From the IMG/VR virus record IMGVR_UViG_3300008267_000019, positions 1 to 64,000 of that record: DNA of 64,000 nt. One strand, written 5' to 3'. The position numbers and the translations under genes were made by a program. Under the pieces are notes generated by a model, which was not told the DNA's origin, searched no databases, and saw nothing but the letters and a program-made list of their open reading frames with translations. This DNA is from a virus. Within the stretch, counting starts at the first letter, position 1; each line of letters opens with the position of its first letter. Shown here piece by piece: positions 1-64,000 of this stretch.

Positions 1-305
1 AGTTTAAATGGGAAAAGATTTCTAACTTAACAGAAGCTTTTAAGAATCTAGTACTATCAGATGTAGAAAGAGCGTTAGTTAATTGGAACGAAATTATGAC
101 AATGAGAGATACTTCGCTTAAAGATCTTTATAGAACAGCTATAGAACAAGGAGATACTGACGAGTTAGTTAAACTAGATAAAATGCTAAGTAATACTCCT
201 AAAATGTTTGAAGACTATAAAAAGATCAAACGAGATTACGAAGAAGAAAAGACAACTAAGAAAGGAAAAACTATATCATCACTATCTGACTCAGGGGAAC
301 TATGA
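1..305 (+). CDS. 5'-truncated hypothetical protein directly upstream of the terminase (possible small terminase subunit)
   Basis: The frame is open from base 3 (FKWEKISNLTEAF...) through the 96..305 ORF. Its stop overlaps the terL start (ATGA). Confidence 0.6.
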   Translation, partial: FKWEKISNLTEAFKNLVLSDVERALVNWNEIMTMRDTSLKDLYRTAIEQGDTDELVKLDKMLSNTPKMFEDYKKIKRDYEEEKTTKKGKTISSLSDSGEL

Positions 306-2479
306 TAGTAAACAATTCTAATTTTAGATTAAGTTCTATTCCTAACTTCCATCCAGAGTTAGAATACTATGAGCGCGTTTCTTTTTGGAAAGATGAAAAA
401 CGTAAATGCATAGAAGGCTACTGGTCATCTGGTAAGTGGATGCCAGGACCGTTATATTATTACATTAACTTTCACAACATACAATTCGAGGACGACTCTT
501 CTGTAGCACAGGCTTTTGGTTTGCCATTTCTACGCGACATAGATTGGGAGTTGTTTTTATTATATGAAGAATGTAGAGGCTTCTCAGGATTCTCCGATGA
601 TAAAAAATCTACATGTGATAGGCGTTACGGGCCCGAAAGAGAATTAAGTATTAAACTTAAAAGAATAACAGAAGCTGAAGCAGAATCTATGGAATACATT
701 CCTGCTAGAGAATATCTAAGAAAAAACCACGGTAAATCTTTAGGAAAGCCGTTATACAAAAATGCAGCAAAGCACTTTATGTCTATCCAAGCCAGGGGTT
801 CTGGAAAGAGTTACTCTACATCTGCTATAGTTGCCCATAACTTTTTATTTGACGGAGCCACTGATTATGATGATTATTTAGATAGAAGAAAGCTTAAACA
901 GTATATATCATCTGAAAGTATAATAGGCGCAATTGATACTAAGTATACTATACCCCTAATTGACAAAGTCAAAATAGCCTTTGAATTATTGCCAGGATCT
1001 TTTCATATGGGAGATGAGGAATATCCTGCGCCTTTAGCAGTAGGCTTCACAGGATCATTACAACCTAATAAACTTATTACAAGTAATCTTTCTAAAAGTA
1101 AACTATACCATAGAACCTTTAAAGACAACCCACTAGCAGCCAACGGAACCAGAGCAAACTTAGTAGCACTAGATGAAGTAGGTTTCATGTATAACATTAA
1201 AGAATCTTGGGGAGCCATTGAAGCTATTCAGGCATCAAAAGCTAAAAAGAATCTTGTTATATGGGCACTAGGAACGGGAGGTCTTGTATCAGGACGAGCA
1301 GCATTGTATGCAGAAAGTATATTTAGAAATCCTAGTGATTATAACTGCATAGACTTTGAAGATATATTTGAGCATAGAGGTAAGATAGGATACTTTGTGC
1401 CGTATTCTAAAACAATGAATGAGTTTAAGGATAAACCTAACTTTGATACTAATGAAGATTTAGCTAGATTATTTATAGAAAATAAACGCCAGGTAGCCAA
1501 GAAATCCCCTGATCCTACAGTATACCAAACAGAAATTATCAACGGTCCTATGGTTCCGTCAGAAGCTTTCTTAGTTTTAGAGGGCGCATTCTTTCCAACG
1601 CTACAACTTAAAGAACAGCTAGCTGAAGTAGAAGGAGGTAAGTATAAAAAATACACAGAAGCAAGTTTTAAAGGGCACATAAGTTTTAATGATAAAAACG
1701 AACCAGAGTTCTACACAGAACAAGATGTATTGCCTATAAGAAAGTTCCCGCTTAATCGTAATGATGATAAACGAGGCTGCATAGAAGTATGGGTAAAGCC
1801 TCAAAAGAATTCTGAAGGAGTTATACCTAGAGGAACTTATATAGCAGGCATTGACGTTGTAGATAAAGATAAAGCTACTACTGATTCTTTACCATGTATA
1901 ATGGTTATGAACAGATTTACACGACAAATAGTCGCTGAATATACAGGGCGTACAGGAGAAGCAAAAGATTTTTATGAAGTTTGTCGTAAGCTTTTATTAT
2001 ATTATAATGCAGTAGGTATGTATGAAAAGAACCTTATAGGCCTCTATAATCATTTTGATCAAAATAAATGTACGTATTTACTTGCAGAAACACCTTATCA
2101 ATTAAGATCAGTAGATACATATAAAGCAGGAACTAATACGTCTAAAGGTATTAATGCATCAGGATCAGTAAATGCAGAGGGAAGAAATATGGTTAAATCC
2201 TGGTTGCAAGAAAGAATAAGTGTAACTTCAGAGACTAGAGTATATGAAACTATTTATTCTTCAGCATTAATTACTGAATTAGTTATGTGGAACCCACAAG
2301 GAAACTTTGATAGAGTTTCTGCGTTAATAATGCTAATGTGGTTAGACTCTACTATGTTTAAAGAAGTAACACAACGTGTAGAAGAAGTAAAGACTTTTTT
2401 AGATAACGATTACTTTGCTAATATGGGAGTTTTAAAAAAGAAACCTATAGGAACTATAGATTCAAATTTTTATTCATAG
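302..2479 (+). CDS. terL: Terminase large subunit
   Basis: Walker A-like QARGSGKS, Walker B LVALDEVG, RNase H-like nuclease motifs YIAGIDVV and NFDRVSAL; precedes the portal gene. Confidence 0.93.
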   Translation: MIVNNSNFRLSSIPNFHPELEYYERVSFWKDEKRKCIEGYWSSGKWMPGPLYYYINFHNIQFEDDSSVAQAFGLPFLRDIDWELFLLYEECRGFSGFSDDKKSTCDRRYGPERELSIKLKRITEAEAESMEYIPAREYLRKNHGKSLGKPLYKNAAKHFMSIQARGSGKSYSTSAIVAHNFLFDGATDYDDYLDRRKLKQYISSESIIGAIDTKYTIPLIDKVKIAFELLPGSFHMGDEEYPAPLAVGFTGSLQPNKLITSNLSKSKLYHRTFKDNPLAANGTRANLVALDEVGFMYNIKESWGAIEAIQASKAKKNLVIWALGTGGLVSGRAALYAESIFRNPSDYNCIDFEDIFEHRGKIGYFVPYSKTMNEFKDKPNFDTNEDLARLFIENKRQVAKKSPDPTVYQTEIINGPMVPSEAFLVLEGAFFPTLQLKEQLAEVEGGKYKKYTEASFKGHISFNDKNEPEFYTEQDVLPIRKFPLNRNDDKRGCIEVWVKPQKNSEGVIPRGTYIAGIDVVDKDKATTDSLPCIMVMNRFTRQIVAEYTGRTGEAKDFYEVCRKLLLYYNAVGMYEKNLIGLYNHFDQNKCTYLLAETPYQLRSVDTYKAGTNTSKGINASGSVNAEGRNMVKSWLQERISVTSETRVYETIYSSALITELVMWNPQGNFDRVSALIMLMWLDSTMFKEVTQRVEEVKTFLDNDYFANMGVLKKKPIGTIDSNFYS

Positions 2480-2484
2480 ATTTG
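2477..2484 (+). promoter_or_regulatory. Bacteroidota-type -7 promoter element (TAGATTTG) upstream of the portal gene
   Basis: Matches TAnnTTTG and lies 21 nt before the portal ATG. The same box precedes three other module-starting genes. Confidence 0.5.
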
Positions 2485-2505
2485 TATTTTAAATAAATTA
2501 TTACT

Positions 2506-5010
2506 ATGGCTCAGAGTTCACCAGTAAAAATGCAGGGCTATATAAGCTTCCCTCGCCAAAAATTACCTGATAGCAAAAAGGATGATAATTGGTTCATGAA
2601 GAATATAGACTTTGCAGAACATTTATTAACATCCGACGTAAACCTACGCTCTAATTTTAAAAATAAAAAATCTAATTATAATCTTAGAGCTAATATCATT
2701 AACGTCAAAGACTTTGAAAAGTTTATAAATCCTGATAATCTAGATTTAGAATCTCTTCCTGCAAGCTTCCAGCACATAGGAATAGAAAACTCTAAGATTA
2801 ATTTACTACTAGGTGAATACGCTCAACGTAAAAAAGAGTTTAAAGTTTATATATCTGCTAATGATCAAGACGGTATTTCCCGCAAGGAACAACTGTTAAT
2901 GGAACAGATAAAACAAGAACTTACAAATATAATTAAGACTAAGTCTATTTCTGAAGAAGAAATTGCTAAACGTCTTGATCAACTTCAGAAATTTCAAACA
3001 TATGAATTTCAAGATGTAGCAGAAATTACAGCTAATAAAATTCTCAAGAAAGAATGGAAAGAGAATGATTTTGACTTTATATTCTTGCGCACCTTTGAAG
3101 ACCTACTAGTTGGAGGCGAGGAAATAATGTACTGCGGTGTATTAGGCGGCAATCCAGTAATGAGACGTGTTAATCCTATGAATTTATATACTCTTGGGGG
3201 TAACTCTATGTATATAGAAGATGCAGATATCATTGTTGAATATGGCTATAAAACTGTAGGCCAGGTAATAGATGATTATTGGGAAGAACTATCAGAAGAC
3301 GATATAGATTTCTTAGAGCGCGGTAAAACTGACGCTTCTATGGGAGGCGGAGGTATAGGCCTTAACCGTGATGTATCAGTATATGACTATTACGGTGAGC
3401 AAGGAGCTCTAAGCATATTTCATCCTAATGAGATGGGAACAAGAACATTTGCTGGTGCATTTGATACCTATGGTAATGTAAGAGTTTTGAAAGTATGTTG
3501 GAGATCTAGAAGAAAGATAGGTGAACTTACTTATTTTGATGAAGACGGTGTAGAACAAAAAGACTGGGTCCCTGAAGATTATAAACCACAAAAAGAATTA
3601 GGAGAAACTGTTAGATGGATATGGGTAAATGAGTGGATGGAAGGTACAAAAATAGCTGACCATATCTACACAGTAATGCGTCCTGTACCATATGCAAGTA
3701 AATCTTTAGTAAATAAATCTAAAGGAACTCCGCCATATGTAGGATCTGTTAATTCTACTAATGATTACAAAGTACAATCTCTAATGGATATAATGAAGCC
3801 ATTAGCTTATTCTTATGACATTGCTTATTACAAACGAGAACTTGCTATTGCTACTTACAAAGGATCTTTTACCGCTTTAAACTCTTCTTTAGTTCCAGCA
3901 GGATGGGATCCAAAAGAATGGATGCGATATGTTACTATAAATAAATTTGCTTGGTTAGACCCTACTAATGAAATACTTAAAGGACCTTCTCAAGGCAAAT
4001 CAGCTGGAGCATTTAATACTCTTACTGCTCAACAAATCCAAATTGGTGATGTTAATGAAGTAGGTATGTATACTAATCTATTATTAGATATAGAAAATAC
4101 TCTAGGTAAATTAGCAGGTGTATCAGGTGCACGCGAAGGAGAAATTTCTAACCGTCAAACTAACGGTAGTGTAGAAACACAAATAACACAAACTTCTAAT
4201 ATTACTGAGAAGTGGTTTGCTATTGATGCTAACTTCCGTAAAAGAGTTTTAACTAAATTTTTAGAGTGTTGCAAATACGCTTATAAACGCAATCCTAAAA
4301 AAGGACAATATTTACTTGATGATCTTGGACAACAAATAGTTGCTAAGTTTGATGAGTTTGTAGCCTCTGAATATGACATACATGTATCCAACTCCACTAA
4401 TGATACTATGTTGTTTAATGATTTAAGAGCCCTTTCACAAGCAGCTATACAAAATGGACAAGCTACTATTGGAGATCTTATTGCTATTACACAATCTGAA
4501 TCTGTACAAGAAGTTGCTAGAAGACTTGAAGACTCTGCTAGAAAAATACGTGAAGAGAATCAAGCAATGCAAGAAAAACAACTTCAGGCTCAACAGCAAC
4601 AACAACAAATGTTGATGCAGCAAGAGCAAGCTAAACAAATGTTTGAGATGAAGAAACATGAAGATAAGATAGCAGTTGATAGAGAAAAAATACAAGCAGA
4701 TTTACAGATAGCAGGATTAAACAATTCAGTACAAGCAGATAGAGTATTATTAGATGCAAATAAAGTAATGATTGATAATGACACTGTAAATAGAGCTAAT
4801 CTAGAAAAAGCTAGAATAGATTCTGATAAAAATGGTATTGATGACTTCTTAGACTTACGACGCACAGATGTAGATGAAAACTACAAAAGAGAGCAAGTAA
4901 GAATAGCTGATGCTAAACTTGTAGAAACAGTTAGATCAAATAAAGCTAAGGAAGAATTAATGCAAAAAAGTATTAATAATAAAGCAGAAGGAGATAAATC
5001 TAAGAAATAA
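2506..5010 (+). CDS. Portal protein
   Basis: 834 aa, follows terL, long helical body and Q-rich coiled-coil C-terminus typical of crAss-like portals. Confidence 0.88.
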   Translation: MAQSSPVKMQGYISFPRQKLPDSKKDDNWFMKNIDFAEHLLTSDVNLRSNFKNKKSNYNLRANIINVKDFEKFINPDNLDLESLPASFQHIGIENSKINLLLGEYAQRKKEFKVYISANDQDGISRKEQLLMEQIKQELTNIIKTKSISEEEIAKRLDQLQKFQTYEFQDVAEITANKILKKEWKENDFDFIFLRTFEDLLVGGEEIMYCGVLGGNPVMRRVNPMNLYTLGGNSMYIEDADIIVEYGYKTVGQVIDDYWEELSEDDIDFLERGKTDASMGGGGIGLNRDVSVYDYYGEQGALSIFHPNEMGTRTFAGAFDTYGNVRVLKVCWRSRRKIGELTYFDEDGVEQKDWVPEDYKPQKELGETVRWIWVNEWMEGTKIADHIYTVMRPVPYASKSLVNKSKGTPPYVGSVNSTNDYKVQSLMDIMKPLAYSYDIAYYKRELAIATYKGSFTALNSSLVPAGWDPKEWMRYVTINKFAWLDPTNEILKGPSQGKSAGAFNTLTAQQIQIGDVNEVGMYTNLLLDIENTLGKLAGVSGAREGEISNRQTNGSVETQITQTSNITEKWFAIDANFRKRVLTKFLECCKYAYKRNPKKGQYLLDDLGQQIVAKFDEFVASEYDIHVSNSTNDTMLFNDLRALSQAAIQNGQATIGDLIAITQSESVQEVARRLEDSARKIREENQAMQEKQLQAQQQQQQMLMQQEQAKQMFEMKKHEDKIAVDREKIQADLQIAGLNNSVQADRVLLDANKVMIDNDTVNRANLEKARIDSDKNGIDDFLDLRRTDVDENYKREQVRIADAKLVETVRSNKAKEELMQKSINNKAEGDKSKK

Positions 5011-5098
5011 AGCTATAGTACTATAGTAAAACAATAAAGATTTTAAAAGCTAATTATTAAAATAATTTTAATATTGTAACCAAATAAAGACAGCATAT

Positions 5099-6268
5099 AT
5101 GAGTGATAACAACGAAGAGTTATTTGAAGGACTTCAAATAATGTCGCCAGAAGAACTGAATTCTGCAGTAAAAGCTGAAGATGTAGGTTCGGAAGATATA
5201 AGCAATTCAGTAGGAGAATCTGAAGAGTTTATATTAAAACCTGTAGCAGCAGAAACTGGAGATGATGCAACTACAAGGGAAAGTAAGGAAACTTACGTAC
5301 AAGAAAAAACTTCTGCTTCTAACGAGAACAGGGGTGAAACTGTTTATAAGGCTTTATTAAAAGAACTAGTTAAAGAAGGAGTAATTACTGCAGAAGAAGC
5401 AGAACTAGAACAATTACCTGGAAACTTTGACACTATAAAAAGTTTAGTTAATAAAACTGTAGAAACAAGTTTTAAAAATAAAGAAGAAAATTGGAAGCGT
5501 AATCTTTCTCCTGAGAAAAAAAGATTCTTAGAAATAGAAGATGCTTTTGATGAAACGGACCATGCAATCTTAATGGCCCAACGATTAGAGTTCTTTGAAA
5601 ATATCAGTGTAGATGCTATTAAGACAGATACAAACCTTCAAAAGCAAATTTACTTTGAGCAGTTAAAAGCTAAAAACTTTTCTGATCAAGAAGCAGTAGA
5701 AGCAATAGAAGATGCAGTTGCAATTAATAAATTAGAGGACAAAGCTTTAAAAGCAGTTCCTGAATTAAAAGCAATGTCTGAAGCAATCGTAGAACAATCT
5801 AGATATCAAAAAGAACAACAAACAAAAGCTGCTATAGAGCAACAAACAAAAGCTTTTGAGAGTTTGCTAGCTAATATAGATACTAGAGATCATTTTATAG
5901 ACGGTTTAAATCTTAATAAGATCACAAAAGATAAATTAAAAAATAACATTACAAGTCCAATATACAAAGATCCTAAAACAGGAAAAGAGTATAATTCTTT
6001 AATGTACAAACAAGCTAGAAATCCTGTAGAGTTTGAAATGTTAATAAACTACTATGACACTTTAGGATTATTTAATTTAGATAAAGAAGGCAAATTTAAA
6101 CCAGATATTTCTAAATTAAAAAACGTAGCAAAAACAGCAGCAATAAATGAGCTCGACAAAATTATTGCAGCAGAAGAACAAAGAGGAGTTGGCAGAAACA
6201 CATCTGTTGAGACTTCTCAAAGAACCGAGGGAATTTTAAGTATGCTAGAAAAAGCAACTAAAAGATAA
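5099..6268 (+). CDS. Acidic helical protein between portal and MCP (probable scaffold/assembly protein)
   Basis: Very acidic N-terminus, coiled-coil character, position directly upstream of the MCP. Confidence 0.6.
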   Translation: MSDNNEELFEGLQIMSPEELNSAVKAEDVGSEDISNSVGESEEFILKPVAAETGDDATTRESKETYVQEKTSASNENRGETVYKALLKELVKEGVITAEEAELEQLPGNFDTIKSLVNKTVETSFKNKEENWKRNLSPEKKRFLEIEDAFDETDHAILMAQRLEFFENISVDAIKTDTNLQKQIYFEQLKAKNFSDQEAVEAIEDAVAINKLEDKALKAVPELKAMSEAIVEQSRYQKEQQTKAAIEQQTKAFESLLANIDTRDHFIDGLNLNKITKDKLKNNITSPIYKDPKTGKEYNSLMYKQARNPVEFEMLINYYDTLGLFNLDKEGKFKPDISKLKNVAKTAAINELDKIIAAEEQRGVGRNTSVETSQRTEGILSMLEKATKR

Positions 6269-6306
6269 ATAATATATTCGTCTAACAATTAAAATAAAAA
6301 CAACAA

Positions 6307-7818
6307 ATGGCTCAATTACTTCCATTACAAAGGTATGAAGCTAAAGACTACAATGGTTTGGTTACTGATAACCACTTCCATTCTTTGTACCAGCAAAAGC
6401 CTCAGTTGATTAGCAACGTGATTAAACAAATCTACAAGACTAATCTTCAAGGTAAGCTGCGTGAATTCGTAGATCGTTTTCCTGTTAAAGAAGTTGAACA
6501 AGAAAATGGATTCTACAACTGGTTATTGCAAGGTCAACATGACAAAAACTTGCCACTAGTAGACGCAGAAACAATCAACGGTCTTACTATTTCTGCAGGT
6601 ACTTTTCCTGCAAACATAGGAGCAAACGGTGAAAGATTTTACTTAATCTTTGACGAACCTCTATTTGAAGAAACTAATGTTCTTCGTGGTGAGGTTGATG
6701 ACTATCATTTATTGGTTAAAAAAGCAATGGATGCTGGTTCTCGTTACAAAGTAGAAGTAGAACTTGTAACTGACAATCCTAATAAAACAGTTCCTTCAGA
6801 AGAACTTGCTATTGGTACTCGTTGGTCTAAATTTTACTCTTTGTCTCCTTCAACACTTTCTTATCAAGGTGCGAAGCCGTATTTCACTTCTCCTTGGAGA
6901 ATGGAAAACCGTCCTTCTACTTTGAGAATGGAGTATGAAGTAGCAGGCAACACAATCAACAAAGGTAAAAACGAACCATTAGAGTTTGGTTTTGCTTACA
7001 AAGGACAAACAGAATCTATTTGGATTAACTATCAAGATTTGGTAGCACACCACCAATGTGAAGAAATGTTTGCTCGTATGTTGATGTACGGTAAGAAAAA
7101 CTGGACTTCTGATCACAAGTACTTAAACAAAGATGACAAGACTAAATATGCTGTTGAGTCAGGTGCTGGATTCTTTGATCAAATCGCTCCATCAAACGTA
7201 CACTACTACAACTCTTATGATTTAGATTGGCATCTTGAGTTATTACTTGACATGGGTGTTGGTAAGATTGAAAGAGGTAAGCGTGTTATTCACTTGTTAA
7301 CTGGGGAATTTGGTGCTATCGAAATCTCTAAGCAAATCCAAGCTAAAACAGGTACAGGTAAATTTACTGTAATCTCTGACAAATTCTTGTTTAAAGATAC
7401 AGATCCAGGAAACCTTGGTGGTAAAAACACTAAAGGAGCTATGGAGCCACAGTGGAATGTTTATGAGTGGTACAACGGTGTTGTTATCATGGTTGAAATC
7501 CTAGATTTCTTTGATGATGATGTATACTTCCCACAAAGACATCCTGATGGAAAAGGTATCGTAGAATCTCACAGAATTCTTGCTCTTGATTATGGTGATA
7601 CTGCTGGTATCTACCGAGTTAAGCCTAAAGGAGTTCCTGATTACAACTGGGCATACATCCCTGGTATGAGAGATCCTTTCTCTCCTGCAGGTAAAGGTTC
7701 GCCTAAGATGGTTGCTTCTCGTGTTGATGGTTATGAAGTTCATTTCCAAAAATGGGGAGGTATGATGATCGAAGATCCTACTAAAGTAGTTGATTTACGT
7801 TTGAACGTATCTCGATAA
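6307..7818 (+). CDS. Major capsid protein
   Basis: 503 aa, crAss-like MCP size and position, codon usage of a highly expressed gene (many TTC/TAC/AAC/CGT), C-terminal YIPGMRDPF...DGYEVH segment. Confidence 0.88.
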   Translation: MAQLLPLQRYEAKDYNGLVTDNHFHSLYQQKPQLISNVIKQIYKTNLQGKLREFVDRFPVKEVEQENGFYNWLLQGQHDKNLPLVDAETINGLTISAGTFPANIGANGERFYLIFDEPLFEETNVLRGEVDDYHLLVKKAMDAGSRYKVEVELVTDNPNKTVPSEELAIGTRWSKFYSLSPSTLSYQGAKPYFTSPWRMENRPSTLRMEYEVAGNTINKGKNEPLEFGFAYKGQTESIWINYQDLVAHHQCEEMFARMLMYGKKNWTSDHKYLNKDDKTKYAVESGAGFFDQIAPSNVHYYNSYDLDWHLELLLDMGVGKIERGKRVIHLLTGEFGAIEISKQIQAKTGTGKFTVISDKFLFKDTDPGNLGGKNTKGAMEPQWNVYEWYNGVVIMVEILDFFDDDVYFPQRHPDGKGIVESHRILALDYGDTAGIYRVKPKGVPDYNWAYIPGMRDPFSPAGKGSPKMVASRVDGYEVHFQKWGGMMIEDPTKVVDLRLNVSR

Positions 7819-7826
7819 TAGAAAAA

Positions 7827-7868
7827 TAAAATGATCCCCTAGGAGGTGAAAGCCCTGGGGGACATTTT
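7827..7868 (+). terminator. Stem-loop after the MCP gene (terminator, processing or stability hairpin)
   Basis: TCCCCTAG/CTGGGGGA stem, GA bulge, GGT-GAAA-GCC tetraloop cap, closed by AAAATG/CATTTT. Confidence 0.7.
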
Positions 7869-7902
7869 AAATAAAGAGAATTAATAATAGACAGCAAATA
7901 AA

Positions 7903-8838
7903 ATGGAGACAGCAACAAAAGAAAAAGTGGTTTACGGATCATTTTTACAAGACAGAATAGTGTCTGTAAAACCCGTAGAATCATCAGGGAAATGGAGTAA
8001 CTTATTAGTACAAGGACAAGAAAGGATGAAAGATCCATTTTTGTTAAACAAAGCTAAACGAAGCTACCAAGTACCACTTAACAGTGAAGTTAGTGGAGGA
8101 GGAGTAAAAGTAATTTTGGATGATCAAAAGAGAGTTAAGATCCAAAAATACTTAGAAAGTTATCCAAACGGGATGACACAAAAAGAGTTCTTTGAAAAAG
8201 AATTAGGAGTAAATTTAAACCCTACTCTTAAACAGGAAGATAACTTCTGGAGAATTGATAGAAGAGGCAGAGTAGTATTGACTAAAGAAGGAACTACTTT
8301 AAATCTTAACAATGCATTAGATATGTTAAAGTATTTAATCTTGTTATCTAACAAAATGCTTATTTCTCCTTCTTATGAAGAGAGAACTTTAAAAGCAACT
8401 TATGAGTTTATGATAGTAGATGAAAGCAAAGTAACTACTATGCAACTTGAAGAAGCAGATATTAAAGCTAAAGCATTTATCAAATTTGCAGAAGTTACAA
8501 ACAGCAAAAAAGCTACTATTGGATTTATCAAATCACTTGGTAGAACAATTCCTGCTACAGCTACAGAAGATTGGCTAAAACGAGAAGTATTAAATATTGT
8601 AGATAGCAATCCTAAATATTTCTTAGAAATAGTTAATCATCCTCAATATGATGAAAGAATATTTGTTCAGGAAGCAATTGAGGCGGGAGCAATTATCCGC
8701 AAAGGAGAAAAAAGATACACTCTTGACAATGGTGCAGAGTTAGGTGATTTAACAGATACAATAAATTACTTACTTAATCCAGACAATCAAGAAGTAAAAT
8801 TAAGAATTAAAGCAAAAGTTGACTTAGCAAAAAGATAA
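7903..8838 (+). CDS. Conserved crAss-like protein downstream of the MCP (function unknown)
   Basis: 311 aa, A-rich leader, occupies the conserved post-MCP position. Confidence 0.7.
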   Translation: METATKEKVVYGSFLQDRIVSVKPVESSGKWSNLLVQGQERMKDPFLLNKAKRSYQVPLNSEVSGGGVKVILDDQKRVKIQKYLESYPNGMTQKEFFEKELGVNLNPTLKQEDNFWRIDRRGRVVLTKEGTTLNLNNALDMLKYLILLSNKMLISPSYEERTLKATYEFMIVDESKVTTMQLEEADIKAKAFIKFAEVTNSKKATIGFIKSLGRTIPATATEDWLKREVLNIVDSNPKYFLEIVNHPQYDERIFVQEAIEAGAIIRKGEKRYTLDNGAELGDLTDTINYLLNPDNQEVKLRIKAKVDLAKR

Positions 8839-8844
8839 TAGACT

Positions 8845-9612
8845 ATGACTGCAAATGAAATGGCAAACGAATTAGAATTAGAACTTGATAGAAGCTCTAG
8901 TTATGGTTCACCAGGATACGAAGATTTTGAATTATCTTCTGTACTGACTAAAGCTGTGAATTTTTATGTCAAAAAGTTTTATGATGAAGTTAACAACCGT
9001 AAAGGCAAAGGCTTTGAAGAAATAGAAATTAGGAACCAAGGATTAGCGGCATTAGTTAAAGATGCCGCGTCCTTAACTCCCTCTGCTTCTCAAGTCGGAG
9101 TAATAGTAAATAACAATGTAACTGGAAAGTTCTTTGATTTACCGAGTGATCACATGTATACTATCTATGAAGAATGTGTAATAGATAAAACAGAATGTGG
9201 TACAGAAAATACACCAATTATTGCATATGTCGTGCCTACAGCGCACAATGAAATGCAAAGATTTAATTGGAGTAAATATAAAAGACCATTTTATAAATCT
9301 TATGGCGATGCTAGAGTTTGGCGTTCAGAATTTTCCAGACTAGTAGATGGTGTGGACCCTGCCCCTCCTGCAACAGCAAAGCGTCATGAGTTATTTACAG
9401 ATGGTACTTTTAATATTGTTACTTATCATATGAGATACTTAAAAAATCCATCTGATATAGTAGTTGATAGAACTACTCCTGCCAATCAACAAAACTGCGA
9501 ATTAGATATTTCTACTCACAGAGTAATTATAGGAATAGCAGCAGACTTGATGATGGAAAGAGTTAAAGAACAAAAAATGCAAATAGTAGAAGGTCTTAAA
9601 GACTTAGAATAA
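8845..9612 (+). CDS. Putative head-tail connector / neck ring protein
   Basis: 255 aa; N-terminal MTANEM...ELD and C-terminal YLKNP...CELD..TH..I pattern seen in crAss-like ring proteins (from recall). Confidence 0.6.
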   Translation: MTANEMANELELELDRSSSYGSPGYEDFELSSVLTKAVNFYVKKFYDEVNNRKGKGFEEIEIRNQGLAALVKDAASLTPSASQVGVIVNNNVTGKFFDLPSDHMYTIYEECVIDKTECGTENTPIIAYVVPTAHNEMQRFNWSKYKRPFYKSYGDARVWRSEFSRLVDGVDPAPPATAKRHELFTDGTFNIVTYHMRYLKNPSDIVVDRTTPANQQNCELDISTHRVIIGIAADLMMERVKEQKMQIVEGLKDLE

Positions 9613-9644
9613 AAATAGATTATTAATTATAAAAACAAAAACAA

Positions 9645-10952
9645 ATGTTAAGAAAAGCAAACAACGTATTTAGCGTTATTCTTGGAGATGTTACTGTTAC
9701 TACTGCTGCAGTAAACGCAGCTGTTCCTGTAGGAACTGTAGTAAGTAACTTAAACTTACCAAATAATGCAGTCGTAATTACAGATGCAGGTCTTCGCAGA
9801 TTAGATGCAGCAGCTTATACTGCTCTTGCTACTGGAGATCAATTTTTCGTAATTCAAGGAAGAGGAGCAACTCAACCATTGATGAAATCTCCTATCCTTA
9901 CTAAAGGAAAGATTAAGTTTTCTATTGCACCGCATAAAAGAGCTCAACAACAATCTACTGCAGTTGGTTACAACGGAACAACAGGAGCTTTACCTGTAGC
10001 TAACAACACTAACTTTTTTATCAAAATTCGTAAAAGAGATAATGATGCAGCTAACCGTTCTCAACCTTTCAGTTTATTTGCAGGACCTGTTCGCACAGAC
10101 GCTACAGGTACTCAAGCAGAGTTAGCTTCTTTGTTAGTTAGCAATGGTTGGTTAAACTTTAAAGATGAGCCAGCTAGATATTACTTACGTTTTGAAGCTC
10201 TTTGTGATAACGTAGGAGCTCCTACAACTGCTGCAACAGGTACTTTAGCTGCTACAAACGGATCTTTGTTTGTATCTGCAACTGTATCAGGAGCTGCTGA
10301 ATTCTCTGTAGGTGATTATGTACGTTTTGGTACTGCTACAACAGATCCAGTTTATAAAGTAGTTGCTACTGCTGTTGGAGGTATTACTTTAGATTCTCCT
10401 TATGTAGGAACTACAGGTACTTTTGCTGCAGGTGCTGCTGAATTTATTACAGCTGCTTTAGCTGCTGTTGCTAATTTTGGTGTAAGAATGACTGGTGATG
10501 TAAATCCATTTGATGTAAATCAGTGGAGAGATTACTATGCAAATAGATTCACTGTTTCTTTCTCTGACTCTACTACATTGCTTACGCATTTGCAAGGAGC
10601 ATTTAACGGAAACGGAGTATGGCAACAAGTTGCAATGGATGAATATCTTTCTTACGGTTATGAAGGAGAAAACAACCAATTGGCTGTTCCTTCTATCCCA
10701 AGAGACCAAACAGTTAAAATCCCAGGTATTGGCGGTAACACTGTTAATACTTCTAAATATTCAGCTTTGAATATTGCATGGGAAGAAAGTATTTCTGGAC
10801 TTGTATCTATGGATGGAGGTAAAGGTAATGTACTTGTGTACTTTAACCTTGATAACTCTGCTCCAGGTGCAGGAGTTGTTACAGGGACTTCTATAGAAGC
10901 TAATACAATTCTTACTTTAGGATTGACTGTAGCAAACTTTAATGAAGTGTAA
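9645..10952 (+). CDS. Putative auxiliary capsid / head decoration protein
   Basis: 435 aa, A/T/G/V-rich beta-structure, high-expression codon usage like the MCP, followed by a strong terminator. Confidence 0.6.
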   Translation: MLRKANNVFSVILGDVTVTTAAVNAAVPVGTVVSNLNLPNNAVVITDAGLRRLDAAAYTALATGDQFFVIQGRGATQPLMKSPILTKGKIKFSIAPHKRAQQQSTAVGYNGTTGALPVANNTNFFIKIRKRDNDAANRSQPFSLFAGPVRTDATGTQAELASLLVSNGWLNFKDEPARYYLRFEALCDNVGAPTTAATGTLAATNGSLFVSATVSGAAEFSVGDYVRFGTATTDPVYKVVATAVGGITLDSPYVGTTGTFAAGAAEFITAALAAVANFGVRMTGDVNPFDVNQWRDYYANRFTVSFSDSTTLLTHLQGAFNGNGVWQQVAMDEYLSYGYEGENNQLAVPSIPRDQTVKIPGIGGNTVNTSKYSALNIAWEESISGLVSMDGGKGNVLVYFNLDNSAPGAGVVTGTSIEANTILTLGLTVANFNEV

Positions 10953-10964
10953 TTCTCCAACCCC

Positions 10965-11020
10965 TAGTAGCCTGCCACAATTTGCTGTCTAAAAAAGTGG
11001 CGGGCTACTATATTTTTATT
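10965..11020 (+). terminator. Rho-independent terminator with an unusually large loop
   Basis: 14-bp stem TAGTAGCCTGCCAC/GTGGCGGGCTACTA (one G-U pair), 18-nt loop, followed by TATTTTTATT. Confidence 0.85.
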
Positions 11021-11028
11021 TATCTTTG
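11021..11028 (+). promoter_or_regulatory. Bacteroidota-type -7 promoter element (TATCTTTG)
   Basis: TAnnTTTG immediately after the terminator and 17 nt before the ATG at 11046. Confidence 0.6.
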
Positions 11029-11045
11029 ATAAACCTTTAAAATAA

Positions 11046-11876
11046 ATGTCTTTAGTTCCTAAAATATCACTGTCTCTAGGTAATAAATGCAACTTAGTTA
11101 ATCTTATAGAAGAGACAAATCCTTATGAATTTACAACAAATCCTGGAGGATGGGGGGGCCCTAACTTAGACGCTTCTAGTATATTAACTGCAGTAGTTAA
11201 TATTTTTCCTTTTACATATACGCCTACAACTAATGCAGTATCAACAGGAAGTATTTCAGGAAACATATTTACAGATACTACACATTTAGCAGGAGTATTT
11301 GCAATAGGACAAACTTTAACAGGACCTGGAATTTTACCAGGAACTATAATTACAGCTTTAGGAACAGGTACAGGAACTAACAATGGAGGTACTTATATTG
11401 TAAACCTTTCTCAATCAGTAGGACCTATCACAATAACAGGTACTACTGTTTTAGCAAGTTATACCTTAAAGAATCCTAGTATTGATGTCTATACAGGACA
11501 AACAGGATATCCTGTATTAAATACATTTACTGCATTATCTGATCAACCTTGGAATGAATCAGATGGTATATATCAAATAATCTATACTATAGAAGATATA
11601 GGTTATACTAAATACACTAATGAAACTACACATCAATTATTTATATGTAATATATGTAATTGTAAAGACTCATTAGTTGTTAAACTAATAGATGCATGCG
11701 ATGCTATCACTGTTAAAAAACTTAAAGAACAAGTAGATCAAATGGAAGTATTTATCTACGGAATTCAATCCGCATTTGCATGTGGAGATTTTGATACTGC
11801 AGATAATATAATTATCGCAGCAACTAAATATTGTCAAACAGTAGTCAACTGCGGCTGTGATTGCGGAGACTGTTAA
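11046..11876 (+). CDS. Virion structural protein (possible tail hub / fibre anchor) with Cys-rich C-terminus
   Basis: Beta-rich N-terminal part with a GGWG motif and helical C-terminus ending CGCDCGDC; first gene of the fibre cluster. Confidence 0.55.
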   Translation: MSLVPKISLSLGNKCNLVNLIEETNPYEFTTNPGGWGGPNLDASSILTAVVNIFPFTYTPTTNAVSTGSISGNIFTDTTHLAGVFAIGQTLTGPGILPGTIITALGTGTGTNNGGTYIVNLSQSVGPITITGTTVLASYTLKNPSIDVYTGQTGYPVLNTFTALSDQPWNESDGIYQIIYTIEDIGYTKYTNETTHQLFICNICNCKDSLVVKLIDACDAITVKKLKEQVDQMEVFIYGIQSAFACGDFDTADNIIIAATKYCQTVVNCGCDCGDC

Positions 11877-11887
11877 TATAATTTAAA

Positions 11888-12619
11888 ATGTGTAACTGTA
11901 AAGATTGTAAAGGAATAACATTATTAAAAGGAACCGACGGAGTAGGTATTGTATCTATTACCGATAACGAGGATGGTACTTTTACTATTTTATTATCTAA
12001 TGGAACTACTTTTATTTCTCCTAATTACACGGGACCTATAGGACCTCAAGGAGATCCAGGAGAAGATGGCCAAAGTATTGATCATGTAAGCTTTACTTCT
12101 ACTACAAATCCAGGAGGAACTCCAGGTGCTGCAGGACAAACAGATACTTACACAGTATGGGGAGATGTTGCAGAAACTATTAATTTAGGAACCTTTGAAG
12201 TCTACAATGGCACTAATGGAGTTGACGGAGGAAGTTGTTGTCCTACTATTTCTATAAGAGATAATGAAGATGCACAAACTGCTCCAGTAGGAACATTAAA
12301 TGCGTTAATTATAAATCAATATGACGCTAATCCATATTCTCAATTTAATTTACCTTCTACAGCTGCTTTAGGATCTTATGTAGAAATAGTAGACGAAAAA
12401 TCTAGTTTTCCTACTAAAACAAGAGTTAGAGCTGCAGCAGGACAAACAATTTATTTTTCAGGATTTGGAAGTACTGCTTCAGGAGGTTATATAGAGAGTG
12501 ACAATAGTACAAATGGTTCTATTAAATTAGTATGCACACAGGCTAACACAAAATGGGCAGTAGTTAATTATGCATATTTTGATAATGCAGGTTTAATGTT
12601 AGTACCTACTTTAGTGTAA
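11888..12619 (+). CDS. Tail fibre-like protein with short collagen-like segment
   Basis: Starts MCNCKDC; contains DGVGIVSI and GPIGPQGDPGEDG fibre-type motifs. Confidence 0.6.
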   Translation: MCNCKDCKGITLLKGTDGVGIVSITDNEDGTFTILLSNGTTFISPNYTGPIGPQGDPGEDGQSIDHVSFTSTTNPGGTPGAAGQTDTYTVWGDVAETINLGTFEVYNGTNGVDGGSCCPTISIRDNEDAQTAPVGTLNALIINQYDANPYSQFNLPSTAALGSYVEIVDEKSSFPTKTRVRAAAGQTIYFSGFGSTASGGYIESDNSTNGSIKLVCTQANTKWAVVNYAYFDNAGLMLVPTLV

Positions 12620-12622
12620 ATA

Positions 12623-13552
12623 ATGGAATGTAACTGTACCATATCAATTAGTTACTCTATCTATATAGATCCAGATACTATAGAAGTACTAGAGTTTGAA
12701 TTAACTCCGTTACCTTATTTATATAATAATCAATCTATATATCAATGGACAGACACTAATCTTAATAAAGATTTTTTATTAAGATTTAATGGAGTTAATT
12801 GGGTAATAGTCACAGTGCTTGGAGGTGTACTATGTAGTACACTAACATCACCATTAGCTCTTATATGTCCAATACAAGAAAGTCCAGATAATAATTGGGT
12901 AGATGCAGAAGAATCGCCTTTATTTCATGTAATAACATATGGATCATGTGAAGTAAATCCTGTTTGTGTAGCATGGAATACAGATCCTGCAGAAACTATC
13001 CCTGATCCCTGGGATCAATATACTTTTGTTTTTGATGAAACTCCTGCAAATTCTAGTTTTTATGTAGGACAAGGTATAACATATTTTAGCAGTATGTTAC
13101 CATTAACTTATCCAGGTACAGAAGTTTATTATGTGTTTCTTATTTTTTACACTTCTGATGGAGTTAATTTTTACACTGAAGACGGCCCAGGAAGATATAT
13201 TTATGGAATAGTATTAGAAGATTCTGATGGAGAGTATATTATACCACAAACTAGAACTTTAAATACAGGATATTTATGCGTAGAACCTGCATATAGTACT
13301 CCAGATGAAATTAACCAAGAATGCTTTGATATATTAGTTTGGAATAAACAATGCGAATTTGCTCAATGCGTTTTAAACTATAGTAAGCTTTTAAAATTTG
13401 GAATAGCTCCTTGTGACATGTTAGATAATCTAAAAAACAAACGAAGAGTATTAGAGATTTTAAATTGCTATGATACTAGAGATATAGAAAATGATACTAC
13501 AGATTACAATGTATTATCATACAGTACAATAAAAAAACTATTAAATTATTAA
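12623..13552 (+). CDS. Hypothetical virion protein (Cys-containing, acidic)
   Basis: 309 aa ORF tightly packed within the fibre cluster. Confidence 0.55.
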   Translation: MECNCTISISYSIYIDPDTIEVLEFELTPLPYLYNNQSIYQWTDTNLNKDFLLRFNGVNWVIVTVLGGVLCSTLTSPLALICPIQESPDNNWVDAEESPLFHVITYGSCEVNPVCVAWNTDPAETIPDPWDQYTFVFDETPANSSFYVGQGITYFSSMLPLTYPGTEVYYVFLIFYTSDGVNFYTEDGPGRYIYGIVLEDSDGEYIIPQTRTLNTGYLCVEPAYSTPDEINQECFDILVWNKQCEFAQCVLNYSKLLKFGIAPCDMLDNLKNKRRVLEILNCYDTRDIENDTTDYNVLSYSTIKKLLNY

Positions 13553-13554
13553 TT

Positions 13555-14763
13555 ATGAACTACGAAATAAAGTCTGCTTTAACTGCATCTGTAAGAGAAA
13601 TATATTATGATAAGAACCTAAATAGAATGGCGTTTAAAAACGATTTAGGTATTATTACTCCTTTAGATAATATTAGTGTACCTGGACCTCAAGGACCACA
13701 AGGTCCTACAGGAGCAACAGGTGCAACTGGAGCTACTGGTGCAACAGGTGCTACAGGGCCCGCGGGTGCGCAAGGTCCTGTAGGTCCTGCAGGATTAAAT
13801 TGGCAAGGAGCGTGGTCAGCATCAGGAACTTATGTAGTAGACGATGCAGTAGGATATGGAGGTGCATCTTGGTTTTGTATAGCTAACGTAGGCCCTTCTG
13901 TAACTACACCTGATTTAGATCCTACTAATTGGGCATTATTAGCATCTCAAGGAGCAGTAGGTCCGCAAGGGCCTGCAGGAGTTAATGGCGCAGCAGGTGC
14001 AGCAGGAGCACAAGGACCTCAAGGTATTGCAGGACCTAATATAGTAGTAATTGATTCTACAGGTATTACTAGTGGTACAGCTACTAGAGTGTTATTTGAA
14101 AGCACTGCAAATCAAGTAAGTGAAGATGCAAGATTTTTATATAACTCAGCAATAAGCTCATTAAATAATACAGGTAAAGCAAATGTTTTAACAAATACTG
14201 CTTTTGGACATGAAGCTTTATCAAATACTTCTGCAACAGGAAATACTAATACTGCTATAGGATACTCAGCTCTTACTAATACTACTACAGGATTTTCAAA
14301 TACTGCCGTAGGGTATAATACTTTAGCATCTAACACAATAAACACAGGAAACACTGCAATAGGTTATAGTGCATTAGCAAATAATAATGGAAATGACAAT
14401 GTTGCACTAGGATATGAAGCATTACAAGGAAATGGCGCAGGAAGTAATAATGTTGCAATAGGGTACGGTACATTAATTGCCAATGATACAGGTTCTAATA
14501 ATGTTGTATTAGGTTATAAAGCAGCACAAGATAATATTTCTGGAAATAATAATATAGTAATAGGAGACAATGCTTCTACAGGTGACCAAAATTATTGTTT
14601 AGTAATAGGTACTAATGCTATTCCACAATTTGATAATGAAGTAGTAATAGGATCTTCTACAGAACCTTTAGGAACTGTTAGCTCAGGAGCCCCTACTGCA
14701 ACTGATAAATGGGAAATAAGAATTAATGGAATTAGATACTATATTCCTTTAGAAGCAATATAA
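13555..14763 (+). CDS. Tail fibre / adhesin with collagen G-X-Y repeats and beta-roll repeats
   Basis: [15 protein letters not shown]... repeats, followed by about ten ~14-aa [18 protein letters not shown] repeats resembling trimeric autotransporter (YadA-like) heads. Confidence 0.8.
13684..13795 (+). repeat. Collagen-like 9-bp-period coding repeat
   Basis: Runs of GGAGCAACA/GGTGCAACT/GGAGCTACT encoding (G-A-T)n and (G-P-Q)n. Confidence 0.8.
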
Positions 14764-14765
14764 TA

Positions 14766-14903
14766 ATGGACAAACAAGAAGCTATAAATATTTTAGAACA
14801 AGCTTTAAATGCTGCTAATCTAAAAGGCGTATATTCACTTGCTGATATACAAACTATATTGACAGCATTAGAAGTTATTAAAAACGACATAATTAAAAAT
14901 TAA
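14766..14903 (+). CDS. Small hypothetical protein, 45 aa (not in ORF track; possible fibre chaperone)
   Basis: MDKQEAINILEQALNAANLKGVYSLADIQTILTALEVIKNDIIKN* fills the gap between 14763 and 14909. Confidence 0.7.
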   Translation: MDKQEAINILEQALNAANLKGVYSLADIQTILTALEVIKNDIIKN

Positions 14904-14908
14904 ATATC

Positions 14909-15364
14909 ATGCCACAATTACAAGCAGCCATAGTAGGCCATAATAATACAAGAGCAGCAGTAACAGGTCAAGAAGAATTACTTGTAAGAGTAAATTCTAC
15001 TGGTACTTTTAGTCAAGATGTAAATATTAAAAATCCTCTAAGTCAATTAATTGCAACAGACTCTGTATCAGTAGTATTAACTTCTGACCAAGCTGATTTA
15101 GTAATTACTCCTGTTATTATTGTATCATCAGGAGATTCGTCTACATTAATTGGTAACAGCACTAGGTCTATTTCATTTGCAAGTAATGGAACAGCTAATG
15201 CACTAGTAACATTTGACGGAGGCGCTACAATAGTAGCGTTACCTGCAGGAACAACTGTTAATATGGACGCAGGAGGATTAGGTAATTTTTATCAAGGAAA
15301 TAGTTTCGGATATGATACTGCTACTAATGCTGGAGCTTCTTTAATAATTACTTATAATATATAA
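14909..15364 (+). CDS. Hypothetical beta-rich virion protein
   Basis: 151 aa, S/T/G/V-rich, within the fibre cluster. Confidence 0.55.
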   Translation: MPQLQAAIVGHNNTRAAVTGQEELLVRVNSTGTFSQDVNIKNPLSQLIATDSVSVVLTSDQADLVITPVIIVSSGDSSTLIGNSTRSISFASNGTANALVTFDGGATIVALPAGTTVNMDAGGLGNFYQGNSFGYDTATNAGASLIITYNI

Positions 15365-15369
15365 GTAAA

Positions 15370-16614
15370 ATGGGAACAATTATCTCTACACCTGGATTAA
15401 ATAATTTTAATTTATTAAATAATCAACCTATGCTTGCTGATGCATTTGGTAGATTAAGAGTATCCACACCTTTAACTTTATTTGATTCTTCTCATAGATA
15501 CAAAGACAATGGTTTATGGAATACGTATACTGCTAGTGGAGGTACTGCCGTATTTAGTCCTAATGAAGGTTTGATGAATCTAAATGTAGATACTACAGCT
15601 GGATCAGAAGTTCTTAGAGAAACTACTAAAGTGTTCTCCTACCAACCAGGTAAGTCATTACTAGTATTAAATACATTTGTAATGGCTCCTAGTCAAAAAT
15701 TTTTAAGACAAAGAGTAGGTTACTTTGGTACAGATAATGGTATTTATTTAGAGCTTAATGATACTGATGGATTATGTTTTGTAGAAAGAAGTTTAGTAAC
15801 TGGAGTTGCTACAGATACTCTTGTTCCTCAAAACTCTTGGAATGTAGATAGATTAGATGGCTCTGGACCTTCAGGAATTGTTTTAGACATAAGAAATGCT
15901 CAAATCATGTTTATGGATATTGAGTGGTTGGGAGAAGGAACTGTAAGAATAGGTTTTATTATAGACGGTAACTTTATACTTTGTCATAGATTTAATCATG
16001 CCAACTTAATTACATCAACATATATTACTACAGCATCTCTTCCGTTAAGATATGAGATAACTAACTTAGGTGTTACAGATAATCCAAGCACATTAAAACA
16101 AGTTTGTTCTAGTGTTATATCTGAAGGAGGATATGAACTTAGAGGAGCTCAATTGGCTATTGGTACAGATATCACAACACCCACAAGTTTAGCTGTAGCA
16201 GGTACTTATTATCCTATTGTTAGTATAAAACTTAGATCAGCTTATGAAGATGCAGTAGTTATATTAACTGCTTTATCTATTATGGGTGTAGCAACTGGTA
16301 TATATAACTGGAAAATAGTAGCTAATGGTGCTACAGCTGGAGGCGCATGGGTTCCTGCAGCAGTAGATTCTGCTGTAGAATATAATATAACAGGAACTAG
16401 TTTTGCAGGAGGTAGAACACTAGCATCTGGATTTATTACGTCAACTGCACAAGCTTCAGTTAATCTAGATATACTTAAAGAAGCTCTATTTAACTTTCAG
16501 TTAGAAAGAGATACATTTACAAGTAAAACTTTTGAGATTACATTAATAGTAAGTGCTAGTACTAATACAGAGTTGATTTATGCATCAATGGACTGGGAAG
16601 AAGTAAGCAGATAA
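15370..16614 (+). CDS. Putative tail-associated beta-sandwich (lectin-like) protein
   Basis: DAFGRLRVS, YQPGKS and WLGEG motifs recalled from a family common in aquatic phage tail clusters. Confidence 0.55.
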   Translation: MGTIISTPGLNNFNLLNNQPMLADAFGRLRVSTPLTLFDSSHRYKDNGLWNTYTASGGTAVFSPNEGLMNLNVDTTAGSEVLRETTKVFSYQPGKSLLVLNTFVMAPSQKFLRQRVGYFGTDNGIYLELNDTDGLCFVERSLVTGVATDTLVPQNSWNVDRLDGSGPSGIVLDIRNAQIMFMDIEWLGEGTVRIGFIIDGNFILCHRFNHANLITSTYITTASLPLRYEITNLGVTDNPSTLKQVCSSVISEGGYELRGAQLAIGTDITTPTSLAVAGTYYPIVSIKLRSAYEDAVVILTALSIMGVATGIYNWKIVANGATAGGAWVPAAVDSAVEYNITGTSFAGGRTLASGFITSTAQASVNLDILKEALFNFQLERDTFTSKTFEITLIVSASTNTELIYASMDWEEVSR

Positions 16615-16624
16615 TATATAAGCA

Positions 16625-17233
16625 ATGAGTACAAGAATAGATATAAAGCCAGAATCTGATCCACCTGTAGGAGCTACTCTAATGAAGAGTGGACAGACTA
16701 CATCTTACCGTACAGGAGATGATGGAGATATAGAAGCTGGTAGAGCTACTTCATTTAGTGTACTTGCAAGTAATAATCCATTTGGAAACACGAATAGATT
16801 TACCGATGAGTTAGGCAATCAAACGTATACGAATAATATTGTAATTGATTGGTCTACTTACAACGGCTCTAACGTACTTGGAATTTCAAGAATAGCTATA
16901 CCAACGGGGAACACTTGGAACCAAGCAATAGATAATTCTTTGTCTTATTCGATAGGTTCTTTTACAACGGGTTGGAGATTACCAAATATAAAAGAGATTT
17001 TCAACTTAATGAATTTCGCAAACGACCAAAACAACTTATTAAATTACTCCCCATTCAATTTTTCTTCTGTAGGTAGAGTATATTGGAGCTCAAATACTGT
17101 CTTAAACGCAACTACACAAGCATATGTATTGACAAATATTGGTACATTGAATGTGTCTGCTAAAACAACTTCTGTTGCCTACACCTATTTCAGAGTAAGA
17201 ACATTCACAGTAACGGGAACAACTTTAACTTAA
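16625..17233 (+). CDS. DUF1566 / Lcl C-terminal (C-type-lectin-fold) domain protein, putative receptor-binding
   Basis: TWNQA...GWRLPNIKEI...YWSS motifs; N-terminal SGQTTSY..GDDG. Confidence 0.75.
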   Translation: MSTRIDIKPESDPPVGATLMKSGQTTSYRTGDDGDIEAGRATSFSVLASNNPFGNTNRFTDELGNQTYTNNIVIDWSTYNGSNVLGISRIAIPTGNTWNQAIDNSLSYSIGSFTTGWRLPNIKEIFNLMNFANDQNNLLNYSPFNFSSVGRVYWSSNTVLNATTQAYVLTNIGTLNVSAKTTSVAYTYFRVRTFTVTGTTLT

Positions 17234-17240
17234 AAATATT

Positions 17241-17474
17241 ATGGCAACTTATAAATTTCCTCAATTTAATACAGAAATTACTAACCCAACTGTGACAGTA
17301 ACAGTTGTTAATGATTTTATTCAAGAAAGACTTTGTAATGCAGAAGTAATACTTTCTGTACCAGATGCAAACTTTGGTGTAATATTTTATGGTTATACTT
17401 ATACTACAGATTGGAATGACCAGGATATTATAGCTTGGGTAAATAATGTTGAACTTCCCAAATATGAAATATAA
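17241..17474 (+). CDS. Small hypothetical protein
   Basis: 77 aa; stop overlaps the next start (TAATG). Confidence 0.6.
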   Translation: MATYKFPQFNTEITNPTVTVTVVNDFIQERLCNAEVILSVPDANFGVIFYGYTYTTDWNDQDIIAWVNNVELPKYEI

Positions 17475-17974
17475 TGAAGGAAGAGGCAACATCAGGTTTT
17501 ATAGGATTTAGTAGCCCATTAGATTTTTTCTATTCACTTGTTGGTGCTAAAAGTTGGACAATTAATGCTGGTGCAGCATTTATTGCAGGATTAACTTCTT
17601 TTATTACAAATTATATTTGGGATGATCCTACAGCAGTATATACTCTTTGGTCATTAATGTTTGCAGATTGGATGTCAGGTATTATTAAAGCAGTTGTTAA
17701 TAAACGTTTTGTAAGCTTTAAAATATGGAGAATGCCTTTATATTTTGTAGCTACTTCATATATTTTACACATATCTTGGTATATGGCAAAAAGCAACGGG
17801 ATATATTACTATTTACCAGCAGTTGTAATAGGCGGATTCTATTCTGTATATTTTGTATCTTTATTAGAAAACTTAGGAGATATAAAAGCACTGCCAAAGC
17901 CTTTAGTAAAAATTCTTAAATCTAGATTTGGTTTAAAGAAGTTAATAGAAAAAGACGAAAAAAATGATGAATAG
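17474..17974 (+). CDS. Holin (phage holin 4 / toxin-secretion-holin-like)
   Basis: Three to four hydrophobic helices, D..SG..KA motif, SLLENLG..LPK.L motif and a charged C-terminal tail. Confidence 0.75.
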   Translation: MKEEATSGFIGFSSPLDFFYSLVGAKSWTINAGAAFIAGLTSFITNYIWDDPTAVYTLWSLMFADWMSGIIKAVVNKRFVSFKIWRMPLYFVATSYILHISWYMAKSNGIYYYLPAVVIGGFYSVYFVSLLENLGDIKALPKPLVKILKSRFGLKKLIEKDEKNDE

Positions 17975-18146
17975 ATATTATAGACCAACACCTCTTAAAT
18001 GGAGAAAAATAGGAGATACTTTATTAATAATTAGTACTACTATTACTACATTTGCAATAACTGAGCAAATAGAGTGGCTAGCGTATGTTGCTTTATTTAT
18101 AGGTGTAGTAGGTAAATTTTTAAGTAACTTGTTTGTAAAAAAATAA
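17964..18146 (+). CDS. Small two-helix membrane protein (holin-like)
   Basis: Basic N-terminus (PTPLKWRKIGD) followed by two hydrophobic segments. Confidence 0.6.
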   Translation: MMNRYYRPTPLKWRKIGDTLLIISTTITTFAITEQIEWLAYVALFIGVVGKFLSNLFVKK

Positions 18147-18179
18147 CAAGTTATATTATATAAATCAAATAAAAACAAC

Positions 18180-18476
18180 ATGGCAAAGAAAAACGTAAAA
18201 AACGTTGATGTAACTGTAGAAGCAGGAAAAGCAAAAGTTACAGTAGTAAAGAAAGAAAAGCAAGTTAAAGTTGCAGTAGATACTCCTAATGTAGATGTAA
18301 CATTTAACAAAGAAGATGAAAACAACAAAGAGTTTGTATTAGATACTAAAAAACTTGATGTTACCGTAAAGAAAGAAGAAGGTGTTACTACAGTAGAAGT
18401 AAAGTCAGAAAATGGATTACTTAGACAAGTAGGTAAAATTCTTTCTAAAGTTATTTTAAGAAGAGCTAATAAATAA
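18180..18476 (+). CDS. Small K/V/D-rich beta-repeat protein
   Basis: 98 aa with repeated VDVT/LDVT-like strands; A-rich leader. Confidence 0.6.
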   Translation: MAKKNVKNVDVTVEAGKAKVTVVKKEKQVKVAVDTPNVDVTFNKEDENNKEFVLDTKKLDVTVKKEEGVTTVEVKSENGLLRQVGKILSKVILRRANK

Positions 18477-18480
18477 CAAA

Positions 18481-19599
18481 TTGAAAAATCTCCCAAAAGA
18501 AGAGTTATTAAGTAGGCTAGAAGCAATTAACAGAAGTAATGCTATTATCTACTTTGACCTTGCTGGTATTATACTAGGGGTCAATGACATTTTTTTGGAG
18601 GCAATGGGTTATGGTAAAGGCAACCATGATGATATCATTGGTAAACACCATAGCATTTTTGTTTGTGAAGATTATTCAAAATCATTTGAATATGAGAAAT
18701 TTTGGGATATTCTAAGAAGTGGTAAGTATTACACTGGAGAATTTGAAAGAAGAAAAAAGGATGGAAGTCTTATTAATCTTCAAGCAACTTACAATCCTAT
18801 ATTTAATGAGGATGGTAAGATTACCAAAGTTATGAAGATTGCTACTGACATTAGTTTAATTGTCAATAGTAAGAAACAGATAGATGCCATCAACCGAAGT
18901 ACTGCTCTTATTAGTTTTAACACAGATGGTTTTATAACAGATGCTAATTCTATATTTTTAGAAACAATGGGATATAAAGCCAATGAAAAGGCTAAAGTCA
19001 TTGGGAAACATCACAGCATTTTTGTTAGCTACGAGTATTCTAAATCTGATGAATATGCTAAGTTTTGGGAAAGTCTGAGAAAGGGTAAGTTCTTTGATGG
19101 AATATTTGAAAGAAGAAAAGTAGATGGATCTACTGTTTATTTACAAGCATCTTATAATCCTGTAGTAGACAGCAAAGGAAATATAACAGATGTAGTTAAA
19201 ATTGCAACTGATGTAACTGAAGCTGTAAACAATGAAAAAAAGATAGAGGATCTTTCAAAAAATCTACAAATAGAACTAGACAACTCTCAAAAACTTAAGA
19301 ATGCAATAGAGATAGAAAAGGATGCAGCTTTGAATGACTTAGATGTAATGATGAAAAAAAGCCAAAGTGAGCTAATTAAAATCATTGTTAAAGTTGCATT
19401 GGCTGTTATAGTTGGAGTTGGACTTGTAACAACACTATTATATTGGGTTGCCATTGTAACAAGTCAAGATACTCAGATCATTGGATCAACTTGGAGTAAT
19501 ATGTTTAGTGTATTATTAACTAATGCCTTTTCAATAGTAGGTACAATCATGGGTATCAAGTATGCTACTCAGGAAACTGGAGGTAAACAAAAAAAATAA
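18481..19599 (+). CDS. Tandem PAS-PAS sensor protein with coiled coil and two C-terminal transmembrane helices
   Basis: Two BdlA-like PAS/PAC repeats (AINRS.A.I.F...N..FL..MGY...IGKHHSIFV...FW..LR.G...YNP....G....V.KIATD). No MCP, kinase or GGDEF output domain. TTG start codon. Confidence 0.9.
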   Translation: MKNLPKEELLSRLEAINRSNAIIYFDLAGIILGVNDIFLEAMGYGKGNHDDIIGKHHSIFVCEDYSKSFEYEKFWDILRSGKYYTGEFERRKKDGSLINLQATYNPIFNEDGKITKVMKIATDISLIVNSKKQIDAINRSTALISFNTDGFITDANSIFLETMGYKANEKAKVIGKHHSIFVSYEYSKSDEYAKFWESLRKGKFFDGIFERRKVDGSTVYLQASYNPVVDSKGNITDVVKIATDVTEAVNNEKKIEDLSKNLQIELDNSQKLKNAIEIEKDAALNDLDVMMKKSQSELIKIIVKVALAVIVGVGLVTTLLYWVAIVTSQDTQIIGSTWSNMFSVLLTNAFSIVGTIMGIKYATQETGGKQKK

Positions 19600-19605
19600 A
19601 ACAAT

Positions 19606-19890
19606 ATGAGAAAATTTTTTAGAGAGCTAGTCTCAGAAAACAACTATATAAATGAACAAACATTTGTGGGTGTAGTAGCTTTTTTTGCTATGGTATTTAT
19701 TTTAATAGTTGATGTAGTTACAGGCATTTGGGGTAAAGAATTAATCATCAAAGAATTTATTTTTGATGGATTTATGATTATCACTCTAGGTGCATTTGGA
19801 ATTACTACAGCTGGTAAAATACTTTCTCAGAAGAAAAAAGAAGAAGTAAAAGAAGAAGAAGAAGTAAATAATCAAGAAGAAATAGGATAA
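19606..19890 (+). CDS. Two-helix membrane protein with charged C-tail (holin-like)
   Basis: Hydrophobic segments FVGVVAFFAMVFILIV and FMIITLGAFGI, KKKEEVKEEEE tail, directly upstream of the endolysin. Confidence 0.65.
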   Translation: MRKFFRELVSENNYINEQTFVGVVAFFAMVFILIVDVVTGIWGKELIIKEFIFDGFMIITLGAFGITTAGKILSQKKKEEVKEEEEVNNQEEIG

Positions 19891-19892
19891 TT

Positions 19893-20702
19893 ATGGTACT
19901 AAAAAAAGGAGACAATAATGATACTGTTAAGAAGATTCAAGCAGTATTAGGTGTAGAACAAGTAGGTAACTTTGGACCAAAAACAGAAGCTGCTGTTATT
20001 GAGTTTCAAAAAAAACATGGTCTTACTCCAGATGGAGTTGTAGGACCTTCTACATTAGCTAAAATGGGTATTACATTAGATTCTGCACCAGCAGCTGCTA
20101 AACCAGCGGTTGCTTCTAAATATACAGCAGCTCAAGTAAAAACTGCAGTAGCATCTAAAAGCTACAAATGGTTTGAAGGTAAAGATTTAATGTTAAATAT
20201 TGTAGGAATACGTAATTCTTTTACAGGTCAAAAAGTAACTAATTTATTTGACGATCATTTAACTTTAACTTATACAGTTAACGGTGTAGAACATTTTCAT
20301 TGCTGGCCAGCTACTACAGATCCTGGAACTAAAGGTGTAATGCAGTATGGAAACAAAGCTGGTGTAGCTAGACTAGTAGAAGGACAGTACATCAACTCAC
20401 ACATCATGCGTTTACATGCAGGTAAGTATGAAGCACTAGGACAAAACAAACCAGTTAAAGTATTCCGTGATCCAAACAAAGATATGGTATATGATGAAAA
20501 GTCAATACAAGAAGGATTATTTGGAATCAATATTCACAAAGCTGGAGCAGATTCAACATTTGTAGAAAACTGGTCAGAAGGATGTCAGGTATTTAAGAAG
20601 TCTGCAGACTTTGAAGAGTTTATGGCAATATGTAGAAAAGCAAAAGCTATACACGAAAACAACTTTACATATACTTTAATCGAGTCAAACGACATTGTAT
20701 GA
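19893..20702 (+). CDS. Endolysin: N-terminal peptidoglycan-binding domain plus YkuD/L,D-peptidase-like catalytic domain
   Basis: PG_binding_1 motif FGPKTEAAVIEFQKKHGLTPDGVVGPST, A/P-rich linker, GINIH...WSEGCQV His/Cys motif. Confidence 0.82.
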   Translation: MVLKKGDNNDTVKKIQAVLGVEQVGNFGPKTEAAVIEFQKKHGLTPDGVVGPSTLAKMGITLDSAPAAAKPAVASKYTAAQVKTAVASKSYKWFEGKDLMLNIVGIRNSFTGQKVTNLFDDHLTLTYTVNGVEHFHCWPATTDPGTKGVMQYGNKAGVARLVEGQYINSHIMRLHAGKYEALGQNKPVKVFRDPNKDMVYDEKSIQEGLFGINIHKAGADSTFVENWSEGCQVFKKSADFEEFMAICRKAKAIHENNFTYTLIESNDIV

Positions 20703-20857
20703 AATTTAGAAATAACTGGAAATCTAAAAATAGACAATGGGATAAACTAATGATAAGAATTAGAATTAGTTCTCTAGATATATTTACTGCAGAGTTAGAT
20801 ATATCTAGAGAGTTCTATCTTATTACTATTTTAAATTTAACTTTTAAAAATAGATAA
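20699..20857 (+). CDS. Small hypothetical protein, 52 aa (not in ORF track)
   Basis: MKFRNNWKSKNRQWDKLMIRIRISSLDIFTAELDISREFYLITILNLTFKNR*; ATGA overlap with the endolysin stop. Confidence 0.65.
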   Translation: MKFRNNWKSKNRQWDKLMIRIRISSLDIFTAELDISREFYLITILNLTFKNR

Positions 20858-20859
20858 TC

Positions 20860-21000
20860 ATGGCTAAAATTAAAGAACAAGGATTGTCATTAAAAAGAGA
20901 TACTAAAGTATCTAGACCAGGCATCCATGCTAAGACTAAAACTTCTGTAAGTAAAAGCTCTAAAAATTATAGAAAAGCTTACAAAGGACAAGGAAGATAA
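20860..21000 (+). CDS. Small highly basic protein, 46 aa (not in ORF track)
   Basis: MAKIKEQGLSLKRDTKVSRPGIHAKTKTSVSKSSKNYRKAYKGQGR*; packed 2 nt after the previous stop. Confidence 0.7.
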   Translation: MAKIKEQGLSLKRDTKVSRPGIHAKTKTSVSKSSKNYRKAYKGQGR

Positions 21001-21015
21001 TTAATAAAATAATCT

Positions 21016-21023
21016 TATATTTG
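21016..21023 (+). promoter_or_regulatory. Bacteroidota-type -7 promoter element (TATATTTG)
   Basis: TAnnTTTG only 5 nt before the ATG at 21029, which would give a leaderless or near-leaderless transcript. Confidence 0.5.
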
Positions 21024-21028
21024 CTATT

Positions 21029-21739
21029 ATGCTATCACTAGACGACTTACATGCTCAATTAGATGAAACACTGGCAATTAACTCAGTAGAATCATCTTAC
21101 TCATATGAGTTCTATACAGATCTTATAAATGAGCAAAGATCTCTTTGGCTACGTAATGAGTATAATAAAAACCGCAGCATAGATCCTTATATCATACAAA
21201 ATCTAAATTGCGTAGAATTAGAACATGTAAATCCTATAGATTGCTGTATAGAAGTTCCAGGATTATGTCAAGTATTAAGAACAAAAAAGAAAATTCCTAA
21301 TACTATAGAGTTTAACTTTACAAAAGGAATAGTAGCTGTAGGCCCTGCAGAAATAACAAAACCAAGATATATTTTAATAGATTACTCTAGAGTTCCTTAC
21401 GCAGGTAACGGACGTACTACTAAAAATTCTATATATGCATTTTTATATGGAGGATATTTGTATATCATTAGTAAAAATCCTAATGTAAATCTTTTACAAT
21501 ATATTACAATTAGAGGTTTATTTGAAGACCCTACTAGTTTAGGAGAATTTATTAATTGTGAAACAGGAAATAGTTGTTGGAAACCTTCTGACCCTTATCC
21601 AATAAATCAATGGATGTGGGCATATATTAAACCAATAGTAATTCAATATTTAATGCAGAAAGGAATGTTCCAATACGATGATGCAAATGATGCACAAGAT
21701 AGCAGAATTAATCCTCCAAGTCAAGCAGGTACAGAATGA
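21029..21739 (+). CDS. Putative tail/neck ring protein
   Basis: 236 aa with IRGLFEDP...DPYPI motif recalled from crAss-like ring proteins; upstream of the IHF-like and tube genes. Confidence 0.6.
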   Translation: MLSLDDLHAQLDETLAINSVESSYSYEFYTDLINEQRSLWLRNEYNKNRSIDPYIIQNLNCVELEHVNPIDCCIEVPGLCQVLRTKKKIPNTIEFNFTKGIVAVGPAEITKPRYILIDYSRVPYAGNGRTTKNSIYAFLYGGYLYIISKNPNVNLLQYITIRGLFEDPTSLGEFINCETGNSCWKPSDPYPINQWMWAYIKPIVIQYLMQKGMFQYDDANDAQDSRINPPSQAGTE

Positions 21740-22278
21740 TAGAAAACTCTACATATCTTAAAAGGGGCGAAGGCAAATTAAAAGGAGCTATTAAAAAAAA
21801 TAGCTTTTATAATTATTATATAAAAAATGCTAAAGAAACTATAGTATCTAGAAGCGTATATAATAATTTTTTAAAAGAATTACTTCAAGCTTTTAGTACA
21901 AGTATTGTAGAAATAGGGTTAGAGTTAAAGATTAATAAAATAGGAAAAATTAGAATTAAAAGTAATAATTTAAATATATTAAATAAAGAAGGTAAAGTTA
22001 CTAAAGCTTTAAAAGTAAACTGGAAAGCTACTTGGGATTACTGGCAAAATAAATATCCAGGATTAACAAGACAAGAAATTACAGAATTGCCTGACAAAAG
22101 AGTTTTGTATCACGATAATGAGCATACTAATTACGAATTCTATTCTCATTATTGGGATAATTTAAGTATACCTTTAAAATTTAAAAGCTTTTATAGTTTT
22201 AAACCGTCTAGACAATATTCTAGATTAATTGCCAAAATAGTTAAAGACCCAAATAGAAAAACATTTTATTATGGATAA
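21736..22278 (+). CDS. IHF/HU-like DNA-binding protein (crAss-type)
   Basis: Basic; helix followed by LKINKIGKIRIK, VNWKAT and FKPSR motifs; conserved position before the tail tube gene. Confidence 0.65.
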   Translation: MIENSTYLKRGEGKLKGAIKKNSFYNYYIKNAKETIVSRSVYNNFLKELLQAFSTSIVEIGLELKINKIGKIRIKSNNLNILNKEGKVTKALKVNWKATWDYWQNKYPGLTRQEITELPDKRVLYHDNEHTNYEFYSHYWDNLSIPLKFKSFYSFKPSRQYSRLIAKIVKDPNRKTFYYG

Positions 22279-22564
22279 GTTAATGATGGCCGAAATGGCC
22301 GAAATGAAAAACCCAATCATGAACAACAAAGAGGTTGAATCAGAATGTAAAACTGTTAGAAAAGAATTTGCTGACGGAAGTTCTGAAGAAGTTCGTGTAG
22401 AAAAAGTTGATGGGGGATATATCAAAACTGTATGTAAAAAATACAAAGATAAAGAAGGCTGTTGGCAATGGGATGAAGAAAAATCTGTTCACACAGAAGA
22501 TCCTTTAGAAGATAAAACAAGTATAGTAGATAGACTGGCAGCAGTCATGAAAGGCTTAGAATAA
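22271..22564 (+). CDS. Hypothetical protein
   Basis: 97 aa, overlaps both neighbours. Confidence 0.6.
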   Translation: MDKLMMAEMAEMKNPIMNNKEVESECKTVRKEFADGSSEEVRVEKVDGGYIKTVCKKYKDKEGCWQWDEEKSVHTEDPLEDKTSIVDRLAAVMKGLE

Positions 22565-23397
22565 TGCACGCAGGAAAAACAGTTTCATATAAAGCAATCC
22601 TTGATAAAACTATCAGGGATTTTGGCTTTAATTATGATATAATCGAAGAAGAAGGTATTGAATGGTTAGCAGAGTTCATGGCTCACACCAATGTAGGCGT
22701 GACTATGGAGGAAAAAATTGCATATATGGAAATATGTGATGCTCGCGGAGATCTTCCTTTTGATTTATATAAAATTGGCCAAGCAGCACATATTGAAGGA
22801 GTAGAAACTATTGAAGAAGCTATGTGTGGTAAAGGACGTATGTTTCCAATGAGATGGAAAACAGATTACTTCCACAAACGCTACCATAGAGACGATAGAG
22901 ATTATACAACAGAATCTAGAGAAACTTATACTGTAGGTCAAGGATATATTTTCCCAAGTTTTAATAGAGGCATTGTAGCAATGAGTTACACTGCTATACC
23001 AACAGACGATTGCGGATACCCTACTATTCCTGCAGAGCAAGAATGGTTAGAAGCAGGGGCTCATTATATTGCATATAAAATTGCTAGAAAACTGTGGTTA
23101 AGAAATGAATTAGCTTCAGATAAGTTTCAAATTATAGAACGAGATAGAGATTGGTATTTTGCACAAGCAGTAAATCATGCTAAACAATGGAATGGTGTTG
23201 ATGAAGCAGAAACAGTTAAAAACTCTGTACTTAGAACTATTCCTGATGTACAAGCGCATGCAAGCTTCTTTGCTAATATGCAATTACCTGAACAACGTAA
23301 ATTTAGACCTAAAGCAGGTGTAGGTTTAGTATCAACAATTAATGTATTAACTCACGGACAAAATCCAGCAACTGTAGTACCATCTAACACTCCATAA
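22564..23397 (+). CDS. Tail tubular / ring protein (P22 gp4-like position)
   Basis: 277 aa, G.V.MSY.AIPTDDCGYP.IP motif, directly upstream of the stabiliser. Confidence 0.7.
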   Translation: MHAGKTVSYKAILDKTIRDFGFNYDIIEEEGIEWLAEFMAHTNVGVTMEEKIAYMEICDARGDLPFDLYKIGQAAHIEGVETIEEAMCGKGRMFPMRWKTDYFHKRYHRDDRDYTTESRETYTVGQGYIFPSFNRGIVAMSYTAIPTDDCGYPTIPAEQEWLEAGAHYIAYKIARKLWLRNELASDKFQIIERDRDWYFAQAVNHAKQWNGVDEAETVKNSVLRTIPDVQAHASFFANMQLPEQRKFRPKAGVGLVSTINVLTHGQNPATVVPSNTP

Positions 23398-26300
23398 TGG
23401 AATCTCAAATAAATACATATCAGGGAATGAATAAAGATACTGCTTACGATACTATCGAAGCATCTCTTTATATTGACGCAAAAGATATTAGAATAACAAC
23501 CACCAACGGAGAATCTATTGGTGGTTTTACTAATATTAAAGGAACAGAGTTTTCTTTTGCAATACCTTTAAGAGGCACATTTCCTAGTAACCCTGTACAA
23601 GTTTGGGTAGCAGACAATCCTGCAGTTATAGGATATACTACTATTAGAAATAAAATAATTTTATTTGTTGCTGATGATAGCAATGAAAAAGGTTGGATAT
23701 ATGAAGTACAATATGATCCTGCAACTAGGCAAGTACTATCAGGATTTCCATTATTAAAATATTATAATTCTCTTTTATATTTTAAAAAAGAATGGCCTAT
23801 AGAAGCACTTGGTCGCTATGAATCGGATACTATACAAAGAGTTTATTGGACAGATTATAATAATTATTTTAGAGCAATAAATTTAGAAGAAGCAGATTTA
23901 GCTAATCTTCCTGTAGGACAAATAGATATTTTTCCAGATGTAACTTACACACAACCTTTATTAAAAACAATTTCAGGAGGAGGAGCTTTACTATCAGGGG
24001 AATATCAAATAAGTTACAGATTAATTACAGTAGATGGCAAACAAACTTTAATAGCTCCTCCAAGTAATTTAATACATATAACATCTCCTTCAGAAACATT
24101 AATACAATCAGCGCAATATACGGGAGATCTTGCTGCAGTCAATACAGGCAAAGCAATTAGTATAGAAGTTGACACAAGTAATTATGGAAATTTTGATAAA
24201 ATAGAATTTATTGCAGTATATCATTCTGCACAAAATTCTGTCCCTGTAGTTACTAGTATAGAACAGATGGGAATAGGTTCCGCTACTACAGTTACTTTTG
24301 TTTATACAGGAACTGAAGGAACGGCTATACCTGTAGAGTTATTTACTTTTACTACTAAAAATTACGCATTCAAAACTCCTAAAACTATTACTCAAAAAGA
24401 TAGTTCTTTAGTAATAGCTAATATAAAAGGCTCTAATATTTCTGTACAAGATTTACTTACAACAGGAAGTTTTGATGCAAAAACTAGAAGATATAGAAAC
24501 AATGGCGTAGACCCCATTGCTCCTCCATTTCCTCCAGGACCAGGTAATGATTTACTAAATGCATTTAACGAAGAGTATAATAAAGATGCACATTGGAGTA
24601 GAGATTGGAATATAAATTCTCAATATAGATATCAATCTGATGGAGCAAGACTAGGTGGCGAAGGACCTAATATTTCATATACGTTTCATTTAGAAACTTA
24701 CACAATGGATGGTAGTGCTACACCAGGTTTTGCCAATGTAGCTAATATACCAGATTTTGTATATACTCACGATTTAAATGACGGTTATGGAACCTACGCT
24801 AACACTACTTTTCCTAATCATGCTTCTCCATTTATATCAGGATTATTAAGAGGATACAAACGCGGTGAAACATATCGTTTTGGAATTGTGTTTTATACTA
24901 TTAAAGGGGAAACTACTTTTGTTGAATATATAGGTGATATTAAATTTCCAGATATTTCTGAGGAAGATTCTGTAAATAATTCTTCTACTACTAAATTTTG
25001 GCCTTTATCTCAAACAGGTACTCCTTCTACAGTAACCCTAGGTTATTCTATGGGTATACAATTTAGTATAGATTTAAGTTCTTGTCCAGAGTTGTTAAAC
25101 CAAATTACAGGTTATCAAATAGTAAGAGTAGAAAGAACAGAAGCTGATAAACGACGATTAACTCAAGGTATTTATAAAGGATTTTATTTTAATAGAGTAT
25201 TAGCTCCAAACCGTTCATTTAATTTTGATTTACAAATAGAAAATCAAGAAGAAGTTTTACACCTTTACCCTTACTACCCAGATACTTTAGAAGACAATGG
25301 ATGTTTTTCAACTTTAGGGGGAACAGGTTATATTCCGCAATATTTGCAATATATTATAAAAGGAGAATATTTAGGATTTTATAGCCCAGAAATTTCTTAT
25401 GATTATAATAATGTTAGAGATATAGCAAGAAACTTAGGAAGTAATCCTTGTTTACTTTTAACAGGAGCATATGGAGTTAAAGATAAAAATTCTCCTAGCC
25501 CAATTGATTTAAACTCTATAGATTTAGGAATAAAAGATTATGATTATAGAGTCACTTTAAGATCTACATTACCTGTAACATTTAATAGTATTAACAATAT
25601 TAAAAAATGGAAATTTATTAATCTATTTACAATGGAAGATACTAGTGACTACAAAACAAAAGTCACTGGAGATTTAGATGGATATTACATGCGTAATTAT
25701 TGGTGTTTAGATAATTGGTATTATAAAGGACTTCCTGGCCCAGGTATAGATCCTAATGATCCTTCTAATGGAGTAAACTACGCTAGTACTTCTTATGATC
25801 TTGCAGAATTTTATAAAGCAGGTACAAGTTTAGTAGGAAAAATAGATTTAATACAAAATGATCTTTTAACGGGAGCTCCTTTGCCTTTAAATTCTATAGC
25901 ATTAACTTCTTATTTTTGGACTCCATTTAATGGTAATGATCCTAACGGAAATCCTAAAATATTAATTAGAAATATAAGCACAGGAGCAAGTATAAACGCT
26001 ACTGATACTAATACTTATAACAATGCTTACCCTATACTAGATTTTTTAATTCCCAAAAAAGAAGTTTATGGAGGATCTTCTCAAGATGCTCTAGAAGCTA
26101 ATATATTTATTCCTGCGTCTCCATTTATAAGTTCAAGTAATTTAGTTGGATTAACAGATACATTTATTGTATTTGGTGGAGATATATTTATTAATATGTT
26201 TACTCTTCAACCTGGTATGACAGAATTTAATGAAGAGTTTTATCAAAATAATATTGCATTTAATAATCTTAGATATATACAAAATAATAGTGTTACCGAA

Positions 26301-27806
26301 GTTTATCCTGTTGAGACTAGTATAAACATAGATTTAGCAGCAGGTTCTACAATTAAAACAGAAGTTAAATATGATTACAACGGCAATGAATATACATTAT
26401 TTAGACAAGAATTAAATAATAGTTTTATAGGATATGCACAGAGTAATACAATGTATAGTTACAACACAGTATATTCTAGAGAAAGTAAAGATGTTACATT
26501 TTTTATAGAACCTGCAGGAAGTAACGGCAGTTCTAATTTAAATGATATTAGAGCATATTTATCTAATGTAAAAATTAACGGAGAAACTATAGATTCCTGG
26601 ACAAAGTTTGGATCAAATAATTATTATGATGTTGATGATTATGGACCTATAAATAAAATATTAAACTATAAAGATTCCGTATTTTTTATTCAAGATAAAG
26701 CTGTAGGTATTTATGCCATAAACAGAGCCGCTATTACTACTACTGCTGACGGAGTTCCTACACAATTAGGTCTTGGTCAAGGATTTGGGAAACATCAATA
26801 TTATTCTAAAGAAAATGGTAGTATACATCAATATGGAGTAAAAGTTGCCCCAGAAGGAGTTTACTTTTTAGATGCAATTCATAGAAAAATATTTTTACTT
26901 CAAAGCTCTGGAACTCAAAGTCAAAATGATCCTATATCAGAACTTAAAGGAATGCATAGTTATATACAAGCATTACCTAATGGAGTATTCTTACGCAAAG
27001 AAGATGGAGGAGATAATCCTATTTTAAAACGCGGAATTACTATAGGAAAAGATAAAATAAATGATGAAATTTTATTTACTTTTTTAGGAACAGGAGACTT
27101 TGTAGTATTAGGTCCTAATACAACTTATACTGTAGGCACAATTGTATATGAGCCTGCTAGTGGATTATATTATATAGTAACTTCAGAATTTACATCAGGA
27201 GAAACTAAACTACAGGCTATAAGAGATTTATTAGAAAACTCTCAAGTAGCAACAGAAAAAGATAATTTTAGAGATGCAACTCTTGTATTTGACGTTTTAA
27301 TGAATTCTTTTTCTTCTACGTATTCAGCAAAGCCAACTATTTATATAGAAAACGGAGATATAATTCAGAGTCCTGATCCAAATAATAACAATCTTATATA
27401 TACTCATAATATAGGAACTTATGGAGAATTTTATGGTAATGTAGAAGAATGTTATTTAACTCTTGTAATTAATCCTCAAGCAGATATAAATAAAATTCTT
27501 AGAACTTTAGAATTTAATTCTATAGTAAGAGATGATAATAAAGTAATAGATAGAACAGAAACTATTACTGCATTTCAAATTACTACTGAATATCAAGATA
27601 CAGGTAAAGTGCCTTATAGCTCTGGAAGAATTAAAAGAAAGTTTGATAAATGGCGTGTAAAAATTCCTAGAAATCAATTAAGTATTTCACAACAAGATCG
27701 TTTGAGAAGTACTCATTTTGTTTTAACTTTATATTTTGATAATTTAAATCAAAAACAAATTATAGTAAATAGATTAATTTCTTATGTAGACTATCAAATG
27801 TTCTAA
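23397..27806 (+). CDS. Tail stabilisation / muzzle protein (P22 gp10-like)
   Basis: 1469 aa; N-terminal GMNKD...AKDIRI, RVYWTD, GYKRGETYRFGIVF, FGGDIFI and YGPINKI motifs; C-terminal RLRS. Confidence 0.82.
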   Translation: MESQINTYQGMNKDTAYDTIEASLYIDAKDIRITTTNGESIGGFTNIKGTEFSFAIPLRGTFPSNPVQVWVADNPAVIGYTTIRNKIILFVADDSNEKGWIYEVQYDPATRQVLSGFPLLKYYNSLLYFKKEWPIEALGRYESDTIQRVYWTDYNNYFRAINLEEADLANLPVGQIDIFPDVTYTQPLLKTISGGGALLSGEYQISYRLITVDGKQTLIAPPSNLIHITSPSETLIQSAQYTGDLAAVNTGKAISIEVDTSNYGNFDKIEFIAVYHSAQNSVPVVTSIEQMGIGSATTVTFVYTGTEGTAIPVELFTFTTKNYAFKTPKTITQKDSSLVIANIKGSNISVQDLLTTGSFDAKTRRYRNNGVDPIAPPFPPGPGNDLLNAFNEEYNKDAHWSRDWNINSQYRYQSDGARLGGEGPNISYTFHLETYTMDGSATPGFANVANIPDFVYTHDLNDGYGTYANTTFPNHASPFISGLLRGYKRGETYRFGIVFYTIKGETTFVEYIGDIKFPDISEEDSVNNSSTTKFWPLSQTGTPSTVTLGYSMGIQFSIDLSSCPELLNQITGYQIVRVERTEADKRRLTQGIYKGFYFNRVLAPNRSFNFDLQIENQEEVLHLYPYYPDTLEDNGCFSTLGGTGYIPQYLQYIIKGEYLGFYSPEISYDYNNVRDIARNLGSNPCLLLTGAYGVKDKNSPSPIDLNSIDLGIKDYDYRVTLRSTLPVTFNSINNIKKWKFINLFTMEDTSDYKTKVTGDLDGYYMRNYWCLDNWYYKGLPGPGIDPNDPSNGVNYASTSYDLAEFYKAGTSLVGKIDLIQNDLLTGAPLPLNSIALTSYFWTPFNGNDPNGNPKILIRNISTGASINATDTNTYNNAYPILDFLIPKKEVYGGSSQDALEANIFIPASPFISSSNLVGLTDTFIVFGGDIFINMFTLQPGMTEFNEEFYQNNIAFNNLRYIQNNSVTEVYPVETSINIDLAAGSTIKTEVKYDYNGNEYTLFRQELNNSFIGYAQSNTMYSYNTVYSRESKDVTFFIEPAGSNGSSNLNDIRAYLSNVKINGETIDSWTKFGSNNYYDVDDYGPINKILNYKDSVFFIQDKAVGIYAINRAAITTTADGVPTQLGLGQGFGKHQYYSKENGSIHQYGVKVAPEGVYFLDAIHRKIFLLQSSGTQSQNDPISELKGMHSYIQALPNGVFLRKEDGGDNPILKRGITIGKDKINDEILFTFLGTGDFVVLGPNTTYTVGTIVYEPASGLYYIVTSEFTSGETKLQAIRDLLENSQVATEKDNFRDATLVFDVLMNSFSSTYSAKPTIYIENGDIIQSPDPNNNNLIYTHNIGTYGEFYGNVEECYLTLVINPQADINKILRTLEFNSIVRDDNKVIDRTETITAFQITTEYQDTGKVPYSSGRIKRKFDKWRVKIPRNQLSISQQDRLRSTHFVLTLYFDNLNQKQIIVNRLISYVDYQMF

Positions 27807-30800
27807 TGAAAAATAAACCTAAAAATATACCTACTTACTACAAGTTTCCTGGAACTCCAGTCTATAGAGATACTACAGCTTTACCTTTTAAAGCTGGTGG
27901 TAGTTTGTTTCCATCTTTATATGGAAATTCTTTTTTAGAAAATAATGATAAAGAAAAAAAGAAAAAAAGAAAAACAAAAGAAGATTTAAATGAATCATCT
28001 ACACAAGGTGATATAGTAGAAGCTATAGAAACAGAAACAGGACTTGATCCAAATCTTACATATTATAAAGGACCAACAAACTGGGGTGATAGATTATTTG
28101 CAAAAGATGCATCAGGTGCTTGGTATTCAATAGAAGCAGGTCAAGCATTACCTTTTTCTTATGATCCTGATTACTTAAATCAAAATACTACAAAAGCAAG
28201 TGATGAAGAAGCATTAGGAAGACTGCTTCAATCAAAAACACTTAATGAAGTAGCTGTAACTGGAGAAAAACTTTCTTGGCAAAAGTATCAAGATGAATAT
28301 GAAAAATCTAATCCTAGAGGAGAATATTTAGAAAAAAGAAAAAAGAATTATTTAAAATCACATCCTGGATTAAACAGAGCAATGGGAGTTACTATGAATA
28401 ATTTCCCAGAAGATGCTCTTGCAAGATTTAATGACAAGTATAATAAAGAAAGAAATACTTATGCACTTGAAAAATTTGTAGATAAAGATTTAGAAGAAGA
28501 TATAGACAAAAGAGGACGATGGATAGATGATGTAGAAAAAAGTCCAGGACTTTATAATATGGTTATTAACTCTAAATATGGATATAATTTAAAACCAAAT
28601 ATATTTTCAAGAACGCTTGCAGGCGCAGAAAAATTAGTAGACTGGATACCAGGAGTAGATCCTCTTTTAGATTGGGCTACAGGTAAAAATAGATATAATG
28701 ACATTCTTACTGAACAAGAACAAAAAGATGTAACAGGATGGGATGCTTTAGCATTTACAGAATATCCTGGTCAAGTTTTAGCTAATATGATAGCAGAAGG
28801 AATAGATCCTAATTCAAATGCTTCTTGGGAAACATTTTCAGGAAGTTCTTCTCCAATTGTTACAGCAAATCCTCAATTAGAAACAATGACCCAATTAGCA
28901 ACGGGAGCAATTGGTTTACCATTTAATGTAATGGGAATGGCTAATTTAGCTAAAAATGTAGGAAAAGGAGTTTCTAATGTAGCTAAAGCTAATTATTATG
29001 ATCTTTTTAAAAAAGGAAATAATTCTTTTAATGATATTAATTTTCAAAATTTTAAAACTGCCGAAAATACAGCAGGAGAATTAGCACAAGGAGTAAATAC
29101 AATAGATAATACAGGGGCAACTGCATCATTAAATACTGGACAAAATGCTACAGGAGCAAATAAAATATTAACAAATGAAGAAATTAAAAACATAATAGTA
29201 AACGAACAAGTACCTAGTCCAAAAACATTATTATCAACTGAAGGAGAAATACTTCCTGAGTCTGCTTCATGGCATACTATAATGGAAGATTTTAAAACAA
29301 AATTACGCGAAGTAGATCTTACAAAACCTTTAACAGATGAAGATTATATTAAAGCTGCTAATGCAATTAATCCTGAAATAAGTAAAGTAGCAAGTTTAGA
29401 TGAAATTAAAGCTGTACATCAAGAAGCTCTTGATTATTTTAAAGGAGAAAAAGATCCTGAAGATATAGCATTATATATAAGAGATGCATTAGCAGAAAAA
29501 TTACCATCAATAGGAGAAGCTCCTACTATGGTTGACGGGTATCCAACATATTCTGCAGGATTTTCAGTAAGTCGTTCTTTAGATCCTAATGCTGCTCAAT
29601 ATTATGGACCAAAAAGTGTTTTTGATAAAGCAAAGGACTGGGGATATGATTTAAATAATCTAACTCCTAAGCAACAAAATATGTTAGCTGCTTATACAAA
29701 AGGATATGATTTTCCTATAAATATTGGTAAAAGATTTGGATTTCAAGATATGGGTATTAGAGGAGATTTTTATCAAAAAAATGCTAATACATTACTTGAC
29801 GCTATTCTTGCTAATAAATTTCCTAATGACACCTCAGTAATAAGAAGTATAAAAACAAATTATCCGCTTACTTTATTAGATAAAAATAAATTATTAGAAA
29901 CAAAGGATATATCATTATCAGAAACACCAAGTACTAAATATAGAGGAAACCTTCAAAAAAGTGATGTAATAGGAGATAAAGGATTTTTATCTACTAGTTT
30001 AATTCCAGATTTAACATGGGGTAAAGCTAGATTAGGAGAAAGAATTATGATTCCAGGAGGAAATAAACAATCTTATGGTTTTCCTAATGCATCTTCAGCA
30101 AGTTCTTCTCCTTTTGAAGGAGAAATAGTGTTGCCATCTGGTTTAGGAAGAGAAGTTATTGACGTATTACCTGATAATCTAGCAAATGTTGTCGGTTATA
30201 AATATATAACAAAAATATTAAATCCATATTTAATGCCTGCAGCAATAGGAACAACTGCTACTGGAACTTTTTTTGGAAATAATAATAATAATTATGGAGC
30301 TTCTTTTGATACTCCTAATATGCAAGAATATTTGAATTCTTTAATGTGGGATTCTGGAAAATCTGTATTATTAAATTCAGGTTATTTTAAAGCATACGGA
30401 GGCCCATTAAATGATAGAAACATTAATGGCAAATTATTGCAAAGTACTTACGCTAGTCCTTTAGGAAACATGTTTAGAGAAGGAGGACCTTTTGGTGAAG
30501 ATAAAGGAACCTTTGATTATGCTACTAGTATTTATGCTTCTCAACCAGGTAATTATTATAATAATGGCGGGGAAATAAATCCAATGAATGCAATGATGAA
30601 AGCAAGACTTGCTTATGCAAATGAGTTTGGTAATCCTGCAGCAAAAAGAATGGTAAATTTACCTGATAATCCTTATATTTTTACAGGACAAGAGCCTTAT
30701 ACAACTCCAGATATGGCAGGTGCATTAGGAACACATTATATGTTTTCTCAAGATAATTATGCTATTCCCACAATACAACAAGGAGAAAATGGACAATTAT

Positions 30801-31327
30801 ATTATAATCAAAATGCAAATGCAGCTGATAAAGAGGCAATAAAATTTGATAGCCCAGAAGATGCTGAATATTTTGCAGAACATTATAAAGAAGTTTCTCC
30901 AGGGTTTATTAATAATAATTATAGAACAGGAGGACAATTTCCTAGACCATATAGTTTACCAGAAGATAGTTTTAAACAAGGAGGAAGAAATTTACATAAC
31001 AGTGTTTATGCTTCTTCTAATGCTCAATATCCTGCTATATATAAATTAGGAGGAAATATTAATGTATATAAACAAGGAGGCAGTGTATTATCAATGTCTA
31101 ATACACCTCAATTACAAGGTGAAGGAAAAGATTTAACTGTACCAGAAAATGCTTATATTTACGCTGGCGGAGGATTAATTAAACGTGCTGATGGAAGTTA
31201 CTCACAACGTGGTTTATGGGATAACATTCGTGCAGCAGCACAACGTAATAAAGCAATGGGTAAAACAGGTAAACAACCTACAAAACAAATGTTACAACAA
31301 GAAAAAAAGATTAATAAAAATAAATAA
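27806..31327 (+). CDS. Putative ejected cargo protein containing an ADP-ribosyltransferase (VIP2/Alt-like) domain and [FY]xxGG-delimited modules
   Basis: AYT..YD..IN, R680, S729-T-S731 (DKGFLSTS), E771-G-E773 (FEGEIVLP); nine xxGG motifs. Confidence 0.7.
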   Translation: MKNKPKNIPTYYKFPGTPVYRDTTALPFKAGGSLFPSLYGNSFLENNDKEKKKKRKTKEDLNESSTQGDIVEAIETETGLDPNLTYYKGPTNWGDRLFAKDASGAWYSIEAGQALPFSYDPDYLNQNTTKASDEEALGRLLQSKTLNEVAVTGEKLSWQKYQDEYEKSNPRGEYLEKRKKNYLKSHPGLNRAMGVTMNNFPEDALARFNDKYNKERNTYALEKFVDKDLEEDIDKRGRWIDDVEKSPGLYNMVINSKYGYNLKPNIFSRTLAGAEKLVDWIPGVDPLLDWATGKNRYNDILTEQEQKDVTGWDALAFTEYPGQVLANMIAEGIDPNSNASWETFSGSSSPIVTANPQLETMTQLATGAIGLPFNVMGMANLAKNVGKGVSNVAKANYYDLFKKGNNSFNDINFQNFKTAENTAGELAQGVNTIDNTGATASLNTGQNATGANKILTNEEIKNIIVNEQVPSPKTLLSTEGEILPESASWHTIMEDFKTKLREVDLTKPLTDEDYIKAANAINPEISKVASLDEIKAVHQEALDYFKGEKDPEDIALYIRDALAEKLPSIGEAPTMVDGYPTYSAGFSVSRSLDPNAAQYYGPKSVFDKAKDWGYDLNNLTPKQQNMLAAYTKGYDFPINIGKRFGFQDMGIRGDFYQKNANTLLDAILANKFPNDTSVIRSIKTNYPLTLLDKNKLLETKDISLSETPSTKYRGNLQKSDVIGDKGFLSTSLIPDLTWGKARLGERIMIPGGNKQSYGFPNASSASSSPFEGEIVLPSGLGREVIDVLPDNLANVVGYKYITKILNPYLMPAAIGTTATGTFFGNNNNNYGASFDTPNMQEYLNSLMWDSGKSVLLNSGYFKAYGGPLNDRNINGKLLQSTYASPLGNMFREGGPFGEDKGTFDYATSIYASQPGNYYNNGGEINPMNAMMKARLAYANEFGNPAAKRMVNLPDNPYIFTGQEPYTTPDMAGALGTHYMFSQDNYAIPTIQQGENGQLYYNQNANAADKEAIKFDSPEDAEYFAEHYKEVSPGFINNNYRTGGQFPRPYSLPEDSFKQGGRNLHNSVYASSNAQYPAIYKLGGNINVYKQGGSVLSMSNTPQLQGEGKDLTVPENAYIYAGGGLIKRADGSYSQRGLWDNIRAAAQRNKAMGKTGKQPTKQMLQQEKKINKNK

Positions 31328-31333
31328 GATACT

Positions 31334-34300
31334 ATGAACTTTAAATCCAACGCTGCATATAAAAGATGGTTAGGATATGGCCATGCTTCAGGAGAATTTG
31401 CTAAGACTCCTGGAAATCAACCTGTAAGCATAAAAGGACAATCTCATAAAGTAAAACATGAAATGGGAGGTAATATGTATGCTGACGGAGGAAAGTTTAA
31501 TAATAGTGGCTTCAAAGCTTTGCCTGTAGAGATTCAGAATAAAATTAAAAAGAACTTTATGGCTATGGGAGGAATGATGCCTACACAAATGCCTATGCAA
31601 AATCCTTATAATTCAAATTTTTTAAATAGCGGAATAACTCAAAATTTTGCATTTGGAGGAAGAATAAATAGTTATGCTGGAGGAGGTATGTTAGATAACC
31701 AACTTACGCAATTTACTAATGGGGGTAAACATGAAGAAAATCCAATAGGCGGAATTCCTCAAGGGTTTTCCCCTGATGGTAGAGTTAATTTAGTAGAGCA
31801 AGGAGAAACTAAATTAAATTCTGCAGATTATATATTTTCTGATACTTTAAAAGTTACTAAAGATATTGCGCTTGATTATGGTTTACCTAAAGATACTATA
31901 GGTAAAACATTTGCAGATGCTTCTAAAAAAATGAATAGACCAAATTCTCGTAGAGAAAATGATACTATAGAAGAAGTAGCAAAGCAAAGAGACTTAGATA
32001 ATTTAATGCAAGCTCAAGAAGATTTTAAACAAAGAGATCTTCAAAAAGACATAGACATGATGGCTGAAAAACATCCTGAGTTTATGCAACAAATGATGGG
32101 TCAAGGACAGCCAGAAGGAATACCTCAAGAATTATTAGCGCAAGGAGTTCCACCAGATCAAATGATGGCAGCAGAAGAAATGATGGGAGGACAAACTCCA
32201 CAATCTGTGCAACCAATGGGAATGCCGCAAGGAATGCCTATGGACCCTAATCAAATTCCGCCAGAGATGTTAGCGCAAATGCCTGAAGCACAAATGGGAC
32301 AACCTGTTATGGCTTATGGAGGACATATATATAAATGCGGAGGTAAGATGTATAACTTTGGAGGACATATGTATGCTAATGGAGGTCATATGTATGGAGA
32401 CGGAGGGTTTTTTCAAGGAATGGGAAATGTATTACAATCTGTAGCGCCTATAGCAGGACAAGCTCTTAATACTGTTATTCCTGGTTCTAGTGTAGTAATT
32501 TCTGGAGCTCTTAGTGGTTTAGGAGCAGGATTACAAAATGTAGGCACAGGAGCAGATTTTAAAGAAGTTGCTAAAGATGTAGGAATAGGCGCAGCTAAAG
32601 GTGCTATTGGAGGTATTGTACCAGGAAAAGATATAAGTAAATTAGGACAATTAGCATTAGACACTGCTCCTCAAGTAATGGATGTATTAGGAAATACTAT
32701 AAATGCTAATACTAATGATGCCTCAGAAATGAGTTTAATACGACAACAAGAAGCGTTAAATGCTCCTAAAATGGTATCAGGTTATAATATGTCTCCTACT
32801 CCTATGCAAATGAAGTACGGTGGATATAAAGCACAAGCACCTTGGCATAATTTTCCACAATATACTCCTAACTATCCTGGTAACGCAGGTCCTATGTATA
32901 TGGGATTAGGAACTAATTTATTTGCTGATGGAGGAATGATGATGCCTGGCCCAGGAGATCCTCCTAAAAATGATGCAACAACTTTAGATGAAGTTGTAGT
33001 AACTGCTGGTCCACAAGGTCCTGTTATAATAGACAATCCTATATACAGTAATTTAATGGAACAATATACTGCAGGATTACCTAAAGGAGGAACTTACAAT
33101 AATAAAACTTGGTCTGGAACATCCGTAAGAGATGCAGATCTTACAAGAAAACTTACTGATGAAGAACTAGCTAATTGGACAAAATATTATCAAAATAGAA
33201 CTAGACAAGAAATAAATAGTTTAAAAGCACAAGGACAAGATTATAGTGAAAAATTAGCTCAATATAATTTTATACCTAAAGCAATGTATGTTCCCGCTAT
33301 TCCTACAGGAATGGGAGAAGATTATTATTCTAATCCAGAAAATTGGTATTATAATACAAAACATTTAGGAGAAAATTATTCTAAACCTTCTAAACAAATA
33401 GAAGATATTTTTGCTGTTAATACTACACCTCAAATTATTCAAGAACAAGCCCCTGTATTACCTACTATTACAATGGCTGAAGCAGAAGCTATGAAAAATA
33501 AAGCAATGCAAGAATTTGGTTCTGGTGTATTACAAGGAAAAAATTGGAATTATAATGAACAACCTAAAAATTATACAGGAACTCAAGCAGGGGGAGGTAT
33601 GTTTAATTACTGGGATGAAAGTGATCCTACTCAAGCAGCTAATCAAAAAGAATATGAACAATTTATTCAAGATCAATTAGTTGCAAATCCTGATAAAGTT
33701 TTATACTCTAATTTATCAGGAGTAGATATGTATTCCAATCCTAACTATGAAGCTGAATTAGCAAAAAATATTAATGAAGGTCCTCAAGGTCATTTATATG
33801 ATCAATTTATTGCTAAAAAATATAATGAGTATATAAATAACCCAGAATGGGTAAATAGTTTATCAGAAGAAGATAAAGCAAAATATTTATTTGATAATAG
33901 TAAATATAATGTTCAAATGAATGTCCCAGAAGTAATGGGATTTGCTAATGGAGGTTATATAAATAGAAATAATACTATGTATTCCCCTGACCTTACTTAT
34001 GCTGCAAAGATGGGAGGTCGTATATATAACTACGGAGGAGGGTTAAAAAATCCTTTAATGTCTTTACCTCAAGATAATTTTATTAGATATGATGAAGGGG
34101 GTAAAATAGTACAAGGAGCAGGCACAGATACTTATCAATATAAATATGAAAATGGCAATTACTATACTGCTAAAAAAGGAACTGCTGATTGGAAAAAAGT
34201 AGAACCTACAAATAAAACTGTTTATACTGCTGTAAAAACTTTAATAGATAATTATAAACCAGAAGTTGGAGGTCCAGGCGGAGGTAGTCAATATGATTTA

Positions 34301-35134
34301 ATGATGTCTAATATTGCAGCAGAAGAATCTGGTGAATTAATTCCCCCTACTATGGCAGAAGTAGAGGCTAATCGTGCTATTGCAGACGCACAAGAAAAAA
34401 TGCAAAATGCAGAAACTTCTGAAGAATACCAAGAAGGTGTTAAAGAATATGAATATGGAGTAAGAACTGCAGAAGAAGCATTAAAAGATAAAAATTTAAA
34501 ATTATCTATGGCACAAAGTATAGGCTCAGGATTAGCAATGGCTGCTCCTGCTGCATATAATTTAACTACAGGATTATTTGGAAAACCAGAACAATTAGAT
34601 TATAAAAATTATGAGATTGCTGCTGATATAACTCCTTATGAATATAATATTAATCCTCAGTTAGCAATGGCAAATCAGACTTTTGCACAAGCTCAAGAAG
34701 CTGCTAGAAATGCTTCTAATGCAGGAAATTATTTATCTAATATGCAAGGATTAGCTAACTTGAGAAATCAAACTGTTGGAGAGTTATACACTAATAAAGA
34801 AAATTTAGATGCTGCTCAAATACAAGCCGCTAAGACTGCTAATAAACAAATTGAAACTGATAACTTAACTAGAAGATTAGAAGTAGAAGATTTTAACAGA
34901 TTATCTAAAGCACAAAAAACTGAAGCTCTTAAAGCTGGATTAGTGCAAATGGCAGACATAGGTAAAAATATGGAAGAGAAAAAAATGCAGTTAGCATTAA
35001 TTAAAGCAATGGCTCCTGATTTTGCTAATACTTTATCTTATAGTACTATAGGAGAACAACTTTTAGAATATTTAAAAAATCAAAAAGCTGCAGGAAATAC
35101 TTCAGCAGAAAGTGAAATATTAAAAACTAAATAA
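31334..35134 (+). CDS. Ejected cargo protein with many [FYM]xxGG motifs and M/Q/P/G low-complexity tracts
   Basis: GGKHEENPIGGIP...VEQGET...YIFSD motif recalled from crAss-like cargo proteins; Gly-rich amphipathic helices; coiled-coil C-terminus. Confidence 0.7.
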   Translation: MNFKSNAAYKRWLGYGHASGEFAKTPGNQPVSIKGQSHKVKHEMGGNMYADGGKFNNSGFKALPVEIQNKIKKNFMAMGGMMPTQMPMQNPYNSNFLNSGITQNFAFGGRINSYAGGGMLDNQLTQFTNGGKHEENPIGGIPQGFSPDGRVNLVEQGETKLNSADYIFSDTLKVTKDIALDYGLPKDTIGKTFADASKKMNRPNSRRENDTIEEVAKQRDLDNLMQAQEDFKQRDLQKDIDMMAEKHPEFMQQMMGQGQPEGIPQELLAQGVPPDQMMAAEEMMGGQTPQSVQPMGMPQGMPMDPNQIPPEMLAQMPEAQMGQPVMAYGGHIYKCGGKMYNFGGHMYANGGHMYGDGGFFQGMGNVLQSVAPIAGQALNTVIPGSSVVISGALSGLGAGLQNVGTGADFKEVAKDVGIGAAKGAIGGIVPGKDISKLGQLALDTAPQVMDVLGNTINANTNDASEMSLIRQQEALNAPKMVSGYNMSPTPMQMKYGGYKAQAPWHNFPQYTPNYPGNAGPMYMGLGTNLFADGGMMMPGPGDPPKNDATTLDEVVVTAGPQGPVIIDNPIYSNLMEQYTAGLPKGGTYNNKTWSGTSVRDADLTRKLTDEELANWTKYYQNRTRQEINSLKAQGQDYSEKLAQYNFIPKAMYVPAIPTGMGEDYYSNPENWYYNTKHLGENYSKPSKQIEDIFAVNTTPQIIQEQAPVLPTITMAEAEAMKNKAMQEFGSGVLQGKNWNYNEQPKNYTGTQAGGGMFNYWDESDPTQAANQKEYEQFIQDQLVANPDKVLYSNLSGVDMYSNPNYEAELAKNINEGPQGHLYDQFIAKKYNEYINNPEWVNSLSEEDKAKYLFDNSKYNVQMNVPEVMGFANGGYINRNNTMYSPDLTYAAKMGGRIYNYGGGLKNPLMSLPQDNFIRYDEGGKIVQGAGTDTYQYKYENGNYYTAKKGTADWKKVEPTNKTVYTAVKTLIDNYKPEVGGPGGGSQYDLMMSNIAAEESGELIPPTMAEVEANRAIADAQEKMQNAETSEEYQEGVKEYEYGVRTAEEALKDKNLKLSMAQSIGSGLAMAAPAAYNLTTGLFGKPEQLDYKNYEIAADITPYEYNINPQLAMANQTFAQAQEAARNASNAGNYLSNMQGLANLRNQTVGELYTNKENLDAAQIQAAKTANKQIETDNLTRRLEVEDFNRLSKAQKTEALKAGLVQMADIGKNMEEKKMQLALIKAMAPDFANTLSYSTIGEQLLEYLKNQKAAGNTSAESEILKTK
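32309..32407 (+). repeat. Five tandem 21-bp (7-aa) repeats encoding MAYGG-HIYKCGG-KMYNFGG-HMYANGG-HMYGDGG
   Basis: The periodicity is visible directly in both DNA and protein. Confidence 0.85.
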
Positions 35135-35136
35135 TA

Positions 35137-37740
35137 ATGACAATTACTCCATATACTACTCCTCTACAGTATGAGTATAAACCATTAAATCTTCTTGCAT
35201 TTGCTGCACCATTAAGCAAAATGCAAGAAGAATTTGATTTAGTTACATCCGCTGTAGACGAAGCAGATTTTGATATTAATTATTTGCCTTATGGAACAGA
35301 TCCAGAAAAAGCAAAAGAATTATTAAAAGTTGTAGAAGGTAAAAGAGATGAGTTAGCTCAAAATTTAGCAGAGACTAAAAATTATAAACAAGCTGCTAGT
35401 AAATTAAAAGAACTTAATACTCTTTGGCAAGAAGATCCTGAATTAGTTGCTATACAAAGTAACTATGCAAAATATGCTACCGATGTACAGTTAGCTAAAG
35501 ATAATGTTAAGTCTGGATATTGGAATCAAACTTATGCAGATCAATGGTTAAACCGTGCAAAACGAGAATACACAGGAACTAATTTTACTGCTGATTATGA
35601 TAATCCTGAAGGAGATTATCAAGTATTTGGAAGAAATCCTAGAGTAAAAGATATTCAAAAAGATTTTGATGAATTAGCTTATAAAGTAGCAGCTGCAGTT
35701 CCAGGAACTACTAGAGAAGGAGCTTTACAAGAAGCAGGAATTGATGTTAGTTTAATGAGTAAAAAATTCTTACAAGAAATTGTAGAAGAAAAAGACGCTA
35801 ATATAGTAGCACAAAAAGTAAGTGCTTATTTAAAAACTCTTCCTCAATATGAAGAATATTTTAGAGAAAAAGCAGATTATGATTTTGCCGATATTAAAGC
35901 AGATCCTGATTTATATAAAGCAACTGCAGTAAGTTTAAATAATGAGTATATAAAAAATTTAGATGCTGAAATAAGTCAAATTAAAGCGGCTGCTAAAAAA
36001 GATAAAAGTTTATTAACTAATCCTGATTATTTAGCTTTATTAGAAGAAAGAGAAGTAGCTGTAAATTCTAAAAATACTGGAGAGTATGATGAAACTGGTA
36101 TTAAAAATTTATATCAAAATGCTTATTTAGCAGATGCATATGATATGACTGCATTAGGAAAAGTATTTGCATATAAAAATGTTAAAAGAAATTATAGCTG
36201 GCAAGATTTATATATTCCTCCTGTTAGTAGTAGTGGTGGTAGTGGCGGAGACGGCACTGACTGGACAGGTTTAGGCGGAGGATTTTGGAAAGAGGCGGGG
36301 GAAGAAACCTTAGATTATTCTACTCTAAAAGATTTAAGAAATAAATCAGCTGCTAGTTTAAGTCCTATTGTACAAAATATTGGAAAACTAGCAGGAAGTG
36401 CTGTAGCAAGAATTACTATTGGAACAGCAGGAAGTGATTTATACAAAAAAACAAAATACGATCAATCTTTAATTTGGAATAATCAGCAAAAATTACTTAA
36501 TGTGATTACCCAAAGTGGGGGAAATGCTAATACTATTATTGCTAAAGCAAAAGAAGTTGGATTAACAGTTTCTGCAGCAGATGCTAAAAGATTAGTAACT
36601 GCTTTTGGAAAAAGTGGTGAAGCTATAGGAGATTATCAAACTTTATTAGAACAAGGTAGGTCTTATAAAAATAGTATGACTTCCGCGGGAACTGCTGTAG
36701 ATAATATGATTAAAAATAGTGCTGCAGGTACTGGTATGTTTGCTATGGGATTAGCAGGTTTAGGAAATTCTCCTATATTTCCTGAAGCAGGTCCTGATCC
36801 TATAAGTTATCAAATAGGAAATCCAGGAGTAGGAGTTTCTTTTGGATTAGAAAGTTATGCTTTTAAAGGAGCAGCGGATAAAGAAGTTGCGAAAAAAACT
36901 TGGAATCAACTTGCTAAAGAAAAAGGTTATGATAATCTTCAACAAGCAGTTGCTGCAGGAGAATATTTTGAAGATGTTAAACCTGGAGGAATTAAAGCCG
37001 CATTTGCAGCATTAGGACCTTCAAAAGATGCTACTATAATGACTTATGAATATATAGATGGAAGTAAAAAAGTAAATAATTATGTTGCTAGTATGTTTAG
37101 TACTCCAGATGATTTATTGAATCTTGATCCTGCATATTATGGAAACTGGAGTGATGTTCCTGGATTTAGAGAAGGTGATACAGATGTAAAAATAGATATA
37201 AGCGGAAATACTCAACCTAGACTTGTTAAAGCAGGAGATCAAATACTTTATGAGGTTCCTATAACATATAAAGAAGGTGAAATATTAAAATCAGGAAGAG
37301 TTACAGTAGTACCTTCTGCAGCATTAGGATTACAAAATCAAAAAGTATTAAGAAATATGGATATAATGAGTAGCTCTGATGATGCTGCAGATATCCAAAC
37401 AAATTCTACTATTAAATCTGCAAGGTATGATAGAATATATGAAGGAAATGCTTTAAATGATTATACTTTAAAAAATACTTCAATAACTAAAGGAGGAACT
37501 CCTGTTACTTTAGATATAATACCTTATGATGCATCTACAAGTATTATAGTAGAAAAAACATATGATGCAAATAGTTATGGTCCTAAATTAAAAGTAAAAG
37601 CTGTAAATACTACAACAGGAGAAAGTCAATATTTAACAGATGCATCGGGTAAAATTTGGTATACAGACGCAAGTTCTGTAGGAGCGGCTGATGCAGCAAA
37701 AGCATTTGTAATGAGTGTTATAGATCCTGTAACTCCGTAA
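35137..37740 (+). CDS. Ejected cargo protein (helical N-terminus, Gly/Ser linker)
   Basis: 867 aa; N-terminal Y.PL...F pattern; lies between the GG-motif cargo gene and the RNAP gene. Confidence 0.6.
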   Translation: MTITPYTTPLQYEYKPLNLLAFAAPLSKMQEEFDLVTSAVDEADFDINYLPYGTDPEKAKELLKVVEGKRDELAQNLAETKNYKQAASKLKELNTLWQEDPELVAIQSNYAKYATDVQLAKDNVKSGYWNQTYADQWLNRAKREYTGTNFTADYDNPEGDYQVFGRNPRVKDIQKDFDELAYKVAAAVPGTTREGALQEAGIDVSLMSKKFLQEIVEEKDANIVAQKVSAYLKTLPQYEEYFREKADYDFADIKADPDLYKATAVSLNNEYIKNLDAEISQIKAAAKKDKSLLTNPDYLALLEEREVAVNSKNTGEYDETGIKNLYQNAYLADAYDMTALGKVFAYKNVKRNYSWQDLYIPPVSSSGGSGGDGTDWTGLGGGFWKEAGEETLDYSTLKDLRNKSAASLSPIVQNIGKLAGSAVARITIGTAGSDLYKKTKYDQSLIWNNQQKLLNVITQSGGNANTIIAKAKEVGLTVSAADAKRLVTAFGKSGEAIGDYQTLLEQGRSYKNSMTSAGTAVDNMIKNSAAGTGMFAMGLAGLGNSPIFPEAGPDPISYQIGNPGVGVSFGLESYAFKGAADKEVAKKTWNQLAKEKGYDNLQQAVAAGEYFEDVKPGGIKAAFAALGPSKDATIMTYEYIDGSKKVNNYVASMFSTPDDLLNLDPAYYGNWSDVPGFREGDTDVKIDISGNTQPRLVKAGDQILYEVPITYKEGEILKSGRVTVVPSAALGLQNQKVLRNMDIMSSSDDAADIQTNSTIKSARYDRIYEGNALNDYTLKNTSITKGGTPVTLDIIPYDASTSIIVEKTYDANSYGPKLKVKAVNTTTGESQYLTDASGKIWYTDASSVGAADAAKAFVMSVIDPVTP

Positions 37741-37747
37741 AATTGTT

Positions 37748-37755
37748 TATTTTTG
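37748..37755 (+). promoter_or_regulatory. Bacteroidota-type -7 promoter element (TATTTTTG)
   Basis: TAnnTTTG in a 32-nt intergenic gap, 17 nt before the ATG at 37773. Confidence 0.5.
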
Positions 37756-37772
37756 TTTAAGATATTTATACT

Positions 37773-40700
37773 ATGAAGGCTCCTAAAAAAGAACTTAAAC
37801 CAAATCCTTTACATCAACAATTAAAAGATTTTGCTACAAAAAATGCAGATAATATAGGATATAACAAAGAATATGTAGAAGAATTAAGTACTATAACTCC
37901 TGAAAATACTTCATATAAAGGAGTAGAAGCTTTACATGCTCCTAAAGAAGCCGATATTTATGATCCATATGAAGCATATATAAATAGAACAGAACTTCAT
38001 AGTGGAAGATTTGATATAAATGAATTAAATAGGCTTAGAGCAGAAAATCAATCTAATTGGGCCCAGGCAGGTAATGCTATAGGACAACTTGCTGTTAACA
38101 TAGTTCCTCAAATTGCTTCTACTGTTAGTAACATGATAAATGTTCCAGGATGGTTTTCTGCAGAAGCAGCTGCTGCTAATCCTATACAAGAATGGGCTAG
38201 TGGAATAAAAGAATGGTCTCAAGAAGCTATGCCTATTTATGAGGAAACTCCAGGGCAAATGAATATGGCAGATCCTGCATGGTGGTTTAGCAGAGGAGAA
38301 GGTTTAATAGAATCTATGACATCTTTTGCTATACCAGGAGGTATAGCAGGTAAAGCTGTATCTGCAGGTTTTAAAGGATTAGGAGCAGTAACGAGAGGTA
38401 AACAATTAGTAAGAGCTGTATTAGGAGCAGAAAAGTCTGCAGGGTTATTAAAAGGAATGAGCACATTAGGCACAGCTGCTTTATTAAATCAAGCAGAAGG
38501 TGCTACAATTGCTGCAGATGTTTATAAAAATACTTTAGATTATCAATTAAAGAAAAATGGAGGTAATGTAGACTTAGCTAAAAAGATGGCATCAGAAGCT
38601 GCAGCTACTGCTATGAGTATTAATAGAATTAATATTTTACTAAACCTTACTTCTGCTAGTGCTTTTTTAACTCCTTTTAAACAAACAAGAAATCTTTTAA
38701 AAACTCAAGGAATAGGTTCTACTTTAAGTAAAATAGGTCTAGAAGCAGGTCAAGAAGCTACAGAAGAATTAATAAACCTTGTAGGACAAAAAGCAGGAGA
38801 AGCAAAAGGACGAGAGGAAGAAGATTACGTAGCTAAAGGTCTTGAAGCTATTGGTACAATGGAAGGTTTTGAATCTGTTTTTTTAGGAGCTTTAGGCGGT
38901 GCGGGTCAAACAGGATTAGTAGATGCTAGTCAATATTCTAAATATGGAGCAGGATCAACTAAAGATGCAGAAGGTAATAGAATTAGTTATGCCCAATATC
39001 AAAGTGATCTTTATAATCAACAACAACAAACAATTAAAGAATTAGAAGACCAAGGTGTTCAAGTAAGTGATTCTTTAATGAATGTTAAAGATGCTGTTGT
39101 ATTTAATGAAAAAAGAAATAAAGCAGCTGCTGAAGGAAATCAAGAGGAGTATGATAGACTTAATAATCAAATGTTTGAAAATCAAGCATTAAAAGCATTT
39201 CAATCTGGAACTACTAAAGTATTAGAAAATTTATACAAAGCTGAAGCAGAAAGAGATGTTGAAGAAGTTGGACAAGAATATATTGACAAAGCAAATCAAG
39301 CTGTAAAAGATTTACAAACTCTTGAAAGTGTTTATAATAATTTTGAAGAATATACTAATGTAAATGATATATTCTTTAATCGTGCTAATAAAATTAGAAC
39401 AGATAGAAATTTAGGATACATTCAAGATGCTGCTAAAACTAATAATTTAGAATTAGCGCAATTAGTAAGAAACATAGCAGGTAAATATGAATATGACGTT
39501 GAAAGAGAAGTTCTTTATAAAAAAGAAGGAGAAGTTGAACGTACAGAAACAGTAACAGAAAAAGCACCATTGACATACTCAATGAGTGACTTAGAAAATA
39601 ACACAGGACAAACAGAAGGACAGAAAAAGGTTTATAATAAATTTTTAAAAGAAGTAAAAAAACTTGATGCTTATAAAAGAGAAGTGGGTTACCAACAAGC
39701 TATAAGTAATGGAGAAAAAATTTTAGAAGATAATAATAAAGAATTTGCAGAGTTAACAAGTCCTGAAGCACAAGAAGCTGCTTTATTAAAACAAGAAAAA
39801 GTAGCAGCTATTAAAAGTGCTTATAAAGAAGTAGCAAGTACTAGTTCTAGAGCAAGAATACAAGCTCTAATGGACACTATTGAAGATCCTGATTTTAAAA
39901 GAGTAGCACAATTAAGATTAGATGCTTTAGATAAAGCTAAAGCAAGTAACTTACAACAAAAGAAAAAAGACTTTGCTACTAAAACAATGGAGTCTAAAAT
40001 TTCTAAAGCTAGTTTAGAAGAGTTAGCAACTATTCAAGAAGAAATTAATAAGGCAGATCCTAATGATATTTCTAAAACAGCTAAAGCAGCTTTATTAAAT
40101 AAAGTAGAATTTAGAGCTAGACAGTTAAATAATCAAGTATTAGATCCACAAGAAACCGCAGAAATTCAAGATCCTTTTGCTGACTTTGATTCTCGGTCCC
40201 CAGAAGAATTAGAAAATGAAATAGAGTTAGAACAAAAATCCTTTGATACTACTATTCCTTCAGATTTTCCTAATAATGAAAAAGAAGGTAAAGATGTAGA
40301 AACAGAAGTAGAAAATGCTGCTGTAGATTTATTAGGTTCTGATAAGAGTTTAATAATAGGTACAGATGAAAACGGCAACTTAGTTTATAACTATGAAAAA
40401 AGTGCTGAAGGTTACAATCGCGCAGCTTTCTTATCAAGGGAGTTTAATCAAACAGAAAATGTAGGAATAGTAGATCGAGAAGAAATAACTAATGATGTTA
40501 TTAATTCTAAATTACTAGATCCTGATTTTTTGTTAGCAGGTACTGCATTAACAATGGAAGTTGACAATGATTACACAGGAGAAAAATACGACCCAACTTC
40601 TACAACAAGAGAAACTATTGCTTGGCCTCTTAGATTAAAACAAATTATAGATAAATATGAAGTATTAGGACAAGACTATAGACAATCATATGAATATATA

Positions 40701-43700
40701 ACAGAAGCTCCTATTAAAGTAACTACAGCAGATGGACAAACAGTATTTTATGTACATGACAATGCTTGGTATAAAGCAGAAAATTTAAGTGCTAGTCCTG
40801 AAGAAATTGCTATTGATAAAGAAAAGAATTTCTTAATAAGAAAAGCTATTATCTCTAAAGGAAAAGTAAATAGCAAAGTAGATTATAAAAGCTTTGGAAG
40901 ATTATTTAAAACAGCTGACGGTAAAAAAGTGACTGTATCAGAAGCTATGCCTGATAAAAATTTAGTATTAGGTATAGGAAAAGATGGAGCTATAGAACTT
41001 TCTGGAAATAGTTCAGAAGTTATGAAAGATGCTAAAATCTTAAAGAATAATCCTGAAGATGGTAGGTTATATGCAGTTGTTAAAGTAGGACCTAATGAAT
41101 ACATGCCTATTCCTTTACAAAGAAAACCTATAAACCAAGAAACTGTAGATTCAATTATTTTAGCAATTGAAGCTCACTTAACTAATGATCCTGAAAATGC
41201 TGTAGTAAAAGCTATTGCAGAATCTTCTTTAGGATTAGACATTACTACTACTAAAGGATTATCAGATTACTTGAGTCAGTTTATTTACATATATCCTACT
41301 GAAGGTAAAGAAGGTTTAGAAAATGCATTAATTAGCAACGGTGGTACTAAAAGTACTTTAAAGTCTTCTATGCCATTAATTACTGTAACTCCTACAGGAA
41401 TACAATTTGGTAGACCAGGAATACAAGCGGCCAATTATATGGACGCTAATAATAATAAGATAGTACAGTATGCTATTAATATTTCTCAAAATTTTAATAA
41501 AACTACTGCAGGAGAAGCTAGAAATAGTTTAAACTTAAATAAACTAAGAACAGTATTAGAATCAGGTAAAGTATTAGCTAATGCTAATAAAAATACTTTA
41601 AGCAAAGATGGTAACTCTGTAATTATATTAAATCCTGAAGGAGATACTAAAACAGATACTTATAGAGAGTTTGTAAAAGAGAATTACGAAAGTAATATCT
41701 TGTCAGTAAACATAGGCTCAGATGAAAATCCTAAATGGGCCTATACTATACAACCTACTATTTTATTTGACACAGCATTTGCTAACATGCCTACTCAAGT
41801 AGTTGCATCTAAAGCACAGTCTACTGTAGCACCTGTACCTAGCCAAACTGCACGTACTACACAAGAACCTACTCAAGCTGTAGAAAAACTTTATTATAAA
41901 GGAGTAAATCCTACAGTAGATACAATTGTAACTTCCGATGATAGGGTATTACTTATTAAACGTAAAGAAGGAGCTACAGAAGGGGGCAAGTGGGCAATTC
42001 CTGGCGGCTTTGTAGATACTAATTCTAAACCAGGTGAAGCTTGGACTCCAGGAAAAGAAACAGTAGAAGAAGCAGCTGTTAGAGAAATTAAAGAAGAAAC
42101 AGGTCTTAAAATTTCTCCAAAGTCAGTAGTATTTTCTGAAAAAATTGATGATAGATCTAGAGATCCTAGAAACACAGAAGAGTCTTGGATAGAGAATTCT
42201 CTTTATACTGTTAATATTCCAGCAAAACAAATGCAAAAAGCAAAAGGAGCAGACGATGCTTCTGAAGCTAGATGGTTTACTAAAGAAGAACTATCTCAAA
42301 TGCCTGCATCTGATTTTGCTTTTGATCACAGTAAAGTATTAGAAAGAAATAATTTAAGGACACCTTTAACAGCTAATAATAATATAGAATCTCAAAAAGC
42401 TGATATAGAAAGAAGAAGACAAAAAGCAATTGAATTTAATAAAGGAGCTAAACCTGTTACTGAAGAAGATTTTAAAGAATTTGATGAAAATTTTGTACTT
42501 ACAGAAGAATATAAAAAATTATTAGGTACGTATGATTTTGATTTAGATCCAGAATCTAGATCTGATAATGATTTAGTAGGTAATATTAAATCTATACAAG
42601 AAGGTATAGATTTAATTAATGCCAAATATGATGCAGAGTTAGCAGCTTTAGAACAACCTTCTACAGACATAGAAGTTAAAAGAGCCGATATAGAAAGAAG
42701 AAAAGCTTTAAGTAAAATAGTTGAGTTAGACACAAGAATATCTGATGAAGAAGTCGATGCAGTACAACCTGAACCAGGAGTAAGGGTTACTTATTATTTA
42801 CCAGAAGGTAAAACTACAGATGGAAGAGATATTTCAAAAATACCCAGAGGTTCTATTGAAAGATATACTACAGAAACTAAAGTTTTTTATGGTTTTGAAG
42901 AAGCTGAACAAGAAGCAAAAGCGTGGATTAAATCTAAATATGATGAAGAACTAGCAGCTTTAGAAGCTGCTCCTATTGCATCTGAGATTTCTGTAGAAGA
43001 GCAAGTAGAACAAAATGTTCCTACATCATTAGCAGAAAATATATTAGCGCAAGGAGTTGATTTAGCAGAAATTAATGATACTATCGAAGCATTAAATAGT
43101 GGTAATATTAATGAAGAAGCTTTAGCAGAAGCGGGTTATGAATCTACAGAACAAGCATTAGCAGCTTATCAAGAGGCTAAAGATTTATATAATAAAAGAG
43201 CTGAAGATACCGAGACTATTACTTTGCCTAACGGTGAGACTATCACTATTACAGGTAATGATTTAGATATTAACGATCTAGCAGAGGATGAAATAGATGA
43301 TTTTTTAGTTAGAACATTAACTAAAGAACAAATAGAAGCGCAAAAAGGAGAAATAGATGAGATGATCATCTATGGTTTAAATACTACTACTCAGTCATCT
43401 TTAATAGCTTTTTTATCAGCTGATATAATTAATGCTGCTTTAAATGCTAAAGAAGTTGGAGGCAAACGCAGCGTAAAGGCTAAAGAAATCTTAGACAAGC
43501 ATGAAGAGTCTTTTAAAATATTATCTGAATTCTTTAAAAAGAAAAATTTAGTAAATAGAGCAAAACATGTTGATGCTGTATTAAGTCAATTTGATAAAGT
43601 AAGAAGATTAGTAAACCAAAACATGAGTAAGTTTACTACAGGAAATTTATCAGAAGAAGTAGAATACGATGATAATCAGCAAGCAGTAGGACTAGAGCGT

Positions 43701-46700
43701 ACCTACGCAGATGATTGGACCTTCACAGTAGACTCTAAGAATACTGCTTCTGCTGATTTAAAACAATTTTTCAGTGTAATAACAGCTCAAGATGAAAATG
43801 GTGTAATTAAAAATCCTCTAGGATTTAATGAGATTATTCCTTTTGATGTTGTGTATAATACTCTTCATGAACTACTGGCTAATAAGCCTGCTGATTATGA
43901 AACAATGATAGATATCCTAGAGTTAAATTATAATAGATTTCCTTGGATAAAATCAGTAGTAGAAAAATTAGAAGCAGCTCCTGAAAGAATTCAAAACGAG
44001 TTTGTTTCTGATATGTCTAAGCATCATATAGACATGCAGTTTGTTATGTGGTCAAAAGATCCTAATGGAAATTATTTATTACAAACATGGTCTGCTAATA
44101 AATCATCTATTGAAAATAGACTTAGAGCTATATGGTCTTCTAATTTAAAAGGTGTAGCAACTCAAAGTAACTTAGTTTATGTAGATGAAAATGATGTTTA
44201 TCAATTTAATCGTACTGTAGCAGATAGTTTAATAGCGCAAGCAGAAGAATTTGGTATGAAGCCTGAAGATGTAACCAATGAAGCATTAGCTACATGGTTA
44301 GGAAATTTTGGTATAGTACTTAATGACGAAACTTATAATGATCTTAGAAAAGGAAGATACTTTAATAATGGCAGACAAGACTGGAATAAATTATTTAATA
44401 GCTCTAAAGGAATTGTAAAAGTACTTGCTAAAGAACTAAAGAAAAAAATAGACGGGGAAATAGATGTTGAAAATTCTAATATATTAAATGACACAGCAGT
44501 AAAAGCATTAGCTTCTTTGGATGCAGCTAATACTTTAAATTCTTTTAGTAACTCTTTTAGAGCAGGTGGTAAAACTGTTTACTCTTATGGAAATAATAAT
44601 TTCTTAGTAAATCGCATGCGAGATTTAACAGCATATGATTCACAGAATAAAATGTTTTTAAATCCTGATTTAATAGATAATCTAAAAAACATTTCTTTTA
44701 GTCGTGATAGTTTATGGCTGGATGAATTAACTAGTGATAAAGAAATAGGAACAAAAACTAGACAAACATTAAAAGTTGGTTATCTATCATTAGAAGCTTT
44801 AAAAAGATTATATACTAAATCTGAAGACAATAGAAAATTAAATAATCTTACTGCTGCAGAACATGAAGTAACTAAATTAGGTTTTTTCCAAAATGTATCT
44901 GGAGAAATTTTTGACAAAGAAGGCAGAAGAGTCGTAGACTTTTTCTATCCTACTATGTCTGATAAGACTACTATGCTTACGATCAAAGCCCTCGCAAGAG
45001 AGATAAGCTATACTAATTCTAAATTATCTGAGGAAAATTTAAAGTTATTATATAAAGCAATAGTACAACCAGAAATAAATAGAATTAGAGACAAGCAAGC
45101 TAAAAATGTAAAAGGTTATGAACCTAATTATTTTTATTTCTTGCCTGCTTTAAACAAATTAACTATAGATGTTAATGGTGTAACTAAAAGATTCTTAGAT
45201 ATAGTTTTAGATAAAACAGATGTATTATACGATCCTGCAGTACAAGCAGCTGTAATGTCAGAAATTTCTACAACATTTAATAAATTAGTTTTAGATAAAT
45301 TAGATGAGTGGAATACTTTAGGTATAGGTAAAATTATAGTAGATGAAAACGGAAAAGTTACCGACAACTATACTTTTATGGATAAATCCTACATGGAAAC
45401 AGTTGCAAAAGGAACTAAAGGAAAAGGACGTGTAGAATATGCCGCAGCAGATTTTGTATATAATTATTTAATTTCTAATGCAGAAGCCTATAAATTATTT
45501 GCTGGGGATCCTGCTTTATATGCTAAGTTTAAAACTAAAAAGAAATATGCCGAAAGCATTAACAAAACCGTAGAAACTTTAACAGAAGAAGACTTAGAAA
45601 CTTGGTTAGATCAAAACCTACAAGAAACTTTTATAAACATAGGTAAACGTCTTGCAGGAGATATTGCTCCAGGTATGGAGCTAGCTAATAGTATGGATAA
45701 TGTTTACTATCAAGTTTATTTAGAAGATAAAGAAATTGCTAGTAATAATGTTAAGGATAGTGTTCAGAGAGAATTCTTTGAGAAAATAGTTAGTACATAT
45801 GCTGATAAGAAAAAAGGATATGGAGCTATAGAAGGATCAGATGCGCAGGAATATACTACTTGGCAAGAGCATTTATATGTAATGAAGCAACTAGGTAGGT
45901 TGACTAAAAAGCAATTTGATACTTTTACTAAAAAACTTACTGCGCAAAGTCAAGGTAATTTTAGCAAAGAAAATAGGTTAACTTACGACGAACTAGGAAT
46001 AATTTTACAGCCAATTAAACCTGTATATGTAGGTAACATAGCTTCTAAAGAAGAAAATGTAGATCGTAGAATATATATTAAATCTTCTAGCTTTCCATTA
46101 ATCCCAGAATTAACGTCAGGCCTCCAGATAGATAAAATCCGTAAAGGATTAGAAAAGTTTGAAACAGAAGTAGGAAAGACAGTTACTAAGGACGGAGTTC
46201 CTGCTTTTGTTCGAGCTTCTTTTGGAACTGCTAATAAAGTAGGAGCCGTTAAAAATTCTGTAGAAACATTTGATGACAATGGCAATGTATTAGATAACTT
46301 TGAAGTTAAACCTGAAAATACTTTATTACTATCAAGAGCTAACTTTAGAATACAGCAAGACGTGCCATATAAACGCGAAAAAGATAGCATCAATGTAGGA
46401 ACCCAGGAAGCAGTGTTATTATTTGTAAATCTTCTTAATACGCAAGTTACTACCGATAAAACAGGTAAAGAATTACTAGATAATTACAATAAAAACTATC
46501 AAGAATTATTTGCTTACAATCAAGAAAAGTTGGCTAAAAAATTAGGACTTATAGAAGAAGTTGCAGATGGTGCAGATCTTAGTAACCTAACAAGTATTCC
46601 TACAACTGATGTATTTACTAAAGTAGAAGAGTTTAATAACAAACTAAAAAGTGCATCTCCAATTAAAAAAGTATCTATGCAAGAGGTTTTTGCAGAAGAA

Positions 46701-46829
46701 GTTGGGGAAGATACACTAGAAAGAGTTAACTTTATAAACAAAAATTTTGATAAAATCGTAGAAGAGCTAGCAAAAGCTAAAGTTAATATCTTCTTTGATG
46801 AAAATAACGAATTTAAAAAATGTGATTAA
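37773..46829 (+). CDS. Giant virion cargo protein carrying the N-terminal half of the crAss-type virion RNA polymerase, with an inserted Nudix hydrolase domain
   Basis: 3018 aa. Gly/Ala-rich membrane-like N-terminus, Nudix box near 42003-42107, and C-terminal PTMSDK, KRL, DAQEY, KPVY, IKSSSFPL and RIQQDVP motifs recalled from crAss RNAPs. Confidence 0.78.
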   Translation: MKAPKKELKPNPLHQQLKDFATKNADNIGYNKEYVEELSTITPENTSYKGVEALHAPKEADIYDPYEAYINRTELHSGRFDINELNRLRAENQSNWAQAGNAIGQLAVNIVPQIASTVSNMINVPGWFSAEAAAANPIQEWASGIKEWSQEAMPIYEETPGQMNMADPAWWFSRGEGLIESMTSFAIPGGIAGKAVSAGFKGLGAVTRGKQLVRAVLGAEKSAGLLKGMSTLGTAALLNQAEGATIAADVYKNTLDYQLKKNGGNVDLAKKMASEAAATAMSINRINILLNLTSASAFLTPFKQTRNLLKTQGIGSTLSKIGLEAGQEATEELINLVGQKAGEAKGREEEDYVAKGLEAIGTMEGFESVFLGALGGAGQTGLVDASQYSKYGAGSTKDAEGNRISYAQYQSDLYNQQQQTIKELEDQGVQVSDSLMNVKDAVVFNEKRNKAAAEGNQEEYDRLNNQMFENQALKAFQSGTTKVLENLYKAEAERDVEEVGQEYIDKANQAVKDLQTLESVYNNFEEYTNVNDIFFNRANKIRTDRNLGYIQDAAKTNNLELAQLVRNIAGKYEYDVEREVLYKKEGEVERTETVTEKAPLTYSMSDLENNTGQTEGQKKVYNKFLKEVKKLDAYKREVGYQQAISNGEKILEDNNKEFAELTSPEAQEAALLKQEKVAAIKSAYKEVASTSSRARIQALMDTIEDPDFKRVAQLRLDALDKAKASNLQQKKKDFATKTMESKISKASLEELATIQEEINKADPNDISKTAKAALLNKVEFRARQLNNQVLDPQETAEIQDPFADFDSRSPEELENEIELEQKSFDTTIPSDFPNNEKEGKDVETEVENAAVDLLGSDKSLIIGTDENGNLVYNYEKSAEGYNRAAFLSREFNQTENVGIVDREEITNDVINSKLLDPDFLLAGTALTMEVDNDYTGEKYDPTSTTRETIAWPLRLKQIIDKYEVLGQDYRQSYEYITEAPIKVTTADGQTVFYVHDNAWYKAENLSASPEEIAIDKEKNFLIRKAIISKGKVNSKVDYKSFGRLFKTADGKKVTVSEAMPDKNLVLGIGKDGAIELSGNSSEVMKDAKILKNNPEDGRLYAVVKVGPNEYMPIPLQRKPINQETVDSIILAIEAHLTNDPENAVVKAIAESSLGLDITTTKGLSDYLSQFIYIYPTEGKEGLENALISNGGTKSTLKSSMPLITVTPTGIQFGRPGIQAANYMDANNNKIVQYAINISQNFNKTTAGEARNSLNLNKLRTVLESGKVLANANKNTLSKDGNSVIILNPEGDTKTDTYREFVKENYESNILSVNIGSDENPKWAYTIQPTILFDTAFANMPTQVVASKAQSTVAPVPSQTARTTQEPTQAVEKLYYKGVNPTVDTIVTSDDRVLLIKRKEGATEGGKWAIPGGFVDTNSKPGEAWTPGKETVEEAAVREIKEETGLKISPKSVVFSEKIDDRSRDPRNTEESWIENSLYTVNIPAKQMQKAKGADDASEARWFTKEELSQMPASDFAFDHSKVLERNNLRTPLTANNNIESQKADIERRRQKAIEFNKGAKPVTEEDFKEFDENFVLTEEYKKLLGTYDFDLDPESRSDNDLVGNIKSIQEGIDLINAKYDAELAALEQPSTDIEVKRADIERRKALSKIVELDTRISDEEVDAVQPEPGVRVTYYLPEGKTTDGRDISKIPRGSIERYTTETKVFYGFEEAEQEAKAWIKSKYDEELAALEAAPIASEISVEEQVEQNVPTSLAENILAQGVDLAEINDTIEALNSGNINEEALAEAGYESTEQALAAYQEAKDLYNKRAEDTETITLPNGETITITGNDLDINDLAEDEIDDFLVRTLTKEQIEAQKGEIDEMIIYGLNTTTQSSLIAFLSADIINAALNAKEVGGKRSVKAKEILDKHEESFKILSEFFKKKNLVNRAKHVDAVLSQFDKVRRLVNQNMSKFTTGNLSEEVEYDDNQQAVGLERTYADDWTFTVDSKNTASADLKQFFSVITAQDENGVIKNPLGFNEIIPFDVVYNTLHELLANKPADYETMIDILELNYNRFPWIKSVVEKLEAAPERIQNEFVSDMSKHHIDMQFVMWSKDPNGNYLLQTWSANKSSIENRLRAIWSSNLKGVATQSNLVYVDENDVYQFNRTVADSLIAQAEEFGMKPEDVTNEALATWLGNFGIVLNDETYNDLRKGRYFNNGRQDWNKLFNSSKGIVKVLAKELKKKIDGEIDVENSNILNDTAVKALASLDAANTLNSFSNSFRAGGKTVYSYGNNNFLVNRMRDLTAYDSQNKMFLNPDLIDNLKNISFSRDSLWLDELTSDKEIGTKTRQTLKVGYLSLEALKRLYTKSEDNRKLNNLTAAEHEVTKLGFFQNVSGEIFDKEGRRVVDFFYPTMSDKTTMLTIKALAREISYTNSKLSEENLKLLYKAIVQPEINRIRDKQAKNVKGYEPNYFYFLPALNKLTIDVNGVTKRFLDIVLDKTDVLYDPAVQAAVMSEISTTFNKLVLDKLDEWNTLGIGKIIVDENGKVTDNYTFMDKSYMETVAKGTKGKGRVEYAAADFVYNYLISNAEAYKLFAGDPALYAKFKTKKKYAESINKTVETLTEEDLETWLDQNLQETFINIGKRLAGDIAPGMELANSMDNVYYQVYLEDKEIASNNVKDSVQREFFEKIVSTYADKKKGYGAIEGSDAQEYTTWQEHLYVMKQLGRLTKKQFDTFTKKLTAQSQGNFSKENRLTYDELGIILQPIKPVYVGNIASKEENVDRRIYIKSSSFPLIPELTSGLQIDKIRKGLEKFETEVGKTVTKDGVPAFVRASFGTANKVGAVKNSVETFDDNGNVLDNFEVKPENTLLLSRANFRIQQDVPYKREKDSINVGTQEAVLLFVNLLNTQVTTDKTGKELLDNYNKNYQELFAYNQEKLAKKLGLIEEVADGADLSNLTSIPTTDVFTKVEEFNNKLKSASPIKKVSMQEVFAEEVGEDTLERVNFINKNFDKIVEELAKAKVNIFFDENNEFKKCD
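42384..42965 (+). repeat. Two ~95-aa cassettes with conserved ends (IE..KADIERR ... KYD.ELAALE) and unrelated cores
   Basis: GATATAGAAAGAAGA occurs near 42402 and 42687; AAATATGATG.AGA.(T/C)TAGCAGCTTTAGAA occurs near 42624 and 42936. Confidence 0.8.
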
Positions 46830-47302
46830 TGGAAAAATTACTTACAGACATAGAACAAAAAGAGCTTAATAAATTTGGAAAGTTAGAACTTACTGCTTCC
46901 CAAGTTTATTTGCATTTGTCTAACCGCATGAAAACATTAGGTTACTTTGGTGCAGAAAAATTTTTCTTATCAGAATCTAATAGTGAAAGAGAACACTATG
47001 GTAAAATAGAAAAATTTGCTAATGATTTAGGATGTGAACTTTCAGTAGAAGCTTTAGATGCTGTAGAATGTAATTGCACAGATATTAAATCTGCTTTACA
47101 AATGGCATATGATATGGAGAAAGAGTTAATGAATTCTTATGAAACTTCTGCTAGAAAATCTGATTTAACATTAAAAGTAGTTTTATTGTTACAAGACTTT
47201 ACTACTCACCAAGTAGGAGCCGTAGGAGAATATGGTGATTTGCTAGCAAGATTAGCTCTTACAGATAACATGTTATTATTCGATCAAGAATTAGGCAACT
47301 AA
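46829..47302 (+). CDS. Ferritin (FtnA-like, non-haem)
   Basis: 157 aa; E..AS..Y, G...FF..ES.SEREH, AYDMEK and HQ ferroxidase-type motifs. TAATG overlap with the upstream stop. Confidence 0.85.
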   Translation: MEKLLTDIEQKELNKFGKLELTASQVYLHLSNRMKTLGYFGAEKFFLSESNSEREHYGKIEKFANDLGCELSVEALDAVECNCTDIKSALQMAYDMEKELMNSYETSARKSDLTLKVVLLLQDFTTHQVGAVGEYGDLLARLALTDNMLLFDQELGN

Positions 47303-47313
47303 AATAATTTATA

Positions 47314-50300
47314 ATGGCTTGTCAGTATTTTGTTAACGGCAACTGGGTTACAGAAGAGCAGTTTAAAGAAATTTTAAATAATGGTTTATTAGACAATCTA
47401 ATTGCTGATAATACTGTTAAATTAAAAAACTTTAAAATAGATCAATCAAAAGTATTATCTAGAGAGACTAGACGAGTAGAAAGAAAAACTATTCCCGCTG
47501 CAAAGCTTGCTGATATATTAGCAAAAGAAATTAAGTCTCGTCAAGGATATCCTTCAAACTTACTTTCTGCTTTAGAACTTACTGAAGATGGCCAAGATTT
47601 TAAGATTCCATTATGGGCATCTCCTTATGCTGCAAAATTTGAAAGCTTACTTACTTCTCTCGTTACTAATAAAGTTATTAAACAAAAGTTTGCAGGAATG
47701 TCAGGAGTCCTTGGATCAGAAGAAGGATTTAGAATTAAACAAGGAGATGCTGCTGCAGGAGAATTAAAAAATTCAGGTATTGTATTTACTAAAAACTTTG
47801 ATCCAGAAAAAGGATTACAACCATTACGTGTAGATCCTGAAACAGGTAAAATGCTTCCTGCACAAATAATGTTGCCTTTTAAATTTAGAGACGAATCTGG
47901 AAAAATTTTGCCTTTAGAAGATTTTTTAATTAAAGATGAATCTGGAAAATTTATATTAGATACTTCTAAATTTCCTCAAAAATTATTAAATCTTTTTGGT
48001 TTCCGTATTCCTACACAGGAACGTAACTCTATGGCAGCTGTAGAAATAGTAGGATTCTTACCTGAAGCATCTGGAGATCTAATTTTAGCACCTAGAGATT
48101 TTACAAAACAAATGGGTTCTGACTTTGACGTTGATAAGTTATATACTTATATGTACAATCATTTCTACGACAGAAATACAGGAAAGATCTATACTAATTT
48201 TATATCTAATAAAGAAAAATTAGAAAAATTAATTAAGATTCAAAAAGAAACTATTGAAGATTTAAAAGCAGAGTTTAAATTAAATAAAGAAGATAGAAAA
48301 CTAATTGATGCATATATTAAAGAAAAATTAGAATATACATCAGAAAATGAAGAAATACCTAGTGAACTATCACAAAAAGCTTCTGAAATAATTTCTAAAA
48401 GTTTATCAGAAGATTTACAAAATAAATTAGATGCAGCTTTTGATTCATTATCAGTATTAAATAGATCTTATAAATCTTCTAGACAAAATAATATACTAGA
48501 TGTGCATCTAGATATTATGACTAGTAATAATCCAGAAGTTATTTCTAGTATTATAGCATTAGATTCCTTTGGGGAATTTGAAGATCTAGCTGCTGACATA
48601 AGTAAAATACGTAAAGCTCAAGGCTTAATTTCTGATCCTGTTACTATTCTTTCAGATTCTTATCAAAGAAAAAAGTTTATTAATGCAACTGAAGGTAAAA
48701 ATGGAGTAGGTGCATTCTCTTTAGACTCTACTTTTAATGCTACAGCACAAGGAAAAGATTTGTTATACGTCAATATGAGCGACGAAACATATCAAGATAT
48801 TATAAATAATAATGCTCCAGGTAGTATAGCTGCAAAATTATTAGAAAACAATAATCCTGTAACTAAATTTGGAGATACTGTTTCTATGGGGGATCTTTCT
48901 AATGAATATACTTTAAGATCTCAACAGCTTATTATTAAAGCTAAAGCAGAAAAAAGAGAATTAACTAAGAAAGAAAAACAATCTTTAAAATTTAAGTCTA
49001 ATATTATTAGGGCCCTACAATCTACATCAGTGGATAATGAAAAAGCACAGATCTTAGATAAATTAAACATTAATGATAATACTTTTGATGCTATTAGAGC
49101 ATTAGTGCAATTAGGTTTTGAAGAAAAAGATATCGTAGGTTTAATTACTCAAGAGATTGTTTGGGAATATGTAAGTAATTTAAAAGAAGCAGGATCTTCT
49201 TTAATGGGCTATACTCCTAATATGGAGCAAAAAGTTTATGAAGATCTTATAAAAAAATATGACAAACAAGAAAGATACAATAAACTTACTGTTGCACAAA
49301 TAGAACAGTTTAGTTCTGGATCTAGTGAAAAATTATTAGAAAATATAGCTAATAAAAAATTACAAGAGTCTAATAAAGAAACTACTACACCTGATTATAA
49401 TATAGAACAGCTAGCATTACTAGATAAATTTAGATATTTAACAGAAGTAGGAAAAGATATTAAAAAACTACAATCAGGAATAAATGCATTCTCTAAAGGT
49501 CTTCCTAAATCTTTAATAGAAGTACAAAGTAAAATCAAACAAATAAGCAATTTAACTACTTCTAAAGTATACAATGCCGATAAGTTATTAGGAGAAATTA
49601 ATAATGAAGGGATATTAGTAAATCCTACTACTCTTAATGGATTTGCTAGTTATTATGGAACTAACTTTGCAGATAAAATATTTAATAATTATTTTCCATA
49701 TAATATTCAAGGATTTAAAAGTGTAACACAGGAAGTGCAAGCTCACATGCCTCAAGGAGCAGATATAAGTGTTACTCGCCAAGCAGAATTACAACAAGAA
49801 ATATTTAATAATGTAAAGTCTTTCTTGTATGCAAATTCTGATACTAATCTATTTGGGGAAGATCCTGATTCAGAGCGCAGAAGATTATTTGTAGATTCTA
49901 AAGATAATATGAGTCTTGCAACTATTCTATCTAAGTTATCTAGTCAAGAATGGTTTCAAAAAAATGGTTTCTTAAACAAACTTTCTTTTGATTTAAATAA
50001 AAACGGTAAAGTTTCTAGAATAATGTTTGAATCTGCAACAGGTGAAAACTTTGATGAAAGAGATATATATGATGGATTTAATTATTTATTAAGTAAAAAT
50101 TTTCCAATAAAAAATCCATCATCCCCAGATGGCACTTTTAATAGTATAGAATATACTTCTAGAATGCTGGCACAAGAACTTGTAGCTGCTGCATATTTAG
50201 AGGGCGGTACTCAAGGAGCTGCACAATATTTAAAATATATTCCAATATCTTATTTAAAATCTTTAGGATTTGGCGAATACCTAGCTAATAGTCCATTTGA

Positions 50301-51753
50301 TTTTGCTAGTACTTTTTTTGGTAATTTATCTACAGGAGGGCCTATATATACAATGCCTTCTGCATTTACTAGACAATATTTTCAAAATAATCCTAGTGCT
50401 ACAAAGACTATAACTATGTCAGATATAGAAGGAGCACCTGATAAATTAGAAAATAGTTTTAAACTAAATAAAGAAGCTACTAAAAATAACTTTGTAGATA
50501 TTATAGATCCTGCTACTGGAGATCTTACACAAACACAAACTAAATTTATTAGCATCTATGCCCCTAAAGAAGTAAACAAATATGTTTTATATGAATTTGA
50601 TGAAGTAGCTAGAGAATATAAGAAAATACCTGTACTATCTGATAAATACGACTTTGTAGCTTATAACTCAGAAAGAAGATTCTCTACACCTATAGAAAGT
50701 GGAGAAATAGTTACTACTACTCCTCCGCAATTAAACTTACCAGGATACGGCATTAACAGTATACCTGTAGAGCCTAGTAAAGAGTTTAACATTAATGTCG
50801 TAAATAATACTGCTAAACCTGCTACAGGAAATAGTTTAGCTATTTCTAAAGATTTATCAGGTACTAAAGAAGCTGTAGATGATTTATTTAATGTCTTAGA
50901 AACTGCGCCAGGTATATCTAAACTTAATGCACAATTGATGGTGTTATTAAGAACTTTAGAACTTCCTAAAGGATTTAAAGTTGAGTACGCAAAGAAAGGT
51001 AAAACAATTAAAGGAGGTTATAATTATAAAACAAATACCTTAACAATAAATACAGATATTTTTAACGAGTTATCTACTGATGAAATAGCTACTACTATAA
51101 ATCATGAATTAATTCATGCAGTTACAGGAAAAGCTATTAAACTTTATGAAGCAGGAAAATTTGATGAACTTACTGATAAACAAATTGAAGTTATTCAAAG
51201 ATTACAAGAAGTTCAAAAACAATATATTGATTATTTAATAAGCACTGAAGGAACAAAAGGAATAGAAACTTTTGCTAAAGCTTATGCAGAATTTAAAGAG
51301 TTAGGTAAAAAAGGAAATTGGACAGATGAGGAGCTTAGTAAGTACTATGGTGCTATAAAACTTTCTGAGTTTGTAACAATGGCTCTTACAGATTCTAAAT
51401 TCCAAGAGCACTTAAATCAAATACCTGGAGATAATAATAGAACTCTTTGGGAGCAAATTAAAGATTTACTTGCTAGTTTAGTTAATGCATTAGGATTAGA
51501 TATTAAACCAGGTTCTGCTCTTGTAGTAGCAATAAAAGATTCTTTAGATTTAATTAATGTAAATCAAGAAATTTTTAAAGATCAGAAAGTTACTAATCAA
51601 CCTACTCAACCATCTATTCAAACTAATGAAAATATGTCTTTAGAAGATTGGGAAAATTATAGTAGTATTAATGATCTATTTGACGAATCTATTACAGAAT
51701 CATTGATTAGTAGGGATAAATACGAAAACTATTTGTTAATTTGTGGAAAATAA
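47314..51753 (+). CDS. C-terminal (catalytic, beta'-like) half of the virion RNA polymerase with a C-terminal zincin-like metallopeptidase domain
   Basis: GFRIPTQ...S, GSDFDVDKL (48115-48141, DxDxD Mg-binding loop), VDNEK; HELIH at 51103-51117 with downstream EFV. Confidence 0.88.
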   Translation: MACQYFVNGNWVTEEQFKEILNNGLLDNLIADNTVKLKNFKIDQSKVLSRETRRVERKTIPAAKLADILAKEIKSRQGYPSNLLSALELTEDGQDFKIPLWASPYAAKFESLLTSLVTNKVIKQKFAGMSGVLGSEEGFRIKQGDAAAGELKNSGIVFTKNFDPEKGLQPLRVDPETGKMLPAQIMLPFKFRDESGKILPLEDFLIKDESGKFILDTSKFPQKLLNLFGFRIPTQERNSMAAVEIVGFLPEASGDLILAPRDFTKQMGSDFDVDKLYTYMYNHFYDRNTGKIYTNFISNKEKLEKLIKIQKETIEDLKAEFKLNKEDRKLIDAYIKEKLEYTSENEEIPSELSQKASEIISKSLSEDLQNKLDAAFDSLSVLNRSYKSSRQNNILDVHLDIMTSNNPEVISSIIALDSFGEFEDLAADISKIRKAQGLISDPVTILSDSYQRKKFINATEGKNGVGAFSLDSTFNATAQGKDLLYVNMSDETYQDIINNNAPGSIAAKLLENNNPVTKFGDTVSMGDLSNEYTLRSQQLIIKAKAEKRELTKKEKQSLKFKSNIIRALQSTSVDNEKAQILDKLNINDNTFDAIRALVQLGFEEKDIVGLITQEIVWEYVSNLKEAGSSLMGYTPNMEQKVYEDLIKKYDKQERYNKLTVAQIEQFSSGSSEKLLENIANKKLQESNKETTTPDYNIEQLALLDKFRYLTEVGKDIKKLQSGINAFSKGLPKSLIEVQSKIKQISNLTTSKVYNADKLLGEINNEGILVNPTTLNGFASYYGTNFADKIFNNYFPYNIQGFKSVTQEVQAHMPQGADISVTRQAELQQEIFNNVKSFLYANSDTNLFGEDPDSERRRLFVDSKDNMSLATILSKLSSQEWFQKNGFLNKLSFDLNKNGKVSRIMFESATGENFDERDIYDGFNYLLSKNFPIKNPSSPDGTFNSIEYTSRMLAQELVAAAYLEGGTQGAAQYLKYIPISYLKSLGFGEYLANSPFDFASTFFGNLSTGGPIYTMPSAFTRQYFQNNPSATKTITMSDIEGAPDKLENSFKLNKEATKNNFVDIIDPATGDLTQTQTKFISIYAPKEVNKYVLYEFDEVAREYKKIPVLSDKYDFVAYNSERRFSTPIESGEIVTTTPPQLNLPGYGINSIPVEPSKEFNINVVNNTAKPATGNSLAISKDLSGTKEAVDDLFNVLETAPGISKLNAQLMVLLRTLELPKGFKVEYAKKGKTIKGGYNYKTNTLTINTDIFNELSTDEIATTINHELIHAVTGKAIKLYEAGKFDELTDKQIEVIQRLQEVQKQYIDYLISTEGTKGIETFAKAYAEFKELGKKGNWTDEELSKYYGAIKLSEFVTMALTDSKFQEHLNQIPGDNNRTLWEQIKDLLASLVNALGLDIKPGSALVVAIKDSLDLINVNQEIFKDQKVTNQPTQPSIQTNENMSLEDWENYSSINDLFDESITESLISRDKYENYLLICGK

Positions 51754-51759
51754 AATACG

Positions 51760-54700
51760 ATGGCAGAAGTCTGTGCAAATAAAAATAGTAAGGAATGGAA
51801 GATGCTAGTTTCTCAAACAGGAGAGACTTTAGCAAATCTTGCATTCATGGCAAATGGTAATCAAATTCCCGATGTTAAGCCTATTACAGAAATTAAAAAA
51901 GAAATAGGTTTTAAACCTTTAGTAGAAAACTTTGCAGGAATAGGTAATAAATTAAGAAAGTACAATCAAAAAAACGGAACGTCACATTATTTTATAAAAG
52001 AAAGAGCTTGGGGTAATACTTTTAGATTAACTCTAAAGTATAACTACTTACCTGTTAATATAGAAAGACAACGTCAAAGAATGGCTGCTAAAGGGGATCC
52101 TTTATATGTTATTAATGACTTTGATCCAAAAGCATTTAGTGATATTTATCCTAATGTACCTACTCCTCAAATTATAACACCTCCTACACAGCCAGGCAAA
52201 CAGTTAGATATATTTTCTGATGACATAGATGAGTTACTTACAGGATCAGAAACTAGAGTAACTGCTGTAGAGCAGAAAAGAAAACAAAAGATTAACACTG
52301 ATATTATAAAACAACGTGAGCAATTAAAAAAAGCAGATACTCCAGAAGAAGTTAGAAGTATATATGCTAAATTAGAAAAACTACAAAAAAGTTTAGACTT
52401 AGCAGAAAAAAGAACTATTTTATCTAGAAATATAGAAAGCTTTGAAGATGTAGAAAAGTTTGGTAAAGTACAATTAAAAGAAATAGAAACTTTACTTAAA
52501 AATCCTGCAATAAGTTATGATGATGTTTATTATGCTCAAAGGATTCTTAATTTATGGACAAAAGCAGGAGATTTTTCTAGTAAATCTAATGAACATATTT
52601 TTTTAGATCCTGAAGAATTTGAATCTTCTGAAGATGTAACATTACCTGATGGTACTGTAGTACCTTCTGTACGTTCTAGATTTAGAGCTTTAGGAGCTAA
52701 GGCAGAAGATTTACAAAGTCAACTTACTACTATTAGAGATCAATACGTTACAGATTTTGTAAATCAATATACTGATGGGGGATTAACTCAAGAAGAAGTT
52801 TTTAAGGCTATGAAAGATGTCCATAAGATGGCAACTTTAACTTTAAATCTATCTCGTCATGATGATGCAATGTTGCAAGCTATATTTCTTTCTGTAGAAT
52901 CTGCTAATATAAAAGCACAGCAAGAAGTAGATGAAGTTTGGAAAAAGCTTGATAGCCTGACCCCAAAATTTTTAAGAAAAGCAGGCGGTAATTTTGAAAT
53001 TTTAAAACAAAAAGATTCTTCTGGTAAAGAAACAGGAAGAATAGTACATAGATTTTCTGCAGACTTTTTTGACATTAGAAATAATCTAATGATGGAAGCT
53101 TTTTATAAAAAAGATCTTAACACAGGAGATTACAAAAAAAATCCTGCAGGAATAAAAAGCTACTATGATTGGATTAATAAAAATACTATTTCATTTGATC
53201 CAAGAATGTTATTTGAAGATAGCCTTCTTGAAGATGGTTCTATGCCTGAAGAGTTTTTATACAATAGAGTTAAATTTGATGAAGCTCAAAAGCAGGCTCA
53301 TATTGCAGAATTAAAAGCACAGTTAGGCGAAAAAGGTTATAATTATTATCTCCAACAAATGGAGAAAAGAATTGAGAAATTTAAAGTTCGTAGAGAAGCT
53401 ATATATGAAAGCATGCAATCAGAACCTGAATTATCTCAAGTAGAAAAAGATGCTTTATTTGAAAACTGGCTAAAAGAATATTCTCCTTATTGGGGAGTTG
53501 ACATGGTAGAAAATCCTGCTCAAAGAGAAAAAGGCACTAGTACAGAAGGAAAAAAAGAATACTATTCTCCAAAAGGTTTAAGAGAATATGTAGAACAAGT
53601 TCCTAGAAAATTTGTAGATGGTAAAGAAACAGGATGGTACGATAAAAACTTTCAAAAAATAGAAGCAGATGAAGATCTATTAGCTTATCATACTTTTCTT
53701 AATGAAACTCTTAATACATTAAAATATACTTTACCTGATAATAAACAAGCAATACTAGGAGAAGGTGTATTACCTACTGTCCAAAAATCTTTAATGGATA
53801 TTTTTAAAGAAAAAGGATTAATGATGGGTGTTGTTCCTTTTTGGGACAAAATGAAAGAATTACAGACCACTACTGATTTATCTACTACAGTAACTACTGA
53901 TGTAGATGATTTAACAGGAGATAGAGAAAAAAATATTCAAATACAATTTTTAGAAGACCCTACTAATAAAATAAAAAATCTAGTTAGAGAGATGGCTATA
54001 CGCCATAAACAGGAAACAGGAAAACCTGCTACTGCTGCAGACATGGCTAGATTTAAAAGAGAAGCACAAGATACTTTATCTAAACAAAAAAGTTGGGACG
54101 TTACTAAAGTACTTAAAGCATGGTCTTTAACAGTATTAGCACACAAACATAAATCTTTTATAGAGCCTCAGATTAGATTAGCAGATCAAGCTTTTAAATC
54201 TAGAAAAGAAATAGTAACTAATAAAGCAGGATTACCCCAAGAAAAAGATGGTCAACCTTTAAATGAAACAGGTTTAAATAACTTACAGTCCGCATTAGAT
54301 TACTATTTAGATGTAGACATGTGGGGTATAGGCGGAAGAAAAGTAGAAGGTGTTACTAAAACTAAATTATATACTAAAGAAGAGCAAAAAAGAAAAAAAG
54401 AATTGGAAGCTTTATTAGTTTCTGAAGAAGATGAAGAAAACAAACAGTTTATTCAAAATCAAATTGATGCTTTAGGAGGATTTAGAACAGGTAGTGGTGT
54501 AGTAGATACAGTGCTTAAATATCAAACCTTAAAAGGACTAGGGTGGAACTTATTTTCTGCAGCATCTAATATTGGATTTGGAGCAATTTCTAATATAATA
54601 GAAGGAGCTGACGGTAGAAATTATTCTACAAAAGATTTGCGTAAAGCAATGTTACTTACTACTAATTCTATAGGAAGAAATCTATTTTTTAATACTTGGG

Positions 54701-55884
54701 AAGGTGTAAATTCTAATGCTGTTAAAATTAGAACATTAATGGATAAATGGGATTTAATGAAGACTTCTAATAATGAAACCTTCAATACTTCTCAAAAATC
54801 TTCAATGTCTAAATTAAAAAGATTTGGACCATTTACTTTGCAAGAAAGATCGGAGTACTTAAACCAGGCTCCTATTATGATAGCAGTAATGATGTCAACA
54901 AATGAAGACGGTTCTCCAAGATTTCCTGCAAAAGATGCAGAAGGAAATACTGTTACTATTTGGGATGCTTATGATGTTAGAACAGGTAGTTTAAAACCTG
55001 GATTTACAACTGATGTAGATGAAGTAAAAATGATTCAAAAAATAAAAAGAATCATTGAAATGAATCACGGTGATTACGCTAATCCTCTACAAATAAAATC
55101 TACTGCATTAGGAAGAGCAGCATCCCAGTTTAGAACTTGGATGTTTGAAGGATTTGCTAGCCGTTTTGAATCAGAAAAAGTAGACTATGCTTTATCCTAT
55201 GGTTTAGATGAACCTTATATACGCAAAGGTCGTTACCGTAGTTATAGTAAAGGACAATTAGTTACTGCAGGAGCAACTTTAGGCACAACATTTTTACCAG
55301 GTATTGGTACTGCAATAGGTGCAGGAGCTGGTTATCTGGCAGGTAAATTTTTTGGAATGCAGACTAATGAATCTGTTATAGGAGATACATTGTTTACATT
55401 AAAACAATTATTAAGAAAATTAATTTTTAAACCTACACAATTCCAAGATAAATTTAATGCTACAGATGCTGCTAATATGCGTAAAAATATGACAGAGTTA
55501 TATGTGTTATTAACATTAGCAGGTGTAGGACTATTACTATCAGGTCTTGCAGGAGATGATGATGACGAGGATGAAGCAATGGTAACTAATTTCTTGCTTA
55601 ATCAAACTATTAGACTCCGTACTGATGTAGGATTTTATACTAATCCTTTAGAATTTGAAAAACTTACTAAAACAGCTATTCCAATGGCAAGTTTAGTAGA
55701 AGAAGTAGCTACACTATTTGCCGATATAGGAAATTATTTTGGAGAAGATTCTAAAGAAAAGTCAATTTTTGAATCAGGACCGTTTAAAGGAAGACCTAAA
55801 TTTTTAATACATGCAGGGCAATTATTACCAGGAACTGCACAAGGTATTAGATTATACAAAAGTGGAACTAAAGTACTAGATTAA
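51760..55884 (+). CDS. Large ejected cargo protein, last of the RNAP cluster, with C-terminal membrane-like segments
   Basis: 1374 aa, helical; HGDY...GR...QFRTW motif; Gly-zipper and hydrophobic helices near the C-terminus. Confidence 0.65.
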   Translation: MAEVCANKNSKEWKMLVSQTGETLANLAFMANGNQIPDVKPITEIKKEIGFKPLVENFAGIGNKLRKYNQKNGTSHYFIKERAWGNTFRLTLKYNYLPVNIERQRQRMAAKGDPLYVINDFDPKAFSDIYPNVPTPQIITPPTQPGKQLDIFSDDIDELLTGSETRVTAVEQKRKQKINTDIIKQREQLKKADTPEEVRSIYAKLEKLQKSLDLAEKRTILSRNIESFEDVEKFGKVQLKEIETLLKNPAISYDDVYYAQRILNLWTKAGDFSSKSNEHIFLDPEEFESSEDVTLPDGTVVPSVRSRFRALGAKAEDLQSQLTTIRDQYVTDFVNQYTDGGLTQEEVFKAMKDVHKMATLTLNLSRHDDAMLQAIFLSVESANIKAQQEVDEVWKKLDSLTPKFLRKAGGNFEILKQKDSSGKETGRIVHRFSADFFDIRNNLMMEAFYKKDLNTGDYKKNPAGIKSYYDWINKNTISFDPRMLFEDSLLEDGSMPEEFLYNRVKFDEAQKQAHIAELKAQLGEKGYNYYLQQMEKRIEKFKVRREAIYESMQSEPELSQVEKDALFENWLKEYSPYWGVDMVENPAQREKGTSTEGKKEYYSPKGLREYVEQVPRKFVDGKETGWYDKNFQKIEADEDLLAYHTFLNETLNTLKYTLPDNKQAILGEGVLPTVQKSLMDIFKEKGLMMGVVPFWDKMKELQTTTDLSTTVTTDVDDLTGDREKNIQIQFLEDPTNKIKNLVREMAIRHKQETGKPATAADMARFKREAQDTLSKQKSWDVTKVLKAWSLTVLAHKHKSFIEPQIRLADQAFKSRKEIVTNKAGLPQEKDGQPLNETGLNNLQSALDYYLDVDMWGIGGRKVEGVTKTKLYTKEEQKRKKELEALLVSEEDEENKQFIQNQIDALGGFRTGSGVVDTVLKYQTLKGLGWNLFSAASNIGFGAISNIIEGADGRNYSTKDLRKAMLLTTNSIGRNLFFNTWEGVNSNAVKIRTLMDKWDLMKTSNNETFNTSQKSSMSKLKRFGPFTLQERSEYLNQAPIMIAVMMSTNEDGSPRFPAKDAEGNTVTIWDAYDVRTGSLKPGFTTDVDEVKMIQKIKRIIEMNHGDYANPLQIKSTALGRAASQFRTWMFEGFASRFESEKVDYALSYGLDEPYIRKGRYRSYSKGQLVTAGATLGTTFLPGIGTAIGAGAGYLAGKFFGMQTNESVIGDTLFTLKQLLRKLIFKPTQFQDKFNATDAANMRKNMTELYVLLTLAGVGLLLSGLAGDDDDEDEAMVTNFLLNQTIRLRTDVGFYTNPLEFEKLTKTAIPMASLVEEVATLFADIGNYFGEDSKEKSIFESGPFKGRPKFLIHAGQLLPGTAQGIRLYKSGTKVLD

Positions 55885-55911
55885 AAAGAGCAGTATTAAT
55901 TACTGCTCTTT
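55885..55911. terminator. Bidirectional terminator hairpin at the convergence of the two transcription units
   Basis: Perfect 11-bp inverted repeat AAAGAGCAGTA-ttaat-TACTGCTCTTT between convergent stop codons. Confidence 0.8.
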
Positions 55912-56136
55912 ATGTAATCTTTCAAAAAGTTTTTCTGCACAATCTACAGCAAGATCGGCTAAAACATCAGTACGATGTTTAACATATTCAGGATTACTAA
56001 GCATTCCTTGCAAAGCTAACATAGCACAATATTCAAACTTATTTAAGCCCATAAATCCTTCTAAATGATTAGGATTTTCTGTTACTACGCCTTTATCATC
56101 AACTATTGGATGTATCGGCAATTCTTTTTGTTTCAT
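55900..56136 (-). CDS. Small conserved phage hypothetical protein
   Basis: GL.K.EY.A..ALQG.L.NP...AV..A..L pattern familiar from small phage ORFs. Confidence 0.7.
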   Translation of the reverse strand: MKQKELPIHPIVDDKGVVTENPNHLEGFMGLNKFEYCAMLALQGMLSNPEYVKHRTDVLADLAVDCAEKLFERLHKEQ

Positions 56137-56494
56137 GGTATTGTTCTAATTCTTCGTCTGTTAACTCTTTTAACACACATCTGGAAAGATCTATCCCTGA
56201 GCGAGTTAAATTAGTTATCAAATGTAGAATTTTTCCATCAGATTTTGCTATTTGTTCTCCAATAAATTCTATGCCCATCATAGTATTAGCAGCATTAATT
56301 TCATCAGTTTGCCAAATTAAATCCCTGTTCTTGCTATTTTTTAAATTTAACGCATTAATAGCTTCTCTAACTTTTTGTTTTATATTACCTTGATCATACA
56401 CAGTTCCTTCAAGTTCTAGTTGACAATTTAATACAACCTGCATAGCAGATAAAAGAATAATATATGTTATTGCTTCTTCACTAGGTTCTTCCAT
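56099..56494 (-). CDS. Hypothetical protein
   Basis: 131 aa in a tightly packed minus-strand operon. Confidence 0.6.
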   Translation of the reverse strand: MEEPSEEAITYIILLSAMQVVLNCQLELEGTVYDQGNIKQKVREAINALNLKNSKNRDLIWQTDEINAANTMMGIEFIGEQIAKSDGKILHLITNLTRSGIDLSRCVLKELTDEELEQYHETKRIADTSNS

Positions 56495-56496
56495 AT

Positions 56497-56688
56497 TTAA
56501 ATTTTATTTTGTCTTTTATAATCCATAAAAAATCCTATAGCTACTATAATGTTCATACCAATAGAAGCTATTATTTCATATATATCGTCGTATACGTTTA
56601 CACTAAGATGTATATGTCCTACCATCCAAAATGGAATAGCAAGATTCTGAGAAATCCATATTATTAAAAATACTAGGAAGTTTCTCAT
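56497..56688 (-). CDS. Small membrane protein
   Basis: 63 aa with two hydrophobic segments. Confidence 0.6.
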   Translation of the reverse strand: MRNFLVFLIIWISQNLAIPFWMVGHIHLSVNVYDDIYEIIASIGMNIIVAIGFFMDYKRQNKI

Positions 56689-57137
56689 AGATCAGGTTCT
56701 TGAAACCTATGTGATTTTAATACTTTATTGTCAGACAAACGGTAAGTTATAAAATAGTCTCCTACTTTTTTAGAATATGTTTGTATATTTCGGTCTAAAT
56801 ACTTTTTATAAGTAATAGTTGCATCTTCTTCAGAGACATCTGCTTTTGACATATTAGACTCATAAATTTTAGAAATAACCTCATGCGGATCTATACCAAA
56901 TTCCATCATAGCTCTAATAGTAACCCATAGTAAATCGCCTAAACCATCTTTAGTAGCTTTAAAGTCTTTATATCCTACTGCTTCTGCAGTTTCTAAAAAC
57001 TCTTCGTCAATAAGATCTAATGCTAATTTAGCCCTAGATACTTCAGGAAATTGCTCTTCTGTTAATACAGGCAATCCAAAAGTCTCACTCCAATGTTTGA
57101 TCATTTCTACGATACCTTTTTCTGAATTTTTTTTCAT
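56685..57137 (-). CDS. MazG-like / all-alpha NTP pyrophosphohydrolase
   Basis: LIDEEFLE...DGLGDLLWV...SNMSK...KVLK motifs. Confidence 0.85.
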   Translation of the reverse strand: MKKNSEKGIVEMIKHWSETFGLPVLTEEQFPEVSRAKLALDLIDEEFLETAEAVGYKDFKATKDGLGDLLWVTIRAMMEFGIDPHEVISKIYESNMSKADVSEEDATITYKKYLDRNIQTYSKKVGDYFITYRLSDNKVLKSHRFQEPDL

Positions 57138-57432
57138 AATTTAAATAAAATTGTTTTTCATAATAATCTAAATCTTCCCAATTGTATACAGGAGTAGTTA
57201 ACATTTCTTCTTCTGTAAAATAACTAGAATCTTTATGCCCTAAGCAAGTTCTTTTTTTACTAGCTAATATTAAATATTGATCTATGACTTTAAATACTTT
57301 AGGAACTCCTACATTAAAAATATTAGCTATTTCTGCTGCAGATTTCCCATCTTCTATACATTTCCCTACAAATTTAATTTCTTCAGCAGAAAAATATGTA
57401 AACTTACCAGGAGAGTATTGCTTCTTTTCCAT
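57085..57432 (-). CDS. Helix-turn-helix protein
   Basis: GKSAAEIANIFNVGVPKV HTH pattern. Confidence 0.65.
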   Translation of the reverse strand: MEKKQYSPGKFTYFSAEEIKFVGKCIEDGKSAAEIANIFNVGVPKVFKVIDQYLILASKKRTCLGHKDSSYFTEEEMLTTPVYNWEDLDYYEKQFYLNYEKKFRKRYRRNDQTLE

Positions 57433-58087
57433 ATAAACTTTCTAATAATTTATCTACTTGTTTAAAATTAGGACACTGCCATTGTCTAAATGCTTTATTA
57501 GCTACCATAGGATGTTCCCAAGAAAATACATGATGATTAATAGAGAGTATCTCTGCATATTTATTAGCTTCTTTACCCCATAATAAAAATATAGTACCTG
57601 GTTTGTATTTTTCTATAACATATAATATACTACCAAAGAATTTTTTAAACTTTTCACGATGAGATTTAGGAGTATCTTTTCTTGCAACTAAGCTTCTGTT
57701 AAGCATTAGTATTCCTTGTTCTGCCCATCTTTCAAAAGTATTATCAAAGTCTAATCCTAAGTCATTATTATAGTCACTAACGCAGCGTCTTATAGCTTCA
57801 GCTGAAGAATTAGTATAGATAGAAGAAGTATCAGAAAATGCTAAAGGACCAAACCCTGTATACATTCCAGGTTCAGTAGATATTATTACTATTTTTAATT
57901 TATCCCAAGGACATAATTTAAAAGCTTTAAATACATCTTGTAATCTTTCAGGATACATATCAGATAATGCATAGTCTATATTTAAACTATTCATTAATTC
58001 TCCCATATAATCACTTTTTAATAAAGGCTTTAAAACTTCTGTCCAGCTTTCTCCTAATTGGTCAGTCCAATATTTTTTTGTCCTCAT
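57404..58087 (-). CDS. ung: Family-1 uracil-DNA glycosylase homologue with divergent active-site motifs
   Basis: W...L, YP...VFKAF.LCP...LKIVII, LAFS, WAEQGILMLN, FLLWGKEA and HP motifs. The start is probably the ATG at 58087 rather than 58132. Confidence 0.82.
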   Translation of the reverse strand: MRTKKYWTDQLGESWTEVLKPLLKSDYMGELMNSLNIDYALSDMYPERLQDVFKAFKLCPWDKLKIVIISTEPGMYTGFGPLAFSDTSSIYTNSSAEAIRRCVSDYNNDLGLDFDNTFERWAEQGILMLNRSLVARKDTPKSHREKFKKFFGSILYVIEKYKPGTIFLLWGKEANKYAEILSINHHVFSWEHPMVANKAFRQWQCPNFKQVDKLLESLYGKEAILSW

Positions 58088-58259
58088 TTTTTTTATTTTC
58101 TTCTTTCCAAAAATGATTACAAATTGCTTCATTTTTGTTCATTACATAAGGAGGTTCCATAAAATAAGCTTGTCTAAATTCATCAGGAGTAGCCGTAAAT
58201 CTATAGCAAGAAAATCTTAAAGGACATTTATGTCCATCACACATTGTTATATCTGGCAT
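58062..58259 (-). CDS. Small Cys-rich hypothetical protein
   Basis: MPDITMC...CP....CYRF...QAYF...C..FW; probable metal-binding protein. Confidence 0.7.
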   Translation of the reverse strand: MPDITMCDGHKCPLRFSCYRFTATPDEFRQAYFMEPPYVMNKNEAICNHFWKEENKKNEDKKILD

Positions 58260-58273
58260 ATCGTAAAAATTAA

Positions 58274-58297
58274 GGAGGAGTTAATTAAAACTCCTCC
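58274..58297 (-). terminator. Hairpin overlapping the stop of 58285..58920
   Basis: GGAGGAGTT-6 nt-AACTCCTCC, followed on the minus strand by TTAATTTTT. Confidence 0.6.
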
Positions 58298-58920
58298 GAT
58301 GGTATTAAATTAATTTTAGTAGGCAAAGATATTAATGTTTCTTTACTTAATGTCTCCTTATCTAGTTCTAATATTGGCCAAACTTCCTGATCATATAAAA
58401 ACCCAGGAGAATAATAAGTTTCAGTTTTTAAGCTTAACCTTTCTTCCCAACTAATTTTTAATGCTTCAGCTTTATTTAATATTAAAGGCAAAGTATAAGG
58501 CTTACCGCTAAAGAAATGATTGCTTAGAATTAGTTTTTTAGCCTTTGCAGTAATCTTAGAATATGCGCCTATCATAATAAATTTAAAATCTATGATGTTA
58601 TACTTAGGAATTTTCATTACAAAGATTAAGCATTCTCCTATACTATAATCATCTACATAATTTTCAAATGCAGTTATTGTAGAATAAAAAGAATCAAAAT
58701 CTTTGTCTCGATAATCTCTTACAGTAATAAACACATATTTATTATCTTCATCACTTTGATATTTAATAATATTAGCATCTTGCAAATAAGCATTTAAGAA
58801 TCTATTAGTATATTTTACCCTGCCAAACATGTCAGTAATATTGCAGGTAAATAAATCTTTAGGAACTTCTAATAACGGAAAAATAAAAGTTGCTGTTTTT
58901 GTGAATTTCATACTACTCAT
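58285..58920 (-). CDS. Conserved hypothetical protein downstream of the PD-(D/E)XK nuclease
   Basis: TK...FIFP, FLNAYL and GAYSKI motifs; ATGA overlap with the upstream gene. Confidence 0.65.
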   Translation of the reverse strand: MSSMKFTKTATFIFPLLEVPKDLFTCNITDMFGRVKYTNRFLNAYLQDANIIKYQSDEDNKYVFITVRDYRDKDFDSFYSTITAFENYVDDYSIGECLIFVMKIPKYNIIDFKFIMIGAYSKITAKAKKLILSNHFFSGKPYTLPLILNKAEALKISWEERLSLKTETYYSPGFLYDQEVWPILELDKETLSKETLISLPTKINLIPSEEF

Positions 58921-59945
58921 AACTCAATATACATTTCTCCATCATTATCATAATACTCCATAGGATATTCCCAAGCATTGTTGTTCATAGCGTACTCATA
59001 TCTTAACATTGCTTGTTCAAAACCATCTAAAGATTTGCCATTAGACAAAGTTCCCCCAGAAAATCCTATATCAAGAACTTTTTGATTTACTATAAAAACC
59101 ATAGGAGAATTAAAAAGATTTTTTTCTACAACAATATATAAAAAGTCAGAAATCTTATAATCTTTATCTAAATACTTAGCAATATCATCATGAAGAGTAA
59201 GGCCATATTTATACACAGCTGCTTGGAAATCATATCTATAATACCAAAAATCAGAATTAAATCCTAAAACACTTTTACCTGTAGATTTAAAATCTATAGG
59301 AATAATAGTTTTATCATTATGATCTATAATTACTCTGTCTAACTCGCCTTTAATATTATAACCTCGCCAATTAAATTCTATAATAAATTTATCTAAGATA
59401 TCTCTGTTAGATTTAGCTTTTTTTACTACAAACTCCCTAGTGTATTTATCACTGGACAATGCCATTTTACAAGCTACTGCTTTAGCATACTCAGTTTCTG
59501 ATACTACTATTTTTCCTATAGTATTTTTTATTTCTTCAAAATAGCCGTTACCTAATTCTATGATTTTATTTACCCTAGTTTCCTCTTTCCATACAGGATA
59601 TAGACCTAGATAATTACAATGCTGCAAAATTAAGTCTCTCATAGAATCTAGAGTCACATTAGTAAGATCCATATTTAGACTATTGCATTCTTCAATAATA
59701 TTATCTATCACTGATTTTACTGATTCAGTACATTTAATAGCGTCATCTACTACGGCATATTTACTTTCAAATTCTTCTTTTGTACCAGTAAGCATGATGT
59801 CTAATATAGAACCAAATATAAAATGGTCTTCAGTAGTTTTTCTGTTTTCTTGTTGAGCCTTTTTTGCTTGCAAATAACTTTGAGGACTCTCAAGAATTTT
59901 CTTTAGACTACTTTGATTTAGTGCATCTATTTCTCTATACTCCAT
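58917..59945 (-). CDS. PD-(D/E)XK nuclease (RecB / exonuclease VIII-like)
   Basis: LNQSSLK, FGS..D, KGELDRV, IDFKST and YDFQAAVY motifs. Confidence 0.88.
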   Translation of the reverse strand: MEYREIDALNQSSLKKILESPQSYLQAKKAQQENRKTTEDHFIFGSILDIMLTGTKEEFESKYAVVDDAIKCTESVKSVIDNIIEECNSLNMDLTNVTLDSMRDLILQHCNYLGLYPVWKEETRVNKIIELGNGYFEEIKNTIGKIVVSETEYAKAVACKMALSSDKYTREFVVKKAKSNRDILDKFIIEFNWRGYNIKGELDRVIIDHNDKTIIPIDFKSTGKSVLGFNSDFWYYRYDFQAAVYKYGLTLHDDIAKYLDKDYKISDFLYIVVEKNLFNSPMVFIVNQKVLDIGFSGGTLSNGKSLDGFEQAMLRYEYAMNNNAWEYPMEYYDNDGEMYIEL

Positions 59946-60439
59946 TATCTTTTAATTGTTTTAAGTTTATATACTAATTTTCTATCTTTTAGGTTATTGA
60001 CAGGAATAAATTCATAGGTAGTGCGACGAAGATACTCCACAGTATCATCGGGAAGAATTCCTTTCTTAATTAACACGTCATCTAGGCATTTAAGCCAGAT
60101 GAGTGCTAGATTACCAATATCCCAATTAGGTTTATAACCTTCAGGAGCAGGTCTCCATTGCACTTTTCTTTTATTAGTTTCCTTGTCTAAAACCATTTTC
60201 ATGTTTCCAAAATTTATTGGAGCATATACAGTAAGCCTTGTTTCAACAGGTCCTTGAATAGTAAGATTCTCAGGAATATGTTTTTCTATATATCCATGCA
60301 TGGCTGCCACTAGGGCAGCTCTTGTAGTATAATGTGCTGATGCATGAATTTTATTATAGCCTATTTTAACCCAGATCTTTTTGCTTTGTGGAATATGCGT
60401 GATAAATTCTGGAAATTCTAATTTGAGTTCACTTACCAT
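59945..60439 (-). CDS. RusA-like Holliday junction resolvase
   Basis: DIGNL...KCLDDVL...GILPDD pattern matches the RusA D..N..K...D......DD motif. Confidence 0.7.
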   Translation of the reverse strand: MVSELKLEFPEFITHIPQSKKIWVKIGYNKIHASAHYTTRAALVAAMHGYIEKHIPENLTIQGPVETRLTVYAPINFGNMKMVLDKETNKRKVQWRPAPEGYKPNWDIGNLALIWLKCLDDVLIKKGILPDDTVEYLRRTTYEFIPVNNLKDRKLVYKLKTIKR

Positions 60440-60456
60440 AATTTTTAAATTTTAAT

Positions 60457-61614
60457 TTATAGCCAAGTTAAGGATTCAGGAGTAGTATCGTCACTATTTT
60501 CCTGTGCAATCTCTTCTTGCACAGTAGGAACAAACTCAGCCATTGTTTTAAATTCATAATTATGATTTAAAAATGCTTTTAACTCGTCACTGATAGTAAT
60601 AGATTTTACTTTGAAAGCTGCTTGATTGCCACCATGTATAATTTCACCCGCATATCTATGCATCAGTATATCTAAAGCTTCTACAGTTAATACTCCTTTA
60701 TCTTTTAAACTTTGGATTATTGTGTCTAAATGACTAGAAAAACTATATCTATCTTTGCCCAAATAAGTTAGTAAGCTCTTGAAATTCACATGGTTCTTAG
60801 TATTAGAATTGTGCATTACATTTCCATATTCTTTAAACAAAATATGTATATACAGCAAGCTCTCTTTGTATTTACTATTAGCCATAATTTCCATAGCAAT
60901 TACATGATTATCTTGATCAGAACTTTTAAACATAGTGCTTAATTGATCAAATACTTCAGAATCTATTAATATAGCATCGTCGCTATTTAGTTTATCAATT
61001 AACCCTGTTTCATGTGTAATAATTCTATCTTCTAAATCTTTTGCTAAATCATAATATTCAGAATGTACTTCATATAAATAATCAGATTCTCTACATTGAT
61101 AAGCAACTGCTCCAGGATTTATTATGGAACTTTTATAGCATTCTAAATTAGCATCACTAATAAAATTTATAGACTGCCAATCTGAATATACATAATTTAA
61201 AGTATAAAATTCTAAAGCAGTAACTATATTATCATATTCATGAACATCTAAATGAGGCTTTAATGCTTCTACACAATCTTTAAAAGCATTAGTTTTAATT
61301 TTATATAACCATTTAGATTCTGATAATTTACTCTCAGTATTCTTTCCACCAAATATAACAGTAGCATTATTTACATCTCTAGCTATAGAAATATTGTAGT
61401 CTAAGATTAACTCTTTAACTTTTACTCTAGGAATATTTACACCAGGTAAAAAATATAATTTATCACCTATTTTAGGAGTATAATCCTGTTGTACAATTTT
61501 TAAAGAGTTTCTTTTAGAAAAAGCACCTACCATGTCTATTTTTATAGAGAAATACCCAATTTTTCCAGAAGTCTCAACACCTGCGTCTATATTAAATTTT
61601 AAACAATTTTCCAT
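60457..61614 (-). CDS. Hypothetical protein co-transcribed with the AAA+/vWA pair
   Basis: 385 aa; helical-repeat-like C-terminal half (S.D..N..IAMEIMAN). Confidence 0.65.
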   Translation of the reverse strand: MENCLKFNIDAGVETSGKIGYFSIKIDMVGAFSKRNSLKIVQQDYTPKIGDKLYFLPGVNIPRVKVKELILDYNISIARDVNNATVIFGGKNTESKLSESKWLYKIKTNAFKDCVEALKPHLDVHEYDNIVTALEFYTLNYVYSDWQSINFISDANLECYKSSIINPGAVAYQCRESDYLYEVHSEYYDLAKDLEDRIITHETGLIDKLNSDDAILIDSEVFDQLSTMFKSSDQDNHVIAMEIMANSKYKESLLYIHILFKEYGNVMHNSNTKNHVNFKSLLTYLGKDRYSFSSHLDTIIQSLKDKGVLTVEALDILMHRYAGEIIHGGNQAAFKVKSITISDELKAFLNHNYEFKTMAEFVPTVQEEIAQENSDDTTPESLTWL

Positions 61615-61623
61615 AATTTTTAA

Positions 61624-62793
61624 TTATTTAATAGCCATTTGAGCTACTTTAGGATTTAACATTAATTTGCTAAACTTAGGTTTGTTACCATTAAGTAATT
61701 CTTTAATGACATAATATTTTAAGTCATCAGTAAATACCTTGGCATCAGTAGTAAGTTTTGTAAGTCTATCTATAACATCTTGAGAAATAGATTTAGTAGT
61801 TGCTTGAGTTAGGCAATAATTTATAACCCTAGTTGCAATAACACTAGATAAATCAGCTCTAAAATCATCATCTTCTCCTATTAAGTTCTTTAAAGACCCC
61901 ATTACATAGACTTCGTCCTTAGTCAAGATATCTTCAGGAGATAAGATTTTATCTAGTTTATTATTAATAAACATAGTAAACATAGAACTAAAATCATAGC
62001 CTACAGAACCTTCACCAATCATCTGAATCAGCGGCAACTCTTCCTCAAATTTTTCTATAGAACTAATAGAGTTAAAGAACGTAGTAATAGATCTTGGATT
62101 AACCTTTTGAGTTACTAACTCAGGATTCATCAACATGAAATTAATACAACGATTATCTATCTCTACTTCTTCTGCCCAACGAGCCCATACTTTCTCGTCA
62201 AACTTTAGATCTACAGAAATAAATCTAGTTTGTTGCGCAACGTCTAAGCTAGTAACATTATAGTCGCCATTGTCAGGATTAGTAGTTAATACAACATGCC
62301 AATTTTTAGGTAACTTCCAGGAAATATATTCTTGCCTATCACAAATTTCCATTACTGCTTGCATAAATCTATGATCAGCACGAGTAAAATCGTCTAGGAT
62401 TAATATACCACCTTCGCCTTTACCTTCGATCCATTCTGGCGCAGCATGAGACATCCTTTTACCTACTACTCTATAACCTTTAGCACTTGCTGTTTCAATT
62501 TCTTGCTCAGTAATCCATAGAGTTTTACCTTCTGAATTTTTAACTTGAAACTCTTTAATAGGAAAGCCGATTAAGTCACCCAATTCTTCTAGTTGAGAAA
62601 GATTTAACTTAACTACATTTAAGTTTAACTCTTTACCTAACTGCAAAATACTAGAAGTTTTACCAAGACCAGCATCACCAGAGATATTTACAGTCACAGG
62701 AACTTTTCCTTGGTTTTGAATAAATTGATTGTTTTTAACAATATGCTTCATGAAGCTTTTTAATTCATCTACATTTAATTGTATTTGATTCAT
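61624..62793 (-). CDS. MoxR-like AAA+ ATPase
   Basis: Walker A GDAGLGKT, DLIGFP, Walker B ILILDDFTRA, TTNP, arginine finger D.A..TRF, NPRS. Confidence 0.9.
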   Translation of the reverse strand: MNQIQLNVDELKSFMKHIVKNNQFIQNQGKVPVTVNISGDAGLGKTSSILQLGKELNLNVVKLNLSQLEELGDLIGFPIKEFQVKNSEGKTLWITEQEIETASAKGYRVVGKRMSHAAPEWIEGKGEGGILILDDFTRADHRFMQAVMEICDRQEYISWKLPKNWHVVLTTNPDNGDYNVTSLDVAQQTRFISVDLKFDEKVWARWAEEVEIDNRCINFMLMNPELVTQKVNPRSITTFFNSISSIEKFEEELPLIQMIGEGSVGYDFSSMFTMFINNKLDKILSPEDILTKDEVYVMGSLKNLIGEDDDFRADLSSVIATRVINYCLTQATTKSISQDVIDRLTKLTTDAKVFTDDLKYYVIKELLNGNKPKFSKLMLNPKVAQMAIK

Positions 62794-62805
62794 AGTTTTA
62801 ATTTT

Positions 62806-63984
62806 TTAAAGTTCTAATTTTATTACTTTGCCAGGAAGGCTGTTATTTAATTCTGATTTTTCTGATAATACCCAAAGAATATCTTTATTAGGCTTTAGAC
62901 TAGTGTCACATTCACCGTCAGTAAAATAGATTAAGCTAGTATATTCTTTGTGTTGCATATAATATTCTAACACAGGGTCAAAACTAGTTCCACCACGGCC
63001 AGAGACTTTTAACTCAAACTTGCCTTTATAATCTTCTATACTATTAATTTTAGTGTCACATTGTATAATAGTAATATCTACTCCTGCTTTATGTAAATGA
63101 TAAATCTCATTCATAAATTCTTTTAATTCATCATTACTTACTGAACCAGAAGTGTCGATACCTAATAGCATCTTTTGGCGCATTTTAATCTTCAGACCTG
63201 GATTGTCAGAGTATCTTTTGTTATCTTTTCTACGAAGTTTTTTAGTAAATATTTTAGTGCTTACACCAGTATACCTTCTAATATATCCTCGCCAATCAAA
63301 CTTAGGTTTTAAGATTTCTTCGATAATTATCAATCCCTCTATTTCTCCAGGAACATGGCCGCGTTTTTTAAGAGTCTCTTCTTTAGCATCAGACATTAGT
63401 TTTTGAACTTGTCGCTCAATTAACTTTTGCTCAGCTTCAGATAAATCTTCAAACTCTTCCCAAGTGCTATGATCAGGTAAATTGCCATTATCTAGATCAT
63501 CTAAAAGCTTATCCATGTTCTCATTACCAGAAGTTCCAGTTTTATCTTTTTGATCTTTAAAATCTCTTAGCTTATCATAATAATATCTACAGCCTGCTTT
63601 GCGATCTAATTTTAGATCTTCATAGTTATCTATATCAATGCCGCCTTCGGGAAGATATTCTTTATTGATATATTGATTAATCTCCATATCCATAGCTACG
63701 TTAGCAAGTTTACGATCAGAGAATTTAAAGAATATACCTAGATGATTAAAAGCAATATGAAGCAGCTCATGTTTTAATAAACCTAATTTGTGATCATCAG
63801 ATAAACTATCCCAAAACTCAGGATTAATAGCAAGTTGATAGTTAATACTATTTTTACTAACACCCGCAGTAGGAAGATTATTACGCCAGACTTTATTTAG
63901 TTTAATCAAAAAGAGCCCGTAATAGGGCTCCTTAAGTATTAAATCCTTGCTGATTTTACTCAGCGATTCAACTTTATCTCTCAT
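62806..63984 (-). CDS. DUF2201-type putative metallopeptidase plus vWA domain protein
   Basis: PTAGV, HELLH zincin motif, N.A.D.EIN; MIDAS IDTSGS, GRGGT.F and YFTDG. Confidence 0.88.
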   Translation of the reverse strand: MRDKVESLSKISKDLILKEPYYGLFLIKLNKVWRNNLPTAGVSKNSINYQLAINPEFWDSLSDDHKLGLLKHELLHIAFNHLGIFFKFSDRKLANVAMDMEINQYINKEYLPEGGIDIDNYEDLKLDRKAGCRYYYDKLRDFKDQKDKTGTSGNENMDKLLDDLDNGNLPDHSTWEEFEDLSEAEQKLIERQVQKLMSDAKEETLKKRGHVPGEIEGLIIIEEILKPKFDWRGYIRRYTGVSTKIFTKKLRRKDNKRYSDNPGLKIKMRQKMLLGIDTSGSVSNDELKEFMNEIYHLHKAGVDITIIQCDTKINSIEDYKGKFELKVSGRGGTSFDPVLEYYMQHKEYTSLIYFTDGECDTSLKPNKDILWVLSEKSELNNSLPGKVIKLEL

Positions 63985-64000
63985 AATTTCTACATACTAT

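Follow-up and report, generated by a model that had tools for sequence, protein, structure and literature searches.

A crAss-like phage virion RNA polymerase split between its two barrels, with a ferritin gene in the break

How does a phage obtain a working virion RNA polymerase from a coding region that is broken in the middle by a ferritin gene? The question is raised by a locus of an uncultured freshwater crAss-like phage, IMG/VR record IMGVR_UViG_3300008267_000019, of which positions 1 to 64,000 were analysed (a stretch of 64,000 nucleotides, here called the window). A preliminary description of the window had proposed that the polymerase core was split by an insertion event, that the two chains must reassemble, and that the ferritin is expressed with the late cargo genes.

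The locus consists of three consecutive open reading frames (ORFs) of 3018, 157 and 1479 aa on the plus strand, and the proposed two-ORF polymerase with a ferritin gene in between was confirmed by the ORFs and by profile matches. The first ORF, the N-chain (37773..46829; assigned by ORF, profile matches and blastp), contains in order an N-terminal giant region, a NUDIX insert (residues 1380-1523, window 41910-42341), a part resembling the N-terminal part of phi14:2 gp66, which includes the first barrel, and the Connector's first half. It closes with a tail module of 92 aa (46551..46826). The ferritin gene follows at 46829..47302; its ATG shares bases with the N-chain TAA in the sequence TAATG, at the place given in the preliminary description. 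A spacer of 11 nt (47303..47313) separates the ferritin stop from the start of the C-chain (47314..51753), which begins with a head module of 59 aa (47314..47490) and contains the second Connector half, the second barrel with DFDVD at residue 270 (48121-48135), and a SprT-like HELIH motif (51103-51117). The next giant protein, of 1374 aa, is encoded at 51760..55884 on the same strand. The layout of split polymerase and ferritin is repeated in 13 other contigs. The left junction is bridged by contigs of sequencing runs X1 and X2, the right one by contigs of X1, X2 and X3, without differences. The three runs come from three studies; a misassembled junction, which would have undone the preliminary reading, is discounted.

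Together, the ORFs of 3018 aa and 1479 aa make up one crAss-type virion RNA polymerase, of which each encodes a half. PHROG 16227 is a single-chain profile of 4401 positions, and both ORFs match adjoining stretches of it: N-chain residues 2682-2926 match profile positions 2749-2990, and C-chain residues 64-1057 match positions 3005-4018. Because these matches are consecutive, the two chains are adjacent pieces of one family. With blastp, N-chain residues 2523-2878 match gp66 824-1116 (E 5e-18) and C-chain residues 48-282 match gp66 1162-1373 (E 2.8e-15). The sole significant Foldseek match of the first 330 C-chain residues is 6vr4_A (E 2e-5); a phmmer search of the C-chain against PDB sequences gave no match. 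The DFDxD catalytic motif lies in the second barrel of the C-chain as DFDVD, and its G, D and D are invariant in the polymerase alignment. According to the gp66 preprint the Connector comprises residues 1095-1238 and DFDID residues 1361-1365 (bioRxiv 10.1101/2020.03.07.982082). Unsplit locus L028 aligns unbroken with gp66 753-1548 (E 1.5e-35), and through it the cut site is placed at gp66 residues ~1166-1176, within the Connector that links the barrels; the breakpoint could therefore be mapped onto gp66 as had been suggested. The two barrels do not lie in one polypeptide in the window, as a stop, the ferritin gene and a second start codon interrupt the Connector. The polymerase is probably carried in the virion and delivered to the host by ejection, to judge from its genes, which follow those of the muzzle and of cargo protein 1, and from the proteomics of phi14:2 and crAss001.

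The ends of the homologous parts agree with the preliminary description almost throughout. LAKKLGL, which it had placed near the end of the N-chain, ends at residue 2926 (window 46550), but the tail behind it is 92 aa and not ~85 aa long. KLADILAKE, where homology was said to resume in the third ORF, starts at residue 64 (window 47503), preceded by a non-homologous head of 59 aa (given earlier as ~60), a length set by comparing locus L039 with its unsplit sister L040.

Among the best 80 of 510 DFDxD relatives, 5 were shortened by contig ends and could not be judged. In 68 of the 75 informative loci no stop interrupts the frame for 1026 aa or more upstream of the second barrel, one (L076) is split at another place, and six have an ORF start 60-69 aa before the second barrel, as in the window. 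With only 6 of 75 loci split there, the breakpoint is not a common subunit boundary of the family, and all six carry ferritin. FpV4 gp32 and the uncultured loci L028 and L040 are continuous through the break point of the window. L040 carries 5 residues where L039 has the 92-aa tail, the ferritin and the 59-aa head, and the loop at the cut site has 15 residues in L028. These unsplit relatives support the view that the core was split by an insertion. Close relatives switch between the split and the unsplit state, with a minimum of two changes, so the enzyme tolerates either state and the split need not be adaptive.

Tail and head are missing from the unsplit relatives, both in the comparison of L039 with L040 and in that of the window with L028. 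The model of the tail shows three helices and a terminal hairpin (pLDDT 68.5) and that of the head a beta-hairpin and a helix (pLDDT 63), both of middling confidence. The tail has a cysteine as its penultimate residue and the head begins with Met-Ala-Cys. In both modules pN is lower than pS, indicating purifying selection. A Pfam search with tail and head gave only a sub-threshold match to XkdX (16.9 bits against a cut-off of 23.5). The last ~40 aa of the tail are kept in both lineages in which the joint occurs. A tail variant in L005, L008, L018 and L019 is devoid of the terminal hairpin motif and is paired with near-identical heads; a fit of hairpin to hairpin therefore does not hold for every locus, and the cysteine alone is shared by all. 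The start of the head (MAC, then a hairpin) resembles the N-terminus of gp66, a suggestive likeness; a head HMM had weak matches among 551 ORFs in two unsplit polymerases, at residue 1 (L073, E 0.004; L096, E 0.018), and no match in gp66.

The pair of modules also occurs at a second cut site. Ten of 20 ferritin loci lie between the barrels and ten at this other site (group B), where the ferritin is flanked upstream by an unrelated giant ORF and downstream by another giant ORF, of which the head is the sole part shared with the window. In one such locus (G001) the flanking proteins are a 1374-aa protein ending in KKCK and a 3677-aa protein that starts with MAC and has DFDID at 2512. A search with a piece of the C-chain placed the barrel-2 region within an open frame of 1949-3678 aa in all five group-B records searched. 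In L126, L127, L128 and L130, which are identical over 5 kb and count as one phage, tail and head are separated by 33 nt and there is no ferritin. The insert as a unit of tail, ferritin gene and head at two cut sites is, on our reading of the sequences, newly described here.

The cysteines of the giant proteins follow a simple pattern. The N-chain has a single cysteine in its 3018 aa, the penultimate Cys3017 (46821-46823), and the C-chain has only Cys3 (47320-47322) and Cys1477 (51742-51744), close to its C-terminus. The sole cysteine of the following 1374-aa protein is Cys5 (51772-51774). Two facing pairs result in the window, Cys3017 with Cys3 and Cys1477 with Cys5. The same restriction to the termini is found in phi14:2 gp67, gp66 and gp65 and in FpV4 gp32 and gp33. 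At 24 of 28 giant-ORF junctions a cysteine is present in the last 5 and in the first 8 residues, and at the remaining four it stands at position -7. Internal cysteines number 85 in 265,331 aa of giant ORFs as compared with 51 in 5,096 aa of other ORFs of the window; L039 and L040 are exceptions, with 4-6 internal cysteines within one segment. The unsplit relatives have no cysteine at the split site. Structural disulfides are reported from crAss001 virions (PMC10172136).

The middle ORF matches Pfam Ferritin PF00210 with 48.5 bits (cut-off 24.5), and its 157-aa protein matches PDB ferritins with E 4e-8. The six residues of the ferroxidase centre (E20, Y27, E53, H56, E105 and Q128) do not vary in any of 35 homologues with 59-100% identity; they were assigned by alignment to a PDB ferritin and by human H-chain numbering. 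The cysteines of the ferritin itself are not conserved in these homologues. A dN/dS of 0.07-0.17 indicates purifying selection. Twenty-four contigs (23 loci and the window) of two lineages have ferritin at the joint, and one phage lacks it there; a tblastn search of 50,697 deposited phage records gave no match. A recent transfer between the lineages, considered for the 84% identity to L003, was rejected because synonymous sites are saturated (pS 0.58-0.90), and the high identity therefore reflects constraint. The ferritin tree mixes the two contexts, with at least two forced changes and none of 200 bootstrap trees separating them, which points to an old exchange or to a weak signal. Co-expression of the ferritin with the cargo genes is suggested by its TAATG overlap with the N-chain, by the spacer of 11 nt and by a scan of 44000-52500, in which no terminator-like site lies near the ferritin. 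Promoter-like sites in the same interval are fewer than in shuffled sequences (30 against 45.7). RNA run X16 yielded three short contigs (47079-47244, 47422-47570 and 47553-47721), a small share for which DNA carry-over is possible and which therefore does not count as a sign of expression.

The explanation that we favour, with a probability of about 60% for the whole, combines an insertion into the Connector, a conserved cysteine joint, a re-tethered two-chain enzyme and a passenger ferritin. In a single-chain polymerase, a small block of DNA would have entered a loop of the Connector between the two double-psi beta-barrels, bringing in order the 92-aa tail with its near-terminal Cys, a stop, the ferritin gene, a start and a 59-aa head beginning with Met-Ala-Cys. 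The enzyme is thereby divided over two chains, each holding one barrel, like cellular beta and beta-prime. Rather than being debris, tail and head probably form a portable, conserved joint that also parts two giant virion proteins elsewhere in the sister lineage, with or without ferritin, and that most likely allows both chains to be packaged, and perhaps also ejected, in the form of a single thread. The cysteine at the C-terminal end of the first chain would pair with the one at the N-terminal end of the second; the bond would probably be a disulfide, present in the virion and reduced in the host cytoplasm, where the barrels may dock and reform the active site. The ferritin is most likely a passenger in the intergenic gap of the joint, co-translated with the cargo genes and presumably oxidising and storing iron during infection as an ordinary ferritin does. 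A more far-reaching version, which we regard as possible but doubtful, sees tail and head as a portable kit for cutting and relinking giant ejected proteins: a terminal disulfide made in the virion would open in the host cytoplasm, the gap would serve as a landing pad for passengers, and the ferritin might supply the oxidant that closes the bond.

Other readings of the locus differ widely in probability. An assembly artefact or a decaying pseudogene, for which no supporting point was found, is close to negligible given the 13 further contigs, the junctions bridged in three runs of three studies, and three intact ORFs under purifying selection. It is also very improbable that an intron, an intein or a translational bypass rejoins the ORFs into one chain. 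Inteins begin with a nucleophile and end with His-Asn followed by Cys, Ser or Thr; the start of the tail has no such nucleophile and the end of the head no such residues. No Rfam intron family was found in 46000-48000, the sole match being a snoRNA with 23.1 bits against a cut-off of 43, tail and head show a coding-type substitution pattern, and the joint exists with just the 33 nt from stop to start. This reading was therefore rejected on the Rfam result, the coding substitutions and the termini, although crAss-like phages are described as rich in introns and inteins (PMC7886860) and the polymerase ORF of cr116_1 stops within the DFD motif, before a 216-aa ORF.

The ferritin and its flanking DNA could instead be a neutral moron in a tolerant loop, with the halves rejoining through their native barrel interface and with tail, head and cysteines having no joining role. 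We consider this unlikely. The alternation of split and unsplit close relatives, the position of the site in a loop (5 residues in L040, 15 in L028) and the fact that cellular RNA polymerases function with their barrels on separate chains (bioRxiv 10.1101/2020.03.07.982082) agree with it. Purifying selection on tail and head speaks against it, as does their recurrence as a pair at another site, also without ferritin; moreover they hold the sole cysteines of the new ends in otherwise nearly cysteine-free chains, and 28 of 28 other junctions are alike. Less probable still is a ferritin that is a working partner of the joint, be it as docking hub, packed cargo or source of the oxidant that closes disulfides before packaging. 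Its position exactly between tail and head at 23 loci and in the window, across two lineages, its strong conservation with an intact ferroxidase centre and the overlap of its start with the N-chain stop fit such a role, but one phage has the joint without ferritin, there is none at other junctions that obey the cysteine rule, and its own cysteines are not conserved.

Parts of the favoured reading, a passenger ferritin in a cysteine joint, have parallels in known systems. Like the window polymerase, phi14:2 gp66 (PDB 6VR4) has the first barrel, the Connector and the second barrel with DFDxD in the same order and cysteines at its termini only (Cys3 and Cys2179), but it is one chain of 2180 aa, whereas the polymerase of the window is cut in the Connector. 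The N-terminal half of the latter is fused to an upstream giant protein as in FpV4 gp32, unlike gp66. In Aeromonas phage Aeh1 (nrdA-a / mobE / nrdA-b) the gene of an essential enzyme is likewise cut by an inserted gene, and the C- and N-terminal tails derived from the insertion are reported as essential for the activity of the split NrdA (Crona et al. 2011, PMC3045599). The insert of Aeh1 is a homing endonuclease and that of the window a ferritin; unlike those of Aeh1, the tails of the window bear a facing cysteine pair and recur at a second cut site. In the pre-ejectosome of cyanopodophage A4 a C-terminal cysteine also faces a near-N-terminal cysteine of the next-encoded protein, and a Cys1715-Cys5 disulfide between the consecutive ejection proteins gp27 and gp26 is described from cryo-EM (PMC12002296). 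The phage and its proteins are unrelated to those of the window, and the bond seen in A4 is for the window a probable one. Cellular beta and beta-prime likewise carry a single double-psi beta-barrel each, and their active site forms where the two barrels meet (bioRxiv 10.1101/2020.03.07.982082); in contrast to them, the two-chain state of the window appears to be a secondary one that arose from a single-chain enzyme through a recent insertion. Other phages, the 'Gratiaviridae', also bear genes of the ferritin superfamily, Dps and Mn-catalase, which are credited with helping infected cells withstand iron and oxidative stress (PMC8008677). Unlike these genes, that of the window is of the true ferritin type with a full ferroxidase centre and lies inside the cargo and polymerase block.

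Descriptions of a ferritin in this gene block, of a split between the barrels or of the terminal-cysteine rule were not found in the published literature covered, which took in the text of PMC7886860 and the gp66 paper in its preprint form; the map of the transcription block in Fig. 3 of the former and the final Nature version of the latter may show relevant boundaries.

The change from a single-chain, two-barrel polymerase to a pair of one-barrel chains, as found in all cellular RNA polymerases, is a natural experiment in polymerase evolution. As sister phages hold split and unsplit polymerases, the two states can be compared directly. Crassviruses are, to our knowledge, the most abundant phage order. 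Because the cut ends share their cysteine-tipped signature with all other surveyed boundaries of giant injected proteins, the ordering and threading of megadalton cargo in crassviruses becomes chemically testable. If the joint works as proposed, it would be a compact, sequence-defined tool to split and re-link large proteins.

The window belongs to a crAss-like phage. Its crassvirus genes for major capsid protein, ring proteins 1-4, muzzle protein and cargo protein 1 follow their usual order. Downstream of these capsid, ring, muzzle and cargo genes lie three ORFs on the plus strand, of 3018 aa (37773-46829), 157 aa (46829-47302) and 1479 aa (47314-51753). The first and third, here called N-chain and C-chain, match adjoining parts of PHROG 16227, a profile of single-chain virion proteins with 4401 positions: positions 2749-2990 match N-chain residues 2682-2926, and positions 3005-4018 match C-chain residues 64-1057. 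The two ORFs are therefore successive pieces of one family, with about 15 profile positions between them. The 157-aa ORF is a ferritin (PF00210, 48.5 bits, cut-off 24.5), also matched by solved ferritins (E 4e-8); its ATG overlaps the TAA stop of the N-chain (TAATG), and its own stop lies 11 bases before the C-chain start. A preliminary description had reported a polymerase in two genes with a TAATG-coupled ferritin gene between them; the PHROG and PF00210 matches and the overlap bear this out.

Among cultured phages, those of Flavobacterium psychrophilum, e.g. FpV4 (~34% identity), are the closest relatives; their gp32 covers the full region in a single ORF of 4287 aa, to which both window halves map in one frame. 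In gp66, the single-chain virion RNA polymerase of Cellulophaga phage phi14:2, residues 824-1116 align with N-chain residues 2523-2878 and residues 1162-1373 with C-chain residues 48-282. Since the unsplit, uncultured relative L028 aligns to gp66 753-1548 without a break, the cut can be placed at gp66 ~1166-1176. According to the preprint on gp66 (bioRxiv 10.1101/2020.03.07.982082), the Connector between the two double-psi beta-barrels comprises residues 1095-1238 and the catalytic DFDID residues 1361-1365; the cut thus falls in mid-Connector and leaves one barrel on each chain. For a model of the first 330 C-chain residues (pLDDT 63, modest confidence), gp66 was the only significant PDB match in Foldseek (6vr4_A, E 2e-5).

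Comparison with L028 delimits the inserted block as 46551-47490, in near-agreement with the 46550-47510 proposed initially. The accompanying claim that an insertion event split the core is upheld by two sister loci (support 100/100), of which the unsplit L040 has five residues where the split L039 has a 92-aa tail ending the N-chain, the ferritin gene and a 59-aa head starting the C-chain. A misassembly is ruled out by the same layout in 13 further contigs and by contigs of runs from three studies, one run perhaps being the source sample, which bridge both junctions with zero differences. A common subunit boundary at the cut is ruled out by its rarity among the best 80 of 510 DFDxD relatives in IMG/VR, five of which were too short at contig ends to judge. 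Only 6 of the 75 judged loci are split at the window site, with an ORF start 60-69 aa ahead of the second barrel; ferritin is present in each of the six. In 68 the reading frame continues without a stop over at least 1026 aa upstream of that barrel. One locus (L076) is split elsewhere, at 3846-3886, ~385 aa upstream of the second-barrel match, and its downstream ORF starts MQKVY, without the cysteine head. In the second-barrel tree the six split rows share one 96/89 clade with two unsplit rows, at least two state changes are required, and the split rows formed one clade in 0 of 200 bootstrap trees; the cassette has therefore been acquired or lost repeatedly, or else relatives have exchanged it by recombination. 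Split and unsplit forms are both viable. A single-chain polymerase gene has been divided in a Connector loop by a block that carries a stop codon, ferritin and a new start codon.

An interruption of another kind occurs in the gut crassvirus cr116_1 (L031, NC_055882; 12816-13687). The catalytic motif of its polymerase ORF is broken off by a stop (..GSDFDKSYVEIKMC), after which come ORFs of 216 and 834 aa in that order, an arrangement that resembles insertion of an intron or endonuclease.

The window layout was found in 10 of 20 fetched ferritin loci (group A). In the other ten (group B) the flanking proteins detectably resemble the window polymerase halves only in two pieces, a tail formed by the final ~40 residues of the upstream protein and a head formed by the first ~47 of the downstream one. 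In one of the group-B phages, G001, with the same gene order and a muzzle protein 54% identical to that of the window, a 1374-aa protein ending ..KKCK is followed by ferritin (84% identical) and by a 3677-aa protein starting MAC, which carries both barrels, with DFDID at 2512. The barrel-2 region lies within an open frame of 1949-3678 aa in all five group-B records searched, and by collinearity with gp66 the group-B cut would fall ~1,100 residues upstream of where the gp66-equivalent part begins. A head-based scan also detected tail and head without ferritin in L126, L127, L128 and L130 (2440-2515), one phage whose four contigs do not differ across 5 kb; here only 33 nt separate tail stop and head start. 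Tail and head thus constitute a joint in its own right, with ferritin as an optional occupant of the gap. Values of pN 0.07-0.36 against pS 0.41-0.82 for the head, and of 0.16-0.43 against 0.55-0.82 for the tail, indicate that both evolve as constrained proteins. Neither matched a family in the Pfam search. Mediocre models predict three helices and a terminal hairpin for the tail, and a hairpin and a helix for the head; the terminal hairpin motif is absent from one tail variant.

All six ferroxidase-centre residues of the ferritin are unchanged across 35 of 35 homologues (59-100% identity). Proteins assigned to this ferritin make up at least 211 clusters at 90% identity, and dN/dS is 0.07-0.17. 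The overlap with the upstream stop, together with a sequence scan that found no terminator-like sites near the gene, suggests co-translation with the cargo block, and the product may function in iron handling in the infected cell. The ferritin gene is probably a passenger; given its constant placement at the joint, a functional tie is possible.

In crAss-like phages the giant cargo and polymerase proteins contain almost no cysteine apart from one per end that faces the next protein, as at 28 of 28 junctions. This was examined in the window (37773-55884), in L001, L002 and L032-L034, and in the survey loci L035-L114. In the window the N-chain has Cys 3017 only, the C-chain Cys 3 and 1477, and the next giant protein (1374 aa) Cys 5 only. 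The corresponding residues in phi14:2 are Cys 1797 only in gp67 (1797 aa), Cys 3 and 2179 in gp66 (2180 aa) and Cys 3 only in gp65 (1421 aa), and in FpV4 Cys 4286 only in gp32 and Cys 3 and 1461 in gp33 (1596 aa). Counting adjacent giant ORFs across the 80 survey loci, near-duplicates included, cysteines lie in the last 5 and first 8 residues at 24 of 28 junctions; the other four (L087, L100, L101, L103) show a variant ending ..ACEGGLAI, with Cys at -7. Internal cysteines number 85 in 265,331 residues (0.03%) of giant ORFs, compared with 51 in 5,096 (1.0%) in twelve other window ORFs. Unsplit relatives have no Connector-site cysteine (L028 has none in 3092 residues), so the new cut brought its own facing pair. 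This pair is kept in group A in 11 of 11 N-halves and 6 of 6 complete C-halves, some with a few extra internal cysteines. The block adds conserved Cys-tipped end-pieces, which also form a boundary elsewhere. In the L039 C-half (376-615) and L040 (1984-2281), a chain otherwise without cysteine has 4-6 of them within a single internal segment, which may be an inserted metal-binding domain.

The N-chain also contains a NUDIX hydrolase domain (PF00293, E 5e-18; residues 1380-1523, window 41910-42341). The sequence on either side aligns in the relative L007, which lacks N-chain residues ~1368-1530; the NUDIX is thus an inserted domain of an injected protein and is lineage-specific. A SprT-like zincin motif, HELIH, at C-chain residue 1264 (window 51103-51117; PF10263, 24.9 bits, narrowly missing the 25.6 cut-off) shares its chain with the second barrel, whereas the zincin-like domain of phi14:2 is said to be on the separate gp65. 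In the cargo block, a 1173-aa protein (window 27806-31324) with an ADP-ribosyltransferase exoenzyme-like domain (PF03496, residues 610-781, 28.1 bits, cut-off 23.4) may be an injected host-modifying enzyme.

Precedents for the elements of such a joint are described in other phages. A cryo-EM structure of the cyanophage A4 pre-ejectosome is reported to have a disulfide between gp27 Cys1715 and gp26 Cys5 (PMC12002296), and crAss001 virions are described as having structural disulfides in the tail and at the portal vertex (PMC10172136). The nearest worked example is NrdA of Aeromonas phage Aeh1, likewise split, in which the tails derived from the insertion are reported to be essential for activity (PMC3045599). 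For the split polymerase we infer that the tail and head end-pieces would hold the two chains together, most simply by a disulfide made in the virion and reduced on entry, and that the barrels would then re-form the active site in the host.
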